A stretch of DNA of 64,000 nucleotides from Armatimonadota bacterium (GTDB taxonomy: Bacteria > Armatimonadota > SYMT01): positions 640,001 to 704,000 of the forward strand of contig JAWLHY010000003.1 in the NCBI GenBank assembly GCA_041690135.1, written 5' to 3'. The notes under the pieces were generated by a model. That model was not told the DNA's origin and searched no databases. It saw only the letters and a list, made by a program, of their open reading frames with translations. How positions within the stretch are numbered: position 1 is the first letter of the stretch; the number at the start of each line of letters is the position of its first letter. The position numbers and the translations under genes were made by a program. Below, piece by piece: positions 1 through 64,000 of the stretch.

Positions 1-606
1 CCAGGCGCGGGCCACCACGATGCGGCCCAGTTTGCCCGCCCGGATGTACGCCAGTGCGTCCGTGAACTCCCGCGTGCTGCGCTGCCAGGTGCCGACCTGG
101 ACGATCCGCTTGAACTTGCGGACGGCGGCGTCCATCGCCCTGGCTTCAACGATGTCGTGTGAGATCGGCTTCTCGCAGTAGGCATCTTTCCCCGCCTCGG
201 CGGCGTAGATGAGCGGCAGGGCGTGCCAGTGGTCCGGCGTGCTGATCACCACCGCGTCGATGTCTTTTCGCTCCAGCAGCTTGCGGAAGTCCTTGTACAC
301 CTCCGGCTTGCGGCCGTACTTCTTCTCGACCGCCGCGAGATCTTTCGGGATGCGGCCCTCGTCCACATCGCAGAGTGCCGCCACCTCGACTTCCGGCTTG
401 TTCATGAGCTGGTGCATGTTGTAGCTGCCCATCCCGTGGCAGCCGATGATGCCCAGCACCAGCTTGTCGTTGGCCCCCACCCGGTTCTGGGCGGCGGATG
501 CAGTCCGGGTCGAAAGCACGCCCGAGGCGACGCCCAGGCCCAGGGCGGCGGTACTACCCGCCTTGCCGAGGAGCTCCCGGCGGGACAGGTTAGAACACTC
601 TTTCAT
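1..606 (-). CDS. Tat-exported Gfo/Idh/MocA family oxidoreductase (partial, runs off left edge)
   Basis: Manual translation from ATG at 606: MKECSNLSRRELLGKAG (twin-Arg signal), LGIIGCHGMG (Rossmann), ISTPDHWHA, AYCEKP, VQVGTWQRS. Confidence 0.9.
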   Translation of the reverse strand, partial: MKECSNLSRRELLGKAGSTAALGLGVASGVLSTRTASAAQNRVGANDKLVLGIIGCHGMGSYNMHQLMNKPEVEVAALCDVDEGRIPKDLAAVEKKYGRKPEVYKDFRKLLERKDIDAVVISTPDHWHALPLIYAAEAGKDAYCEKPISHDIVEARAMDAAVRKFKRIVQVGTWQRSTREFTDALAYIRAGKLGRIVVARAW

Positions 607-671
607 TTCACGCTCCTCTCTTGCGGCACCCGGTTCTCTGGTACACTAGAGACGGTGGAAGGAGACATCCG

Positions 672-896
672 ATGAGTCGTACGCTCGAACAGTTGGTAGT
701 CGATGACCTGAGCATTCCAGAACGCCTGGAACTGATCGGGATCCTCTGGGACAGCATCACCGATAACCCCCCTCATCCACCCGTGCCCGATTCGCACCTG
801 GCAGAGATTCAGAGACGGCGAGCCGCCGCCAATGCGGACCCGCAGGGTTCCATCCCCTGGGATGAAGTCCGGGCACGGCTTCGGGGACGAGGATGA
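672..896 (+). CDS. addiction-module antitoxin component
   Basis: MSRTLEQLVVDDLSIPERLELIGILWDSI...EIQRRRAA...IPWDEVRARL fits the small addiction-module family; GGAG RBS; ATGA overlap with the downstream toxin. Confidence 0.8.
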   Translation: MSRTLEQLVVDDLSIPERLELIGILWDSITDNPPHPPVPDSHLAEIQRRRAAANADPQGSIPWDEVRARLRGRG

Positions 897-1189
897 ATCT
901 TCCCCTCTTCTTGCGCCCCGAAGCCGAAGAGGATGTGATTTCGGCACAGGATTGATACGAGCGACAGCGATCGTCCCTGGGAGATGGTTTCGTCCAAGAA
1001 CTGGCGAATACCTTTGACCGAATCATCCAGATGCCGGAGATGTACGCGGTCGCGTGGGAAGACGTGCGCTCTTGCCGTCTCCGGCGGTTCCCCTATATTA
1101 CCTATTACCGCATCCTCGACGATCGTATCGAGGTGCTCGCGGTACTCCGCGCAAACCGAGATCCCGCCACGCCCCGCAGTCGGGGCTGA
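893..1189 (+). pseudogene. ParE/RelE-family toxin with in-frame TGA at 953-955
   Basis: Reads MNLPLFLRPEAEEDVISAQD*YERQRSSLGDGF...RLRRFPYITYYRILDDRIEVLAVLRANRDP; the stop occupies the usually conserved W of the 'WYE' motif. Confidence 0.8.
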
Positions 1190-1250
1190 TCCGTGCCCGA
1201 GCTTGTAGGTCTTTCCTCCAAGTTATAGTCACGCTCCTGGCTTGACGAGC

Positions 1251-1281
1251 AAAAAAGGCCGCACCCGTGGGGGGTGCGGCC
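1251..1281 (-). terminator. intrinsic terminator of the DUF1559 gene
   Basis: Stem GGCCGCACCC/GGGTGCGGCC with A6 on its left (U6 on the minus strand). Confidence 0.7.
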
Positions 1282-1349
1282 ATTCAGGAACACTTCTCAC
1301 ACTGGCTTGGGTCGAGGCGTAGCCGGTACCGGCCCCGCCTCCGAGGAGG

Positions 1350-2069
1350 TTACTCCACGCTCCAGGGGCTGCCGTCCTGGCCGCCGCCGAAGGGGGTGCG
1401 GAAGGGAACACTCTGGTCTTCCGCCACGGCGCCGGGCTTTAGCCACTTTACGTGCCCGTCCGCGAAGAGGAAGTTGGCGCCGTCCGAGTGGCGGATGCTG
1501 GCACGCGGCTGGGCAGCCTGGTAGTTGTAGGCCGTGGTATCGGACTGGAACGAGAGGCTGGCCCTGCCGTTCTCCATCTCGGCCAGCACAATGGTGGAAG
1601 CCGTCTGGTCGATCATCGCCTCGGGGCGACGCGAGATGGGGCTGGGAGCGGCCGGGTCCCAGTGGATCTCGTTGAACCCGTAACCGCAGAGACCGTCCCA
1701 CTCGCCCGTGGTGAAAGGACCCGCCGTCGGATCCCAAAGCGCCCCGGCCACACGGTGGCTCGGGCACTGGAAGATGCCGGCGTTCTTCACGTAGGGATGT
1801 ACGGCGATGCGCCAGGTGTAAGAGTTGGCGACCGTACCGGACACGCCGTACCACGACCCTGGGTACTGCTCATCGTAGTCCTGGGTGTACATCTGGATGG
1901 CCGTCCCGAGCTGCTTCATGTTGGAGCGGCAGCTCGAGGCCCGGGCGGCTTCTCTGGCACGGGCGAACACCGGGAAAAGGATAGCGGCCAAAATCGCAAT
2001 GATGGCTATGACGACTAGCAGTTCGATCAGGGTGAAACCCCGGCGCTTCCCGGAACGAATACCAAGCAT
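1350..2069 (-). CDS. prepilin-type N-terminal cleavage/methylation protein, DUF1559 / H-X9-DG family
   Basis: [30 protein letters not shown]...C.SN.KQLG; C-terminal [16 protein letters not shown]. Confidence 0.92.
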
Positions 2070-2223
2070 TCAGCAAACCTTTCTATCGACGAGCCGGCGC
2101 GCGGCCCGTAAACTGCAACACGACCGTTGGACGCGCGGAGACTAAAGAAAGTTACGCTGATTCTTAGGAACTTCTAAGTGGTGCATTCAGACACGAGATG
2201 AAAACTAAGGGATTGGCCCAAAG

Positions 2224-3135
2224 TCACTTCTCGGACCGGAGTCGCAGATGCCTGGAGAAGAACTCCCGGATTTGGGTTCGCGCAGCCGGAGTGTTAAAGG
2301 CGGGACCGCCATGGCCCGCCCCAGGGAGCACCTGGAGCGAGCTCTCCACGCCGGCCCGCTGCAGAGCTTCGTGTAGCTTTACACTCTGTTCCAGCGGGAC
2401 CTGGGGGTCCGCATCACCATGCATGATGAGGAACGGCGCGTCTCCTTTCGAAACCTGGTGATACGCGCTTGCCTGTTTCGCTTTTTCCGGCAGGTCCCGG
2501 ACGGTGCCGCCGAGAAGCTGGGCCCCGTTAGTCCGGGCGAGCTGCTCGGTGGTCTTGCCCGGAGAGAGGACGTTGTTCGGCATCGTCAGGAGATCGCTGG
2601 GGCCGTACCAGTCACACACCGCCTGCACGCGCTCCACGGGTTCCGGGCACGGGAGCGTTCCCATCAGTGCCGCCAGGTGCCCGCCGGCGGAGCCGCCCCA
2701 CGCCCCCACCCGCTCCGGCGCGAGGTGATACCGGTGCGCGTTCCGGCGGAGCCAGCCGACGGCGGCGCGGCAGTCCTCGATCTGCGCGGGCCATCGCCCC
2801 TCCTGGCTGAGGCGATAGTTGATGCTGGCCACCGCGAAGCCTTCCCCGGTGAGCCAGCGCGCCGGGCAGTTCCGCTTGCTGCCCTGGTTCCAGCCGCCCC
2901 CGTGCACCCACACCACCACCGGATAACGCTGTTCCGGCGTCCCCTCGGGGAGGTAAAGGTCCAGCAGCAGCGGCTTCCCGTCCGGCGGGGCATACTCCAG
3001 GTCCCGGTGTACCGTCCCCTCCACCACGGCGTTCTGCGCCTGCCCCATAATGGGCAGAATCCCCACCGCCGTCGACAGCAACAAACCGGTGCACATCTGG
3101 CGCAGCACCCGGCGGCGATTCCTGTTCCGAAACAT
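2224..3135 (-). CDS. secreted alpha/beta hydrolase (esterase/lipase, BD-FAE-like); start uncertain
   Basis: HGGGW oxyanion motif, GGSAGG nucleophile elbow, HGDADPQV and GAGHG catalytic D/H. Confidence 0.88.
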   Translation of the reverse strand: MFRNRNRRRVLRQMCTGLLLSTAVGILPIMGQAQNAVVEGTVHRDLEYAPPDGKPLLLDLYLPEGTPEQRYPVVVWVHGGGWNQGSKRNCPARWLTGEGFAVASINYRLSQEGRWPAQIEDCRAAVGWLRRNAHRYHLAPERVGAWGGSAGGHLAALMGTLPCPEPVERVQAVCDWYGPSDLLTMPNNVLSPGKTTEQLARTNGAQLLGGTVRDLPEKAKQASAYHQVSKGDAPFLIMHGDADPQVPLEQSVKLHEALQRAGVESSLQVLPGAGHGGPAFNTPAARTQIREFFSRHLRLRSEK

Positions 3136-3261
3136 TGAAGTACTCCTTTTGAACGTACCAGACCTGAAACCCACGTCGTGCTGTCGTGTAGCTCTCGCAG
3201 CCGCTCAGTCACGGCACTGCGGTGCCGAGCCACCCGTCAATTTCGCGGCTTCGAGCGCAGG

Positions 3262-4024
3262 TTGGCGAGAGGAGCAGCAGAACCCCGGCAGATGAGGCGG
3301 TGCCCAGTCATGAGGCTTGACGGAGTCTCGCTGTGAGGCGGGCCTTCGCGACCCTAGGTACGGGTACCCGTCGTCGTTCACCGTGGCACCCGCTGGCGCC
3401 CGGGCGTCCACCATTTCTCCCTCACGACATCCGGAGCCTTCGTGACGATTGTTACCGGTGCACGTAACCGCCCACCGCAGCTCTCCGGTACCTGGGCGCA
3501 CGCCGCTCTTCATCACGGGATCCGGAATCCACGCTCGCGAAGGCCCGCCTTCCAGCGGGACTCCGGGCATGACGCATGCTTACTACGGTTCATCCAGCGC
3601 TGGCCTCGCCCCCTGCATCTGGAGTCGCCGGACACTCCCGCATACTTCCAGGCGCGGCAAGGGGGTCCTGAAGCCTCTGTCAGTCCTTGAGATTTCGGGT
3701 CCGGCTTGGCGAGAGGAGCAGCAGAACCTCGGCTTGGTAATCGGTGACCAGTCATGGTGCTTGACGGAGTCCCGCTGCGAGGCGGGCCTTCGCGACGAGT
3801 ATTTGCGGGTGCCTGTTTCTGTCCACCGTGTCACCCGCTGGTGTTTGGCGCGCCATTCTTCATCACGAGCTGTGGGGCCTTCGCTACTTCTGGCACAGGC
3901 TGCCCTGGCTCTCTCCAGTACCAGAGCGTGCACCGCTCTCCATCACAGGGTCCGGAGCCCATACCCGCGAAGGCCCGCCTCGCAGCGGGACTCCGGGCAT
4001 GACCCGCGCGTAATACGGTTCATC
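3262..4024. repeat. tandem composite REPIN/MITE-like element, 2 units (family A)
   Basis: 31-bp inverted-repeat pairs CGGAGTCCCGCTGCGAGGCGGGCCTTCGCGA at 3321-3351/3535-3565 and 3765-3795/3965-3995; unit period 444 bp; same family inverted at 52.9-53.6 kb. Confidence 0.85.
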
Positions 4025-4078
4025 CCCTACCGGATCAGTTCCACTCGTGACGGCCCGGTACAATACTCCTCTGCACTG

Positions 4079-6589
4079 TCAGAAGACCCCCAGGTACCGG
4101 CCCATCCAGTAGGGCAGCAGGTAGTCGATGCCGGGGCTGATGAGCTCCGGGCTCCCCGGATCCAGCTCCACTTCACTCCCGGATCCTTCCGAGGTCAGGT
4201 CCAGCCACAGGCCGGTCGTGAACGGGTCCCGCTGCCAGAGGAAATCACTGCGCCGGCCGGGCCGCTTGTCCACCGGCAGGGCCTCCAGCGCCACTGCCAT
4301 GGTCTTTCCGGTCCGCGCCTCCAGGCTCTCGTCGCCCACCTTGGGGAAGAGCGGATCGTACGGCGCCACCCGGTCCGGAAAGAGGCGGAGGAGGTAGCCG
4401 GGGTCCGGGGTGGCCTGGTTCGGGTGTCGGAATCTCCCTTCATCCGATGCGCGGACCAGCCACTCGTGCATGATCGCGCGGATCTCGTCCCGGAGAGGCA
4501 AACGGGGATCGCAGCCCCGGCTTTGGTCCGCCAGGATCCTGGCGCGATCCTCCGGCGGCTCGACCAATACCCGGAGCAGGTCGAAGTAAGCGTTCCGGTG
4601 GTGCCGGGTCGTCCGCCGCAGCATGGCATAGCAGTCCCGGAGCGCCTGTGCCGCCGGTCGGTCGCGGCCCCCGAGTCGCGTGTCGGGGGGCTCTACCCCT
4701 TCCAGAAACAGGAGCATCCCCAGTTGCGCGTGGAGCAGGTTGAACTTGTAGTATTTCCCGATCGGATCGAGACAGGCGGCCCACATCTCCGGCCAGAAAG
4801 CCGGGTAAGCACGCTCCATTTCCTGGTAGGCGGCGCTGAACTCCTCCGGCGAGACCATGCGACCGACCCGGAGGAACATGAGCCTGCCGAAGAAGTCGTT
4901 CAGGAAGTGGACCTTGATATCCCCGTTGGGAGGGGTGGGGACCGTCCAGCGGTTCCGGATCAGGTACAACAGGGCGGCACGAATCTGTCTCCCGGCATCC
5001 TCCCGCAGCGCTTCCGCCTGGGGTCCGGGCGGCTCTCCATCGGCGGTAGGCCGCCCGAGGAAGTGATAAGCGTAACCCAGGCCCAACATCACCCCAGTGT
5101 ACTGGTCCCGGCTGGGCGCGTGTTCGGCAGCCCCGTAACCATACCATTCTTCCCCGTCGATCCGCACCGGGCCATAATAGCGCTGCCGGGTCTGTTCCGG
5201 TGGGTCGTTCAGCGGGGGATCGGTCTGGATGGAGGATTGGGCCGGAAGAGCGCTGCGCGCCAGGAGACCTTCCCGTCCGGTGACGGCGAAGAGATTGCGG
5301 AGGCCCCGCAGCGACCTCTCGATCCGGAAAAGCGCGGCGCCCCGGTCTTCGCGGTGGGTGCTGTGGTAGCGGAACGCCTCTGCGGCCAGGTAGTGGCCGG
5401 TCCAGAGGGCGGAATCGATATATCCCCCATAACTTTCCCCGGCCCGGGGTGGGGACGGGGCCGCCACTTCTGGCCGGCACGCAAGAGTCGTCGACCGGCG
5501 GATGTCGAACACCGCGCCATAGGGCATATGCCGAACGATGGACCGCTCGAGCCGCGCGGCCGCCCCGGCAAAATCGATCGTGGGGGGAGCGGGGGTGAGG
5601 GTCACCGTCTCGCGCCCCCAGCGCTGGGGGAGATCGTCGGCGTGGCCGGTCAGGAGGTCGGTCAGCAGTTGGGGGAGAGCTTCCAGATCGGCGATCTGTT
5701 CGTCGATCGGCACCGTCACCGGAACGCGAAAGAATAGCACCCGGACGGACGTCTTCACTCTACCCCGGAGGTAGAGACCTGCGTGCTTCCCGCGCTCCAC
5801 TTCCAGATGCAGCCGGGCGCGGCTGTGGATCGGTTTGCCGTTCGGCTGCCGCACGGTTCCGGAGTACTCCTGGGCTTCGATCTGGCTGACCGTCACCTCC
5901 TGGGAGGCTCCCTGGATAGGATAGGTGCCGGTGGCATACTCCCCATTAGGAAAGAAGAGGTTGGCCGTGACATCATCGTCGAACGGCTGGTCAAAATCGA
6001 GATGGAGGGTGGCGGTGCCGCGGGGGAACCGCGGGGCCAACTCTGGAACTTCGGGGTGCGCCGCGGTCGGCCGGACCTCCGCATCCACCAACGCGCGGAA
6101 GGCGATCTGGACCGACACGGGGATCTTGATCTTGATCTGCGTGGAACCGATCCCCAGGCCGATCCTGTGCCAGGTCTCCAGCCGTCCGGCGAGCTTCACC
6201 CGCCAGCCTGCCGGATCCACGGGTAGCCCCAGGCGAAAGCGGCTGGAATCCAGGGCCAGGTACCCCGGGGCTGCGGAGAGGTCGACCTCCTCGGCCCGGA
6301 GCCGCGGAACCCGTACCTCACCGGTCGTCCGCCGCCCTTCCTCGATCCGCTGCCGGAGTTGTCGCTCCAGCGTCTTTCGGAACGCCCCCCACGGCTCCGC
6401 CAGTCGCGCGTTGACGGGTTGCAGCGCCTCCGGAGTGTTCCTGCTCTCGCCCCACGGCCGGACCAGTGCCGCCCTTGCGCCCGGCGAGGACTCCGCGGGT
6501 GCCGGCCGCGCCCGGGATGCGTCCGCAGCCAGTACGGTCCAGGCGCTCAACAACGCGACCCCACACCCGCGCCACCTTCTGCCGCTCAA
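4079..6589 (-). CDS. large secreted hypothetical protein (C-terminal domain with DSALWTGHYLAAEAFRY / SRDQYTG motifs)
   Basis: 836-aa ORF, signal-peptide-like N-terminus, helical C-terminal half ending DYLLPYWMGRY. Confidence 0.7.
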   Translation of the reverse strand: MSGRRWRGCGVALLSAWTVLAADASRARPAPAESSPGARAALVRPWGESRNTPEALQPVNARLAEPWGAFRKTLERQLRQRIEEGRRTTGEVRVPRLRAEEVDLSAAPGYLALDSSRFRLGLPVDPAGWRVKLAGRLETWHRIGLGIGSTQIKIKIPVSVQIAFRALVDAEVRPTAAHPEVPELAPRFPRGTATLHLDFDQPFDDDVTANLFFPNGEYATGTYPIQGASQEVTVSQIEAQEYSGTVRQPNGKPIHSRARLHLEVERGKHAGLYLRGRVKTSVRVLFFRVPVTVPIDEQIADLEALPQLLTDLLTGHADDLPQRWGRETVTLTPAPPTIDFAGAAARLERSIVRHMPYGAVFDIRRSTTLACRPEVAAPSPPRAGESYGGYIDSALWTGHYLAAEAFRYHSTHREDRGAALFRIERSLRGLRNLFAVTGREGLLARSALPAQSSIQTDPPLNDPPEQTRQRYYGPVRIDGEEWYGYGAAEHAPSRDQYTGVMLGLGYAYHFLGRPTADGEPPGPQAEALREDAGRQIRAALLYLIRNRWTVPTPPNGDIKVHFLNDFFGRLMFLRVGRMVSPEEFSAAYQEMERAYPAFWPEMWAACLDPIGKYYKFNLLHAQLGMLLFLEGVEPPDTRLGGRDRPAAQALRDCYAMLRRTTRHHRNAYFDLLRVLVEPPEDRARILADQSRGCDPRLPLRDEIRAIMHEWLVRASDEGRFRHPNQATPDPGYLLRLFPDRVAPYDPLFPKVGDESLEARTGKTMAVALEALPVDKRPGRRSDFLWQRDPFTTGLWLDLTSEGSGSEVELDPGSPELISPGIDYLLPYWMGRYLGVF

Positions 6590-6727
6590 TCGTCCCCAGC
6601 CTTCCCTTACGTACTGCCTGCGTGCCGGTTCCGGGCCTGGTAAACCCTGCTTCCATCTTACCCAACAGGCGAGGAAGGCCGTCGTAGCAAGCGCACGAAG
6701 ATTCTTGGACTGGGGATGATCTTTCGC

Positions 6728-8152
6728 TTACCTTCGCCGCTGCGGTACCTTCCAGTTCGGGTTGGGCACGTGAGCTTCGTCCATCAGCCGTGCCATCCGC
6801 TTCGCAACGTCCGGGTACTCCGCGGAGAGGTCCTTCAGCTCCTTGGCGTCCGCGGTGACGTCGTAGATCTCGACGGGGCCGCTCAGCATCGGCTGGCGCA
6901 CGGCCTTCCACTTGCCCACGCGCACCGCCTGCCGGCTTCCCTGCTCGTAGAACTCCCAGTACAGGTAGGGGTGCTGCTTCTGCCGCTCCTTCTGTCCCAG
7001 GAGGGTGGGAAGGTAGCTGACCGAGTCGAGCTTCTCCGGCACCGGGGTCCCGGTTACCTCGCCGACCGTGGCCATCAGGTCCCCATGGTAGCTGATGTGA
7101 TCGGACTCGGTCCCCGGCTTCACTTTGCCGGGCCAGCGGACGATCATCGGCACCCGGATGCCGCCGTCGTACAGGTCGCGCTTCGTACCCCGGACGGTCC
7201 CGCTGGAGCTGAAGAAGTTGGGGTCGTTGCCGGACTCCTTGTGCGGCCCGTTATCCGAAGTGAAGATCACGAGGGTGTTATCCCGCAGACCCTGCTTGTC
7301 GAGTTCCGTGAGCACCTTGCCTACCTGCGTGTCGAGGTAGGTGATCATCGCCGCATGCCCCTTGTTCTGCTCGGTCCAGGGCCGATCTTTGTAGATCCCC
7401 AGGTCCGGGACTTCGGCGCCGTTCTTGATCGCCCGGTTCGCCTCGTTGTTGGCGTGGGGCAGGGTCCAGGAAAGGTAGAGGAAGAAGGGCCGGTTCTTAT
7501 TCTCCTGGATGAAGCGCAGGGAGTGGTCCTGGATCGGATCCGCGGAGTACACCCGTTTCACGCTCGCCGTGCCGCTGCCGTTGGGGCGGAAGTCGCCTTC
7601 GTTCGGCAGATCCACCTTCGCCTCGTTCTTGAAGAGGAACGGCGGGTAATAGTTGTGGGCGTGGCTCTGGTTGAAGTAGCCGAAGAAGAAATCGAAGCCC
7701 TGGCGGTTCGGCAGGCCCATCTCCGCGCCGGGGGTGTTATCGCCCAGGCCCCACTTGCCGGTAAGGCCGGTGGTATAGCCGGCCTTCTTCAGCACCTCGG
7801 CCACGGTGACGTCCTCGTCCCGCAGCGCCTGCGCGGCCCCCGCGCCGTTGCCGCGGACCCACGTGTGGCCCATGTGCTGCCCGGTCATCAGCACGCTCCG
7901 CGAAGGGGCGCACACGGTGTTGCCTGCATAGTACTGGGTGAAGCGCATCCCCTCTTTCGCCAGGCGGTCGATGTTCGGGGTCTGGATCTGCTTCTGCCCG
8001 TAGCAGCCGAGTTCCCCGTAGCCGAGGTCGTCCGCCATAATGAAGACGATGTTCGGCTTGGAAGCCGGCGCGGCCCCTCCCGGCCGCACCGCCGCGACAC
8101 AGTTAAGGGAAAGCACGGAAAGCAAAGGGACGAGTGGTTTGAGGTTTTTCAT
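6728..8152 (-). CDS. arylsulfatase (formylglycine-dependent, family S1)
   Basis: PNIVFIMADDLGY, CAPSR, GKWGLG, FTSDNG; signal peptide. Confidence 0.95.
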   Translation of the reverse strand: MKNLKPLVPLLSVLSLNCVAAVRPGGAAPASKPNIVFIMADDLGYGELGCYGQKQIQTPNIDRLAKEGMRFTQYYAGNTVCAPSRSVLMTGQHMGHTWVRGNGAGAAQALRDEDVTVAEVLKKAGYTTGLTGKWGLGDNTPGAEMGLPNRQGFDFFFGYFNQSHAHNYYPPFLFKNEAKVDLPNEGDFRPNGSGTASVKRVYSADPIQDHSLRFIQENKNRPFFLYLSWTLPHANNEANRAIKNGAEVPDLGIYKDRPWTEQNKGHAAMITYLDTQVGKVLTELDKQGLRDNTLVIFTSDNGPHKESGNDPNFFSSSGTVRGTKRDLYDGGIRVPMIVRWPGKVKPGTESDHISYHGDLMATVGEVTGTPVPEKLDSVSYLPTLLGQKERQKQHPYLYWEFYEQGSRQAVRVGKWKAVRQPMLSGPVEIYDVTADAKELKDLSAEYPDVAKRMARLMDEAHVPNPNWKVPQRRR

Positions 8153-8431
8153 GACAAGGGATCTCCGGGACAGCGGAAGTGGTGCGGAGCAAAAAACTCT
8201 CGCTTTAATGTACAGCGCAGCGAAAAAGAAGGTTCATGCGTGCGGTTTAGGGCAGAGCCGTTCCTGCAAGCCTCTAAAGGCGGCACCCGTAGGGAACGTT
8301 TCGCCGCAGCGTTCCGACGGATTGGACGCGATCTCGTCGTGCAAAATGGGCTCATTGGCGGTGAGGATCGGTTCCGCTTGGCCGAACTGGATCGATCTCG
8401 GAAAATGCGGAATGGAACGGCGTCACATTCC

Positions 8432-8569
8432 CTACCGACCGGCTCCTCCAGACGGCTCGGGACCCGAACCGCAGCCCTGCCATTCTCGTCGCGCCACCGG
8501 ACCGAGATACCGATGGACCTCGATCGCGGCGGCAATGACCTGTTTTGATAGATCCTCGTTGATCAGCAT
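8432..8569 (-). pseudogene. truncated GxxExxY-family gene remnant
   Basis: Manual translation MLINEDLSKQVIAAAIEVHRYLGP then diverges and stops at codon 46; the GxxExxY motif itself is lost. Confidence 0.7.
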
Positions 8570-8599
8570 GGCCTTCTTTCTTCCTTCCCTCTTCTTCCT

Positions 8600-8627
8600 C
8601 TCCGTGCGCTCCGTGTGCTCCGTGGTG
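8600..8627. repeat. 9-bp-period short repeat (CTCCGTGnn x3)
   Basis: ctccgtgcg ctccgtgtg ctccgtggt; related arrays at 28870-28906 and 60788-60910. Confidence 0.7.
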
Positions 8628-8646
8628 ACTTCCTATTTCCGACCAA

Positions 8647-10164
8647 CTACCTGATCATGCCGCCGGCGCCATAGTAGGGATAGCCGTCCCACGGCGCGCG
8701 GCCCTGCTGGCGGGGATCTCCGGTCTTGCGGAGGATCTCCTCCAGGCGCGCGGTCATCTTCTTGCGAGAGCGCGTGAACGCAGGGTCGGCAGCCACGTTA
8801 CGGAGTTGGTCCGGGTCGCTCTTCAGGTCGTACAGCTCCTCGGCGGGACGTCGCCCCACCGCCAGCTCGTAGAACCGCTGGACCGTCGGGTCGTCCCGGT
8901 GCTCCAGCAGGTACTCCTTCGTCGCGCCCCGGTCGATGTCCCCGAAGACCCCCTGCGGCTTCGCGTCGAGGTCGGGATCTCCTGCCGGCCAGCGGTCCGG
9001 TTCATAGTTCCGGATATAGAGAAAGTCATCCGTCCGGAGCCCGCGCATCGGATAGCCCTGCCGGTCGCGGCGGCAAAGGGTATGGCGCTCGAAGGCGATC
9101 ACGGCGGAGTCGCGGGACCGGTCCACGCGACCCGCGCGTTTGGAGGTGAGCACCGGCCAGAGGCTGCGCGCCGTCATCTCCTTCGGCGCTAGGACCCCCG
9201 CGGCTTCCAGCAGGGTGGGGGCCAGGTCCGGCAACGAAGCGAAGTCCGTCAGCACCCTTCCGCCCGCAATCTTTCCGGGGTAGCGGACCACGAGCGGGAC
9301 CCGGGTGCCCGCATCGTAGAGGTTGCACTTCGCGCGCGGCAGCGGGTTGCCGTGATCCGAGGTGAACACCACGAGGGTGCGGTCCAACTCCCCGCTCCGC
9401 TCCAGCGCGGCGAGCGCTCGTCCCAGGTGCTCGTCCGCGTGCTCGATCTCGGTGCTGTAGTCGAGCACCTCTTCCCGGATTTCGGGGCGGTCCGGCCAGC
9501 AGGCGAAGAGGCGGGCCTGCTCCAGCGCCTTGCCGCGTTTCAGCCCCAGGCCCTTTGCATAGCTCTGGTGCGGCTCCGAGGTCCCCAGCCAGAAGCAGAA
9601 CGGCCGGTCCTTTGTCCGTTCCGCCAGGAACTCCTCGAAGTTACCGGCGTAATCGACCGGCGACATACCGGGCGGGTTCATCTGCCGCTTCTGCGCGTAC
9701 GTCTTGCCGAAGGGGTGGACCGGAAACTCCGCCGCGGGCAGGAAACCGGGGCTCCACGTCTTGCCCGTGCTGCCCATGGTGTAGCCCGCCTCCTGGAGCC
9801 GGATCGTCCACATGGGGAACTTCGGCAGCAGCCGGCCCATCAGCAGACCGCTCTCCTCCAGCCGGTAGATCGGCTGCCCCGTGAGGATGGCGCTCCGGGA
9901 GGGCGTGCAGGAAGGGCAGGCGGTGAACGCGTTGTCGAAGCGCACCCCCTCTCGCGTCAGGCGATCCACGTTGGGAGTGCGGATGTGACGGTCCCCGTAC
10001 GCGCCCAGGTGCGCCGCCGACTGGTCGTCCGTGATCACGAAGAGGATGTTCGGCCGGTTCCGGGCGGCCCCCGGCTCCGCGGCCCGGAGTTGGGGCATCG
10101 ATACCCCATGCACACCGACCGCCACGCCAGCCACGCCAAAAAGGGACAAGAAGGGGAATTTCAT
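8647..10164 (-). CDS. sulfatase (N-sulfoglucosamine sulfohydrolase-like)
   Basis: PNILFVITDDQS, CTPSR, FTSDHG, ELYDL..DP.Q..N.A; signal peptide. Confidence 0.93.
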   Translation of the reverse strand: MKFPFLSLFGVAGVAVGVHGVSMPQLRAAEPGAARNRPNILFVITDDQSAAHLGAYGDRHIRTPNVDRLTREGVRFDNAFTACPSCTPSRSAILTGQPIYRLEESGLLMGRLLPKFPMWTIRLQEAGYTMGSTGKTWSPGFLPAAEFPVHPFGKTYAQKRQMNPPGMSPVDYAGNFEEFLAERTKDRPFCFWLGTSEPHQSYAKGLGLKRGKALEQARLFACWPDRPEIREEVLDYSTEIEHADEHLGRALAALERSGELDRTLVVFTSDHGNPLPRAKCNLYDAGTRVPLVVRYPGKIAGGRVLTDFASLPDLAPTLLEAAGVLAPKEMTARSLWPVLTSKRAGRVDRSRDSAVIAFERHTLCRRDRQGYPMRGLRTDDFLYIRNYEPDRWPAGDPDLDAKPQGVFGDIDRGATKEYLLEHRDDPTVQRFYELAVGRRPAEELYDLKSDPDQLRNVAADPAFTRSRKKMTARLEEILRKTGDPRQQGRAPWDGYPYYGAGGMIR

Positions 10165-10374
10165 CGCAACTCAAGACCTTCACCGATCCAGCGCACCATC
10201 GCGAGTCGGCCGCCATTCATTTCGCGATCCACCGTCCGATCCCCTTGCCAGCCCAACGTTTACCACCCGAGGGGTGGCCCAATGCCCAATGCCCAACGCC
10301 CGCGAAGCCCGTCCGTCCGGTTAGTCGGCGGGAAGGGGAGGGTAAAGCAGAGCGCGGAAGGGAGCGTCGGGAAT

Positions 10375-11670
10375 ATGGGAACCGAGACACTGAGCCGGAG
10401 AGAACTGCTGGTTGGGGTGAGCGTGGGGGCGGCGGTGCTGGGCGGCGCCGCGGGGTGTAACCGGGGAGAAGAGCGGACGGAGGCCAGTTCCCGAAGGCCC
10501 CCCAGTGAGGAAGATCGAGAGTGGTCTTCCGTGCGCCGGCAGTTCCGGCTCGATCGGGATTACATCCACCTGGCGGGGCTGCTCCTCGCCTCGCACCCGG
10601 ACCCGGTGCGGGAGGCGATCGAGCGCCATCGCCGGGAGTTGGATGAGAACCCGGCGCTCTACCTCACCGGCAACAGCCGGGAACTGGAGTCGGAAGTCCG
10701 CGAGGCCGCCGCCGAGTATATGGGGACCCGTGCCCAGGACCTCGCCCTCACGGACAGCACCACCATGGGGACGGCGCTGGTTTACAACGGCGTGGAGATC
10801 ACCGAGGGGCAGGAGTTCCTCACCGCGCGGTTCGACTACTACTCCACGCACCAGGCGATCCGATACAAAGCCCGGAGGACCGGCGCCACCGTGCGGGAAA
10901 TCCCGCTCTACCAGGATGTTCGCACCGTCACCGCCGAGGAGATTGTGGAGAACCTGATGCGAGAGGTCCGGCCGGAAACCCGCGTCATCACCGCCACCTG
11001 GGTGCATTCCTCGACCGGCCTCAAGATGCCGATCCGGCAGATCGCCGACCGGTTACCCGAGATCAACGCCGGACGCGGATCGGCCTCACGCGTCCTGCTC
11101 GCGGTCGACGGCGTCCACGGCCTGGGGGTGGAGGCGACCCCCATCCCGGAGCTGCGGTGCGACTTCTTCATGGCCGGAACCCATAAGTGGTTGTTTGGGC
11201 CGCGGGGCACCGGCATCCTGTGGGGCAACCCGGAAACCCAGGCGCACGTAACTCCGACCATCCCCACCTTCAGCCGGCTGGAAGGCTGGGGGTCCTGGAT
11301 GACGCCCGGCGGGTTCAAACCGTACGAGCATCAGTGGGCGCTGGTGGAGGCGTTCCGCTACCATCAGCGGCTGGGGAAGGAACGGGTGCAGGAGCGGATC
11401 CATGCGCTGGCCCGGCACCTGAAGGAGGGCCTCGCCGGGATGCAGCACGTCACGCTCTACACCCCCATGGACGACGCGCTTTCCGCCGGGATCGTCTGCT
11501 TCATGGTGGATGGCCTGAGCCCGGAGCAGGTGGTCTCCCGCCTCCAGGACCGGGGGATTGTGGCTAGCACCACCCCTTACTCGCCTTCCTATGCTCGCCT
11601 GACTCCCGGCGTGTACAACACCACCGCCGAACTGGACCGCGCCCTCAGCGCAATCCGGGATCTGGCTTAG
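10375..11670 (+). CDS. Tat-exported class V PLP aminotransferase (PvdN / isopenicillin-N-epimerase-like), possibly a lipoprotein
   Basis: MGTETLSRRELL...GAAGC; VDGVHG and AGTHKWLFGPRGTG PLP-lysine motif. Confidence 0.85.
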   Translation: MGTETLSRRELLVGVSVGAAVLGGAAGCNRGEERTEASSRRPPSEEDREWSSVRRQFRLDRDYIHLAGLLLASHPDPVREAIERHRRELDENPALYLTGNSRELESEVREAAAEYMGTRAQDLALTDSTTMGTALVYNGVEITEGQEFLTARFDYYSTHQAIRYKARRTGATVREIPLYQDVRTVTAEEIVENLMREVRPETRVITATWVHSSTGLKMPIRQIADRLPEINAGRGSASRVLLAVDGVHGLGVEATPIPELRCDFFMAGTHKWLFGPRGTGILWGNPETQAHVTPTIPTFSRLEGWGSWMTPGGFKPYEHQWALVEAFRYHQRLGKERVQERIHALARHLKEGLAGMQHVTLYTPMDDALSAGIVCFMVDGLSPEQVVSRLQDRGIVASTTPYSPSYARLTPGVYNTTAELDRALSAIRDLA

Positions 11671-12262
11671 CAACCCGCCGGAGGCGCTCCACGGCCCGGT
11701 GCCGCCATCGCTCGCGGAAGTGCTCCCCGATCACGACGAAACCGGCAGCGCTCCACCAGTTGGGTGGGTCTCCCAACTGCCAGCAGTCCTCGATCCGGAC
11801 CCGGACCTCGCCGGTCCGGGCATCCTCCAGCAGCGTGAACCACTGGACGCCGCTCTCGATGTGCCCGCGCAGCGTTTCGTAGCGATAGCCGAAGATGCGC
11901 CCGTGCGCGTGCGGCTCCTCGGTCACCTTCCGGACCCGCACGCCGTTGAGGAAGTGGAAACCGTAAGCCCGGAACTCGAGGAGCATGTTGCGACCCAGGA
12001 GCGGCGCCTCGGGATCGAAGTAGGACACCGCAATGGAGGGATCGGAGAACTCGTACCCGCAGAGCGCCTGTTTCGCCCGCTCGAACAGCTCGCCGCCCCG
12101 GTCATGACCGAGCGAAGCTTCGAGCTGATCCTGCTTCCAGCCGGCTTCCTCGCTCATCTCATCCAGGGGAACCTGGAAGTTGACCTCGCACTGCTCCAGT
12201 TCACCCAGGTACTGCCGGATCTCCCGCTTCGACCACCCCCGCCCGTAACGCCAGTGCGCCAT
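11645..12262 (-). CDS. DUF1990-like protein
   Basis: FERAKQAL..Y...RV...FGYRYETLRGHIESG motif; GGGAGGGGAG RBS before ATG 12262. Confidence 0.7.
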   Translation of the reverse strand: MAHWRYGRGWSKREIRQYLGELEQCEVNFQVPLDEMSEEAGWKQDQLEASLGHDRGGELFERAKQALCGYEFSDPSIAVSYFDPEAPLLGRNMLLEFRAYGFHFLNGVRVRKVTEEPHAHGRIFGYRYETLRGHIESGVQWFTLLEDARTGEVRVRIEDCWQLGDPPNWWSAAGFVVIGEHFRERWRHRAVERLRRVAKPDPGLR

Positions 12263-12276
12263 TCTCCCCTCCCGTG

Positions 12277-12320
12277 CCTTCTTCCCCCGGCTCTTCTTCC
12301 CCCGGCTCTTCTTCCCCCGG
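12277..12320. repeat. 15-bp tandem repeat x3 (CTCTTCTTCCCCCGG)
   Basis: Seen directly, just upstream of the DUF1990 start. Confidence 0.85.
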
Positions 12321-12424
12321 AAGCCACGCAATCAAAGTTCGGCGGCTCCGAGGTTGAGCCCCGCACCCGGCGGGTAGGTACCCAACGCGGGACTCCAGGC
12401 ACCGGTTCCAGAGAGGAGCAAACG

Positions 12425-12976
12425 ATGGCCGGCACCGACACATACACGCATGCGCGAGCGCTGCCGCTGCCGGAAGAAGGCGCCGCGGACGGCCAGGCGC
12501 AAAACCACCGCATCCGTCGGCTCACCATCGCCGGCCTCTGCACGCTCGGGGTGGCGGACTCCCTCTACATGCTGGCCTTCACGGAGGGTCTCATCGACTC
12601 CATGGCCTGTCCCTTCTTCGGGGAAGGCTGCGAGATCGTCGGGCGTTCCGAGCACGCGAAGCACTTCGGCGTGCCCAACTCGGCGGTCGGCGCCGTGGGC
12701 TACGCGGCCATGGCGGCTCTCGCCCTCTGGGGCGCGCGCAAGCAACCCGACGAGAAACCATGGCAGCCCCTCGCCCTCGCCGGCTTGGCCACCGCCTCGC
12801 TGGGGGTGAGCGCCTACCTGACCTACGAACAGGCCGCCAAAGTCCGCGCCTGGTGTTTCTGGTGCCTCAGCTCCGCGGCCATCAACGTAGCCGTTTGGGG
12901 GCTCTCACTTCCGGAAGCTAGCGAAGGCTGGGAAGAAAGACACGGCGTTTCGCATCCGCCCTCCCGTGGTAGGTGA
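12425..12976 (+). CDS. vitamin K epoxide reductase (VKOR) family membrane protein
   Basis: Loop cysteines CPFFGEGC, S..A..FGVPNS, active-site CFWC; GAGGAG RBS. Confidence 0.9.
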   Translation: MAGTDTYTHARALPLPEEGAADGQAQNHRIRRLTIAGLCTLGVADSLYMLAFTEGLIDSMACPFFGEGCEIVGRSEHAKHFGVPNSAVGAVGYAAMAALALWGARKQPDEKPWQPLALAGLATASLGVSAYLTYEQAAKVRAWCFWCLSSAAINVAVWGLSLPEASEGWEERHGVSHPPSRGR

Positions 12977-13078
12977 TAGCCAGGCACGGAATCGGCACGC
13001 TGGGTCCCGATCCGCTGCCCGCTCCCATCGCAGGACTCTTTCCAACCGGGGGAAGGGTTTGCGTGGGACAGGAAGATC

Positions 13079-16000
13079 ATGGCGGAAAGATCCTCACGCA
13101 GCTTGCTCCGAAGTCTTCTCGAACGCTGGCCGGCCTACCAGGACCTGCAGGAGTGGCGCCAGGGCAAGCCCTTCACGGAAGTGGGCCTGGGCCCCACGGC
13201 CGTCTCACCGCAAACTCGCGGCATGGAGCCGCGCACCCGCAGCGCGGACAAGGCGGTGCCGAGCGTCTGTCCCTTCTGCGCCGTGGGCTGCTCGCAGCTC
13301 ATTTACGTGCGCGACGGCAAGATCATCGATATCGAGGGGAACCCGGCCTCCCCGATCAATGCGGGCACGCTTTGCCCCAAGGGAGCGGCAACGTTCGGCC
13401 TTTACGTCAATCCCTCGCGCGTGACGACCGTGAAGTATCGCGCGCCCTACTCGGACCGCTGGGAGGAGAAGCCGCTCGACTGGGCCATGGACCGCATCGC
13501 GCAGCTCGTCAAGGAGACGCGCGACCGCGCCTACCAGGAGAAGGACCCGGAAACCGGGAAGACGCTGAACCGCTGCCCCAATATCGCCAGCCTGGGCGGG
13601 GCCACCCTGGACAACGAAGAGAACTACCTCATGAAAAAGCTCTTCGGAGGCGGCCTGGGGATGGTCTGGATCGAGAACCAGGCCCGCGTTTGACACAGCA
13701 GCACGGTGCCCGGTCTGGGCACCTCTTTCGGACGGGGCGGCGCGACGACGGCGCAGTGGGACCTGCAGAACGCCCAGTGCATCGTGATCGAAGGCTCCAG
13801 TATGGCGGAGAACCATCCGGTCGCCTACCGCTTCGTGATGAAAGCGAAGGAGCGGGGAGCCACGATCATCCACGTCGATCCCCGGTTCTCGCGCACCTCG
13901 TCCCTGGCGGATCTCCACGTCCCCATCCGGCCGGGCTCGGACATTGCCTGGCTGGGCGGACTGATCAACTACGTGCTCCAGAACGATCTCTACTTCCGGG
14001 AGTACGTCATCCCTTACACCAACGCCGCCAGCATCGTGAGCGAAGACTTCGAGGATACGGAGGATCTGGACGGCCTCTTCTCCGGCTATGACCCGGAGGA
14101 GCGCCGGCACCAGGTGGACACCTGGCAGTACGAGGGACAGCCGGTCCCCGCGCCCGGGTACAACCCGGTCCAGCTCTCCACGCAGGAGCACATCCCACAG
14201 ACCGAGTCGCTCACCGAGAAGCCGATCCCGCGCGACGAAACCCTGCAGCACCCGCGCTGTGTGCTCCAGATCCTGAAGCGGCACTTCGCCCGCTACACTC
14301 CGGAGATGGTGGCGAAGACGTGCGGCATCCCGGAAGAGCTGTTCCACCAGGTCGCGCGGGTGCTGGTCGAGAACTCCGGACGCGAGCGGACGACGGCCTG
14401 GTGCTACGCGGTAGGCTGGACCCAGCACACCAAGGGCGTGCAGATCATCCGCGCCGCCGCGATCCTGCAGCTTCTCCTGGGCAATATCGGCCGGCCGGGT
14501 GGCGGAATCCTGGCCCTGCGCGGCCATGCGACGATCCAGGGCAGCACCGACATTCCCACCCTTTACGATATGCTGCCGACCTACCTCGGCCAGCCGAGCG
14601 CGCAGAAGAAGCACGAACACCTGGAGGAGTACATCCAGACGGAGCAGTCGCCCACGGGGTGGTGGGTCAATTATCCCAAGTACATCGTCAGCCTGCTGAA
14701 GGCCTGGTACGGCGATGCCGCGCGGGAAGAGAACGAGTACTGCTTCGACCACCTTCCGCGGATCACGGGAGACCACTCCCAGCTCCCGATGACCATGGCC
14801 ATCCACGACGGCGAGATCCAGGGGCTGTTCCTGATGGGCCAGAACCCGGCCGTGGGCGGTCAGCACGCGGGGTTCATCCGGAAGGCGCTCGCCAGCCTCG
14901 ACTGGATGGTGGTCCGCGACGGCTTCGAGCATGAAACCGCCGCGTTCTGGTACGCCTCGCCGGAAGTGCGGCGCGGCGAGATGGATCCGAAACAGATCAA
15001 GACAGAGGTCTTCCTGCTGCCCGCCGCGCTCGCGGGGGAGAAGGACGGAAGCTTCACCAACACGCACCGCCTGGTCCAGTGGCACGACAAGGCGGTCGAG
15101 GCGCCGGGGGATGCGCGCGGCGAGCCGTGGTTCATGTATCACCTGGGCATGCGGCTGCGGAAGCTCTACGCCCAGGACCCCGAGCCCGAGTCGATCCGGG
15201 TGCGGCAACTGCTGGACCTCACCTGGAGCTACCCCCTGGAAGGGGAGCGCCAGGAGCCGGTCGTCGAAAGCGTGCTGCAAGAGATCAACGGCTATCACGT
15301 CACCGACCGCAAGCCGGTGCAGAGCTTTGAGGATCTGCAGGACGACGGGTCGACGGCCTGTGGGGGGTGGCTCTACTGCGGGGTAATGCCGGAGCCGGGC
15401 GTCAACCTGGCCCGTAACCGGCTGCCGGACCCCGTGGAAGGGCCCGGCACGCACCGGAACTGGGGCTATGCCTGGCCTTCGAACCGGCGCATTCTGTACA
15501 ACCGCGCCTCCGCGGACCCGGACGGAAAGCCGTGGTCCGAGCAGAAACGATTGGTCTGGTGGGATCCGGAACAGGGGGTTTGGACCGGCAATGACAACCC
15601 GGACTTCCCCCGGGAAAAAGCGCCGGACTACCGTCCCGACTGGAGCCGGAACCCTCGGGGGATGGATGCGCACCCCGGCACCGCCCCCTTCATCATGATT
15701 GCGGACGGCCTGGGCTGGCTCTACGCCCCCTCCGGGCTTCAGGACGGCCCACTGCCGGCGCATTACGAGGCAGTCGAGTCGCCGGTCCGCAATCCCCTCT
15801 ACGGCCAGCAGATCAGCCCCACTTGCCAGGTCTACCATCGGCCGGAGAACCCGATCCACGCGGTGGACGACCCGGCGTACCCCTACGTGGTGACCAGCTA
15901 CCGCCTCACGGAGCACCACACCGGCGGCACGATGAGCCGCTGGATACCGTGGCTGGCGGAGATGCAACCGGAAGCCTTCGTGGAGATCAGCGAAGAGCTG

Positions 16001-16333
16001 GCCGCCGAGAAGGGCATCGAGAACGGGGATTGGGTCACCGTCTACACCGCGCGCGCCGAGACGGAGATGCGGGCGCTGGTTACGCCCCGCATCCAGCCGC
16101 TCCACCTCGACGGGCGCACCGTCCACGTGGTCGCGATGCCGTGGCACTACGGCTACATTGGGTTGGCGCAGGGAGACGTGGCCAACGACCTCTGCTCCCT
16201 GGTGACCTCCCCGAACATCAGCATCCACGAAGCGAAAGCTTTTACCTGCAACCTGCGGCCGGGCCGCCGTGCGAATGCCGAGAACACCCCGGTGGGGCAC
16301 GCCGGGAATGGAGAACGGAACCAGCGATCATGA
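13079..16333 (+). CDS. fdnG: selenocysteine-containing formate dehydrogenase alpha subunit (Mo/W-bisPGD); Sec at TGA 13691-13693
   Basis: Two ORF-track pieces are in frame across ENQARV-U-HSSTVPGLGTSFGRGG; CPFCAVGC...LCPKG 4Fe-4S motif; ALRGH; C-terminal YRLTEHH; SECIS follows the UGA. Confidence 0.93.
13705..13723 (+). promoter_or_regulatory. bacterial SECIS element
   Basis: Hairpin GGTGCCC-GGTCT-GGGCACC starting 11 nt after the in-frame UGA, with the GGUCUG apical sequence also seen in the E. coli fdhF SECIS. Confidence 0.9.
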
Positions 16334-17268
16334 GTGAAACCGAGGGGGCCGGGGAAGTCCGGCACGGACCGTTTCCGAGTGGGCAAACTCCTTCCCGTGA
16401 ATGGCCGTTCTACTACGATTATGCCACCGAATGCCCGCCTCCCCCGGGCATCGAGGCGGAGAAGACCTCCGGCTACCCCGTGCGGCCGGGGGAGGACTAC
16501 GGCTTCTTTACCGACACGACGCTCTGCATCGGCTGCAAAGCCTGCGAGGTGGCGTGCAAGGAGTGGAACCAGCTTCCCGCCGACCACATCGAGTGGCGGG
16601 CCACCAGCTACGACCAGACGCGCAGCCTGGGCCACAGCACGTGGCGCCATGTGAAGTTCATCGAGCAGCGTCAGGCGGAGGGCGAGCGGCCCCGCTGGCT
16701 TTTCCAGAGTGACATCTGCAAGCACTGCGCGCACGCCGGCTGCCTGGAGGCCTGCCCCACGGGCGCCATCGTCCGCACGGAGTACGGCTCCGTGCTGATC
16801 CAGCAGGATGTCTGCAACGGCTGCCTTTACTGCATTCCAAGTTGCCCGTTCGGCGTGATCACCCTCGACCGGGAGAGCGACGCCAAGGCGCACAAGTGCA
16901 CCTTTTGCTACGACCGGCTCCAGGACGGCATGGAACCCGCCTGCGCCAAGTCGTGCCCCACCGACTCGATCCAGTTCGGCCCGATCACGCAACTGCGAGC
17001 CCGCGCCCAGGCCCGGGTGGAAGCCCTGCACGATCAGGGATTTCCCGAGGCCCAGCTCTACGGCGACCCAGGCGGGCAGGGCGCAACGAACGGGGTGGAA
17101 GCCCTCAACAGCTTCTTCCTCCTGATGGATCACCCGAACGTCTACGGCCTCCCCGAGGCCCCGAAACTACCGGCCCGCCAGGTGGCTCCCGGCTTGCTCA
17201 CCAGCCTCGCCGCCGGCGTGCTCCTCATCGGCGCCACCGCCGCCGCCCTGCTGGGAAGTAGGCGGTAG
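16330..17268 (+). CDS. fdnH: formate dehydrogenase iron-sulfur (beta) subunit with C-terminal TM anchor
   Basis: CIGCKACEVAC, CKHC..AGCLEACP, CNGCLYCIPSCP, KCTFC...PACAKSCP; ATGA overlap with the alpha subunit. Confidence 0.92.
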   Translation: MSETEGAGEVRHGPFPSGQTPSREWPFYYDYATECPPPPGIEAEKTSGYPVRPGEDYGFFTDTTLCIGCKACEVACKEWNQLPADHIEWRATSYDQTRSLGHSTWRHVKFIEQRQAEGERPRWLFQSDICKHCAHAGCLEACPTGAIVRTEYGSVLIQQDVCNGCLYCIPSCPFGVITLDRESDAKAHKCTFCYDRLQDGMEPACAKSCPTDSIQFGPITQLRARAQARVEALHDQGFPEAQLYGDPGGQGATNGVEALNSFFLLMDHPNVYGLPEAPKLPARQVAPGLLTSLAAGVLLIGATAAALLGSRR

Positions 17269-17312
17269 GCAGATGGCAGTGGGCAGTAAGCAGTCGGCGA
17301 AAGGCGGAAGGC
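17262..17312. repeat. heptamer-period repeat (GGCAGTA-like)
   Basis: gcggtag gcagatg gcagtgg gcagtaa gcagtcg gcgaaag gcggaag. Confidence 0.55.
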
Positions 17313-17487
17313 GCTGTACTTGCACCTGGAGAAGTAGGGCGGAGGCTCCCCTACGGGCAAGCTGTCCCCGCCGGGCTTTGGGCTCGCCCCCGTCCTGCCG
17401 TGTGGGCTCCGCTTACCCCGGCATATAGGAACCCGCGAGGCAAAAGGTAACTTGAGGCTCACCCCGGACTGAGCATCGGCACTGAGA

Positions 17488-17640
17488 AGCCCCGGAGGGG
17501 CACCAGGGAATAGCCAGGGGAGCGAGCCTCCGGATGTGAAGCCCGCACAGAATAGCCCCGGAGGGGCGGCAGAGCATAGCCGGGGGTGCAAACCCCCGGA
17601 CGTGATGCCGACACAGAAGAGCCCTGGAAGGGCGACAGAG
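17488..17640. repeat. REP-like tandem array, 66-bp period x3 (family B)
   Basis: AGCCCCGGAGGGGC hairpins at 17488, 17554 and 17620; the first two are followed by a second hairpin such as CCGGGGGTGCAAACCCCCGG. Confidence 0.75.
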
Positions 17641-17702
17641 CAACGCACGTTGAGGAGAACGGTACCGCTCTGGACGACAGCAGCAGGCGGAAGGAATAAC
17701 GA

Positions 17703-18827
17703 ATGGCGCTACCGACCGAAACAACCCAACCGCAAACGGACCTGTTCGAGGAGGCTTCCCCTCCGGCGGCGATCATCCCCCTTCAAGAGGTCCTGGAGAA
17801 CACCCGGCAGCTCGCCTCGCTGGCCCCGGAATACCTTGCCGGCCACGCCGCGGCGAACCAGCGGAAGGACGGCCATCCCACCCCGGCCGAGGCGGACTAT
17901 TACGGCCTTCCCGCCATCAAGAAACCGGAGTGGGAGTGGTACATCCCCGCCTACTTCTGGTGCGGCGGGGTGGCCAGCGGCGCCTACATCACGGCGGCCC
18001 TGCTCGACCTGCGCCACCGGCCGGAGGACGCGGCCCTCGTTCGAGCCGGACGGTACATCGCCCTCACGGGCGCGGCGGTCAGTCCGGTGCTGCTGATCGC
18101 GGACCTGGGCCGCCCCGAGCGGTGGTACAACATGCTCCGTGTGTTCCGTCCCCGGTCGATGATGAATATGGGGGCCTGGGCGCTGGTGGCCTTCGGCGCC
18201 TTCACCGCTAAGGCGGCCGGTCTCCAGGTGCTCCAGGACCTCGCGCCGGAGAGCCGCGTCACCCGGTGGCTGCTTCCGGTGGGACGGGTCGTCACGGCGG
18301 CGGGCATTGCTCCCGCGGCCGTGATCGGCACTTACACCGGCTTGCTGCTCGCGGCGACCAACGTCCCCCTGTGGGCGGGCAGTCGCCGCACGATCGGCCC
18401 GCTCTTCTTCTGCTCTGCCATGTCCACGGGGATGGCGGCGGTGGACCTGACTTCCCGCATGCTGGGACCGGTCAGCGAAGCCGCGGAGGAACGCCTGAAA
18501 AAGGCCGAGGGGATCGCCCTGGGAGCTGAGCTGGCAATGACCGCCGGCGCGGCGGCCGAGCTGGGCGGGCTGGCGAAGCCCCTGGCCGGGGGAAAATGGG
18601 GGCGCGCCCTGCAGTTGGGCAGCATCGGGCTCGGCATGGTGGCGCCGCTCGTACTGCGGGAGGTAGGAAAACACCTGTCGCCCCGCCCTCGCAAGACCCT
18701 CGGGCTCCTGGCTTCCGCGTTGGTCCTGGCCGGCGGCGCCGTGATGCGCTTTGCCATAACGGAGGCGGGCAAGGAGCAGTGCGACGATCCGCAAGCTTAC
18801 TTCGACTACACGAGGCCGGAAGCATGA
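17703..18827 (+). CDS. nrfD: NrfD/PsrC-family membrane anchor of the FDH complex
   Basis: IKKPEWEWYIPAYFWCGG, LIADLGRPERW..M, S.M..GAW, YTGLLL..TNVPLW. Confidence 0.9.
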   Translation: MALPTETTQPQTDLFEEASPPAAIIPLQEVLENTRQLASLAPEYLAGHAAANQRKDGHPTPAEADYYGLPAIKKPEWEWYIPAYFWCGGVASGAYITAALLDLRHRPEDAALVRAGRYIALTGAAVSPVLLIADLGRPERWYNMLRVFRPRSMMNMGAWALVAFGAFTAKAAGLQVLQDLAPESRVTRWLLPVGRVVTAAGIAPAAVIGTYTGLLLAATNVPLWAGSRRTIGPLFFCSAMSTGMAAVDLTSRMLGPVSEAAEERLKKAEGIALGAELAMTAGAAAELGGLAKPLAGGKWGRALQLGSIGLGMVAPLVLREVGKHLSPRPRKTLGLLASALVLAGGAVMRFAITEAGKEQCDDPQAYFDYTRPEA

Positions 18828-19096
18828 AGAACAACCGCCGCCGGAACGAAGGCTGGGCGCTCCAGGCCAATCTTCCCACCTCCGGCTCCCTGCACGGCGT
18901 GATCACCATCGTCCAGGAAGACCGCTTCCGCCTGGAAGATGCCCTGGGCCGTGGTTATCTCTTCACCCTGGGCCGCAAGGTGGCCCTGTCGCTACAGGAC
19001 CTCCAGAACTTCAGCCGCGGACGCACCCCCGTCACCGTCGAGTTCGAAGGCGCCCCCGACCTGGGCGCAGTCGCCACCGCTGTGCACACATGCTGA
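18824..19096 (+). CDS. small FDH-operon hypothetical protein (90 aa)
   Basis: ATGA overlap with nrfD; GVITIVQEDRFRLED..GRGYLFTL beta-rich sequence. Confidence 0.65.
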   Translation: MKNNRRRNEGWALQANLPTSGSLHGVITIVQEDRFRLEDALGRGYLFTLGRKVALSLQDLQNFSRGRTPVTVEFEGAPDLGAVATAVHTC

Positions 19097-19706
19097 GGGT
19101 CAAAACGATTGGTTACAAGAAAACCAAGCGACCGTCACTGCGAGGAGGGATAGAACCAACCGACTTCACAGACCACCACCGCCGCCTTGCCGGAGCGCAG
19201 TCGTTCTGAAGCTGTACCCCGTTACCCGACGTGGCAGACCCCCTGGTCAGGGGAGTTGTCCTTACGCGGGTGTGGCAGCCTCCTGGTCAGCGAACCCGTC
19301 CCGTACCCAGCATCTTTATCCTTATCGTAGTCCTAATCCAATACGGCCCCTGGTCAGGGGAGTTGTCCTCACGCGATTGTGGCAACCTTCTGGCCGAACC
19401 GTAGCAGTGGTTACATGCGCATACGGCCGATGGCTGCGCCCTTTTCCAGAACGGTAAGCTCCCGTATTCAGTGGACACGTCCTTTTACCAGGGGGATTGC
19501 CACGACCGGCATTGCGGCGGCTCCCGTCCAACACAGTTCGATGATTGGGAGAAAAGATCCCGCACTCGATTCGGCACAGCCGGTCTCGCAATGACGCCTA
19601 CTAGCCTTTCGAGGTCCTTCCAGGTGGTTTCGTCTTACATGCAAACGAACGCTCGCAGCAGTGGCTCCGCACTGCCCACACCCCCACACCCCCATACTCC
19701 CACCGC

Positions 19707-19731
19707 GTTTCATTGCCCGCCTGCTGGGTAA
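19707..19731 (+). promoter_or_regulatory. putative SigB/SigF-type promoter
   Basis: GTTT-N15-GGGTAA about 95 bp upstream of ATG 19826. Confidence 0.55.
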
Positions 19732-19825
19732 AGCGGGTTGGGTTAGGAGATACGGTCGCCAGGTACCCGAGACGGTTGGCGACCGTATGAAACGTCAAAA
19801 CCAGAGGATGGTTGGGAGGAAGGAA

Positions 19826-20632
19826 ATGAAAAAGGTAGCAGCAGCGGGACTGATGTCTTTGGCCCTGGCGGGATCCGCCGCGGCGCAGGAGATCGGCGCG
19901 CGGCCGGTAGACCGCGGGACGCCGGTGGTGATCGTCGGCGCGATCAGCAGTCAGCCGCGGGACTTTGGCTTCTTCCACGAAAAGAAGATGCAGGTCGCGG
20001 TAGGCGAGGAGAAGACGGACCACACTCTCCACCTGGGGAACGCCAAGTTCTTCGATGCCAGCGGGCGTGAGTTGGCCAAGAGCGACCTGCTGGACAAGTG
20101 GTGGGTCCGCGCGGAAGGGACCGTGATGAAGGATCCCCGCCGGATCAACGTCACCCGCTTGGTGGTTATCGGCAAGGAGCCCACGGCTTACCGCCAGAGC
20201 AGCTACTTCCGGCCGGGCCACGCGCAGGGATATGTGGTGGTCGAGAACGTGGCCGGCGCGCGCGAGGTCCTGCCTTCTACTCGCGTCTTCAGCCCGGGCA
20301 CCCGCGTGGAAGTGCTGGCCCCGATTAGCAGCCAGCCGCGCGATGCCGGGGTGGGCGTAGAGGAGAAGATGCAGGTGGCGATCGGTCCGGATAAGACGGA
20401 CTACACCCTGCACTTCGACGACGCGCAGTTGACCGGGCTCAACGGCCAGGAAGCGTTCGCCAGCGGCCTGCGCGACCGGATGTGGGTTCGCGCCTGGGGC
20501 CGCGTGATGGAAGACTCCCGCCGGATCCAGGTGGACCGCCTGGAAGTGGTGGCCAACGACGATGAGTCCTACCGCGCCGGCCAGCAGTTCGGCACGGGCG
20601 GCGAGTTCGGTTACATCCGCGCCGCGCAGTAA
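19826..20632 (+). CDS. secreted protein with two internal repeat domains
   Basis: Signal peptide MKKVAAAGLMSLALAGSAAA; duplicated ISSQPRD...EKMQVA...D.TLH...WVRA.G.VM.D.RRI.V.RL.V. Confidence 0.8.
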   Translation: MKKVAAAGLMSLALAGSAAAQEIGARPVDRGTPVVIVGAISSQPRDFGFFHEKKMQVAVGEEKTDHTLHLGNAKFFDASGRELAKSDLLDKWWVRAEGTVMKDPRRINVTRLVVIGKEPTAYRQSSYFRPGHAQGYVVVENVAGAREVLPSTRVFSPGTRVEVLAPISSQPRDAGVGVEEKMQVAIGPDKTDYTLHFDDAQLTGLNGQEAFASGLRDRMWVRAWGRVMEDSRRIQVDRLEVVANDDESYRAGQQFGTGGEFGYIRAAQ

Positions 20633-20653
20633 CCGTCCCCGCTGGGGATGCTG

Positions 20654-20690
20654 GAAAGGGGAGCACCTCACCACGAGGCGCTCCCCTTTC
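20654..20690. terminator. probable bidirectional terminator
   Basis: GAAAGGGGAGC...GCTCCCCTTTC stem between convergent genes. Confidence 0.7.
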
Positions 20691-20740
20691 TTCGCTTCAC
20701 CCCCGGGCTAGCCGGTGGCGGGTCTCTGAAGTGGAAAGCG

Positions 20741-22048
20741 TCACTCCGCTTCTTCCGCCAGGCCTACGAGGGTCAGCGGCCCCTTGGGCAGCAACGGCGT
20801 ATCCTTCCACATCCGGATGAGTTCCCGGTAGGCCCGGCCCACCGGTCGCAAGTTACGGTCCAGGTCGTAGAGGCCTAGGGGGTTCACCCGGTTGTTTTCC
20901 TCCCGCAAGGCCGTGTCCCAATCCACCTGGTCCGTCAGGCTGTACCAGGTCATTCCCACCAGGGGAATGCCGTCCCGCCGGAGTTGCTGGATGTTCGTCC
21001 AGGTCTTCCACAGCCAGTGTTCCGCTTCCCCCTCGTAAGCATTTGTCTCCGTATGCATCACCGGCAGGTTATAGCGATGGTAATAGTGGCTGGCGAGCAC
21101 ATAATAGCCGAACACCTCGCCGCCGAACTCGCGGTTGTGCTCGTCCGTCAGCAGGTGCTCGTTGGCGGGATAGTAGTCGTGCCCCATCACGCAGTGCTCG
21201 CGCAGGTCGAGCGTCGCAAGGAACTCCAGCTCCTCTTCCGCCATACCGTGCTCGCGCAGGTAGAGGTACATTCCCGCGTTCACGGTATGACCCAGTGTGA
21301 GATCGAGCGAAAGAAAGCGCCGGTCGTTGTACATCTCCGCCAGTTCGGCGAGTTCCGGGCGGTTGGCGTGGGTGTGCTCCGAGGACTCGCACAGCACGAA
21401 CAACGCGTCCGGACGCTCGTCGATGATTGACAGCATGGCTTCCACGTTGGCGCGCACCAGGTGCTTGAGGGCGGTGACAAACGCCTGGTGGCTGGTGAGC
21501 CGCTCGTTCCACCACCCGTAGAAGGCGCTGAACTCCGCCGCGATGTACATCTCATTCACCGGCGTGTAATACCGGACCCAGGGATACCTGCGCGCGAAAG
21601 CCCGGGCGTACTCGCTGAACAGTGCGGGCCAATCCGGGTTCTGAAAACTGCCGATCCAGTCCGGCACCCCGAAGTGGCATAGGTCGACGATCGGGATCAG
21701 GCCCAAACGGCGCAGTTCCGGAAACACCTGGTCCGTCCACTCCCAGTCGTAGCGACCAGGGCCAAGGTGCATTCGGTAGTAGGGTGGTCCATACCGCAAG
21801 TAGCGAATTCCCAGGTCCCGCGTGAGCTCCAGGTCCTCCCGCCAGTACCGGTAATGACCGCACTTCTCCAACTGGTCGATGCGGCGGACGCCCCGTGGTG
21901 TTTCGATGATGGGATAGCTGCACTCGATGCCGGTGGCGAATAGGAAGCGCTGTGTGCTGGGGTTGGAGCGGCACCGGTCGTGGTAGTACTTCATCCACGC
22001 GTTCCGGGTAGATGGGTTCCTCCGGTCCTCGGTGTTGCGATCGCTCAT
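20741..22048 (-). CDS. glycoside hydrolase family 1-like protein
   Basis: FLFATGIECS, DLCHFG, TPVNEM (acid/base), MHTETN (nucleophile), WYSLTDQVDW. Confidence 0.88.
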   Translation of the reverse strand: MSDRNTEDRRNPSTRNAWMKYYHDRCRSNPSTQRFLFATGIECSYPIIETPRGVRRIDQLEKCGHYRYWREDLELTRDLGIRYLRYGPPYYRMHLGPGRYDWEWTDQVFPELRRLGLIPIVDLCHFGVPDWIGSFQNPDWPALFSEYARAFARRYPWVRYYTPVNEMYIAAEFSAFYGWWNERLTSHQAFVTALKHLVRANVEAMLSIIDERPDALFVLCESSEHTHANRPELAELAEMYNDRRFLSLDLTLGHTVNAGMYLYLREHGMAEEELEFLATLDLREHCVMGHDYYPANEHLLTDEHNREFGGEVFGYYVLASHYYHRYNLPVMHTETNAYEGEAEHWLWKTWTNIQQLRRDGIPLVGMTWYSLTDQVDWDTALREENNRVNPLGLYDLDRNLRPVGRAYRELIRMWKDTPLLPKGPLTLVGLAEEAE

Positions 22049-22363
22049 TTCGGCTGTTTCGTTCCCAATTTACCCCTCGGGCAAACACCCGGCACTGGAG
22101 CAGCAGCAGAGTAGATGTAGCTTACCTTTCCATCTCGCGTTTTAACGGGTGGTTGCACGGGAAGCACTGCAGTGGTCTGTTGTGCGGCGGAGAACGCCCT
22201 AGCCTCTCCGGTCGCGCAGTCGTGCATTCCCTCGAGACGGCAGCCCGAGCCGACCAGGTGGGCTGGGAGGCCGTGGGCGTGCCTACGAGAACTGGAACGA
22301 CAACCCTGCGCTCACGCCGTCCGATCTCCATGCGCACTGGCGGGAGCGCCGCGGACGAAGAGA

Positions 22364-23074
22364 ATGCTGAAGTTGAAACCACTCCTCGGGCTGGCCCTTC
22401 TGGGCCTGCTTTGCCCGGCTCTGACGGCTCCCGCCCATGCGGGGGACCCGGAACCGGTGCCCACGGCGAACCGAACGCGGTTTCCCAACTTCCTGGGGGC
22501 GACCGGCCTCCTCTACACGCCCAGTGCCTACACCTTCGGCAATGGGGAGACGGCGGGCCATTTCCATGCTAATGCCGATTTCTATGGCGGGGGGGCGCTG
22601 GCGGGGGTGACTGAACGGCTAGAACTGGGCCTCACGGTCATCGATGCGGATGATGAGCCGCGACGCAGCTTCTTCGACAGCGGAGGCACGGAGTTCATTG
22701 CCAACGGCAAACTCCAGCTCGTCCGGGAAACGGATGTCCTGCCGGCGTTCTCCATCGGGGTGATCGACGCCTTCAACGAGTTGAAACAAGACTCGAGTTG
22801 GTACTTCGTTGCCAGCAAGTATTTCACCCGCGGGGATACGGACGCGGACTTCGCTCTAGTAGGACACCTCGGTTACGGCGACGGCATCTTCGACGACAAT
22901 GTGTTCGCCGGGGTCGAGATGCTCTTCAACCAGAACATGGGGGCCATGGTCGAGTACCAGGACGACAAGTTCAACTTCGGCGTCCGGGGACGGTGGCGCG
23001 GTTTCGCCGCGACCGTCGGCCTGTTCGACACGAAGCACTTTGGGGGTGGTGTGAGCTACACCCTGCGCTTCTGA
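22364..23074 (+). CDS. outer-membrane beta-barrel-like protein (YjbH-like)
   Basis: Signal peptide, GATGLLYTPSA, alternating beta-strands, C-terminal YTLRF BAM-type signature. Confidence 0.7.
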   Translation: MLKLKPLLGLALLGLLCPALTAPAHAGDPEPVPTANRTRFPNFLGATGLLYTPSAYTFGNGETAGHFHANADFYGGGALAGVTERLELGLTVIDADDEPRRSFFDSGGTEFIANGKLQLVRETDVLPAFSIGVIDAFNELKQDSSWYFVASKYFTRGDTDADFALVGHLGYGDGIFDDNVFAGVEMLFNQNMGAMVEYQDDKFNFGVRGRWRGFAATVGLFDTKHFGGGVSYTLRF

Positions 23075-23108
23075 CGGGCGCCCGCGCGAAGATTTTCTCT
23101 CCTGTTTC

Positions 23109-23150
23109 GAAACGGCGCCGAGGTACCGATCGGTACCCCGGCGCCGTTTC
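23109..23150. terminator. bidirectional terminator hairpin
   Basis: GAAACGGCGCCG...CGGCGCCGTTTC between convergent genes. Confidence 0.7.
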
Positions 23151-23177
23151 GTCTTGAGCGTTTCGCCCCCGCGAGCG

Positions 23178-23735
23178 TCAGCGTCGCCAGTAAACGCGCA
23201 CCAGGTGGTTATCGGCCGACCACCGGTATTCGACTTCCCCGTTGTGCGCCTTGTCGATGCGCCGTCCGATCCGCTGCGCCAGTTTCTCGTTCGTGGTTTC
23301 CACCACCAGCTGCCCATCCTCTTCGCGGATATCCATGATCCGCTCCAGGGCGTTCACCCCCAGGGCCCGCTGCTCTTCGTTGCGGATGAGGTTCAAGATC
23401 TCTTCCCGGTGCTCCTTCCAGTAGTCTCCCGAGAGAGTGACGATCCCCTGCGGATTGCGCTCGTCCACCTTCACACAGCCCGGACAGAGAATGGCCTTGG
23501 CGACCCCGGAGTTCTCGAGCAGCGATCGTTTGCGCTCGTCGAAGTACCAGTGGGCGTTCTCGAAAATGGCACCGCACCGCGCGCAGAGGGTTCCCGCTTC
23601 CCGGCTTTCATCGGGAATATAGGGGTCATCGAAATCATCGATGGTATCGCGAGGCAGGATCACATGCGGGTTGCCCACCCGGGGGCTGGCGATCGGATGC
23701 GTCGCCATGGGGTTCTTTGATGTGGATTTTCCCAT
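23178..23735 (-). CDS. BCAM0308 family protein (Zn-finger, NMD3-like)
   Basis: DPY...CARCGAIF...W...CPGC...P.GIVTLSG...EILNLIRNEE...TTNEKLAQRIG...RVYWRR. Confidence 0.8.
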   Translation of the reverse strand: MGKSTSKNPMATHPIASPRVGNPHVILPRDTIDDFDDPYIPDESREAGTLCARCGAIFENAHWYFDERKRSLLENSGVAKAILCPGCVKVDERNPQGIVTLSGDYWKEHREEILNLIRNEEQRALGVNALERIMDIREEDGQLVVETTNEKLAQRIGRRIDKAHNGEVEYRWSADNHLVRVYWRR

Positions 23736-24202
23736 AATCCTCTCCCTTTCTTAAGGACCTTATCCCCGTGGTTCATGCGCTGCAAACGGGAGCGGCTCCA
23801 TCCCGGGACTGGCCGCAAGATGGGCAACATCGGAGCTTGCGCTATCCAAGGTCCCCCGCCTGTGCGTGAACTTCGATATTCTGGCAGCGCTAAAGAACTG
23901 TGGAACGGGGTCGTGCTCGACTATGCGACCGACCCCGTTCCACATCCGGACGAGCGGGCTACATCCGCGCCGCGAACTAACGGCCTCACTCCAATAGCCG
24001 CAAAATGGGAAGCGTCTCACCCGAGACGCTTCCCATTCTTGCTTAGCTCCCAGCACAACCTACCGCCTACTACTCACCTCCTTCATCCTTCATGCCCCCC
24101 CACTGCCCACCGCCCACTGTCCCCCCCTGGTCCCTTCCGTTCGCGTTTGGAAAAGGCTCTCCCGTGGCAGTAGGGGAGCGCACTACCCGTACCTGGCCGG
24201 AG

Positions 24203-25861
24203 ATGAAACCGATGCGGCATCACCTCACCCCCCTGGAAGGCGACTGGCAAGGCACGAGGTCGAACAACGCTTCTCCTCATGCTTCGGGGCGGGCGGGGCC
24301 GGTGGTCGTCTTCGGGATGGACGCGTGCGACATCGACCTGCTCCTTCGCTGGGTAGAAGAAGGGCACCTGCCCTTCCTCCGGTCCCGTCTGGAGTCGGGC
24401 GCCTTCTGCCGGCTGGACTCCACCCGCAACCTCTTCAGCGACGCTCCCTGGCCAAGCCTGAACACCGGCTGCTCGCCGGGCCGGCACGCCTTTTACAACC
24501 ACCTGCAGATCCGGCGGGGCAGCACGGAGATTGACCGGGTGGATGCCCACCACTGCCAGCAATTGCCGTTCTGGACCTCCCTGAAGGGCTCCGGGAAGAA
24601 GGTCGCGCTGGTGGATGTGCCCAAGACCTTCCCCGTGGAGGGGCTCGAGGGAATCCAGGTCTGCGCCTGGGGAGAGCATTACCCACTACTCCACCAGCCA
24701 GCATCCCACCCGCCGGTGTTGGCGGAGGAGCTCGCGCGCCGCTTCGGCCGCTATCCGCACCCACGCGAGGTGACCCTGCCGCGCTCGCGCGCGCAGGAAC
24801 GGGGCATCCTCCGGACGCTGCGGGAGAATCTGCGGCGCAAGGAGCGGGCGGTTGCGCACCTGCTGGAACGAGACCGCTGGGACCTCTTCTTCGCAGTCTT
24901 CTCCGAGATCCACTACGCCGGGCACCAGTTCTACCACTATCAGGAGCCGGCGCACTGGGCTCATGAGCCGAACGCCCCGGACGACCTGCGCCGCGCTCTG
25001 CTGGATCTGCACCGGGAGCAGGATGCCGCGCTGGCCCGTCTCTGCAAGCAACTGCCGGAAGAGGCACGCTGCTTCCTGGTCTCCGTCCACGGCTTCGCCA
25101 CGAACCATTCGGGAAACCACCTGATGCTGGAGGTGCTGGAGCGCCTCGGCTACTACGTCCGCCGACCTCCGGAACCGTCGCCCGGCGGGGTGGGCCGGCT
25201 ACTCCACGCCACGCGGGGATTGCGCGGCTTGATCCCGAGGGGGCTGCGTGACGCGATCAACACCCACCTGGTCCCGGAAAGCGTCCACGACCGCGCCTAT
25301 TCCGCGGAGTTCAGCGGCGGCACGGATTGGTCCCGCACCCGCGCATTCTTCCTGCCCAGCGACCACTTCCAGGCGCTGATCAGCGTGAACCTGCGAGGCC
25401 GCGAACCGCAGGGAACGGTGGAGCCGGGCACGGAGTACGACGCAGTGTGCCGCACACTCCAGGAAGATCTGCTCCAGCTCATCAATGCGGACACCGGGCG
25501 GCCCGCCGTCACCGGCGTGGTGAAAATCGCCGACGTCTACGCCGGCCCCAACCGTCATGAACTGCCCGACCTGGTGGTCCAGTGGGCGGAGGCCGGGAGG
25601 ATCGAGAGGGTGCGCCACCCGCGGTTCGAGACGATCGAGCGTCCGTACCCGGAACTGCGGCGCACCCAGCACGCCCCGGACGGTTTCATGATCGGCTGGG
25701 GTCCGGGCATCCGCTCCGGAGCGCGGCCGGAGCGCGCCAGCACGCTCGACTTCGCCCCCACCATATTAACCCTGCTCGGCCAGCCACTGCCCACCCACCT
25801 CGAGGGCCGGGTTCTCGAAGAGTTGATGACGCCAAAGCGGCAACTGGCAGCGGCGGCATGA
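24203..25861 (+). CDS. alkaline-phosphatase superfamily / nucleotide pyrophosphatase-phosphodiesterase (start uncertain)
   Basis: VVFGMDACD, PWPSLNTG.SPG.H, SVHGF, VNLRGREPQG, H..DG, DFAPTIL. Confidence 0.85.
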   Translation: MKPMRHHLTPLEGDWQGTRSNNASPHASGRAGPVVVFGMDACDIDLLLRWVEEGHLPFLRSRLESGAFCRLDSTRNLFSDAPWPSLNTGCSPGRHAFYNHLQIRRGSTEIDRVDAHHCQQLPFWTSLKGSGKKVALVDVPKTFPVEGLEGIQVCAWGEHYPLLHQPASHPPVLAEELARRFGRYPHPREVTLPRSRAQERGILRTLRENLRRKERAVAHLLERDRWDLFFAVFSEIHYAGHQFYHYQEPAHWAHEPNAPDDLRRALLDLHREQDAALARLCKQLPEEARCFLVSVHGFATNHSGNHLMLEVLERLGYYVRRPPEPSPGGVGRLLHATRGLRGLIPRGLRDAINTHLVPESVHDRAYSAEFSGGTDWSRTRAFFLPSDHFQALISVNLRGREPQGTVEPGTEYDAVCRTLQEDLLQLINADTGRPAVTGVVKIADVYAGPNRHELPDLVVQWAEAGRIERVRHPRFETIERPYPELRRTQHAPDGFMIGWGPGIRSGARPERASTLDFAPTILTLLGQPLPTHLEGRVLEELMTPKRQLAAAA

Positions 25862-26838
25862 AACAGGTACTCGTAACGGGAGCAACCGGCTTCGTGGGCA
25901 GTCACCTGGCGGAGCGGTTGGCGGCGGAAGGAGATCGGGTGAGGGTGCTGGTACGGTCGGAGCCAGCGCCGAGCCTGCTGGAACAGCAGGGGGTGCAACC
26001 TATTTCCGGCGACCTCCGCGATTCGGAATCGCTGCGCCGGGCGGTGGCGGGCTGCGAGGTCGTGTATCACGTCGCGGCGCTCACCACCCGACAGCATCCG
26101 TCCTCTCGCGATGCCGAGGCGGTGAACGTGGACGGCACGCGCCACCTGCTGGAGGCGTGCCGGTCGGCCGGAGTTGGCCGGGTGGTGCACGTCAGCACGG
26201 CTGGCGTCTACGGCACGTTGAAGGCGGTGGAAGTGGACGAGGAGACGCCGCCCGCGCCCAACACCGTCTACCGGGCTACCAAGCTGCGGGCGGAACAGGC
26301 CTGTCGCGAGCAGGAGCGCCGGGGAGGTACTCCGGTGACGATTGCCCGCCTCGGCAGCGTCTACGGCCCTCGGTCACGGAACTGGCTCGGTCTCGTTGGG
26401 GCGTTATGCGGACCGAGCTTCCGAATGGTGGGCGAGGGTGAGAACCACCTGGATCTCGTCCATGTGTCGGATGTGGCCGAAGGATTGGTCCGCTGTGGTC
26501 GAACCCCCGGAGCAGGGGGCCGTACCTACTTGATCGCCTCGGGCGAGCGGGTGCGCCTGCGGGACTTCCTCTCCCTACTGAATCGGGAGATGGGCGGAGC
26601 GTGCCGCCTGGGACAGGTTCCGGAGCTGCCGTTCCGCGCCTACCACCGGCTCTGCAACACCGTCTTCCGGGCCACCGGCGTCGAGCTCCCGCTGGCGCAC
26701 CGGTATGAGATCTTCCTGGCCAACCGCCGGCTTTCCATCGCCCGTGCCCGTGAAGAACTGGGCTATCAGCCGCGTGTCTCCCTGGAAGAGGGCCTCCCCT
26801 CACTCATCGCCTGGTACCGGGCGCAGGGATGGGTATGA
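25858..26838 (+). CDS. NAD-dependent epimerase/dehydratase
   Basis: VLVTGATGFVG, YRATK (YxxxK); ATGA overlap with the upstream gene. Confidence 0.92.
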   Translation: MKQVLVTGATGFVGSHLAERLAAEGDRVRVLVRSEPAPSLLEQQGVQPISGDLRDSESLRRAVAGCEVVYHVAALTTRQHPSSRDAEAVNVDGTRHLLEACRSAGVGRVVHVSTAGVYGTLKAVEVDEETPPAPNTVYRATKLRAEQACREQERRGGTPVTIARLGSVYGPRSRNWLGLVGALCGPSFRMVGEGENHLDLVHVSDVAEGLVRCGRTPGAGGRTYLIASGERVRLRDFLSLLNREMGGACRLGQVPELPFRAYHRLCNTVFRATGVELPLAHRYEIFLANRRLSIARAREELGYQPRVSLEEGLPSLIAWYRAQGWV

Positions 26839-27176
26839 GGCGTGTTGCGTAATCCGCCGTGCTTGCCCTGGCCTGGGCCAGATGAGCGCCCGCAAACCCG
26901 CCCTGGAACTGGGGATGTTCCACCCTGTCTCACCCCGTTCGGAAAAGCCGGCCGCCTGCCGTCCTGTTCTTATCCGTATCCGAACCGGACCATCGCTCCC
27001 CGCCTTTTCAGCCGGCGCCTTAGTCGTCTTCTTGCAGTGCGGCCGCAGCACTAAGGAACCGTTAAGGAATAACGGCTACATCGTTTCCAGCCCGTACGGG
27101 CTTCGCCGTGTGTAGCCGGGGCACCCACTTGTGGGTCGTCACTCGCCCAACTGTAGCGGCTATTGTTTAGCACTCC

Positions 27177-27947
27177 CTAACCTCGGTATCCGCGGAGGTA
27201 ATCGCGAGTCTCGGGCTCCCTGGGAGCGTCGAAGACGTGCGAGGCGGGCCCATGTTCGACCAGGCATCCGGCCCCGTCCCGCAGCCAGAAGAGCGCCGCC
27301 GCGTCCGCCAGGCGGCGGGCCTGGGCCAGGTTATGGGTGACCACCACCAGCGTATAGCGGCCGCGGAGGCGGAGGATCAGCTCCTCGATGACGCCGGTGG
27401 AGAGAGGATCGAGGGCGCTGCATGGCTCGTCCAGCAGGAGAACTTCCGGCTGAAGCGAGAGGGCCCGCGCGAAGCAGAGCCGCTGCTGCTGCCCTCCGGA
27501 GAGGGCGAGCGCCGGGGCGTCGAGGCGGTCGCGGACCTCCTCCCAGAGGCCGACATCGCGCAGGCAAGCTTCGATCCGGAGGGGGCGCTCCTCCCTCGCG
27601 CAGCCGTGCTCCCGCAGGGGCAGGTCCAGGTTGGCGCGGATCGAGATCGGAAAAGGGTTGGGGCGCTGGAAGATCATTCCCACCCGGCGGCGATGGGCGA
27701 GGAGATCGAGGCGCGGGTCAAGGAGGTCCGTCTCGTCCAGGCGCAGGCTCCCCTCCACCCGGCAGCCGGGGATCAGGTCGGTGAGACGGTTGAGGCAGTT
27801 GAGAAAGCTGGTTTTGCCGCAGCCGGAAGGGCCGACCAGCGCGGTGATGCGTCCTGCCGCGACCCCGAAGGTCACGTCCCGGAGGGCGAGCCGCCCCCCG
27901 TAGGAGATGCGGAGGCCTTCCGCCTGAATGAGGGGTGAAGGATTCAT
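27177..27947 (-). CDS. pstB: phosphate ABC transporter ATP-binding protein
   Basis: GPSGCGKT, FQRPNPFP, LSGGQQQRLC, LLLDEPCSALDP. Confidence 0.95.
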   Translation of the reverse strand: MNPSPLIQAEGLRISYGGRLALRDVTFGVAAGRITALVGPSGCGKTSFLNCLNRLTDLIPGCRVEGSLRLDETDLLDPRLDLLAHRRRVGMIFQRPNPFPISIRANLDLPLREHGCAREERPLRIEACLRDVGLWEEVRDRLDAPALALSGGQQQRLCFARALSLQPEVLLLDEPCSALDPLSTGVIEELILRLRGRYTLVVVTHNLAQARRLADAAALFWLRDGAGCLVEHGPASHVFDAPREPETRDYLRGYRG

Positions 27948-28945
27948 ACCCGGTATGTCTTCCGCCTCCAGTGAGTTGTAAGCCAGGCCGTGCCGCCGTT
28001 CAGGGCCAGCAGGAGGCCGATCAGGACGAGGGCGGAGGCGCAGGCGCCGCCGTCGCCGCCGGAGACGTTCATGGAGAGGTCGTAGATGTGGACCGAGAGC
28101 GCGCGCCCGGAGTCGTGGAGCGACTCCGGCATGCGGTCCACGTAGCCGCTGGTGAAGACCAGGGCGGCCGTTTCCGCCAGGGCGCGCCCGATCCCCAGCA
28201 CCAGGCCCGCCGCGAGGGCCGGCAACGCGGCAGGGAGCAGGATCCGGAAGAGGGTCGTGGTCGGCGAGAGCGACAGCGCGGCCGCGGCCTGGCGATATTC
28301 GGTGGGGACGGCTCGCAGCCCTTCCTCCGCAAGGCGGATGAAGAGCGGCAGCACCATGCACGCCAGGGTGAGGCCACCCGCCAGGATGGAGAACCGCAGC
28401 CCCAGCAGCTTGCAGAAGAGGGCGTTGCCGAACAGGCCGAAGACGATGGAAGGCATGCCGGCGAGCACATCCAGGCTGCGGCGGACCCAGCGCCCGGACC
28501 GGGTACCGGCATGGGAGAACTCCGCCAGGAAGACGGCGGCCGGCGCTCCCACCGCCACGGAGCTGACCATCGCCACCCCCAGAATGAGTAGCGTGGAGAC
28601 AAGGATCGGGCCGATGCCGCCGGACCGCCCCGCATCGGCGGGGGGCGTGGTCAGGAAGGCCAGAGAAAGGCGCGCCGCGCCCTGAAAGGCGACCGCGGCC
28701 AGCAGCCAGGCGAAAACACCCGCCACGAGCCCCGCGGCACCCCAGACGACTACCGCGGCCAGCCGGTCCGCCCGGAACGCGCGGTTAAGCAGAACTGCAG
28801 AGGGCTCGCCCCCGTCCCTGAGCTGGCGAGCTTGCCCGTATGGAACCGCGGCCGGCCGCCGGAGAGTTGGTCCGCTTCTTCCGCGTCCTTCCGCGTGTTC
28901 CGCGGGCATAATTCGCTTTCTCATTCCGTGGTCTTTTCTAGACAT
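27944..28945 (-). CDS. pstA: phosphate ABC transporter permease PstA (start uncertain; N-terminal extension contains a short repeat)
   Basis: GGIGP.LVST, LAGMPSIVFGLFG, IGRALAETAAL. Confidence 0.92.
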   Translation of the reverse strand: MSRKDHGMRKRIMPAEHAEGRGRSGPTLRRPAAVPYGQARQLRDGGEPSAVLLNRAFRADRLAAVVVWGAAGLVAGVFAWLLAAVAFQGAARLSLAFLTTPPADAGRSGGIGPILVSTLLILGVAMVSSVAVGAPAAVFLAEFSHAGTRSGRWVRRSLDVLAGMPSIVFGLFGNALFCKLLGLRFSILAGGLTLACMVLPLFIRLAEEGLRAVPTEYRQAAAALSLSPTTTLFRILLPAALPALAAGLVLGIGRALAETAALVFTSGYVDRMPESLHDSGRALSVHIYDLSMNVSGGDGGACASALVLIGLLLALNGGTAWLTTHWRRKTYRV

Positions 28946-29810
28946 GCCGGGTTCTCCGTTCCGCGAACTCCGCCGCGAGGACGAAGAAGACGATCGCCGC
29001 CGCCAGCGCAAGGCCGCTCACGAAGAGGGCCGCCCGGTGGCTCCCCTGGGCGTAGGCCATCTCCAGCGCGATGTTCGCCGTGAGCGTGCGGACCGGGTCG
29101 AACAGGCCGCGCGGTACCTGCACTACGTTGCCGCAGACCATCAGTACGGCCATCGTCTCCCCCAGGGCGCGCCCGGTCGCCAGGATCACCCCGGCAATCA
29201 GCGCCGGCCGGGCCGCCGGCAGCGCCACCTGGGAAACGGTGGTCCAGCGCGAGAGCCCCAGTGCCGCCGCTGCCTGCAGGTACTCCGTGGGGACGGCCCG
29301 CAGCCCCGCCTCCACGGTGAGGGCGAGGGTCGGCAGCACCATCAGCGCCAGAATCAGGATCGCGGCGAGGAGGCTGGCGCCGGGAGGGTGGAGGCGGTTG
29401 ATCAGCGGCACCAGCACCACCAGCCCCCAGAGCCCGAACACCACGGAGGGGGTGCCGGCGAGGAGCTCGAGCATCCGGCGATAAAGGGCCGCCAGCCGGG
29501 GCGGCGCGTAGAAGCAGCAAAACACGGCCGACAGAAGACCCAGCGGTCCGGCCAGGAACAGCGCTCCCGCCGCCGCCAGCGTGGTGCCCACGAGCATGGG
29601 GCCCAGGTTGAACCGTCCCTGGGTCGGATACCAGCCCCGGTCCGTCAGAAAACGCAGCGGGCCGGTGGCATGCAACACCGGCGCGGCTTCCAGCGCCAGG
29701 AACAGCACCATCAACACCACGAGCAGCCCCGCCCCCACCGCCGCCAGGCGCGCGGTACCGTGGAGGAGAGCATCCGCCTGTGCCCGGCGGCGACTACTCG
29801 GTCTGCCCAT
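28938..29810 (-). CDS. pstC: phosphate ABC transporter permease PstC
   Basis: FL....WYP, ELLAGTPSVVFGLWGL, GRALGETMAVLMV.GN. Confidence 0.93.
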   Translation of the reverse strand: MGRPSSRRRAQADALLHGTARLAAVGAGLLVVLMVLFLALEAAPVLHATGPLRFLTDRGWYPTQGRFNLGPMLVGTTLAAAGALFLAGPLGLLSAVFCCFYAPPRLAALYRRMLELLAGTPSVVFGLWGLVVLVPLINRLHPPGASLLAAILILALMVLPTLALTVEAGLRAVPTEYLQAAAALGLSRWTTVSQVALPAARPALIAGVILATGRALGETMAVLMVCGNVVQVPRGLFDPVRTLTANIALEMAYAQGSHRAALFVSGLALAAAIVFFVLAAEFAERRTRHV

Positions 29811-30708
29811 CCGCCACCGGTACGAAGTACTGCTTCTCCACCAGGTCCCGGACTTCCGGAGACCCGGCAAAGTCCAGGAAGGTCTTGACCAGCCCCTCCG
29901 GTTCCGTGCGGGTGACCAGGTTCAGCGAGCGGGAAAGGGGGAACTTCTCGTTCTGGACGTTCTCCGTGCTCGCCTCCACGCCGCCCACGGGCAGCAGCCG
30001 GATTGGCACCCCCTGCGTGACCTGGTACTCCGCCGCGCCGATCGAGACATAGCCCAGCGCCCGGGGGTTGCCCGCGACCGTTTTGATGCCCTGCTCGTTG
30101 TCCCCGATGATCACCTGCGCGCGGACGTCCGGGTTCTCCAGCCGGAAATACTGCAGGAACAGCTCCAGGGTGGAGCGCCCTTCCGCCTTGTGGACCACCG
30201 TAATCGGCCCCTCCCTGCCGCCGACCTCCTTCCAGTTCCTCTTCTTGCCGGTATAAATCTCCACCAACTGGGCGTCCGCCAGGCTCCGCACGAGGTTGTC
30301 GCGGTGGACGATGACGCAGATGCCGTCCCGCGCAACCGGGAAGGCGCGAAGGTCTTGCTCGTCCGGCTTCAGATTGCGGGACACCATTCCGATGGCGGCC
30401 AATCCCTGCCGCGCGTCCGCGATGCCTCGCGAGGAGCCGCCGGTCTGCACGTCCACGCGGACCCCGTCATGCTGCTGCTCGAACCGCTTGCCGATCTCCG
30501 CGGCGAGAGGCGCGACGGTACTGGAGCCGGTGAGGGTGAGCCGCCCCCCACTTGAAGCCGTCGGGGTGGCGTTCGCCTGGGCACCACCTTCCGAGTGCGT
30601 GGGAGCGCACCCGGTGAGGGCGCCCAGGATGGCCGCCGTCAGGAGGGGCAAGGCGCGGAGGCGGAAGAGGCCGCGGGGGAGCGAACGAGTTCCGAAGGCC
30701 GCAGGCAT
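29794..30708 (-). CDS. pstS: phosphate ABC transporter substrate-binding lipoprotein
   Basis: Lipobox LTGC; GSSTVAP, GGSSRG, IGMVSR. Confidence 0.92.
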   Translation of the reverse strand: MPAAFGTRSLPRGLFRLRALPLLTAAILGALTGCAPTHSEGGAQANATPTASSGGRLTLTGSSTVAPLAAEIGKRFEQQHDGVRVDVQTGGSSRGIADARQGLAAIGMVSRNLKPDEQDLRAFPVARDGICVIVHRDNLVRSLADAQLVEIYTGKKRNWKEVGGREGPITVVHKAEGRSTLELFLQYFRLENPDVRAQVIIGDNEQGIKTVAGNPRALGYVSIGAAEYQVTQGVPIRLLPVGGVEASTENVQNEKFPLSRSLNLVTRTEPEGLVKTFLDFAGSPEVRDLVEKQYFVPVADGQTE

Positions 30709-31003
30709 GCTCGATTTCCGTTGGACGTCAATTCATATGAACCGATGGTCAACTATTGGCGGCGGAGCCCGGGGAGTCCTTCTCCAGGGATCGGAGGCCG
30801 GCCCGGCGCCCTCTTGAGAGTTCGTTGAGAGCCTCCGGCCATAGTTCCTGGTGTCGGCCGCCCGAGGCGGGGAGATTGCATCCCCGGGAATCTGGGGATA
30901 AGGGCGTTGAACCAACCGGGGTCGGGATAGGGCCGGCCCCCGAAACAGGAACCCCGGCCGTAGGGGACTGCCGCGCAGACCGGCGGCACGTCGGGGAGGA
31001 GGG

Positions 31004-31423
31004 TTGAAGATGCTTGGACCGGAACTGGCGGACAGCGCCGTGCTGCGGCGGATCGCCCGGCGAGTGGAAGATATCCTGGAGTCCGCCCGCGAGCGCGAGC
31101 GGAAAGGCCAGAGCCTGGCGCTAGACATCGACGCCCGGTTCCGGCTGGAAGAGGTCGGCGCGGTGCAGTTCCAGCTCGCCAGCGCCATCCTGGAAGAGGC
31201 GGGAGGCCTGGGCCAGGATGAAGTGGTCGGCGAGCTGCTGTCGCTGGGCCTGGCTTCGGTGTTGAACGGTGCCGCCCGCGCTGCGGGGATGCGCGCCGAA
31301 CTGGGCGACCTCTCCGACGATATGGATGAAGACGAGGACGAAGAGCTCCTCGGCGCGCGCCGGCTGGACCTGGAGAGCTTCCCCGGCGTGCGCGGAGCGT
31401 TCCCGGGAAGGGTTTTGAATTAG
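31004..31423 (+). CDS. hypothetical acidic protein
   Basis: 139-aa ORF, GAGGAGG RBS before TTG, coding-like codon use. Confidence 0.6.
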   Translation: MKMLGPELADSAVLRRIARRVEDILESARERERKGQSLALDIDARFRLEEVGAVQFQLASAILEEAGGLGQDEVVGELLSLGLASVLNGAARAAGMRAELGDLSDDMDEDEDEELLGARRLDLESFPGVRGAFPGRVLN

Positions 31424-31696
31424 CCAGAACGTGCTGCGTATTGCGTGACGCGTAGCTCGAACCACTGGGGTGAGGCTTACTGGGGGAAACGGGGGAAGGG
31501 AGCCGTCTGGGCCTTTAAGGGTCCGGACGGCTTTTCGTCTGGGAAGTCACCTCGCTGGCGGGTGTGGCGGTCGCCTCGTTTAGGCAGGGCACCCACTCGT
31601 GGGTTTTCACTCGCGCGGGCCAAACAGCCAGCCACCAAGGTGCTCTCTACTTCCCCGTTTCCGTCAGTCGCTGTAGTATTAGCCAGGCATCGAAGT

Positions 31697-32653
31697 ATGA
31701 ACCCCCAGGACGAAAAGACCGATCACAATCCCACCCCGGTACCGCGGCTTTACGGGCTCATCGCGCGGGCGGCGCCGGTCGGGGTGTTGTTCCGGCGGGG
31801 GCCGTCGAAGCAGGTGCTGCTCGTCTACTGGGACATGGAGCGGGATCGGTTCTATCCGGGCCAGTGGCTGAAGGGCCGGATCTACGAGCGCCGCTGCGAC
31901 CTTTCGCCGAGTGGACAACACCTGGTGTACCTGGCCGCCAATCAGAAGCCGCCCTATCATTCCTGGACGGCCGTTAGCCACCCGCCCTATCTGACGGCAG
32001 TGGTGTTCTGGCCCAATACCGGAACCTGGGGCGGCGGCGGTCTCTTCGAGACGGAGAACCGGCTTTGCCTGAACCACCGCTCGTGGAGCTTCACACCGGC
32101 GGAGGGGAGCGAGGTGCCGCGCGAACTGCGAGTCACCCCACTCGGATCCTACTCCGGCCACGGCGAGGATAGGCCGATCCTGGACCTCCGACTGAAGCGC
32201 GACGGCTGGGTGCTGGTGCAGGAGGGCCGCGAGGTCCGGCAGCGGGACGGCGCGCCGCTCTGGATCGTCTACGCCCCGCCCACGATCTGGTCCCGGCCCC
32301 AGCCGCAAGCAAAGCATCCCTGGGAGCTCCGGATGATCGAGCGAGGCTTGAAAGAGCGACAGGGGAGCTGGAACGTCGTCGAATACGCGCTTGCCCACCC
32401 GGCCACGGGGGCAGAGATCCCGCTCGGGCGGCTGGATTGGGCCGATTGGTGCCGTTCCGGCGATCTGGTGTTCGCTAGGGACGGCGGCGTCTGGCGTCTC
32501 CCCACGGGAGAGATCGGGCGCGATGCCCCTCTGGAGAAGGCCCGCCTGCTCGTGGACCTGAGCCCGCTGACATTCCGGGAACTGGCGCCACCGCCCCAGG
32601 CGCGGGAATGGTCCGCCAAGGTCCCGCTCCCGGAACCGTATCCCGTGGGATAG
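31697..32653 (+). CDS. conserved hypothetical protein (Trp/Gly-rich, beta-propeller-like)
   Basis: FRRGPSK, GQWLKGRIYERRCDLSPSG, WTAVSHPPYLTA, WGGGG, DWADW. Confidence 0.75.
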   Translation: MNPQDEKTDHNPTPVPRLYGLIARAAPVGVLFRRGPSKQVLLVYWDMERDRFYPGQWLKGRIYERRCDLSPSGQHLVYLAANQKPPYHSWTAVSHPPYLTAVVFWPNTGTWGGGGLFETENRLCLNHRSWSFTPAEGSEVPRELRVTPLGSYSGHGEDRPILDLRLKRDGWVLVQEGREVRQRDGAPLWIVYAPPTIWSRPQPQAKHPWELRMIERGLKERQGSWNVVEYALAHPATGAEIPLGRLDWADWCRSGDLVFARDGGVWRLPTGEIGRDAPLEKARLLVDLSPLTFRELAPPPQAREWSAKVPLPEPYPVG

Positions 32654-32677
32654 GGAGGTCTGCGCGACCCTGTTTCA

Positions 32678-32732
32678 TGAAGAAAGGGAGAACGGAACGC
32701 CCGTAGGGCTCCCGTTCCCCCTTTCTTCCATT
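32678..32732. terminator. imperfect bidirectional terminator hairpin
   Basis: GAAGAAAGGG.GAACGG...CCGTTCCCCTTTCTTC between convergent genes. Confidence 0.55.
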
Positions 32733-32765
32733 CGTTCGGATCCCCGGACCCGGCTTGCCGGGCAA

Positions 32766-33530
32766 CTACGGGGCGGCTTCGCTCATCGCCTCGCGCATCA
32801 TCTTGAGGGCGCTGCGCTCCAGCCGGCTCACCTGCATCTGGGAAACGCCCAGCACGTCCGCCACTTCCTGCTGGCTGTGGCCGTCGAAGAAGCGCATGCG
32901 GAGCACCTGCTGACGACGGTCGTCCAGCGACTCCATGGCGCGGTAGAGCGGGGCCTGCTCGATCATGGTGTCGAGGTGCGGGTCTTCCTGACCCACCGCT
33001 TCGTAAAGCGGCATCCCTTCGGAACCGCTGTTCAGCTCGTAGCGGTCGTCCAGCCCCAGCGGCTGGTAGGCGGCGCCCACTTCCATTGCTTCCAGCAGCG
33101 TCTCTTCCGAGATGCCGAAGGCCTGGGCCATCTCCGGCACCGTCGGCTCGCGCTCCAGGCGGGCATACAGGTCATCCTGCATGCGGCCCAGGTTGGCGGC
33201 GATCTCCTGGAGTTGCCGCGGGACCTTGATGCTCCAGGTGCGGTCGCGGAAGTAGCGCTTGATCTCCCCGACCATGCAGTGCACCGCGTAGGTGCTGAAG
33301 CGGGTGGCGCGCTCCGGATCGAAACGGTCCAGCGCGCCGATCAGCGCGATCCAGGCGGCTTGGACCAGGTCTTCCACGGGCACGCCGGGGCGCGTGAACT
33401 TGTGCGCCACGGAGCGGACCAGGTTCTCATGTCGTTCGATGATCCGGGTGCGAAGCTCCGGATCGCGGGTACGGAGGTAGGTCTCCACCAACTTCTCCGT
33501 CTCGGAGTGGTGCAGAGCAGTGTTTTCCAT
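32766..33530 (-). CDS. SigB/SigF/SigG-family RNA polymerase sigma factor
   Basis: EDLVQ...RFDP.R..RFSTYA...GEIKRYFRD.TW...VPR; region 4 SQQEVA..LGVSQMQVSRL. Confidence 0.93.
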   Translation of the reverse strand: MENTALHHSETEKLVETYLRTRDPELRTRIIERHENLVRSVAHKFTRPGVPVEDLVQAAWIALIGALDRFDPERATRFSTYAVHCMVGEIKRYFRDRTWSIKVPRQLQEIAANLGRMQDDLYARLEREPTVPEMAQAFGISEETLLEAMEVGAAYQPLGLDDRYELNSGSEGMPLYEAVGQEDPHLDTMIEQAPLYRAMESLDDRRQQVLRMRFFDGHSQQEVADVLGVSQMQVSRLERSALKMMREAMSEAAP

Positions 33531-33850
33531 GGGTGTAATCTATAAGCCCGTGCCGGCTAGCGGCTGTGGGCCGGTATTTGAGCCGGCCTCGCCTCTCGGC
33601 GGTTCGACCGGTAATCGTCGTGAGTGAACGGGGTCCGCATGAGTGCGGGCTCCGTGTGCGATGTATACCCAACGCTGTTCGCCGAACAAACGTGACCCGT
33701 CGCCAGGTGTGACTGATTTCACAGCGAAGGCGAGATTCCGGGTCGAATCTCCGGTTCGGGCCCGTGTAGCCGGTGTCCCTCCCGGGGTAAGTCCCTCCGG
33801 TCGTACCTCCCGGACGTTCGAGATCCGGGGCCGGGCCGGCCGGGTGGTGA

Positions 33851-35998
33851 ATGGCGACACTCTCCGAACACGAGATCTTACTGGGCCTGCTTGCCCTTGC
33901 CCTGATCCTGGTGGTGGGGCGCGGGGCGGCGGAAGTCGCGCGGCGCCTGGGTCAACCGGAAGTCCTGGGCGAGCTGATCGGGGGGTTCTTGTTAGGCCCC
34001 TCTGTCCTGGGGGCGATGCTGCCCCATTTGCACCACGAGCTCTTCCTGGGAGAGGGGGTGGGGCAGGCGCTCTCCATGCTCTCCTGGATCGGCGCGGTGC
34101 TGCTCCTGTTGATCGCCGGTCTGGAGGCGGATCTGGACATCCTCCGGGAGAAGGTCCGACCCGGGAGTATGGCCGCGGCCTTTGCCATCATCCCCTCGAT
34201 CGTGGCGGGGACGCTCTTCGGGATGGGGGTACTGGGGCGACCCGCGGCCGACGGCTTCTTCCTGGGGCTGGTCCTCTCCGTCACCGCCGTCAGCGTGGCG
34301 GCCAAGATCCTGATCGAGCGTGGCACCCTGCGACGGGGCTACGCGCAGGTGATCCTGGCGGCGGGGATCGCCAGTGAAGTGATCATATGGCCGCTCATCT
34401 CCATGGTGGGCTCTCTGCAGAGCGGCAACCCCGTGGCGGCGGGGCTCCGGAGCGCCCTGTTTGCTGCCTTCTTCTTTGTGCTGATGATGACTGCGGGGCG
34501 CCGTTTCACCTTCTGGGCGATGCGGCGCATGGCGGATATGACGCAGGTAGTCAACGGACAACTCTCCCTGGTGCTGGTGCTGGCCTTCCTTTCCGCCGGG
34601 ATCACGCAGGCGCTGGGCCTGCACGCGCTGTTGGGAGCGTTCGTGTTCGGCGTGCTGCTGGGCCAGGCCCCGCGCGCGACGGTGCAGCTCCGGGAGAAGG
34701 TCCAGACTCTCACCGTGGGCCTGTTCGCACCCGTGTTCTTTGTGCTCGCCGGCATGCGGGTGGACATCTACCGGCTCGAGGACCCGCTTGCGGCGGTTAC
34801 CGTGCTGCAGCTCTTCGTGGTGGCGAGCGTGGTGAAGGTGGGACTCGGGGCGCTGGGAGCGCGGTTGGGCGGCCTGCGCGGCTGGGAGCCGGCCCTGGTG
34901 GGCATCGGGGTGAACCTGAAGGGCGGAACGGATGTGATCGTGGCGATCCTGGGTGCCGAGCTCGGCCTGTTCTCGGACACGGCCTACACCCTGTATGCGG
35001 TGGTGGCGATCCTGACCGTGCTCGTTTCCCCGCCGCTGCTCAACCTTCTGGAGAGCCGCGTTCCCCCCTCGGAAGAGGAACGGCAGCGCCTGGATCGGGA
35101 GGAAGCCCGCCGCCGCGCCTACCTCACCGGCATCGAGCGGGTGCTGGTGCCGGTGGTACCGGAGCTGCTGCCGACTGCGGCCGCCCGGCTGGTCGAGACC
35201 CTGTCGGTCGCCAAGCAGAACCAGGGGGAGACCTTCGACATCACCGAGTTGATCCCGAGCGGCGAGCGGGCCATCGTCGAGAAGGCGCCGCAGGTGCTGG
35301 AACGAACCGAGAAGCGCCTCACCGCCGCGAGCGTGCACGAAAAGGTGGAGCTGACGGCGGAGCGGACGGCGGCCCGCGGCCCGGTGGAAGCGGTGCTCGA
35401 AGGGGCGAAGACCCATCAACTCCTGGTGATCGGCGCCCATGCCCCGGAACCCCGCCCGCTGCTTTCCCTGGGCGAGCTGCAGGACCGGATCATCGATGGT
35501 ACCGACAGCGACGTGCTGGTGGCGATTCAGGATGGTCGCCCCCTGCCGCGCCGCGTCCGCCGGATTCTCCTCCCGGTCAACGGGCAGGACTACTCCCTGG
35601 CGGCCGGCGACGTCGCTGCGTACCTGGCGATGGTCCACCAGGCGGAGCTGGTCCTGTTCACCGTGGTGCGGTCGCAGTTGGGGCCGTACCAGTGGCGCGC
35701 TCGCGAATACCGGGACCTGCTGGAAGCCGGGCACCGGAGCCTGAACGAGCTGCGCTTCCGAATCGGCTGCCTGGGAGTCCGCCTCACCGAGCGAGTGCGC
35801 GTCGGCGGCGACGCGGGCCAGGCGATCCTGCGGGAGTTGGACGACCGATCGTACCAGATGGTCGTCCTCGGCGCCTTCGACCGCAGCGGCGACGACCGGT
35901 TGAGCCTGGGGGGCACGGTGCAGTCGGTGCTCACACACGCCCGCACCCCCTCCGTGGTGCTCATCTCCCACAAGCAGGCCGGCCGGGAGGACGGATAG
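33851..35998 (+). CDS. cation:proton antiporter (CPA2) with C-terminal universal-stress-protein domains
   Basis: GQPEVLGELIGGFLLGPS, about 12 TM segments, RILLPVNG...G...Q.VL USP-like tail. Confidence 0.88.
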   Translation: MATLSEHEILLGLLALALILVVGRGAAEVARRLGQPEVLGELIGGFLLGPSVLGAMLPHLHHELFLGEGVGQALSMLSWIGAVLLLLIAGLEADLDILREKVRPGSMAAAFAIIPSIVAGTLFGMGVLGRPAADGFFLGLVLSVTAVSVAAKILIERGTLRRGYAQVILAAGIASEVIIWPLISMVGSLQSGNPVAAGLRSALFAAFFFVLMMTAGRRFTFWAMRRMADMTQVVNGQLSLVLVLAFLSAGITQALGLHALLGAFVFGVLLGQAPRATVQLREKVQTLTVGLFAPVFFVLAGMRVDIYRLEDPLAAVTVLQLFVVASVVKVGLGALGARLGGLRGWEPALVGIGVNLKGGTDVIVAILGAELGLFSDTAYTLYAVVAILTVLVSPPLLNLLESRVPPSEEERQRLDREEARRRAYLTGIERVLVPVVPELLPTAAARLVETLSVAKQNQGETFDITELIPSGERAIVEKAPQVLERTEKRLTAASVHEKVELTAERTAARGPVEAVLEGAKTHQLLVIGAHAPEPRPLLSLGELQDRIIDGTDSDVLVAIQDGRPLPRRVRRILLPVNGQDYSLAAGDVAAYLAMVHQAELVLFTVVRSQLGPYQWRAREYRDLLEAGHRSLNELRFRIGCLGVRLTERVRVGGDAGQAILRELDDRSYQMVVLGAFDRSGDDRLSLGGTVQSVLTHARTPSVVLISHKQAGREDG

Positions 35999-36587
35999 TT
36001 CCTTGCCCCTCACCGGCGTGGGGGCGATGCGGGGCGGGTCCGGACGCCGTATACTAAGGGTACCCTGTTCCCGCGCCGGGTACCCACCTGCGGGTGTGGG
36101 CGTGGGCGCGTACCTGTTGGCCCAACGACCAGGGACCCGGGGTTCTCCGCAGGGGACGGGGGACTCCGTTCGCAGCCGGGGTACCCGCAGGGTGGGTCGA
36201 TAGGCCGCTCTTCCACTTCTCAGACCGGCTCTTACGCTGCGCTCGGGCTCGCCGCCCCGCGACGCACCACTTGGAGCGCCGGACGCCGAGGAGCACCGGA
36301 AAGCCGCCTCCCCGTACCTCCCCGCCGTTCCGGGAAAGCCCATCGGCTCTCCCAACTCGCTGAAACCAACCGGGGACCTGCCCGCGTAGGGTCTTCCGGA
36401 CACGACAGCGGCAAACCGTGCCGGTCGAGCAGCGTGGAGAGAACACGCCATGCACGCAGTACTGAATCGGACCTCTCCACGCGGGAACCCGCCGGGAGAG
36501 GAGCGAAACCGCCGCGGCGCCGGGGCACGGACCGGGCAGAATGGAATGAGGGAAAGAGACGGGGAATGGATATAGGGGGAGCTTAGG

Positions 36588-38300
36588 GTGCACGATCACG
36601 AGTTGCTGACCAACCTCGCGATCGCCTTGCTGGCTGCCGCCGTGGGTGGGTTCGTGGCCCGCCTGTTGCGGCTGCCGCTGCTGGTGGGTTACCTGCTGGC
36701 CGGAGTGGCGGTCGGGCCGCACACGCCCGGGATCACGGCCAGCGCCGACGCGGTGCACGCGGTGGCAAAGCTGGGAGTCGCGCTGCTGATGTTCGCGGTG
36801 GGCGTCCAGTTCCACCTGGAAGAAATGCTGGCAGTCCGCCGCATTGCGCTGCTCGGGGGAGCGGTGCAGATCGGGGGGACCGTCCTGCTCGGCTGGGGCG
36901 CGGGCCTGGCGCTGGGCTGGGGCCATTACGGCGGAATCTTCCTGGGGTGTGCCCTGGCGCTCTCCTCCACGGCCGTGATGATGCGCATCCTGGAAGAGCG
37001 GGGGGAGCTGGGGACCAGTCACGCCTCGGCAATGCTCGGGATCCTGGTGGTGCAAGACCTCTCCCTGGTGCTGATGGTCACTCTGCTGCCCTCCCTCGCC
37101 ACGGTGGCGGCGGAGGGGCCGCGAGCGCTCACCGACCTGGGGCTTTCCCTGCTCCGGGCCACTGCGCTGGTCACCGTAACGCTGCTGCTGGCCCGCCGGT
37201 GGATCCCGGCGCTGCTGGAGCGAGCGGCCCGTGTCAACTCCCAGGAGTTGTTCCTGATTCTGGTGGTCTGTGTCTGCCTGGGCGCCGCGTACCTGGCGCA
37301 GGTGGCCGGGCTCTCCCTGGAGATCGGCGCGTTCCTGGCCGGTCTGGTCATCTCGGAGAGCGACTATGCCCACGAAGTCTTCTCCCAGATTCGGCCGGTC
37401 CGGGACATCTTCGCCTCCCTCTTCTTCGTTTCGGTAGGGATGCTTCTCGAGCCGGCGTTCTTCGCCCAACACCTGGGCACGATCGGCATCGTGGTGGCGG
37501 TGATCCTGCTGGGTAAGCCGATCCTGGCGGCGCTGCCGGTCTTCCTGCTGGGGTCTCACGGCCGCACCGCCATGCTGGTCGGCCTGGGACTGGGGCAGAT
37601 CGGGGAGTTTTCCTTCGTACTCGCCTCCGTGGGCAGCGAGCAGGGCCTGATCCCGGAAGTGGAGGCCGGCGTCATCCTCGCCGCCGCCCTGGTCACCATC
37701 CTGCTCACGCCGGCCGTTTACGGCTCGGCGAGCCCGGTGTACGGCGCGCTGAACACGGTTCCGGCGTTTTCCCGCATCCTGAACCGGCACGTCGGGAAAG
37801 AGGGGCTGACCCCGGCGCACGCACAGGAAGCTCGGGTGCTGATTGTGGGCTGCGGGCGGGTCGGGAAGCATGTTTCCCAGGCCCTGAGCACGCGGGGGAT
37901 CCCCCACATCGTGGTGGAGTACAATGCCGAAGTAATCGCCCGGCTCCGCTCGGTAGGCATTCCCGTCATTTACGGAGATGCGAGCTCCGAAGTCGTGTTG
38001 AGCAAGGCACTCTCCGCCAGGATCGAGATGGCGGTGGTGGCCCTGCCCGAAGCGGGGATGACCCCGATTGTGGTCCGACTGCTGAAGCAGCTCAATCCAG
38101 GTCTGCCCGTGATCGCGCGCGTGCACCACGGCGCCTACATTCCGCGGGTGCGCGCCGCGGGGGCGGACGAGGTCATCCACGCGGAGTTCGAAGCTTCCAC
38201 CGCCATCATCCGGCACGGCCTCGCGCGCCTGGGCTGTCCCGAGGAAGAAACGGAACAGTATCTGGAGGAAATCCGGCGAGTCCGCTACCGTATGGAGTGA
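36588..38300 (+). CDS. CPA2 K+/H+ antiporter with TrkA-N (RCK) domain, YbaL/KefB-like
   Basis: GYLLAGVAVGP.TPG, LSSTA, LVVQD, QIGEFSFV, IVGCGRVG, YGDAS. Confidence 0.92.
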   Translation: MHDHELLTNLAIALLAAAVGGFVARLLRLPLLVGYLLAGVAVGPHTPGITASADAVHAVAKLGVALLMFAVGVQFHLEEMLAVRRIALLGGAVQIGGTVLLGWGAGLALGWGHYGGIFLGCALALSSTAVMMRILEERGELGTSHASAMLGILVVQDLSLVLMVTLLPSLATVAAEGPRALTDLGLSLLRATALVTVTLLLARRWIPALLERAARVNSQELFLILVVCVCLGAAYLAQVAGLSLEIGAFLAGLVISESDYAHEVFSQIRPVRDIFASLFFVSVGMLLEPAFFAQHLGTIGIVVAVILLGKPILAALPVFLLGSHGRTAMLVGLGLGQIGEFSFVLASVGSEQGLIPEVEAGVILAAALVTILLTPAVYGSASPVYGALNTVPAFSRILNRHVGKEGLTPAHAQEARVLIVGCGRVGKHVSQALSTRGIPHIVVEYNAEVIARLRSVGIPVIYGDASSEVVLSKALSARIEMAVVALPEAGMTPIVVRLLKQLNPGLPVIARVHHGAYIPRVRAAGADEVIHAEFEASTAIIRHGLARLGCPEEETEQYLEEIRRVRYRME

Positions 38301-38363
38301 GCCCCCGTTCTGTAATGCACCCCGTCGTGGACGTCCGAAAACGGGCGTAGGAAGGCCCCTTGC

Positions 38364-39410
38364 ATGCCGAATCCCCAGGCGCCTCAATCCGGTATCCTGC
38401 GGCTGCCGGAGCTCTCGCCGCTCCCCGCGCTGCTCCGGCGCGTGGCGCTGGCGGTCGGCCTCATCGTCGCGGTGGCGCTCATGCTGTGGCTCAACCGCGA
38501 GGGGCTGCGCGACAACACCCATCCCGACCGTCCCATCGGGCTGGTCGACGTCTTCTACTTCACCGTCGTCACCCTGACCACGGTCGGCTACGGGGATATC
38601 ATCCCGGTCACCGCCGAAGCGCGCCTGGTCAACGCGGTGCTGCTGACGCCGATCCGGGTCTTCCTCTGGGCCCTGTTCCTCGGGACTGCCTATGAGCTGG
38701 TGCTGCGGCAGTATCAGGAGAAGGTGCAAATGCAAAAGCTCCATCAGCGACTGAACGGCCACACCGTTCTCTGTGGCTACGGCGTGAAGGGCCGGACCAT
38801 CGTCTCCGAGCTGCTGTCACACGGTCATCTACCCTCCGAGATCGTCGTCATCGACCCGGATGAGGAGATGGCCCAGGAAGCGGCGGCGCAAGACCTTGTC
38901 GCACTCCGGGGTGATGCCTCCGCGGAGGCGATCCTCCGCGCGGCCGTGGTGGAACGGGCGGGGCACGTAGTGGTGGCTCCTAACCGCGACGACGCCAGCG
39001 TGCTGATCTGCCTGACGGTCCGCACCCTCGCGCCCCAGGTGCGCCTGGTCGCGGCGGCTCGAGAAGAGGAAAACATCAAGCTGCTCTATAAGGCGGGGGC
39101 CGACGTGGTGGTTGCCCCCTCCGTATCCGGAGGGCGGCTCATGGCCGCCGCCGTGCGCCAGCACGCCGTCACCGGCTTCCTGGAAGACCTGCTGGAATTC
39201 GGTGCGGGGGTAGACGCCGGGGAACGGTTGGTGCGGGCGGAGGAAGCGGGGCGTAACGTTTCCGATCTCCCGGATCTCCGCGGCAAACTCGTCATTGGCG
39301 TCAGTCGCGCCGGAGAGCGCTGCCCGTTCCACCGGCTGGGGGACTGGGTCCTGCAGCCCGGGGATGTGGTCGTCTACCTGACGGCTGCCCCGGAGTCGTC
39401 CCGGGGTTAG
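38364..39410 (+). CDS. potassium channel with RCK domains
   Basis: TTVGYGD selectivity filter; LCGYGVKG TrkA-N. Confidence 0.93.
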   Translation: MPNPQAPQSGILRLPELSPLPALLRRVALAVGLIVAVALMLWLNREGLRDNTHPDRPIGLVDVFYFTVVTLTTVGYGDIIPVTAEARLVNAVLLTPIRVFLWALFLGTAYELVLRQYQEKVQMQKLHQRLNGHTVLCGYGVKGRTIVSELLSHGHLPSEIVVIDPDEEMAQEAAAQDLVALRGDASAEAILRAAVVERAGHVVVAPNRDDASVLICLTVRTLAPQVRLVAAAREEENIKLLYKAGADVVVAPSVSGGRLMAAAVRQHAVTGFLEDLLEFGAGVDAGERLVRAEEAGRNVSDLPDLRGKLVIGVSRAGERCPFHRLGDWVLQPGDVVVYLTAAPESSRG

Positions 39411-39808
39411 GCTCTTCTCAATTCCACTCCCCGGTCGACTGATGAGCGCTACCCAGGGCTGCTGGAACCGGTTCCGGGGCACCACCATCTCCACCACCCC
39501 CGCGTCAGCCATAATCCCCGCAGTGGCTAAATAAAGCCCTTAATCTCACCGAGAGATCCCTTTCCACTTTCTAAATACCTCCGTTACCCGCTCCCTGGTT
39601 CGAGGTTCCGTTGCCCGGGGAACACACTGCCCTAAAACTCTGGAAATAGCGGCAGTGAAAGTCTGACCGGGAGGCGAACGATGTCAGAGCCGCAAGATTC
39701 GACCTCGTCTCGGACGCAGAGTACGCGAAATGCTTTTCGTGTCGATGAGCGACTTAAGTAGTTCTTTACGTTTTCTTAATTCCGACTACCCTCCCTCTCA
39801 CGGGCGCC

Positions 39809-41881
39809 ATGTCCTGCGAATCCTCCCCCTCGACCCAAGACCTGCGTGATGCTCTGCTCGAGGGCCTCCTCTTGATGACCCCGGAGGCCATTCTCAGCAC
39901 GGACCGCCATCAACGGATTCTTTCCTTCAATCCCGGCGCGGAGGCGATCTTCGGCTATCGAGCCCACGAAATCCTGGGGGAGTCCCTGGAACGTCTCATC
40001 CCACAGCGGTTCCGGGAATTCCACCGGGAGCATGTGCGGCGGTTCGGCGCGGGCGGAAAGCAAAGCCGGCCGATGGGCGAGCGCTCCGAAATCCTCGGTC
40101 TCCGCAAAAGTGGCGAGGAGTTTCCGGCCCAGGCGTCCATCTCTTACATCCCGCACAACGGGGGCATGTACACCGTAATCCTGCGGGACGTCAGCGAGCA
40201 ACGGAGAACACAGGCGGCGCTTGCCCAGGCGGAACACTTTGCCCGGGACGCCATCCGCTCCATCGCCGAGGGAATCTCCAACCTTACGGGAGAGCCCTTC
40301 TTCCGGGAGCTGGTCCAGCGGCTGTCCCGTGAGCTCCGGGTGGACTATGCCTTCATCGCAGAGTTGGATCGCGAAACCCAGAAGTCGGTGCGCACGGTCG
40401 CGGCGTGCGTGCGGGGCACCTTCGGTCCCACCTTCGACTATTCCCTCCCCGGAACTCCCTGCGAGGGCCTGCTGAGCGAGGACTGCTGTGTCTACCCGGC
40501 GGGGATTCGGCGGTACTTTCCGGGAGATGGCCTGCTTGCCCGGCTGCAAGTGGAGGCTTACCTCGGTGTGCCGCTCCGGGCGCAGGATGGAAGAGTCGTG
40601 GGGATCCTGGTGGCCATGCACTCTCAGCCCCTGGAGGAGACGGAGATCGCCGTCTCCACGCTGCGTATCTTCGCGTCCCGCGCGGCGGCCGAGTTGGAGC
40701 GGCTCCGCTCGGAGGCGGCTCTCCAGGAGAGCGAAGCGCAACTCCGCCAGATTCAGAAGATGGAAGCGATTGGGCGCCTGGCCGGCGGGATCGCGCATGA
40801 CTTCAACAACCTGCTCGCGGTGATCAACGGCTACAGCGAACTCGCTCTGCAACGGACCGACCTTCCGTCCGGACTGCCGGAGCTTCTCGGGGACATCCGG
40901 GCCGCCGGAGATCGTGCCGCCATCCTCACCCGGCAACTCCTGTCGTTCAGCCGGAGACAGGTCGGCCAGCCCGTTCTTGTCGATCTGAACGAATCGGTGA
41001 CGCACCTGGAGCGGATTCTGCGCCGTTTGATCGGCGAGGATATCGAACTGCGGATCCAGCCGGCGGCCGAGCCAGCGCCGGTGTGGGCGGACGCCGGGCA
41101 GCTCGCCCAGGTGGTCATGAACCTGGTGGTCAACGCGCGGGATGCGATGCCGCTGGGCGGCCTGATCGAGGTTTCGGTGGAGTTCTGTGAAACGCCGCCG
41201 CCCGATGCGCCACCCTCCCGTTCCTCGCCGCCCGGCTGGGCCAGGTTGACGGTGCGGGATACCGGCTGCGGGATCGATACGGAAACGCAGGGGCGTATTT
41301 TCGAGCCGTTCTTCACCACCAAGCGGGAAGGGGAGGGAACCGGGCTTGGGCTGGCCATTGTTTACGGGATCGTCCAGCGCGCCGGGGGAACCATCGAGCT
41401 GGAAAGCGAGGTGGGGAAGGGCACAACTTTCCGTGTCCTTCTGCCGCTCGGTGTCAGGGATGACTGCGTGCTTCCCGAGAAGCAGAGGGCCGAACCCGCT
41501 ACCGGTAGTGAGACGGTGCTGGTTCTGGAGGACGAGGAGCTCCTACGGAACCTGATCCGGGATGTGCTTCAGAGTGCGGGCTATCGGGTTTTGCTCGCCG
41601 AGAGTGCCGAGAAAGCACTGCGTGTTTGTGCCGAGGAAACGGGCCCCGTCCACCTCCTGGTGACCGATGTCGTCATGCCCGGCATGAACGGACGCGAGGC
41701 CGCCGAGCACCTTGCGGCGCTTCGACCGGGTATCCGGGTACTCTTTATCTCCGGGTACGCGGAAGATGAAGTGCTGCGCTATGGGATCTCCCTCCGCGAT
41801 GCCCTCTTCTTACCCAAGCCGTTTACCCCCGCGCAACTCACTCGCACCATTCGCGAGATACTCGACAATGGGCCGCGATGA
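39809..41881 (+). CDS. PAS-GAF hybrid sensor histidine kinase / receiver
   Basis: PAS (FNPGAE.IFGY, RKSGEEFP), GAF, GIAHDFNN, NLVVNARDAM, GTGLGL, receiver TDVVMP...KPF. Confidence 0.95.
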   Translation: MSCESSPSTQDLRDALLEGLLLMTPEAILSTDRHQRILSFNPGAEAIFGYRAHEILGESLERLIPQRFREFHREHVRRFGAGGKQSRPMGERSEILGLRKSGEEFPAQASISYIPHNGGMYTVILRDVSEQRRTQAALAQAEHFARDAIRSIAEGISNLTGEPFFRELVQRLSRELRVDYAFIAELDRETQKSVRTVAACVRGTFGPTFDYSLPGTPCEGLLSEDCCVYPAGIRRYFPGDGLLARLQVEAYLGVPLRAQDGRVVGILVAMHSQPLEETEIAVSTLRIFASRAAAELERLRSEAALQESEAQLRQIQKMEAIGRLAGGIAHDFNNLLAVINGYSELALQRTDLPSGLPELLGDIRAAGDRAAILTRQLLSFSRRQVGQPVLVDLNESVTHLERILRRLIGEDIELRIQPAAEPAPVWADAGQLAQVVMNLVVNARDAMPLGGLIEVSVEFCETPPPDAPPSRSSPPGWARLTVRDTGCGIDTETQGRIFEPFFTTKREGEGTGLGLAIVYGIVQRAGGTIELESEVGKGTTFRVLLPLGVRDDCVLPEKQRAEPATGSETVLVLEDEELLRNLIRDVLQSAGYRVLLAESAEKALRVCAEETGPVHLLVTDVVMPGMNGREAAEHLAALRPGIRVLFISGYAEDEVLRYGISLRDALFLPKPFTPAQLTRTIREILDNGPR

Positions 41882-42058
41882 TCTGGAGTGGGATGGCGCA
41901 CGCGTACATCAATCTGCGATGCGGATTGGCTCCTTCCGCTCTCCCGGGCGAGACACCGCGCGCCGAAGCTCAAATTTTTTTGCCTGAACCCAACAAAATG
42001 GGGGTCTGCAGGGATCTAAGCGGATGAACCTGCGGCGGGAGACCTTTACCGCGCTCGA

Positions 42059-42361
42059 GTGAACCCCCGTCCCGACGCAGTTCTTCAGGCGGCGATCGTG
42101 TTGGAACAGGCTACACAATCCAAGACTCGCGTCAGTGGTTACCAGCGTGGCGCCCACTTTGCCCTGGAGCCGGACGGCACCCCCGGTTGGGAAGAGATCA
42201 CCCTGGAACTGGAGCCACAGGTCCGTATCGAGCGGAGTGGTAGGGGACAGTTGTTGCTCTACCGCGGGTATCTCTCCTTCGGTATGGGTCTACCTACGGC
42301 ATTGAAGCTGGGGTGGTGCCGGGTAGTGGGAACCAAGGAGGGGGGTTGGGAGGGCGACTGA
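42059..42361 (+). CDS. hypothetical protein
   Basis: 100-aa ORF, protein-like composition, no motif recognised. Confidence 0.4.
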   Translation: MNPRPDAVLQAAIVLEQATQSKTRVSGYQRGAHFALEPDGTPGWEEITLELEPQVRIERSGRGQLLLYRGYLSFGMGLPTALKLGWCRVVGTKEGGWEGD

Positions 42362-42504
42362 TCTCACGTCTCCCGGTACCGTAGAGGGCTATCCCCAGGC
42401 CAAGGGACGATCGTCCGGGCGCTGGAGCCGTGGCGGGACGAACGTCCCGTTCACAGAAGGGGGTCTGCACCGAAAAGTGAATTAGAGGGTCCGGCGCCAC
42501 GGGT

Positions 42505-42834
42505 GTGTCCGGATCGCATGAGGTGCAGCAGATGATCCCACGGGGAGAGGTCCAGCGTTTCGCGCGTCGGCTGTTGAAGAGCCGGGAGTTCGCGCTCATT
42601 GGCGAGTTCGGCGCCGGCTACACGGAATTGCTGGACGGGTTCGAGACCGCCCAGGTCGAGGCCGCGGCCGACGTGCCGGGAGCGGCCGTTCTGGCCGCGG
42701 AATACCGGCTGGCGCTAGACATCTACTGCCAGGCCTTTGGCGTGCGGGAACTGCCGGAAGCGGCAGCGGAAACCCCACCCGTCCGGCGCCGCAAGTTACG
42801 ACGAGGCCCCTCCTGGCGCCTTCGAGGTAGATAG
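42505..42834 (+). CDS. hypothetical protein (may start at ATG 42532)
   Basis: Coding-like codon use, helical composition. Confidence 0.45.
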   Translation: MSGSHEVQQMIPRGEVQRFARRLLKSREFALIGEFGAGYTELLDGFETAQVEAAADVPGAAVLAAEYRLALDIYCQAFGVRELPEAAAETPPVRRRKLRRGPSWRLRGR

Positions 42835-43055
42835 TAGCGCCCGCCCAGCGCCACAGTGGGAATGATTCTGGAAAGAGGTGGCGGCCGCTGCCCCAGTACA
42901 GGCAAAAGTAGGGCGGGATCTCCGCCCCCGCGGGGCATTGGGCTAGCACCCGTCGTGCCGTTCCATTCCGCAGCCTGTAAAGCTGATCCCGTTCGGCCAA
43001 ACCGTGGGAGCTTCCAGACCGAAACCTCACCGTTTTGCCTGCCCGGATCGGCCCT

Positions 43056-43655
43056 TCAGGAGCCGTTGGCCTCGCGCCACCAACACTGCGCGGTTTGGAA
43101 GAACTCCTCGGCCGCTTCCGGAGAGGGAAAGGCCGACTTGGGAATGAGCGTGGTGGCGCCGGCCCGCCAGTAGATGAGGAGGTGCGAGCGGGTATTGCCC
43201 ACGTCCTGCACGTGTTGCCACACGATACGCGTGGTGCCCACGCCTTCCGTCCAGCCGCCCACCAGTTCGGGGGTAATCCAGGCGGTGTGCGGCCCGCGGA
43301 AGCGGGGGTTCTTCCGGGCCTGCCAGCGCACCAGCAGCGGCAGCATGAAGGCGATCCCGAAGATGACCGCCGCCATCAGCGCGATGCCCGCGGAAGGCCC
43401 GATGGTCAGGCCCAGGCCCACGTTCATCATCATGAAGAAAAAGAAGGCGAGCGGCATGCGCCGCCGGACGACCGGGTGACCGAGAAAGCCGTAGAAGTAA
43501 CCGGCCAGCGCGTCCCCCTCGTCCAGTTCGAACCGGACTTTCAGCCGTTCTTCCCCGTCAGCTTCCTCCGCGGCAGGCTCTGTCGCGGCGTCCGGCTCCC
43601 CCTGCCTCGCTTCCATCTCCGCCGAGCGTTCTTCCCTCAACTCTTCATCCGTCAT
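43056..43655 (-). CDS. YcxB-like membrane protein
   Basis: Two TM helices then W.HV....IPKSAF.S C-terminal motif; GGAGG RBS. Confidence 0.75.
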   Translation of the reverse strand: MTDEELREERSAEMEARQGEPDAATEPAAEEADGEERLKVRFELDEGDALAGYFYGFLGHPVVRRRMPLAFFFFMMMNVGLGLTIGPSAGIALMAAVIFGIAFMLPLLVRWQARKNPRFRGPHTAWITPELVGGWTEGVGTTRIVWQHVQDVGNTRSHLLIYWRAGATTLIPKSAFPSPEAAEEFFQTAQCWWREANGS

Positions 43656-43786
43656 CCCAATCCTCCAACCGGCGCGGGCGAGGCTCCGGTGAAGTGCCGG
43701 CCGCGGGGACACCTACTATCTCATCACAAGGAGTCGTTTTCGGCCGGTCGGAATGGCCGCGCGGGTAAACGGACGGGTGCGTATAA

Positions 43787-44086
43787 TTAGCCGGCGCGCC
43801 GATGCGCCAGACCGCCGGAGACAAGTGTCTTCAGGAACTCATCCACGTCGACACGCGCGGTCTCCGGTGACACGTCGTATTCCGCGCAGAGGGCGTTCAC
43901 CATTTCCGGGAGCGTGGGACGTTCGGCCAGCAAGGTCCAGAGGGTGGAACCGACCTCGTCGAGGGTGTAGATCGCTTCCAGGTCGCCGACCCGACCGCGT
44001 ACCGGAACGAGGATCGTCTCGCCGCCGATCCGGCGCATCACCAGGTTGGGATCCCGTTCGTAGCGGGCTTCTTCATTCATTGCCAT
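43787..44086 (-). CDS. PqqD-family RiPP recognition element (stand-alone RRE)
   Basis: R.IGGETILVP...IYTLDEVGSTLW.LL...L..EYDV..E.AR.DV.EFL..L...GL. Confidence 0.92.
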   Translation of the reverse strand: MAMNEEARYERDPNLVMRRIGGETILVPVRGRVGDLEAIYTLDEVGSTLWTLLAERPTLPEMVNALCAEYDVSPETARVDVDEFLKTLVSGGLAHRRAG

Positions 44087-45308
44087 TCCCCGTTGCTTCT
44101 CTCTTCCGCCGCATGGCCGCTTTGAAACTCCCCACGACGCCGTGCGCACGTCGCCGGAAAAAATGAGCTCGCCACGGGCCGATCGGCTCGGTGGGGGCCA
44201 GGGCGTAACGCCAGCGGAGGTGCGCCTCCGAAGGAAACGCCTGCCGGATCAGGTAGCGACCGCGTGCCGCCCATCCCCGGATCTCCCCCACCGCCGCCAG
44301 CCGGTCGCGACACGTCTCCCAGGCGCGCGCCTCTCGCCGTGCGGAGCCGGTTGCCAGGCGTTCCCACGCCCACTCCGGGGCTTGCTGCGGCCAATCGGGT
44401 CCGCTGACGCCGAGGTATGCCGCGAGCACCCTGCACACCTGGCCCAACTCTCGCTCGATACCCCAGCGCTCCGCGCACTGCCGGAGCTCGTTCCACGCCA
44501 CGGTTTCCGGGTGGCGCCGGGCTAAAAGCGCCAGATCGACCAGCCAGGCCAGCGGCGCGAAATCCTCTTCCAGGTGACGCACGTAGTGGACCGCTCCGTG
44601 GAGAAAGAAGTGCCGCCAGGCCAACCGGTGGACGGGTATTCCGTCCAGTTCGTCGGGCGTCGCCGCTCCCCACAGGTCCCGTAGAGCGGCCTCGCGGCGC
44701 CCGCGCGACCCGAGCACCTGGAGGTGCAGTTCCACCGGCAGGGACCCGGTGCGTACATAAGGGGGGAAGTGGGTCCGCCGCGCCTTGACCTGCTCCTCTT
44801 CAGGGGAGGTGCTGGAGGCCAGGGGCGCATAGCCCAGGTCGAGCAGCGTGCGGCACGCGGCTTCGGCCTGTTCCGGCCGTACGAGAAGATCGAGATCTCC
44901 CAGAGCCCGCTGCTCCAGCTCCGGGTAGAGCCACGTCAGCGCGGCCGCTCCCTTGAGTGGGAGCACCCGGATGCCGGCCTCCGCGGCGGTGCTGGCGATC
45001 TCGCGGGCCTGTTCCAGAGCCCGAAGGCTGCGGAGGTACTGCCCCTGCACGCAGCGGGTCCAGTCCGGAGGAAGCGAAGCTCCCAGGGCTTCCGCCGATA
45101 CCGCTCCCAACAGCCGGTGGTGCAGCACGGCGTGCCACAGCGCCACGGTGGGGGCGGTCGTCGGCAGGCCGGGAGAGGACGGCTCACCCGCCAGAGAGCG
45201 GCAGAGCCGGAGGAGGACGGCCGGAACACCGTCCTCCTCCGGCTCGTTCGCCGGTGTGTTTGTGTCAGCGCGGTCGTGACCGCCGCGGGTTTCCCTTCGC
45301 AGGTTCAC
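44073..45308 (-). CDS. nucleotidyltransferase family protein (NTP_transf_5-like)
   Basis: LPLKGAA...Y...R.LGDLDLLV...LGY...VELH; overlaps the PqqD start. Confidence 0.88.
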   Translation of the reverse strand: MNLRRETRGGHDRADTNTPANEPEEDGVPAVLLRLCRSLAGEPSSPGLPTTAPTVALWHAVLHHRLLGAVSAEALGASLPPDWTRCVQGQYLRSLRALEQAREIASTAAEAGIRVLPLKGAAALTWLYPELEQRALGDLDLLVRPEQAEAACRTLLDLGYAPLASSTSPEEEQVKARRTHFPPYVRTGSLPVELHLQVLGSRGRREAALRDLWGAATPDELDGIPVHRLAWRHFFLHGAVHYVRHLEEDFAPLAWLVDLALLARRHPETVAWNELRQCAERWGIERELGQVCRVLAAYLGVSGPDWPQQAPEWAWERLATGSARREARAWETCRDRLAAVGEIRGWAARGRYLIRQAFPSEAHLRWRYALAPTEPIGPWRAHFFRRRAHGVVGSFKAAMRRKREATGNGNE

Positions 45309-45315
45309 GAGGCTG

Positions 45316-48300
45316 TTAGCGGATCCGCATGCTGGGGTCTCCGAAGAGCACCCAGGTCTTCCGCACGTCGGGATGTCCGGCGTCGTGCTTGGCGGCCAGC
45401 GCGGCCTCGCCCAGCGTGTACTGCCCCGCGAACAGATAACCGTAGAACTGCAGGTTCAGCTCCATCTGCGCCGTCGGCAGGCTGGTTCCGGAGGAGGTGA
45501 ACGCCGCCACGGCCCCGCCGTTCGGCGTGTTCACCAGCGCCTCGGCCAGGCAGTCCCGGAACACGTCGTTGAACAACCCGTTGAGGCAGGTCATGCTCAC
45601 GAATAGCGGCAGGCGGGTCCCGTTCCCCAGGCGGCCGGCATCCCCCGCGGTGAGCACGTCGCCGCGCCAGCCGTCGTCCGTGCCGTGGCCCAGGTAGTTC
45701 ACGATGAGCTGACCGCCGCCGAGGGCGGACAGCAACTGCGGACGGGTCGCACCGCCGCTCTCGCCACGCAGGATCTGCTGCGAGGAGAGCAGGTTGGGCA
45801 GGTAGGAAGAGAGGATCCCCACCCCCTCGGTGAAGCTGTAGCCGGCATCGTCGGCATCGCCCACCAGAAGCACCTGCTTCCGCCAGGCTTCCGCCTTGTT
45901 CCCCTGGTCGTAGCCCACGATCTTGCTGATCACCGCCGTGGCGGCCGCCGCCGTGCGGACCGGCAGTCGGCCGGTGGGGAGGTTGCCGACCCCGTCACCG
46001 TCCCAGTCCGTGAACCAGTCGTCCGAGGCCGTCTCGATCGTGCTGGTCGCCACGGTCATGGTCGGCAGGTAGTCGTGGTACCCCCGGCCCAGGTAGTTTC
46101 GCGGGTCGTAGCTCGCGTCGCCCACCAGCAGGACGAACCGGGGCGCTTTGCTCCAGTTCTGCTGGGTGAACGCCAGGAAGTCCCGGAGAGCGTGCGGGCT
46201 CTTATGGCCGAACGCGAACTCGTCGTAGACGTCTTCCACGTCCACCACCGCCACCGCCAGCCCCTGCGCCTGCCGCAGGTTCTTCAGTGCCGTGACGCTG
46301 CTCCGGAAGTCTCGGTGTGCCAGGATCACCAGATCGGCGCCGTTGCTCCCCTGGGTGAGGGCGGAAGGCTCATTCGCGGTCACCGCCACGGGGGCCAGCA
46401 GTTGGTCCTTCCGGAACGCCACGAGCACCCGGGTCTGGCCCAGGCCGCCGGGCACGGTGGCGGTAAAGGTGTACTCCCGGCGCTTCTTCCGGAACTTGCC
46501 CAGGACTTCGATGGGCGACTCGGGGTTCGTGACGTCGAAGACCCGCACCGTGGAGCGGGTGAAGCCGCCCACGCTGATCGCCTTTCCGCCCGGCGCCGTA
46601 AACACCAGGCTGTCGCCGCTGGCCTGGTAGGCACGGGTGTAGGTGAGGCGGAGGGTATCGACCAGGCTCACGTCCGAGGCGCCGCCCAGGGCCTGCAGGG
46701 TGACCGTGTTGGCGCCATCCTGCAGCAGGGCCGCCGCGACCGGGAAGAGCGCGGAGCGGTTCTCGTGGCCGTCGAAGGCAACCTCTCCCACCACCGTGCC
46801 GTTCAGGCGGACCTGGACGCGATGGTCCTCCGTGCCGGCGAGAGCGGTCACGCCCTGCAGCACCACCTGAAGCTGGGCGGGGTCGCTGGCGCCCGCCGCC
46901 ACGCCGGAGAGGGTGAGGGTCTGGTTCAGGGACTGGGAGTTCACCACGGGGCCGAAGAAGTTGTCGGTTTCACCGTTCAACAGCGCGGCGAACCGGATGG
47001 TGCGATCCTTCCGCTCGACCGTGGAGCGGAAGCTGGCCGGCACCTCGCCGGTGCCGGACCCGCGCACCTGCGGCACCCGGCCGCCCGCACCGGAGCCGGA
47101 GACCAGCCAGTAGGTGCGCACGTCCGTAAAGGCGGTGTCGAGGCCGCGCCCGTAGAACTCCACTGTATCGCGGGACTGGAAGCGGCCGTCCCGCTCGCCC
47201 ATCACCAGGAGCGGCACCTCCACCCCGTCCGCGAACAACCGGAAGGTGCGGGGATCGACGCGCTTGTTCACCCCGGCGGCCAGGAGCTGCTTGTAAGTCA
47301 GCTTGACCCAACCCTCGCCGCGGATCTGCACCTTCACCGCGGCCCCACCGGCGAGGCCCTTCTGCACGGAAGCCTGCCGGGTGCGCGGCACGCGCCGCCC
47401 GGGCACGGTTGCCAGCCGGATGGGTCCTTCGTAAACGCCCGGCTCCTCTCCCGCCTCCTGGGGCAGTTCACCCAGGGTCGGGGAAGCCTGGAGCGCCTGC
47501 CGAGAGGCCGGACCGTCCGTCACATAGAAGGGGCCATGCAGCGTGCGGTGACCGTTGAGGTCCACGTCTTCCAGGAAATACTGGCCGCCGGGCTTGGGGT
47601 CCCACCACGTATAGGAACGGCCGGCTTGCAGGGCCACCCCCCGGGCCAGGAGCGCGGAGCCGGCAATCAAGTTCCGGTTCACGCGGGTATCGGGGCCCAC
47701 GTCTTCACGGTAGAGGTTGAACCCGAGGTTATCCACCTCGTGGCCCGTCTTCCACTCCAGGGCCACGCCGCCCTGGGTGCGGGAGGCGCGGAACTCCTGC
47801 AGCCGGATGGCGCTGGGGGAGAAAGTGTAGGCCGGGTCCTGCGGGCCGAACTGCACCGGCGGGATATCCGCCAGGCCGAACACGCCGTAGATGTCCGGCC
47901 CCAGGTCGCCGGTCTGGGCCGAGATCCGCACGCCGACGATCGCCTGCACCGGGGTGACGTTGAAAAGGTCGCTAAGGTCGACCCCCATGGCCCCCAGTTG
48001 TTGGCCGCTGCCGATCTCGAAGGTGTCGATGTAGATGCCGGTGGCGTAGGAGGGCGTGCCGTTGGTATCTACCAGAAGCTGCACATCGCCCAGGATCGGG
48101 TTATCGAGCGTGCCGCCGGCAAGAATCGCCTCCACGTGCAGCATGGAGTTGCGGCCGCGCTCCAGGAACAGCAGCTCGGGAACGGCGTCCAGCGCCGCGG
48201 GGTTGTTGTCGCTGACGGTCTTGGTGAAATACAGGTCGTAGGCGAACCTGTCGGTCTCGCCGTCCGTCCCTTCCACCAGCGAGTAGCTGTTGTAGGCCGA

Positions 48301-48807
48301 CCGGATCGCCAGGTCCTGGTAGGGATAGGTGGTGGAGTCGTTCGCGGCCGTGCCCCCTTCCGCAACGAGCCCGGCCTTCACGAACGGGTTAGCGTTGCCG
48401 TCGTCATCCGTATCCTGATCCCCGTACTCCGCGTTCACATTGATCTCGGTGCCCGCATACACGCCGGTACGCCGGACCACCGCCTGCTGGGCATGGATTC
48501 CCTCGTTGGTCGCGTCGTCGCTGGTGACGGTGAAGACGGTGGCTCCAAAGGTGACCGTGCTCAGATAGACGTCGTCGACAAAGGGAAGTCCGGAAGTCCC
48601 GTCGCGGCCCAGCGCGGTGTTCCGGCTGCCGGAGGGCACAGTGACGGTCAGCCCCGTCGGGGCAAAGGGGGCCGCCTGGACGGGGGAACTCCCCAGCGTC
48701 AAGAGGGCGATGGAGGCCAGGGGGGCAAAGAGCGACACGGCCCGGGAAACTCCCGCGGTCTGTCTTCGGAGGAAGCGTGCGATCATTCCAGTGCGTACCT
48801 CATTCAT
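45316..48807 (-). CDS. secreted multidomain C25 (gingipain-like) cysteine peptidase
   Basis: Signal peptide; DVYDEF..G, LLVGDASYD, GRLPVR, NYLGHG (His), SMTCLNG (Cys), LFGDP. Confidence 0.88.
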   Translation of the reverse strand: MNEVRTGMIARFLRRQTAGVSRAVSLFAPLASIALLTLGSSPVQAAPFAPTGLTVTVPSGSRNTALGRDGTSGLPFVDDVYLSTVTFGATVFTVTSDDATNEGIHAQQAVVRRTGVYAGTEINVNAEYGDQDTDDDGNANPFVKAGLVAEGGTAANDSTTYPYQDLAIRSAYNSYSLVEGTDGETDRFAYDLYFTKTVSDNNPAALDAVPELLFLERGRNSMLHVEAILAGGTLDNPILGDVQLLVDTNGTPSYATGIYIDTFEIGSGQQLGAMGVDLSDLFNVTPVQAIVGVRISAQTGDLGPDIYGVFGLADIPPVQFGPQDPAYTFSPSAIRLQEFRASRTQGGVALEWKTGHEVDNLGFNLYREDVGPDTRVNRNLIAGSALLARGVALQAGRSYTWWDPKPGGQYFLEDVDLNGHRTLHGPFYVTDGPASRQALQASPTLGELPQEAGEEPGVYEGPIRLATVPGRRVPRTRQASVQKGLAGGAAVKVQIRGEGWVKLTYKQLLAAGVNKRVDPRTFRLFADGVEVPLLVMGERDGRFQSRDTVEFYGRGLDTAFTDVRTYWLVSGSGAGGRVPQVRGSGTGEVPASFRSTVERKDRTIRFAALLNGETDNFFGPVVNSQSLNQTLTLSGVAAGASDPAQLQVVLQGVTALAGTEDHRVQVRLNGTVVGEVAFDGHENRSALFPVAAALLQDGANTVTLQALGGASDVSLVDTLRLTYTRAYQASGDSLVFTAPGGKAISVGGFTRSTVRVFDVTNPESPIEVLGKFRKKRREYTFTATVPGGLGQTRVLVAFRKDQLLAPVAVTANEPSALTQGSNGADLVILAHRDFRSSVTALKNLRQAQGLAVAVVDVEDVYDEFAFGHKSPHALRDFLAFTQQNWSKAPRFVLLVGDASYDPRNYLGRGYHDYLPTMTVATSTIETASDDWFTDWDGDGVGNLPTGRLPVRTAAAATAVISKIVGYDQGNKAEAWRKQVLLVGDADDAGYSFTEGVGILSSYLPNLLSSQQILRGESGGATRPQLLSALGGGQLIVNYLGHGTDDGWRGDVLTAGDAGRLGNGTRLPLFVSMTCLNGLFNDVFRDCLAEALVNTPNGGAVAAFTSSGTSLPTAQMELNLQFYGYLFAGQYTLGEAALAAKHDAGHPDVRKTWVLFGDPSMRIR

Positions 48808-49305
48808 TTACTCGGCCGTGGCGAAACGGTCGGCCCGCTGCGGGCTGCCGACGCGGGCCAGGAGGGTGTTTCCGAACCGCCGGAGCGGCCGGAGGAGTGC
48901 CCGGAGCGAGCGAGGACACCGCGCCCGGATCACCCGCAAGTAGTTGGGGGAAGTCAGATCGAGCGGTTCGCCGTCCCGCTCAACGGCCGTAACCCGGCCC
49001 AGGACCGCCGAGGCGGGCACCGGAGCGTCCGGCTGGTCGGTGGCATCCCCGTGGAAGAGATAGCCGGTCTCCCCGGAGGGCAGCCTCACCCGCCCCACCA
49101 GGCGATGGGCCGTCAGCCAGTCCCGGCCCTGAAAGAGGAAGATTCGGCCGATCTGCGCCTCTTCGAGCGCTACCGGTTGAACCAGTAGGACCTCGCCGGA
49201 GCGGATCGCCGGCTCCATGCTGCCGCCTTCGGCCCGGAAGCGGATCTCGTAGCCGGCGCGGAGCAGTTCCGTGCTGATGCGGTCGAAACGAAGCAGTTGC
49301 TGCAT
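48808..49305 (-). CDS. S24/S26-family peptidase without membrane anchor (Ser/His type)
   Basis: GGSMEPAIRSGE, HRLV, GD...PD, VLGRV; its stop abuts the C25 ATG. Confidence 0.85.
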   Translation of the reverse strand: MQQLLRFDRISTELLRAGYEIRFRAEGGSMEPAIRSGEVLLVQPVALEEAQIGRIFLFQGRDWLTAHRLVGRVRLPSGETGYLFHGDATDQPDAPVPASAVLGRVTAVERDGEPLDLTSPNYLRVIRARCPRSLRALLRPLRRFGNTLLARVGSPQRADRFATAE

Positions 49306-50247
49306 CTAGGCGGCTCCATGCCAGGCCCGGACCGCCGCGATGGCGGAGTGGTCCGGAACGAAATGAAAATCGAGCGCGGGGACGGTCTCTGCCAGGTCCT
49401 GCAAGGAGTCCAGGGTGAGTTGCAAGCCCTCCGGGTCATAGAACGGAGGGAAGCTCGCCGCGAACAGCCGGGCCACCGCTTCCGTCACGGGCAGCAGCCG
49501 GAGCGTGTTGCCCGGCCCGTGGTGAAGGAAGAAGAGCCCATCCAACCGGGCGCTTCCCGGTTCGGCGGTGCCGGCGTCGCTCTGCCAGGGCGTTCCGTAG
49601 ACCCGCAACTCCTCTCCCCGCCTCCGGACGACCACCCGATCGTCCGCCAGGACGGTGGCGCCGCTCTCGCGAGTCCACAGCCGGGCCAGCGTGCTCTTCC
49701 CCTGGCCGGAGGCGCCCACGAACAACAGGCCCGCCCCGCATGTCAATCGCACCGCACACCCGTGCAGCTCCACTCCGCCCCGCCGGGCCAGCAGGCGCAG
49801 CAGCAGGAGCTCATCCAACGGGGACTGGAGGGGATGAACCGGTTCATCCGGAGGAAAGGCACTCCGGCGCAGGAGCACCTCTCCCCGGCAACCGTCCCGG
49901 TCCAGCCGCGCGACCGCGAAGGGCCGGCTGCCGTGCCGGGGCGCGGCTAGCCGGAACTCCAGGTCTTCTCCCCGGTCGTAGAGCTTCCACACGGCGCCGG
50001 AGTCGAAGCGGAGCGGCAGGTCCGGAAGGGGCGTGTCCGTTCCCCAGCAGGCCGTGATCCGGCAGTCGGGCCGGGTGCTCTCCTTCGGGGTCAACTGGAA
50101 CTTCCGGGCCGTGCCGGTGGCAGCGGGCGCCAGATCGGGGGAGCCCGAGCGGACTGCCACGACCAGACCGCCGAGACCGAGAGTAAACCCGGGCGTGGAG
50201 GAACCCGCGCCCGGTACTGGAGGAGCTGCCATCATACCGCTGGACAC
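49306..50247 (-). CDS. HprK-related kinase-like protein
   Basis: LHGCAV, Walker A GASGQGKST, LADDRVVV, YGTPW. Confidence 0.82.
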   Translation of the reverse strand: MSSGMMAAPPVPGAGSSTPGFTLGLGGLVVAVRSGSPDLAPAATGTARKFQLTPKESTRPDCRITACWGTDTPLPDLPLRFDSGAVWKLYDRGEDLEFRLAAPRHGSRPFAVARLDRDGCRGEVLLRRSAFPPDEPVHPLQSPLDELLLLRLLARRGGVELHGCAVRLTCGAGLLFVGASGQGKSTLARLWTRESGATVLADDRVVVRRRGEELRVYGTPWQSDAGTAEPGSARLDGLFFLHHGPGNTLRLLPVTEAVARLFAASFPPFYDPEGLQLTLDSLQDLAETVPALDFHFVPDHSAIAAVRAWHGAA

Positions 50248-50259
50248 GGGTGGGATGGA

Positions 50260-50439
50260 TCAGGAGCCGATGGTCAGGCACGCGGCCGGGGTCAGGCAGT
50301 CCACCTGCACCGGGCCGGAAACGCCGACGTTGCGGCAGGCGCCCAGCACCGCCTGCTCGGGCCGCAGCTCGACTCGCTGGATCTGGGGCTTCCGGTAGAC
50401 CTTTTTGGAGCCCGCGGCCCCGGTGGTTTCGTGTTCCAT
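50260..50439 (-). CDS. putative RiPP precursor peptide, 59 aa (not in ORF track)
   Basis: MEHETTGAAGSKKVYRKPQIQRVELRPEQAVLGACRNVGVSGPVQVDCLTPAACLTIGS; YxxP leader motif, 3 Cys, C-terminal Ser; fills the rSAM-kinase gap. Confidence 0.85.
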   Translation of the reverse strand: MEHETTGAAGSKKVYRKPQIQRVELRPEQAVLGACRNVGVSGPVQVDCLTPAACLTIGS

Positions 50440-50472
50440 CTTGATTGTTTCTGTTTCTTTACGGAGTGGGGT

Positions 50473-51690
50473 TCAGCTCGCCTGGAGCACGGGAAGCGCT
50501 ACCCAGGGTCGCGTTTCCGCCTGCTCGACGCGGGAATGGAGCCGGCGCGCCTCCTCGGTGACTTGCGGGTACCGGGAGCCGCCTGCGCAGTAGTCGCAGT
50601 CGCCGTGCGGAGGCACCTCCGCCCCCAGGGCATGGGCGCGGAGGTGGGCGACGTGACAGTGAAAATCGACGGGTTCCTCTTTGTCGCCGTGGTTCAGCTC
50701 GCCGTTGGCGGGGCACATCCCGCACAGGAGCTTCAGGCGGCAGTGGGTGCACTTCGTCTCCCGGGTCCGCCGGGCGTCGCGCACCCCGCGCAGGAAACTC
50801 TCCCACCCCTCCCGGAAGCTGCCCCGGCGCAGGTCGTAGTGGTCCTGGTGCGAGATTACGCAGGCGCTCATCCGCCCATAGGGGTCCACGGCGAAGGAGC
50901 TCACCCCCGCCCCGCAGCTATAGACCTCCTCGGCGTGCACCGTCACCGGGAGCGGCTCGCCGATCCGCGCCGCCGTGTCCCGCCAGCCGGCCCGCCGGAC
51001 CGGGTCCTCCAGGTCCAGCTCCACCGCGTCTTCCGGCGTGAGGCGGACGGCCAGCGGACTGCTGGAGCAGTCGATCCGCGGGTTGAGCAGCGCGTCGAAC
51101 TTGAACTCCACGCCCCGGGCCTTGGCGAACTGCTTCATGGCGGCCAGCTCGTGGCGGTTCTGACGGGTGACCGTGGTCTTCAACCGAAGCGGCAAGTTCC
51201 GCTCCAGCAGCAGGTCGATGCCGCGGAGGCAGCGATCGTAGGAGCCGGGAACACCCGTCACGGCCTCGTACACCTCCCGCGTGGCCCCGTAGAGGGTGAT
51301 CTCCATGCGGAAGGGCGGCCATTCCGCAAGGGTGTCCGCAATCCGCGGCGTGATCAGGGTGCCGTTGGTGAAGAGGGTGATGAAGAAGCCGTGCTGCTTG
51401 GCGAGGATGTGGATATCCAGGAAATCCGGCCGCGCGAAGATCTCTCCCCCGGTCAACAGCAGCCAGAGGGTGCCGGCCTCCGCCATCTCCGCCATCAAGC
51501 GCGCGTACTCGGCCGTGGAGAGTTCGCGCTCGCGCGCCGCGGCATCCGCCATGGGGAGATTGTTGTAGCACATCCGGCATTCGAGGGGACACCGCAGCGT
51601 CACCTCCAGCGTCCCGCTCACCGGGATCCTTCCGGGCTCCACCTGGGACTTGAGCCGGTGGCCCCAGTCCATGTAACCAAGCTGCTCCAT
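50473..51690 (-). CDS. radical SAM / SPASM-domain peptide maturase
   Basis: CPLECRMC, TGGE, FTNG; SPASM CGAG...C...CTHC..KLLCGMCPA...C plus a distal CDYC. Confidence 0.93.
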   Translation of the reverse strand: MEQLGYMDWGHRLKSQVEPGRIPVSGTLEVTLRCPLECRMCYNNLPMADAAARERELSTAEYARLMAEMAEAGTLWLLLTGGEIFARPDFLDIHILAKQHGFFITLFTNGTLITPRIADTLAEWPPFRMEITLYGATREVYEAVTGVPGSYDRCLRGIDLLLERNLPLRLKTTVTRQNRHELAAMKQFAKARGVEFKFDALLNPRIDCSSSPLAVRLTPEDAVELDLEDPVRRAGWRDTAARIGEPLPVTVHAEEVYSCGAGVSSFAVDPYGRMSACVISHQDHYDLRRGSFREGWESFLRGVRDARRTRETKCTHCRLKLLCGMCPANGELNHGDKEEPVDFHCHVAHLRAHALGAEVPPHGDCDYCAGGSRYPQVTEEARRLHSRVEQAETRPWVALPVLQAS

Positions 51691-52272
51691 GGGGTACTTC
51701 TATACGTTCGGCAGGGGAGGGCCCACGATCCGGGAGAGAACGGCCCAATTGCGGCGACGCCGGAGCGGACCCGGCGCTACAGGGCCCGCCCGACTTCGGT
51801 GTCTCAGCCCCAAATCATCTTCGGGATCGAGCTTGAGAACCCGCATGAACTACACAGGTAATCTTCTTTTCGAGGGGCATACTCCTGCATTAGGGATTAA
51901 AATCCCCAATTTCTATCAGTAGACAGGGACAAAAATCCTTGTTCGCCAGGCAAGCAAATAGCTGGAGGAGGTAGGGAACGGGTTAGCGGGAGTGAACCCC
52001 AGCGGTTGGAACCGTCAGATAGCGGGGGAGAGTACCGGAATACGGGACAAGCCTCTGCTCCGCATAGAAGCTGGTTGGTAGTCGGGAAAGAGAGGAAATG
52101 ATGTTCCATTCCAGCCTGGAGCTTAGCCGCGACGCCGGGGCGAAGCACGCCCGGTTTGGGTTCTGGAGCGATAACCAGGACACGCTTCGCCTGTCGCAGC
52201 GTTTTCACGCGCAGGTCGTCCGCACGCCGGTCCTGCTCGCGCGCGCCCTCTCCTCAACGGACGCGACCGCCC

Positions 52273-52860
52273 ATGCTTCCTCCTGAGCGGCAAGCCGAGA
52301 TCATCGTGGTCACCGGACTTCCGCGCTCCGGGACCTCCCTGGCCATGCAGATGCTGGCTGCCGGCGGATTACCCCTGCTCACGGACAACGTCCGGCCGCC
52401 GGACGACGACAACCCCCGCGGCTACTGCGAGTATGCTCCCGTGCTGCGGACCGCCAGGGATGCCTCCTGGGTCTCGCAGGCGGAAGGCCGGGCCGTTAAG
52501 GTGGTCCATGCGTTGATCGCCCACCTTCCGGCGGGCCACCGCTACCGGGTCATCCTGATGGACCGCCCGCTCCCGCAGGTTCTCGCGTCCCAGCGGAAGA
52601 TGCTTGCCCTCCTCGGCCGGCCGGGGGCCTCCTTAACGGAGGAACAGCTGGCCGCCGTGTTCGCGCGCCAGTTGGAGGAGATCGTGAACTGGATGGAGCA
52701 GTCGCCCGAGATTTCCTGGTTCCGCCTTCGCTACCCGGAGGTCGTTGCCGACCCGGCCTGGGCCGCGACGGCCCTCAACCGGTTCCTGGGGGGAGGCCTC
52801 AACGAGAAAGCGATGGCCTCCGTGGTGGACCCGTCGTTGTACCGGCAGAAGCATCCTTGA
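52273..52860 (+). CDS. sulfotransferase family protein
   Basis: VVTGLPRSGTS PAPS-binding loop, DDDNPRGY.E, VILMDRP..QVLASQ. Confidence 0.87.
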   Translation: MLPPERQAEIIVVTGLPRSGTSLAMQMLAAGGLPLLTDNVRPPDDDNPRGYCEYAPVLRTARDASWVSQAEGRAVKVVHALIAHLPAGHRYRVILMDRPLPQVLASQRKMLALLGRPGASLTEEQLAAVFARQLEEIVNWMEQSPEISWFRLRYPEVVADPAWAATALNRFLGGGLNEKAMASVVDPSLYRQKHP

Positions 52861-52943
52861 CCCGTCACCAATTCCAATGCCCCGCCTGAATGGCGGCAAG
52901 TGCAGTTCGGCGACTCTGGATACTGGGAGCGAGACCGCCACGG

Positions 52944-53640
52944 GGTGAACCGTAGAGCGGTTGAGGCATGCCCGGAGTCCCGCTGCAAGGCGGGCCTTCG
53001 CGAGCGGGGGGTCCGGATCCCATGATGGAGAGCGGTGTGCTCCTGGTACCAGCGGGAGCCGTGGTAGACGAGGACGGGCACCCGCAATAACGGTTGCGGG
53101 AGGTCTGGATCCCGTGATGGAGAGCAGTGTGCTCCTGGTATCGGCGGGAACTAGGGTAGACGGTGACGGGCGCCCGTATCAGAAGTCGCGAAGGCCCGCC
53201 TCGCAGCGGGACTCCGTCAAGCACCATGAAAGGTTACTGATAACTGTGCCGGGCTTCTAATGCCCAACTCGCCAACCCGGACTCGAAGCTTTGAAGATTG
53301 ACCAAAGCTTCAGCGCCCCTGTGCTGAGCCTGGAAAGTTGCAAGAGCCGTTTGGCGCTTCCAGGTGCTGGAGGCGGGGCGGGCATGGGTTGTACCGTAGT
53401 ATGCACGGGCCATGCCCGGAGTCCCGCTGCAAGGCGGGTCTTCGCGAGCGGGGGATCCGGATCCCATGATGCAGAGCGGAGCGCGCCCAGGTACCAGCGG
53501 GAGCCGTAGTGGACGATGACGGGCACCCGTACCAGAAGTCGCGAAGGCCCGCCTCGCAGCGGGACTCCGTCAAGCACCATGAGCGGTGTGCGATCACTGT
53601 GCCAGGCTTCTAACGCTCAACTCGCTAATCCGGACTCGAA
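52944..53640. repeat. tandem composite REPIN/MITE-like element, 2 units (family A, inverted relative to the 3.3-kb copy)
   Basis: IR pairs at 52973-53003/53186-53216 and 53417-53447/53539-53569; period 444 bp; internal ~90-bp module present twice in unit 1 and once in unit 2. Confidence 0.87.
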
Positions 53641-53710
53641 ACCTCATTCCCTGGAAGCGTGCCCCTGCGGTACGTGACGAAGCCCATTTAGGCTGGAAAC
53701 CAGGGAGCGG

Positions 53711-55186
53711 TTATTCCTTGACGGAGCCATAACCTTGCTGGCTAGCCTGCCAGCCGGAGAGGCGCTTGAGGAGGGGGCGCAGTGCGGCGCGGTACATGGG
53801 GCTGTCGGGGTGGCGGCCCGCGAACTCGGCCAGCATCCGGTTCTCGCGGCGGAGCTCGGCGGCGGCCTCGGCTTGCAGGCGAGTGCGCTCCGCCTCGTCC
53901 ACGCCGGCCCAGAACTGGTCGAACTCCGCTTCCGCCCGGGCCTGCTGCTCCTCCCGGGTGGCCTGTTCCGCTTCCCGGGCTCGAACGCGCTCAGTACGGG
54001 CCTGGGCCTCCTGGGCCTGCATCCAGCCGGGAGGCGCCGACCATCCCTCCCGGATCGATTTCACCAGCACCCCGCCCGGGTTCTTCGCGTCCCGGTAGGG
54101 GAGGTAATCCAGTTGCCGGTCGCACTCCTCCGGGACCGACCGCGCAAGGTCGAGGGCATCCTTGCGCGAGACCCCCTGCTCCATCAGGCGACGGCTGCGC
54201 GACTGTATCTCTTCCGGCACCGAAGGCGGCGCAGGACTGGGGGCCGAAGCGGAGGCCGAAGGCGGTGCCGGAGCGGGGGATGGAGTGGCAGCCGGGGTTT
54301 TCTCCACCACGAGATCCGGCAAGGTAAGGCGGCCGTCGCGGGTGGGGAAGCGATAGATGACCATCAACTCGCCCGGCTGCGTCCGCATCTCCGCATACTC
54401 CGTGGCGAGCAGGAAGCCCCGGTCGATGAGCTCCTGGTGCGCGGGATCGAGCTTCCGCTTGATCTGGGAGGGGTAGTAGTTGCGGGAGAGCCCCAGGTGC
54501 TCGAACGCCAGCTTGCGCAGGCCGATGCGGTAGAGCGGCTTGCCGTCGTACCGTTTCGCGTCCAGGTAGCGGTAGAGCGCCTTGGCGATGGAGCTTTCCA
54601 GCGAAAGGAAGAGGTGCACGTCCAGGCTCTTCAGGTAGCCCGCCTGCATGTTCCGGTAGAGATAGGGGCTCCAGGTGATCCAGCTCGGAAAGAGCGCCGG
54701 CTCGTCGGTCCCCGCCTCGCGGCTGCCGGTGATGTCGAACTCCGCGATGATGCCGATCGATCGCTCCCGTTCCCACCGGCGCTTCTGGGCATCGAAGAAG
54801 GCGTTCTTGGCCGAGATGGAGATCCCGCGCAGGCGGTGCAGCCCCGTTACCAGCCGCTCGTAGCTGCGGCCGTGCTGGTCCCACCCCAAACGTTCGATCA
54901 ACTCGTAGCGCGAAAAGGTGACCCGCTCCGGGAAGGACTGCTCCCGCGTCAACTCCATCAGCACCACGTAGAGATCCACGTCCGCCGAGGTGGGCAGTCC
55001 GTACTTGGGGCTACCCTGAACGACCCATTCCTTCTCCCCGTCTCGAAACTCGATGACCAGGGGGCTTTCCTTGGACCCACGGCTCGCCAGGACGGCAAAC
55101 GGAAATTCCGTCAGGTTCAGTTCATCGCGACCCGTGCGAGGGGCTACAGGGGCAAGGTCCAGGGGAAGCTCATTCTGGCCCGGCAT
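53711..55186 (-). CDS. repA: plasmid-type replication initiator protein (RPA / RepA-like)
   Basis: GRDELNLTEFPF, GLPT..D.D, V.FSRYEL, YLKSLD...F.SL.S..AK.LYRYLD, L.PA..EL...GFL; iteron array directly upstream. Confidence 0.8.
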   Translation of the reverse strand: MPGQNELPLDLAPVAPRTGRDELNLTEFPFAVLASRGSKESPLVIEFRDGEKEWVVQGSPKYGLPTSADVDLYVVLMELTREQSFPERVTFSRYELIERLGWDQHGRSYERLVTGLHRLRGISISAKNAFFDAQKRRWERERSIGIIAEFDITGSREAGTDEPALFPSWITWSPYLYRNMQAGYLKSLDVHLFLSLESSIAKALYRYLDAKRYDGKPLYRIGLRKLAFEHLGLSRNYYPSQIKRKLDPAHQELIDRGFLLATEYAEMRTQPGELMVIYRFPTRDGRLTLPDLVVEKTPAATPSPAPAPPSASASAPSPAPPSVPEEIQSRSRRLMEQGVSRKDALDLARSVPEECDRQLDYLPYRDAKNPGGVLVKSIREGWSAPPGWMQAQEAQARTERVRAREAEQATREEQQARAEAEFDQFWAGVDEAERTRLQAEAAAELRRENRMLAEFAGRHPDSPMYRAALRPLLKRLSGWQASQQGYGSVKE

Positions 55187-55326
55187 ACAACAACAACTCC
55201 TCCAGCCGCTGCTCCGAACGTTTGACCGGCGGGCAGTCGCGTAGTTCCAGTAGTTCCAAACGGGTGTTCTAAGTATAGTTCCAGAGCCCGAGAATGCCCT
55301 GATTCGGCCGTAGATTCCGAATGCGG

Positions 55327-55939
55327 CTTGCCTCATCTTCCGGTACGGCTTGCCTCACCGTCCGGTACCCCTTGCTCCGTTTTCCGGTACCCCTTGTCCC
55401 GCATTCCGGGGGCCCTTGCCCCGGCGTCCGGGGATTTCTTGCTTCGCCGTCCGGTACCCGCTCGGGCGCTGCCGGTGCAAGGGAATCCTGCTTCGCCGTC
55501 CGATACGGGGTGTCGTTTTGGGTCAGGCGCCGGAAGGGGCGCAGACCCCGAGTACCGCGGCCATCAGGCACGGGCTCTTGCCCCGTGGTCCGGTACGGTT
55601 AAGAGTGGGGTAGCCGGCTTTGCTGCGTGAGGAACCCGATCCCAGGCACGAAACGAACGGAAAAGGGATTGCGCGTCTCGTGCCTGGGGGCTCGATTCCG
55701 GGTTTGTCTCGCGGTCCGGTACGGGGCGCGGAGGCGGAGCTTGCCCCGAGTTCCGGTAGGCCGGCGGAATCGCTCGAATCCATCCTTGCTCCGGTGTCCG
55801 GTACATGGCCCATCCGGCGCTCCGGATTCAGCCCTTGCCCCGGATTCCGGTACTTCCGTCGATCCGTTCCGATTCACTCCTTGCCCCGTTGTCCGTGATT
55901 CACCGCCAGGAAAGGCGTTCTTGCCCCGTTTTCCGGTAC
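55327..55939. repeat. iteron array (consensus CTTGCCCCGNNNTCCGGTAC, about 13 copies), putative replication origin
   Basis: Copies at 55327, 55349, 55371, 55393, 55415, 55438 (22-23 bp period) and at 55487, 55577, 55740, 55785, 55834, 55880, 55920. Confidence 0.85.
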
Positions 55940-55966
55940 GGGAGGATCGGACCGGAAAACGGCGCG

Positions 55967-56713
55967 TCAGGGAACGATCTGGTGATCGGGGAAGTGCATG
56001 TGCCGGATCGTGGGGTACTTGCGCCAGGCGGCGTGGCCGTCGACAAAGGCGTAGTTCGTGCCGTCGTTATGCCGGCGGACGTTGAAGAGGGGCTCCACCG
56101 CGGCGAGACCGTTCCAGGCGTCGTAGTCGTCCTGGTTGTGGCCCTGGGCGGTGATGCCGCTCTCGCAGAAGAGGATCGTCTCCGCGGGGCTCACCATCCG
56201 GGGGTCGTCCTGCACGTACTTGTTGGCGGGCAGGGGATAGGTGGGATCGGCCGGCGGGGAGTTATGGGTGAAGTAGGCGTTGATGAGATAGCTGGGGCGC
56301 TCCACCCGGCCGGAGTTGGGGTTCACCAGGGCGGTGGCCGGGTCGCTGCGGCAGATGCCGATCCGGTCATTCTTCATGTAGGGCGCCAGCTCGTCTTTCC
56401 AGAAGATCTCCGCCAGGCCGGCGTGGTGGAAGTAGAGCTGCCCGTCGTGGTCCGCGAAGTACATCCCGGCCGCCAGCCCGATCTGGCGCAGGTTGGAGAG
56501 GCAGTCGATCGAGCGCGCCTTCTCCCGCACCTGCGCGAAGACGGGGAAGAGGATGGCGGCGAGGATGGCGATGATCGCTATCACCACGAGGAGCTCGATG
56601 AGCGTGAAAGCGCGGCGAGATCGATAAAGATAACGATAAGGATAAAGAGAAGAGTGGGAGGGAGCGAGTGGATAAGGGAGAGGATGAGGGGGGCGGGTGG
56701 AAAGGGGGTTCAT
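55967..56713 (-). CDS. prepilin-type DUF1559 / H-X9-DG protein (start uncertain)
   Basis: [42 protein letters not shown]; [15 protein letters not shown]. Confidence 0.9.
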
Positions 56714-56808
56714 ACGATTCTCCGAATCCTCATACATGAGGTCTGACAATCGTATCTCGGCAACGGCCCCCCTGCCCGTCCTCCGAGGGATTTAAGCGAG
56801 CGGATCGG

Positions 56809-58566
56809 TCACGGCGCCGTGGTGCCTTCGCGCAGCAGCGGCACGGCCTCCGCGGCGTTGGGGCCCACCACCGCGGTGATACGGTCCCCCGCGTGGATGC
56901 GGGTGGCGGCCGTGGGGACCTCCTCCTTCACGCCCCGGCGCACGGTGACGAGCACGCAGCCCGGCGGCAGACCCAGGTCGCGGACGGCGCGCCCCTCGAA
57001 CGGCGCGCCCGGATACACGGGCAGTTCCAGTAACAGGGCCCCCTCCAGTTCCGGGTTCGCCTGGCCGCGCAGGAGGTCCCGCTCCAGCAGCGCCTCGTAG
57101 ATCGGGCGGTCTCCCAGGTAGTCCGCCACCCCGTAAGCGGTGAGACAGGCGACCAGCAGCGGCAGCACGAGGGAGTAGTTGCCGGTCATCTCCACGATCA
57201 GCACGATGCCGGTGAGCGGCGCCCGCACGACGGCGGTGAAGTAGGCGCCCATCCCGACCACCGCGAAGTGCTCCGCCGGGCCCATCCCCTGCGGAAAGAT
57301 CTTGAGGGAGAGGAGCCCCACCGCCAGGCCGAGCTGCGCGCCCAGCACCAGCAGCGGCGCGAAGATCCCGCCGGGGGCGCCGCACCCGTAGCTGGCCATG
57401 GTGAGGCCGAAGCGCAGCAGGAAGAAGGCGGGCAGTAGATCGAGCGGCTCGCGGGCGTGGAGGGCCCGCTCCACCAGGGAATGACCGCCGCCCAGGGCCT
57501 CCGGCCAGAACCAGCCGACCAACCCCACCGCGGCGCCGACCCCCGCAGCGAGCTGCCACGCCGGTCGCCGCCGGAAGCGGCCGAAGAAATCGAGGCTGGC
57601 CACCAGGGCCCGGTTGAACGCCACCCCTAGTAACGCGGCAGCCAGGCCCAGCACCAGGAACGCGGGCAGGGAGGACAGCGGCGGGATCGACTGACTGGCC
57701 GTGTGGAAGACCGGCAACTGCCCCAGCAGGAGGCGAGCGGTGACGTCCGCCACCACCGAGGCGATGAACGCGGCGGTGAACACGGTGGGAGAGAAGTCCC
57801 GCTGGACCTCCTCCAGCACGAACATCAGGCCGGCGAGCGGCGCGTTGAAGGCGGCGGCCACCCCCGCTCCCGCCCCCGCGGCGGTGAGGGTCTGTCGTTC
57901 CCGCGGGGTGCAGGCGAACCAGCGGCTGACCATCTCGCCCACCGCACCGCCCATTTGCACGGTCGGCCCCTCGCGTCCCAGCGCCAACCCACCGCCGATG
58001 CCCGCAACCCCTCCCAGGAACTTCACCGGGATGACGCGCTGCCACGGCATCCCCTTGAGGCGGTGCAGCACCGCCTTGAGATGCGGGATACCGCTGCCGG
58101 CGGCTTCCGGCGCGTAACGCCGCACCAGGAACACGGCCACCCCCGCTCCCAGCGCCCCCCACAGCACGGGAACCAGGATCCCACCGAACGGCAGGGTGTG
58201 GGACCACCGGATGAGGCCGGTGCGGAAATCGTCCCCCGCCCGCAGCACCAGTCGGAACGCCACGGCCAGCAGTCCGGCGAGGAGGCCCACCAGCACCGCC
58301 CGGGGAAACTGCCGCCGCCGCAACTCGTGGGTGTTAACGAAGTCCTGGATTTCGCCCTGGACGATCTCCGGGGTGATCCCGTCCGGCTCCGGTCCTTCCC
58401 CTTGTTGCTCGCCTGACGCCCGAGGGGCGTCGCGGGATAGCTGCTGGGGCGGGGGGACGGGGGCGGAAGAACCGGGGGTAGGATCGGTGTCGGTCGTGGG
58501 CGGCATACTGCTTTCAGGGATTGGGGTGGGTCCGACAGGGAACGGGGGAACGGGCTGTCCGGTCAT
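56809..58566 (-). CDS. clcA: ClC H+/Cl- antiporter with C-terminal TrkA-C domain (may start at 58506)
   Basis: GSGIP, GREGP, FVLEE, GIFAP and PIY motifs all intact. Confidence 0.93.
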   Translation of the reverse strand: MTGQPVPPFPVGPTPIPESSMPPTTDTDPTPGSSAPVPPPQQLSRDAPRASGEQQGEGPEPDGITPEIVQGEIQDFVNTHELRRRQFPRAVLVGLLAGLLAVAFRLVLRAGDDFRTGLIRWSHTLPFGGILVPVLWGALGAGVAVFLVRRYAPEAAGSGIPHLKAVLHRLKGMPWQRVIPVKFLGGVAGIGGGLALGREGPTVQMGGAVGEMVSRWFACTPRERQTLTAAGAGAGVAAAFNAPLAGLMFVLEEVQRDFSPTVFTAAFIASVVADVTARLLLGQLPVFHTASQSIPPLSSLPAFLVLGLAAALLGVAFNRALVASLDFFGRFRRRPAWQLAAGVGAAVGLVGWFWPEALGGGHSLVERALHAREPLDLLPAFFLLRFGLTMASYGCGAPGGIFAPLLVLGAQLGLAVGLLSLKIFPQGMGPAEHFAVVGMGAYFTAVVRAPLTGIVLIVEMTGNYSLVLPLLVACLTAYGVADYLGDRPIYEALLERDLLRGQANPELEGALLLELPVYPGAPFEGRAVRDLGLPPGCVLVTVRRGVKEEVPTAATRIHAGDRITAVVGPNAAEAVPLLREGTTAP

Positions 58567-58629
58567 CCCGGCAAACCGCGTTCCCCCGCTGCGCTTCTGT
58601 GGACCGGTTGGTCCGGGTAAGGCCGGACG

Positions 58630-60573
58630 CTATTTGGGCTGGATCGTCAGCGTTTGGGCCGGCACGGCGACCAGCACGTTCTTGGCGTTCCCCTGGACGG
58701 TGATCGGGCCGGCGCCCACGGGCGCGGCGGCCGCGGCGGTGAGGGTGATCTTCCCTTCCGTCTGGGTGTCGTTGATCGTGAGGGCGCTGGCGGTCACGTT
58801 CGGCGGCAGCCCGGCCACGGTCACGGCGATGTTCTCCTTGTAGTCCTTGGAGCGGGTCGCCTTCACCGTAAGCTCCAGCTTCTGGCCCTGCTTCACCGCC
58901 ATGGCCGGGGCAGTGAACTCCAGCTTATAGGGAGGCTCGGGCCCCACCCCCGTCACGATCAACTCGGTATCGCGCTGCTGCTTCTGGTTCGCCGCGGCCA
59001 GTGGGGGAGACCACGTCTCCTGCCCGCGGGCCACCCGCTCCAGGGTGCGGTCCCCTACCTTGCCGGTTCCCACGATCCGGGGCAGCGCGGCCACCGGCTT
59101 CGTGCCCGGAGCGGCAGTGAGGGTGACGACCACGCTGTTCTTCCCCTTGGGCAGGTTCGCGGCGCTGGCGGTAACCCCGGCGGGCAGGTTCTCGATCCGC
59201 AGGCCGATCTCTTCGTTGTAACCGGCCCGCACGGCCGTCACCGTGACCACGGCGGAGGCCCCGGCAGGGATCGTCGGGTTGTCCGGCGTGACCTTCAACT
59301 GGAAGTCGGGCGCGGGCGGCTCCGAGATCCGCAGCCGGTAGAAGTAGTCGTCGCTGCCGAGCGAGCTTAGGCTGCGCACCTCCGCATAGAACGTGCCGTC
59401 CGCCGGGGCGGTGAAGGTGAGGCGGGCGTCCTTGCCCACGCCGTCGTCGTTGGCCGCCAGTTCCTTACCGGTCCCGTCCAGCACGCGGAGCACCGGGTCG
59501 AGCCGGGAGTCGATCCGCTTCGCCTCCACGTCCAGCAAGATCACCTGCTTCGCCTTGGCATCGAAGGCGACCACGTCGCGGTCGCCCCGCTTCTCGATCC
59601 AGCCGCTCACGTTCACCGGGAACTGGCCGCTGCGGGTGGCGCTCTTCACGTCGTCGTTCGGCTCGGCTTCCACCGCTTCCGGCAGATCGTCCACGAACAG
59701 ATCGATTGGGTTAGCCAGGCCCAGCGGAGTCTTCGGCACCACCCGGACGCGTTCTTCCTTCGGGTCCGCGGGGAGCGCCACCTGGAGCTCGCCCATGTTC
59801 CCCAGGTTGATCCCCTGGAGGGCCACCTTCACCGTGGCGCCCCGCTGGCCGCCCATCGGGCTGTAGCGCGTGACCACCGGCAGTTTGCCGACCGTGAGCC
59901 GGTAGGTGTGCGCGGGGCTGCCCTTGAACAGGGTGTCGCGGACCTGGAGCAGGTACTTGCCGCTCGTTTTGAAGGTGTGGACGAGGCGCGGGTCCCGCCC
60001 GAAGTTATCCGCCGCGTAGCTCTGGTGTCGGCCCCGCTCGTCCAGCAGGGTGAGGAAGCCGTCCATCTGCGAGAGGTGCGCCGCCGCGTTGATGGAGAAC
60101 ACCCACGTCTCGCCGGCCTGCGCGCTGAAACTGTAGGTATCGATGTCTTCCGCCTTGTCCGACCGGCCCAGGATGGAGATGGGGAGCTTCTCCAGCACTT
60201 GCGGTTGCGAGCGGGCATCGTTCGGCTCCTTTTCCAGCAGGTCCGGGTAACGGCCCACCCAGATCCGGCCCGCGTTCGAGGCGCCCTTGCCGGTCACCAC
60301 CCGCACCTCGCGCATCCCGATCTCCGCATTCGGGTCGATGGTCAGCTTGAGGGGCAGCGAGCCGGCATTGCCGCCCATGGCGGTTTCGGCCTTCACGCCG
60401 GTCCCGCTCACGTAAACAGCCTGGACGTCCGCCAGGTTGCCGCCGGACACGGTGGCGGTGACCGCCGTGCCGGCCTGACCGCCCGGCGGGAAGACCGCCG
60501 TGATCGAGGGCGCCTGCGCGGCGGCCGGAAGGGAAGGGGCCAGGATCGCGGCGGCCAGCAAGTAGCGCTTCAT
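58630..60573 (-). CDS. secreted PPC-domain (pre-peptidase C-terminal) repeat protein
   Basis: Signal peptide; FPPGGQAG, EKEPND, EAEPND, D.D...F, LDP.L, NDD...DARL, YRL. Confidence 0.85.
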   Translation of the reverse strand: MKRYLLAAAILAPSLPAAAQAPSITAVFPPGGQAGTAVTATVSGGNLADVQAVYVSGTGVKAETAMGGNAGSLPLKLTIDPNAEIGMREVRVVTGKGASNAGRIWVGRYPDLLEKEPNDARSQPQVLEKLPISILGRSDKAEDIDTYSFSAQAGETWVFSINAAAHLSQMDGFLTLLDERGRHQSYAADNFGRDPRLVHTFKTSGKYLLQVRDTLFKGSPAHTYRLTVGKLPVVTRYSPMGGQRGATVKVALQGINLGNMGELQVALPADPKEERVRVVPKTPLGLANPIDLFVDDLPEAVEAEPNDDVKSATRSGQFPVNVSGWIEKRGDRDVVAFDAKAKQVILLDVEAKRIDSRLDPVLRVLDGTGKELAANDDGVGKDARLTFTAPADGTFYAEVRSLSSLGSDDYFYRLRISEPPAPDFQLKVTPDNPTIPAGASAVVTVTAVRAGYNEEIGLRIENLPAGVTASAANLPKGKNSVVVTLTAAPGTKPVAALPRIVGTGKVGDRTLERVARGQETWSPPLAAANQKQQRDTELIVTGVGPEPPYKLEFTAPAMAVKQGQKLELTVKATRSKDYKENIAVTVAGLPPNVTASALTINDTQTEGKITLTAAAAAPVGAGPITVQGNAKNVLVAVPAQTLTIQPK

Positions 60574-60708
60574 CGGGACCTCCGGAAGAGAGCGACGGGT
60601 TGAGCAGCAAAAGGGAAGAAGGGGCAACCTACCAGGTTGAATCTACCCCTTCCATGGTGTCCCGCCGGGGGGAAGAAGTGATCCACATCACATCCGATTG
60701 CCTGCGGC

Positions 60709-60910
60709 CGATCAGGATGAGGATGAGGATGAGGATAAGGAGAGTGTGGAGGCAGGCGTAGAGTTCATTTCGCAATTGTGGTCTTTTGACACGGAGGACA
60801 CGGATGGAACGGAGTGGCACGGAGGAAGGGAAGTGGAGGAGTTCGTTTCGCAGTGGGTGGTGGCCCGCTCGACACAGACGGACACAGAGGGGACAAGAGG
60901 GGACACAGAG
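60709..60910. repeat. cluster of short-period repeats (GGATGA hexamers; GACACGGAG / GGACACAGAG 9-10-mers)
   Basis: Seen at 60709-60742, 60788-60824 and 60871-60910. Confidence 0.7.
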
Positions 60911-61099
60911 TTGCGTGGATCGGGTGGATGGGTGAGGGGTGGAGGAGTGAAGCGGTGAGGGGTAGTAGCGTCGGGATCCGGGGAGTGGGAGGGGTTGGGA
61001 ACGGTGGCGTCGGAAGGAGCCCCGGATGCGGCGGCGGTGGGAGTGCGGGAAACGGCGCCCTTTTCCGGGGCTGGTGATCGACAGGGTGGAGGGCCGCCG

Positions 61100-61375
61100 T
61101 TATTGCCTCCGCTTGCGGTTCCTGGCCTTACTCCCGGAAGCTCCCTCGGGGTTCGGTTCGCCGGTGGGTTGCGGCCGGGCCCGGGGCGGCGGCTGGGGGG
61201 CCGGTGGGTTCCGCCGGCTCTCGAGGAAGCGGTTCAGGTCCTCTTCCTCCACGGCGAAGACTCCCGGGGAAAGGGTCACCAGCGGCACGCCCGCGGCAAT
61301 CAGCGCGCGCCGGATCGTGTTGGTGCTGCCCATCCGCGCGCGACGGGCAGCGGTGGCCATTTTGATGAGGGGCAT
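61100..61375 (-). CDS. small basic hypothetical protein, possibly HTH/excisionase-like
   Basis: AARRA.MGS.NTIRR...FAVEEEDLNRFLE pattern. Confidence 0.45.
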   Translation of the reverse strand: MPLIKMATAARRARMGSTNTIRRALIAAGVPLVTLSPGVFAVEEEDLNRFLESRRNPPAPQPPPRARPQPTGEPNPEGASGSKARNRKRRQ

Positions 61376-61402
61376 CAGGGATACCGGGCCCTTTGCGTTC
61401 GC

Positions 61403-61466
61403 CGATTAGGATTAGGATTAGGATTAGGATTACGATAAGGATAAGGATAAAGACAAGGATAAGGAG
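61403..61466. repeat. hexamer microsatellite (GGATTA/GGATAA), about 10 units
   Basis: cgatta (ggatta)x4 cgataa ggataa ggataa agacaa ggataa. Confidence 0.85.
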
Positions 61467-61830
61467 CGACAAGTACAGGGGCAAGTATTCTCACACCCCA
61501 GTCGGCTGATGCCGTTATCGCCAACCCGGACACAACCCTGACTCTTGCCTCGGAGTCCGAGAGATATCTCGGTCCCGAACGCTGTCTTGTCCTCTTGCCG
61601 GCTGCCCTCTTGTACGATTCAACCGGCCCCGCACTCTCCCTCCCAGGGCCGGCCGGAGTGAACTCGCTTCCAAGGGCATTAAGTGCCCCCGAAGGCGAGT
61701 AGGACCAGGTCGCCGCATTCATCCTTCAGAAGAACCTCACCGCCCGTTATGGGCGCGGTTTTCCGAGCGGACTGCCCTCTCTCGCGATCAGGCGGCCTTG
61801 CTGCGGAAGGGCGCCTCACCCGATGCGTGG

Positions 61831-62408
61831 TCAATGATCCGTTCCGCTCACCTGCGAGAACATCTCCAGCATGACACGATCGTTCAACTCGGTGGCAATC
61901 TCCAGGGCTGTCTTGCAATGAAGTGCGCGAGCTCTTGGGTCGGCACCCCCTCGGAGTAGCACCCGAACTATCGGGTAGTTTTTGTGGGCTGCCGCGAGGG
62001 ACAGAGCTCGAGAGCCCGACCCGTCCAGATCGGCCCCGCGCCGGAGCAGGAGCTCGACGGTAGTCAGGTGACCCCCTCTACGGCGCCTACCACCGCACTG
62101 TCCGTCAAGAATGTCGAGTGATTGGGGTCGGCGCCATAGTCAAGAAGTAGCTCAACCATCCGGTCATCGCCGCGGGTCGCGGCGACCATCAGCAGAGACT
62201 TCCCCTTCACCTCGAATCGGTCTGGTTCCGTCTGACGCCGCAGAGCCCAGCGGGCACGACCCTCGTGCCCATCGACCACTCCCGAGACCAGCATCCAACC
62301 CGGATAGGAACGGTACGCCAGGCCCGCGCAGACGAGCGCCACAGCAAAGGAGAAGAACAGGGTGAGGTCTCGGCGCCACTGCCGCTGGACGGCGTTTCTT
62401 AGTTGCAT
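61831..62408 (-). pseudogene. membrane-anchored ankyrin-repeat protein with a -1 frameshift in a G5 run (62072-62076)
   Basis: ORF stops at ...AVEGVT*; adding one G gives AVEGGHLTTVELLLRRGAD...HKNYPIVRVLLRGGADP...KTALEIA...* at 61831. Confidence 0.75.
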
Positions 62409-62470
62409 CAGTTCATACGTCTATAGAAAGATCCGTTACAACCGATCTTTTCCAAACCATACAAACGTTT

Positions 62471-63052
62471 CTATCCCAACACGACCCATTCAACAAACTT
62501 GTATCCAGCCATTCCCGAGGTGATACCCAGCGTGATGCGGCCGAGATCTGATCTAGCGTTCTTGAATACAGCCAAACATCGTTCACTTGGGGGCTCTTTC
62601 ATGCCATTCCAAACAGAGACCCCCACAATCTCGGTGATCGAAATTGAAGAGATAACTGCAATAGCCTCGGAAAATAATACCAATCGTGCAAGATACGCAC
62701 CACACAATCCATCGGCAATCACCGCAGCGATAAGGAAGAGTGGACCTTTAGAAAGAAACCTGTCCCTAAACAAGACTGCCGACGACCATATAGTTGCGAA
62801 CTCTATCGCAAGTCGCAAGAATACCGCCTGCAGTAGCACGCCACCAATTGTTCCCACCTGGATCGAAAGCAGAAAACCGCTGAAGAGGACTATCGACAGG
62901 AATGCTGTCGTTGCGCGAATCTCTCGATATTTGAGACGCGCCAACTCATAGATTTCACCTGGTTCGCCACGCCGTTGTTGCAAGACTCGAACCTCGCCAG
63001 AAGTAATGATATCGGTATTGATCCAGCTACTATCTCTCAAGCCGAACGACAT
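62471..63052 (-). CDS. hypothetical membrane protein (low GC, start uncertain)
   Basis: 193-aa ORF with several hydrophobic segments, atypical codon use. Confidence 0.5.
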   Translation of the reverse strand: MSFGLRDSSWINTDIITSGEVRVLQQRRGEPGEIYELARLKYREIRATTAFLSIVLFSGFLLSIQVGTIGGVLLQAVFLRLAIEFATIWSSAVLFRDRFLSKGPLFLIAAVIADGLCGAYLARLVLFSEAIAVISSISITEIVGVSVWNGMKEPPSERCLAVFKNARSDLGRITLGITSGMAGYKFVEWVVLG

Positions 63053-63431
63053 ATACTCGCCTACCCATCCGGAGACTCCAGAGATCTACAACCACATCAT
63101 CGCTGAGACCTGCCACAAAGTGCACATGATCTATCCCGGTTTCATAACCCTCAGCTGCTGCTGAACTAGTGGAGATGCAGGCAACACGCAACCAGTATCC
63201 CATGGAGAAACCAACAGGACCCTCCATTGGAACGAGTTGACATATTGCGAGACCTGCAATTGGACCGGCCAGTAGCATGATGAGGACGAGGGTTGGCATT
63301 GTTCTTCGCCAACGGCGAGCGCCCTGCTCTCGAGTCTGTTCCGATTGCTCTCGATGAAGAAACATGCGGAGGCTCCAGAGCGGTTTGTACCTCAATCGGT
63401 TAACCTGGTATCGCCCTGCCGGTGTGGTCAC
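63030..63431 (-). CDS. hypothetical membrane-anchored protein (low GC, start uncertain)
   Basis: 133-aa ORF with one hydrophobic segment. Confidence 0.4.
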   Translation of the reverse strand: MTTPAGRYQVNRLRYKPLWSLRMFLHREQSEQTREQGARRWRRTMPTLVLIMLLAGPIAGLAICQLVPMEGPVGFSMGYWLRVACISTSSAAAEGYETGIDHVHFVAGLSDDVVVDLWSLRMGRRVYVVRLER

Positions 63432-63450
63432 GGAACGTGAGGATCGAACG

Positions 63451-63840
63451 CTATGCCTCTATTCTTTGGCCGAGGCAGTAGCACAGGCCCACGTCGTCGC
63501 GGAGGAAGAAGACCCGATAGCGGGCGCCGCCGTGGTCGTCGACCCGCAGCGGGCTGGGGCGCAGGCCCGCGGCTTCCGCTTCGGCGCGGGCGGCCTCGAC
63601 ATCGGAGACGGAAAGGTAGCAACTGGCCTGTTCCGGATCACCGCCGGTTTCGGCGAGTCCCAGGGTGATCTCGTCGCGCCGGATCAGGGCACGGTGCACG
63701 GGGCTCTCCTCGCGGGCCACGACCCCGAACTCGAGCCGGTCCGTGTAGTAGGGCAGGGCGCTTTCGATATCCGGCACGGGCAGGTTTGTGGGGTCCGTGT
63801 CGCCAATGGGATATACGGCAAGGTAAAGGGCGCGGTCCAT
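63451..63840 (-). CDS. VOC / glyoxalase-bleomycin resistance family protein
   Basis: LPVPDIE.AL.YY...L.F; CYLSVSDVEA; YRVFFLRDD.G; GGAGG RBS. Confidence 0.85.
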   Translation of the reverse strand: MDRALYLAVYPIGDTDPTNLPVPDIESALPYYTDRLEFGVVAREESPVHRALIRRDEITLGLAETGGDPEQASCYLSVSDVEAARAEAEAAGLRPSPLRVDDHGGARYRVFFLRDDVGLCYCLGQRIEA

Positions 63841-64000
63841 CAGGTCCTCCGGGTCCGAATGTGGAGTGGTCTGCGTTCAGTTCCACAAGAAGGGGTCGGC
63901 TCCCCTTTCTTAATCGATCAGGCGCTGTCCCCTTGCACGCTGTGGATAGATCGCCGTCATCGAGGGCAGGCACCGAACCCCCACGGCGGTTTACGCCCCG

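Follow-up and report, generated by a model that had tools for sequence, protein, structure and literature searches.

The closest known system to the operon described here is the family of linear polyphosphorylated peptides (LPP), encoded by lppA-K-B-S-D-N in Paenibacillus alginolyticus (Popov et al., Nat Commun 2026, PMC13381572). As far as the accessible text of that article goes, LppS is an RRE-dependent leader peptidase exhibiting S29/H68/D93, LppK is a serine kinase, the peptide is phosphorylated on Ser3 of its core and not on a C-terminal serine, and the nucleotidyltransferase (NTase) exhibited no activity in the heterologous host. The authors place the LPP clusters inside capsular polysaccharide loci. 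Paeninodin/pseudomycoidin-type lasso clusters offer a second comparison. In the accessible text of PMC6993621, PsmK phosphorylates the C-terminal serine of a precursor that must end in serine, and PsmN puts a hexose on the phosphate and requires D134/D136. A third comparison is given by the SynChlorMet (ScmC/D/E/F), GeoRSP and HprK-related kinase B definitions of NCBIfam/TIGRFAM, uncharacterised systems which combine a radical SAM (rSAM)/SPASM enzyme with PqqD-like and HprK-like proteins.

The window (the whole stretch of 64,000 nucleotides that was analysed) exhibits seven minus-strand genes in a single orientation, with junctions that abut or overlap according to its ORFs and DNA (Table 1). 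The rSAM and precursor genes are separated by 33 nt, and the precursor stop lies 12 nt before the kinase GTG. The ATG of the S26 peptidase directly follows the kinase TAG, the ATG of the C25 protein directly follows the TAA of the S26 gene, the NTase GTG comes 7 nt after the C25 TAA, and the start of the PqqD frame contains the NTase stop. The tight co-oriented arrangement claimed in a preliminary description of this DNA is thus borne out by the ORF coordinates and by the junctions as read in the DNA. Its statement that the lasso cyclase is absent also holds: among the 40 window ORFs scanned against Pfam, none matched an asparagine-synthetase-like lasso cyclase and none matched a B2 transglutaminase-like protease. 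The analysis confirms that the seven genes form a real operon for a small ribosomal peptide with three cysteines and a terminal serine.

Table 1. Positions, within the window, of the operon genes and of a neighbouring divergent gene
Feature	Position	Strand	Size and remarks
Radical SAM/SPASM enzyme	50473-51690	minus	405 aa; first gene of operon
Precursor small ORF	50260-50439	minus	59 aa
HprK-like P-loop kinase	49306-50247	minus	313 aa
S26-like, SpI-like peptidase	48808-49305	minus	165 aa
PorU-like C25 protein	45316-48807	minus	1163 aa
PF14907 nucleotidyltransferase	44073-45308	minus	411 aa
PqqD-like RRE	43787-44149 (ORF to GTG 44149); probable ATG 44086	minus	~99 aa from ATG
Sulfotransferase	52156-52860	plus	234 aa; divergent from operon

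Our preferred reading, held with moderate confidence on the strength of sequence and analogy, is that this RiPP operon would join an LPP/paeninodin-type toolkit to an rSAM/SPASM maturase and a PorU-like surface peptidase, and that its product may be a cross-linked, C-terminally phosphorylated peptide.

The precursor (MEHETTGAAGSKKVYRKPQIQRVELRPEQAVLGACRNVGVSGPVQVDCLTPAACLTIGS) contains three invariant cysteines. It matched no Pfam or NCBIfam family, and no second copy was found in the genome. Of the 63 related loci with enough DNA, 61 have a homologue in this position, and the small ORF is therefore a real gene. Residues Y15, P18, L25, P27, V31, C35, G42, C48, C54 and S59 are invariant in 32 aligned precursors. 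The family motif reads YxxPx6LRPEEAVLGxC[KR] followed by two further fixed cysteines, and in the leader block conservation reaches 100% at Y, P, L, E, V, L, C and K. Exactly two cysteines follow the C-K pair in 60 of 61 distinct sequences, and the last cysteine stands five residues from the end in 59 of them. A precursor is present in 66 of 80 loci. The 64 complete precursors all end in serine, 60 of them in Gly-Ser; those of more distant cassettes from the same phylum (rSAM 34-42% identical) likewise end in serine. The core is otherwise hypervariable and rich in Gly/Ser/Thr/Ala.

The 80 related loci, kept from the metagenome stretches, were found by searching with the rSAM, whose presence in them is therefore by construction. 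The order RRE-rSAM-precursor-kinase-S26 is nearly invariant across them. Conservation of the cassette beside homologous rSAMs had been set beforehand as a test, and the cassette was recovered: besides the precursor (61/63), the RRE lies upstream of the rSAM in 64 of 70 loci with enough flank, and a kinase lies downstream in all 45 such loci. The S26 gene was located downstream in 32 of 38 loci by tblastn; the remaining six were found by HMM, four downstream and two upstream. One relative (G003, a genome 69% complete) has no kinase, S26 or NTase gene within 19 kb of its RRE-rSAM-precursor-C25 genes. Beyond this genome, the cassette recurs in hundreds of soil metagenome contigs, being concentrated in Acidobacteriota and neighbours. 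Glycosyltransferase and Wzz genes flank some of the loci.

No MsbA-like exporter is encoded by the ORFs flanking the window operon. The closest ABC ATPase ORF (27177-28361) is 15 kb distant, and ABC transporters stand beside only two of the related loci (L032, L043). Just outside the segment covered by the preliminary description is a sulfotransferase gene (PF13469, E-value = 4.8e-10) that recurs with the cassette. Homologues with 46-48% identity are found directly upstream of the RRE-rSAM pair, on the same strand, in 4 of the 80 loci (L044, L055, L061, L083). This divergent gene probably belongs to the cluster as an accessory tailoring gene.

The RRE matches PF05402 PqqD (62.3 bits). Its top NCBIfam match is the lasso PqqD chaperone NF033536 (38 bits against a cut-off of 80), and its family profile retrieves TbiB1 (E-value = 5e-12), PbaB1 (9x90, 4e-10) and LppB (PDB 9x8z, 4e-9) ahead of PqqD (1e-4). 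By these profiles it is a discrete protein of the lasso-B1/LppB type. The kinase has TIGR04355 (HprK_rel_B, E-value = 6e-8) and TIGR04249 as its nearest named models; its matches to PF07475 (E-value = 2.9e-5) and AAA_33 are weak. It aligns with the HPr kinase core of PDB 2qmh/1jb1 over the P-loop and the DD motif, and all of the 33 homologues compared keep H162, G178, S180, G183, K184, T186, D202, R204 and G218-W221. The NTase scores 137.4 bits against PF14907, with a DxD (D138, D140) invariant in 9 homologues. Such an enzyme is detected by HMM in 17 of the 80 loci. The related cassettes L012, L014, L016, L020, L024, L031 (two copies) and L032 have a PF14907 gene. The S26 protein matches the archaeal signal peptidase I model TIGR02228 (E-value = 2.5e-10), and its family profile matches SEC11C/SEC11A best (E-value = 9e-10). 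Residues S29, M30, H67, R68, G86 and D87 are invariant in 30 homologues. The window protein exhibits no transmembrane-like segment (maximum 19-aa hydropathy 1.19), and is a soluble SpI-like (archaeal/ER-type) serine peptidase, probably the leader peptidase.

Common to LPP clusters and the window operon are a discrete lasso-type RRE, a soluble archaeal-type SpI peptidase (triad S29/H67/D87 at almost the positions of S29/H68/D93 in LppS), an HprK-like kinase with a PF14907-type NTP transferase, a YxxP leader motif, and the lack of a lasso cyclase. LppS also supplies an experimental precedent (PMC13381572) for the earlier proposal of an S26 peptidase in the place of the lasso B2 protease. The LPP leader (YxxPxVLxHQxIxFETxxS) has only YxxP in common with the window family, its core is linear and without the fixed cysteines and terminal serine of the latter, and LPP clusters contain an MsbA-like exporter. 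Their hosts are Bacillota, and the accessible text describes no C25 partner. An rSAM enzyme, the first gene product of the window operon, is absent from LPP clusters; the words radical, rSAM and SPASM do not occur in the main text of PMC13381572. Paeninodin/pseudomycoidin clusters, according to the accessible text on them, share the HprK-like kinase, the PF14907-type NTase with DxD, the B1-type RRE and a precursor ending in serine, whereas their lasso C and B2 proteins are replaced in the window by the rSAM/SPASM enzyme and the SpI-like peptidase. The combination of kinase, NTase and RRE had been taken for the tailoring set of lasso clusters. It does occur there, but it is no longer exclusive to them, since the LPP core of 2026 unites it with an SpI-like peptidase.

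The likeness to SynChlorMet and HPr-rel cassettes noted at the outset is one of gene content: the grammar is the same, but every score is far under its curated cut-off (ScmE 80.6 against 400, ScmC 18.4 against 125, ScmD 28.4 against 100, GeoRSP rSAM 50.4 against 400, HprK_rel_B 32.2 against 200). Membership of SynChlorMet or GeoRSP (TIGR04248-04251, TIGR04302, TIGR04303, TIGR04355) was rejected, the scores being 4- to 8-fold under the cut-offs; the word SynChlorMet is absent from the literature searched. In agreement with the preliminary description, no characterised class fits the cluster as a whole: NCBIfam scores are far under every curated cut-off, and the literature searched holds no such class.

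The rSAM enzyme matches PF04055 (75.9 bits). Its CxxxCxxC motif (C34/C38/C41) and its SPASM cysteines C259, C277, C314, C317, C323, C326 and C345 are all invariant in 26 homologues. The SPASM model PF13186 gives 14.7 bits, under its cut-off of 21.5, with model positions 1-66 of 67 covered. By the CxxxCxxC and seven-Cys motifs, the enzyme is assigned to the SPASM-type peptide maturases. At least 5833 proteins are related to it at E-value ≤ 0.001 (8000 candidates scored), and among the matches listed 119 relatives exhibit 57-64% identity, the window protein excluded. At the curated NCBIfam cut-offs no characterised maturase family was reached, the top matches being AhbD (115 against 500), MftC (100 against 265) and ScmE (81 against 400), and the type of reaction is therefore guessed from the three fixed cysteines. 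Sactipeptide and ranthipeptide precursors usually exhibit such fixed cysteines in an otherwise variable core. Those systems also share with the window an rSAM with a seven-Cys SPASM domain and RRE dependence. However, PapB (52.5 against 340), AlbA (46.1 against 850), SkfB (42 against 300) and StsB align to the N-terminal rSAM core alone, the lasso-type RRE of the window stands as a protein of its own, and we know of no kinase, NTase or SpI-like peptidase in those classes.

Within the same RiPP pathway, the rSAM might make something other than thioethers: a C-C or C-N cross-link, an epimerisation, or an MftC-like action at the C-terminus, with the cysteines then in a disulfide or bound to a metal. 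The precursor keeps its C-terminal G-S and a core G-P as strictly as its cysteines, an additional invariant CxxC (C365, C368) follows the SPASM domain of the rSAM, and near-full-length NCBIfam alignments of this enzyme are obtained only with MftC (residues 22-323, 100 bits) and TIGR04133 (29-349). But the MftC and TIGR04133 scores, like all the others, are far under cut-off and for this reason say little on chemistry, and the placing of three fixed cysteines in a hypervariable core resembles that of sacti- and ranthipeptide precursors. We consider a non-thioether enzyme unlikely, though by no means negligible.

The C25 protein scores 272.5 bits against PF01364 at 827-1162, and H1041 and C1074 are invariant in 10 homologues. 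By domain and predicted catalytic His and Cys it qualifies as a member of peptidase family C25. Its C-terminal 680 residues align with PorU, the sortase of type IX secretion (T9SS) (NF033707, 269.7 bits over 485-1162, 678 residues). An XDP2-like domain (NF041929, 85.8 bits, cut-off 75) occupies 78-309, a hydrophobic segment is found at residues 20-38, and residues 330-1163 are conserved in cassette partners. Judged by these features it is a secreted or anchored, PorU-like protein with an intact His-Cys dyad. It differs from PorU in scoring under the cut-off of 420, in its host (Armatimonadota, not Bacteroidota), in its association with a cytoplasmic SpI-like peptidase, by fusion or as a neighbour, and in its architecture, the C25 module ending giant DUF11-repeat proteins in relatives and an XDP2-like-domain protein in the window.

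Among 50 loci with an S26 match, 19 have the S26 domain within a frame of at least 600 aa, and nine of these 19 frames also carry the C25 module. In relatives one hydrophobic segment tethers the S26 domain to giant DUF11-repeat proteins. S26 and C25 thus form a single polypeptide in at least nine loci, with five complete frames of 1276-2507 aa; the window exhibits the split form, on separate genes. Of the 16 loci in which the full 9 kb downstream is available, 12 have the C25 module; in 3 more, a frame of ~2490 aa begins immediately after S26 and continues past the end of the sequence. The C25 protein is therefore a conserved and often physically fused partner of the cassette, which corrects the preliminary description.

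The operon could alternatively hold two independent modules, a RiPP module (RRE, rSAM, precursor, kinase, S26) and an unrelated surface module of C25 and PF14907 proteins. C25 and PF14907 genes do form pairs on their own in two loci (L101, with a 4-nt gap, and L103), where no rSAM, kinase or precursor was found within about 9 kb. The C25 module occurs in 9 of 61 related genomes, against only 3 with a close rSAM (E-value < 1e-100), and the more distant cassettes L014, L016 and L017 are without C25 and have an S24-like domain fused to a GNAT domain instead. The single S26-C25 polypeptides and the frequency of C25 downstream of the cassette argue against such independence. So does one relative (G007) in which the precursor gene is directly upstream of the C25 gene, on another contig than the maturase cassette, and so does the one tested case, in the accessible text of PMC6993621, of a PF14907 enzyme acting on a phosphopeptide. 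A purely fortuitous neighbourhood thus appears improbable to us.

A bolder proposal would make the cross-linked phosphopeptide a substrate or adaptor of the PorU-like transpeptidase rather than a diffusible antibiotic. It would be matured in the cytoplasm (rSAM cross-links, serine phosphate, a sugar or nucleotide from the PF14907 enzyme), its leader would be cut at the membrane by a peptidase tethered to the inner face, and the C25 protein would join it covalently to a DUF11-repeat surface protein or a polysaccharide. The PorU likeness with its retained dyad, the tethered S26 domains, the lack of an exporter in the window cluster, the glycosyltransferase and Wzz genes and the capsular setting of LPP clusters as described in PMC13381572 would all suit this proposal. 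They are entirely circumstantial, however: the PorU score is under the cut-off, no acceptor or sorting signal was identified, and a core this variable would sooner be expected of a diffusible peptide with an antagonistic or signalling role. We rate such anchoring as quite improbable; if true, it would amount to T9SS-independent surface anchoring by means of a ribosomally made peptide in Acidobacteriota and Armatimonadota. Least probable of all, to the point of near dismissal, is a cofactor pathway of the PQQ/mycofactocin kind carving a small redox-active molecule from the conserved C-terminal residues: the rSAM/SPASM, PqqD-like and peptidase grammar, the second-best NCBIfam match to MftC and the invariant C-terminus recall it, but the RRE is of the lasso-B1 and not the PqqD type, no partner dehydrogenases were seen in domain scans of the window ORFs, and nothing in such pathways corresponds to the kinase, to the giant surface protein or to a variable core with cysteines at fixed spacing.

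In the RiPP pathway that we favour, the RRE would bind the YxxP leader and hand the 59-aa precursor to the enzymes. The rSAM/SPASM enzyme would cross-link the ~26-residue core through its three invariant cysteines, most likely as thioethers, and the kinase would phosphorylate the invariant C-terminal serine in the manner of PadeK and PsmK. The NTase, and perhaps the sulfotransferase, may decorate the peptide further (compare the PsmN hexose on phosphate). The Ser-His-Asp peptidase would remove the leader presented by the RRE, as in LppS-LppB, with probable cleavage after AVLG (V at -3, G at -1), and at the cell surface the C25 protein may act on the product or together with it. The peptidase, kinase, NTase and C25 homologues all keep their catalytic residues unchanged. 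Counted against this pathway are the lack of an MsbA-like exporter beside the operon, the SPASM Pfam score under threshold, the lone C25 and PF14907 pairs, and the relative (G003) without kinase, S26 and NTase. The phosphate on core Ser3 in LPP, the only characterised SpI-type relative in the accessible literature, counts against the C-terminal serine reading.

At least 583 of 600 metagenome stretches encode relatives of the rSAM, which places the cassette among the commoner unexplained peptide-modification systems of soil metagenomes. To our knowledge, natural products from Acidobacteriota and neighbouring phyla are almost unknown. The invariant YxxP, three cysteines, G-P and terminal G-S provide clear and cheap experimental handles. 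In phyla other than Bacillota, for whose linear peptides the SpI-peptidase/RRE/kinase/NTase toolkit was described only in 2026, this toolkit is combined with rSAM chemistry. That the leader peptidase is repeatedly fused to a giant PorU-like surface protein suggests that peptide maturation and the cell surface are connected, in a way without precedent in the literature searched.

The operon comprises seven minus-strand genes with tight junctions. The TAG of the kinase gene is immediately followed by the ATG of the S26 peptidase gene, and the TAA of the latter by the ATG of the C25 gene. Seven nucleotides separate the C25 stop codon from the GTG of the nucleotidyltransferase (NTase) gene, the stop of which falls inside the start of the PqqD frame. 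These junctions, read in the DNA, are as stated in the preliminary description. Its statement that no lasso cyclase is present also holds: neither a lasso cyclase nor a B2 protease was found among the 40 window ORFs scanned with Pfam/NCBIfam models. Between 43000 and 53000 no sigma-70-like promoter was predicted and ten terminator-like hairpins were (5.3 expected), none of them at a gene end where it would split the operon; both predictions are uninformative for this phylum. A YcxB-like gene downstream on the same strand (43056-43712) was considered as an eighth member and rejected because no homologue was found in 8 related genome loci or 80 metagenome loci.

Genes of the peptide operon and the neighbouring sulfotransferase gene, with domain matches from Pfam/NCBIfam
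Feature	Position	Strand	Length (aa)	Match or remark
Radical SAM enzyme (rSAM)	50473-51690	minus	405	Radical_SAM 75.9 bits
Precursor	50260-50439	minus	59	
HprK-like P-loop kinase	49306-50247	minus	313	TIGR04355 E-value 6e-8; PF07475 E-value 2.9e-5
S26 peptidase	48808-49305	minus	165	
C25 protein	45316-48807	minus	1163	Peptidase_C25 272.5 bits
NTase	44073-45308	minus	411	NTP_transf_5 137.4 bits
PqqD-like RRE	43787-44149	minus		PqqD 62.3 bits; likely ATG 44086
Sulfotransferase	52156-52860	plus		divergent from operon, 465 nt between

The gap between the sulfotransferase gene and a RepA-like gene (52880-53640) is built of repeats: direct repeats form two families (154 and 160 nt, 77-84% identity), a further pair measures 81 nt, and a 31-nt arm occurs four times in inverted orientation (94-97% complementary). 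The replication-initiator-like gene itself (53711-55336, minus strand) matches PF10134 RPA (E-value = 4.9e-15) and, weakly, TrfA; upstream of it (55566-55938) are four direct repeats resembling iterons, each 25-30 nt long and 45-163 nt apart. On a contig of at least 704 kb, this gene and its repeats could be the plasmid-type origin of a large replicon; alternatively, they could belong to an element integrated beside the peptide operon. No tRNA gene was found in the window. Two prepilin-type N-methylation/DUF1559 proteins, a family characteristic of Planctomycetota-like genomes and of some Armatimonadota, are encoded at 1350-2069 and 55967-56749. The genes at 13079-18827 form a molybdopterin oxidoreductase set, with an Fe4S4 domain, an NrfD-like membrane subunit and a catalytic subunit. 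Two of the ORFs, one of 204 aa with the Fe4S4 domain (13079-13693) and the catalytic one of 875 aa (13706-16333), could be parts of a single gene that a stop or recoded codon interrupts.

The SPASM assignment of the rSAM enzyme rests on seven cysteine residues invariant in 26 homologues, the Pfam match being sub-threshold (14.7 vs 21.5 bits). Assignment to the PQQ, mycofactocin, SCM, GeoRSP, PapB or AlbA equivalogs was rejected on NCBIfam score; the SynChlorMet, GeoRSP, MftC, PqqE, PapB, AlbA and SkfB models all score far under their curated cut-offs. No published work on an rSAM combined with a kinase was found in the literature searched, and the cluster matches no characterised class in full. 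Of 8000 candidates scored, 5833 proteins are relatives of the rSAM (E-value≤0.001). The 119 relatives listed, the window's own protein aside, exhibit 57-64% identity, and the few named ones are from Acidobacteria/Pyrinomonadaceae and one Armatimonadetes MAG. An rSAM match of any kind is present in 56 of the 61 genomes of the window's phylum, and a close one (E-value<1e-100) in only three, including the window's own; the other two exhibit 64% and 56% identity. The 64% match comes from a genome of the same order and agrees in length and identity with the Armatimonadetes protein, so the source organism is probably an Armatimonadota. A scan of genome contigs with the single rSAM sequence yielded just an unrelated locus of Spirochaetota (70 residues at 31% identity).

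A metagenome scan with the rSAM alignment identified at least 583 relatives among 600 pattern matches, of which the best 80 loci were kept. Gene neighbours were counted by tblastn with the window's proteins, at loci with enough flanking DNA. The preliminary description had made the conservation of the cassette a point to check, and the rSAM homologues do have the expected neighbours: the RRE just upstream (64 of 70 loci), the precursor just downstream (61 of 63), and the kinase (45 of 45) and S26 peptidase (32 of 38) downstream. The remaining six S26 domains were found by a family HMM, four downstream and two upstream. RRE-rSAM-precursor-kinase-S26 is the usual gene order, from which the window departs in having the RRE gene at the operon end instead of upstream. 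Some related loci are flanked by ABC transporters, glycosyltransferases and a Wzz-like gene.

Homologues of the 59-aa precursor ORF are present in 66 of the 80 loci, 64 of them complete, corresponding to 61 distinct sequences. None of 32 precursors matched a Pfam/NCBIfam model at E-value≤0.1, and the window's genome holds one copy. The C-terminal residue is serine in all 64 complete precursors, preceded by glycine in 60. Conserved throughout the 61 distinct sequences are the tyrosine and proline of a YxxP motif and the L, E, V, L, C and K residues of the motif LRPEEAVLGxCK, in which the window's precursor exhibits an arginine where the family has the lysine. The region after C-K is hypervariable (21-28 residues, rich in Gly, Ser, Thr and Ala). 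It contains exactly two further cysteines in 60 of the 61 sequences, the last being five residues from the end (CxxxGS) in 59. An alignment of 32 members shows an invariant glycine in the core, followed by a nearly invariant proline. In more distant cassettes of the same phylum, with rSAM enzymes of 34-42% identity, the precursors are shorter; they begin with the same YxxP or with WxxP and likewise terminate in serine.

The peptidase, kinase, NTase and RRE look, from their conserved residues and profile matches, like active enzymes of the lasso/LPP (linear polyphosphorylated peptide) kind. Peptidase residues S29, M30, H67, R68, G86 and D87 are invariant in 30 sequences; its profile is nearest to eukaryotic SEC11 signal peptidase subunits (E-value = 9e-10), before bacterial SPase I and LexA, and hydropathy reveals no membrane segment in the window's S26 peptidase. 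The kinase aligns with the HPr kinase core across the P-loop, H162 and the acidic motif; P-loop residues G178, S180, G183, K184 and T186, together with H162 and D202 of an acidic motif, are invariant in 33 sequences. The NTase retains the DxD motif (D138, D140). Its gene (PF14907) occurs in cassettes L012, L014 and L016 of related genomes, also in loci L020, L024, L031 (two copies) and L032, and, by HMM, in 17 of the 80 metagenome loci, many of which are short. In 4 of the 80, a sulfotransferase homologue (46-48% identity) is located immediately upstream of the RRE gene. The RRE profile matches the lasso RRE TbiB1 (E-value = 5e-12), PbaB1 (9x90) and LppB (9x8z) well before PqqD. A structure-based definition of RREs (PMC12710340) mentions neither HPr, kinase, signal peptidase, S24, S26 nor nucleotidyltransferase. 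Complex prediction from alignments for S26 (residues 1-125), RRE and precursor gave a median score of 0.67, and 0.65 with an unrelated protein replacing the S26 chain, values too close to bear on binding in either direction.

The C25 protein scores 269.7 bits against the PorU model (cut-off 420). Its residues 78-309 match the "exosortase-dependent surface protein XDP2" model with 85.8 bits, over the curated cut-off of 75; its C-terminus is nevertheless formed by the C25 domain instead of a PEP-CTERM signal. At other loci, the homologues have DUF11 or DUF7948/beta-propeller repeats in place of the XDP2-like part. Residues H1041 and C1074 do not vary among 10 homologues.

Gene arrangements across the loci indicate that the C25 protein is a partner of the cassette and not a bystander. 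Fifty loci have an S26 match; in 19 of them the S26 domain stands at the N-terminal end of a reading frame of 600 aa or more, and nine of these frames also encode a C25 module (five complete, 1276-2507 aa). In the fused proteins, the S26 domain is followed by a basic region containing a single hydrophobic segment (residues 155-185, approximately), then by DUF11 repeats, at most seven, and at the C-terminus by a module resembling PorU. The window has this layout divided over two proteins, the break falling precisely after the S26 domain and before the hydrophobic segment, which makes up residues 20-38 of the C25 protein. Counted on the 16 loci with a full 9 kb downstream, the C25 module is present in 12 and absent in one, and in three a frame of about 2490 aa begins immediately behind S26 and continues past the end of the sequence. 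In a related genome (G007), the maturase genes (RRE-rSAM-kinase-S26-NTase) take up one contig, which lacks the precursor; the precursor gene is on a different contig, immediately upstream of a C25 gene. Several observations, however, stand against a strict link: the C25 module is found in 9 of the 61 related genomes versus three for the close rSAM; C25 and PF14907 pairs occur without the other cassette genes (L101, L103); and distant cassettes lack C25, having an S24-like domain fused to GNAT instead.

Such fusions of an S24/S26-like peptidase domain to a GNAT acetyltransferase are located at 7956-8918 of L014 (genome G048) and 8133-9239 of L016 (G019), both distant cassettes of the same phylum; L014 also has two precursor genes in tandem. 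In L101 (G006, 8986-13617) a PorU-like C25 gene and a PF14907 NTase gene are separated by 4 nt, and L102 (G001, 5756-12377) has such genes together with a PqqD-like gene. No rSAM, kinase or recognisable precursor was found within about 9 kb in either locus. These pairs suggest a separate association between C25 and the NTase.

The LPP family of Bacillota, as described in the main text of Popov et al. 2026 (PMC13381572), has an archaeal-type SpI peptidase, LppS (catalytic S29, H68 and D93), which requires the RRE LppB for leader cutting. According to the same text, the leader motif is YxxPxVLxHQxIxFETxxS, the residues at -3 and -1 of the cleavage site are F and T, no activity was seen for the NTP transferase LppN, and the clusters include an MsbA-like pump. 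By the definition of this family, which has five core genes, the window encodes four of them. It differs in the added rSAM/SPASM enzyme and C25 protein, in the leader tail, in a core with cysteines and an invariant terminal serine, and in having no exporter adjacent to the operon. The words radical, rSAM, SPASM and Acidobacteri are absent from that main text. In the pseudomycoidin system (PMC6993621), PsmK phosphorylates the C-terminal serine and PsmN adds a hexose onto the phosphate via D134/D136.

We propose that the RRE binds the YxxP leader and that the rSAM would cross-link the core via the three fixed cysteines, most likely through thioethers. The kinase would phosphorylate Ser59; this terminal serine is preferred over an LPP-like Ser3 because it is the sole invariant serine, and because position 3 after the predicted cut is an invariant Lys/Arg. 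The NTase, perhaps also the sulfotransferase, may add further decoration. The SpI-like peptidase, helped by the RRE, would remove the leader, probably cutting after AVLG (V at -3, G at -1) by analogy with the LPP site, which would leave a core of 26 residues. The C25 protein may act extracellularly, on the product or together with it. The preliminary description of a RiPP-like hybrid operon is confirmed as an observation, and its interpretation is supported with corrections. The operon combines tailoring of the LPP/paeninodin type with the chemistry of a radical SAM enzyme and with a surface protein resembling PorU.
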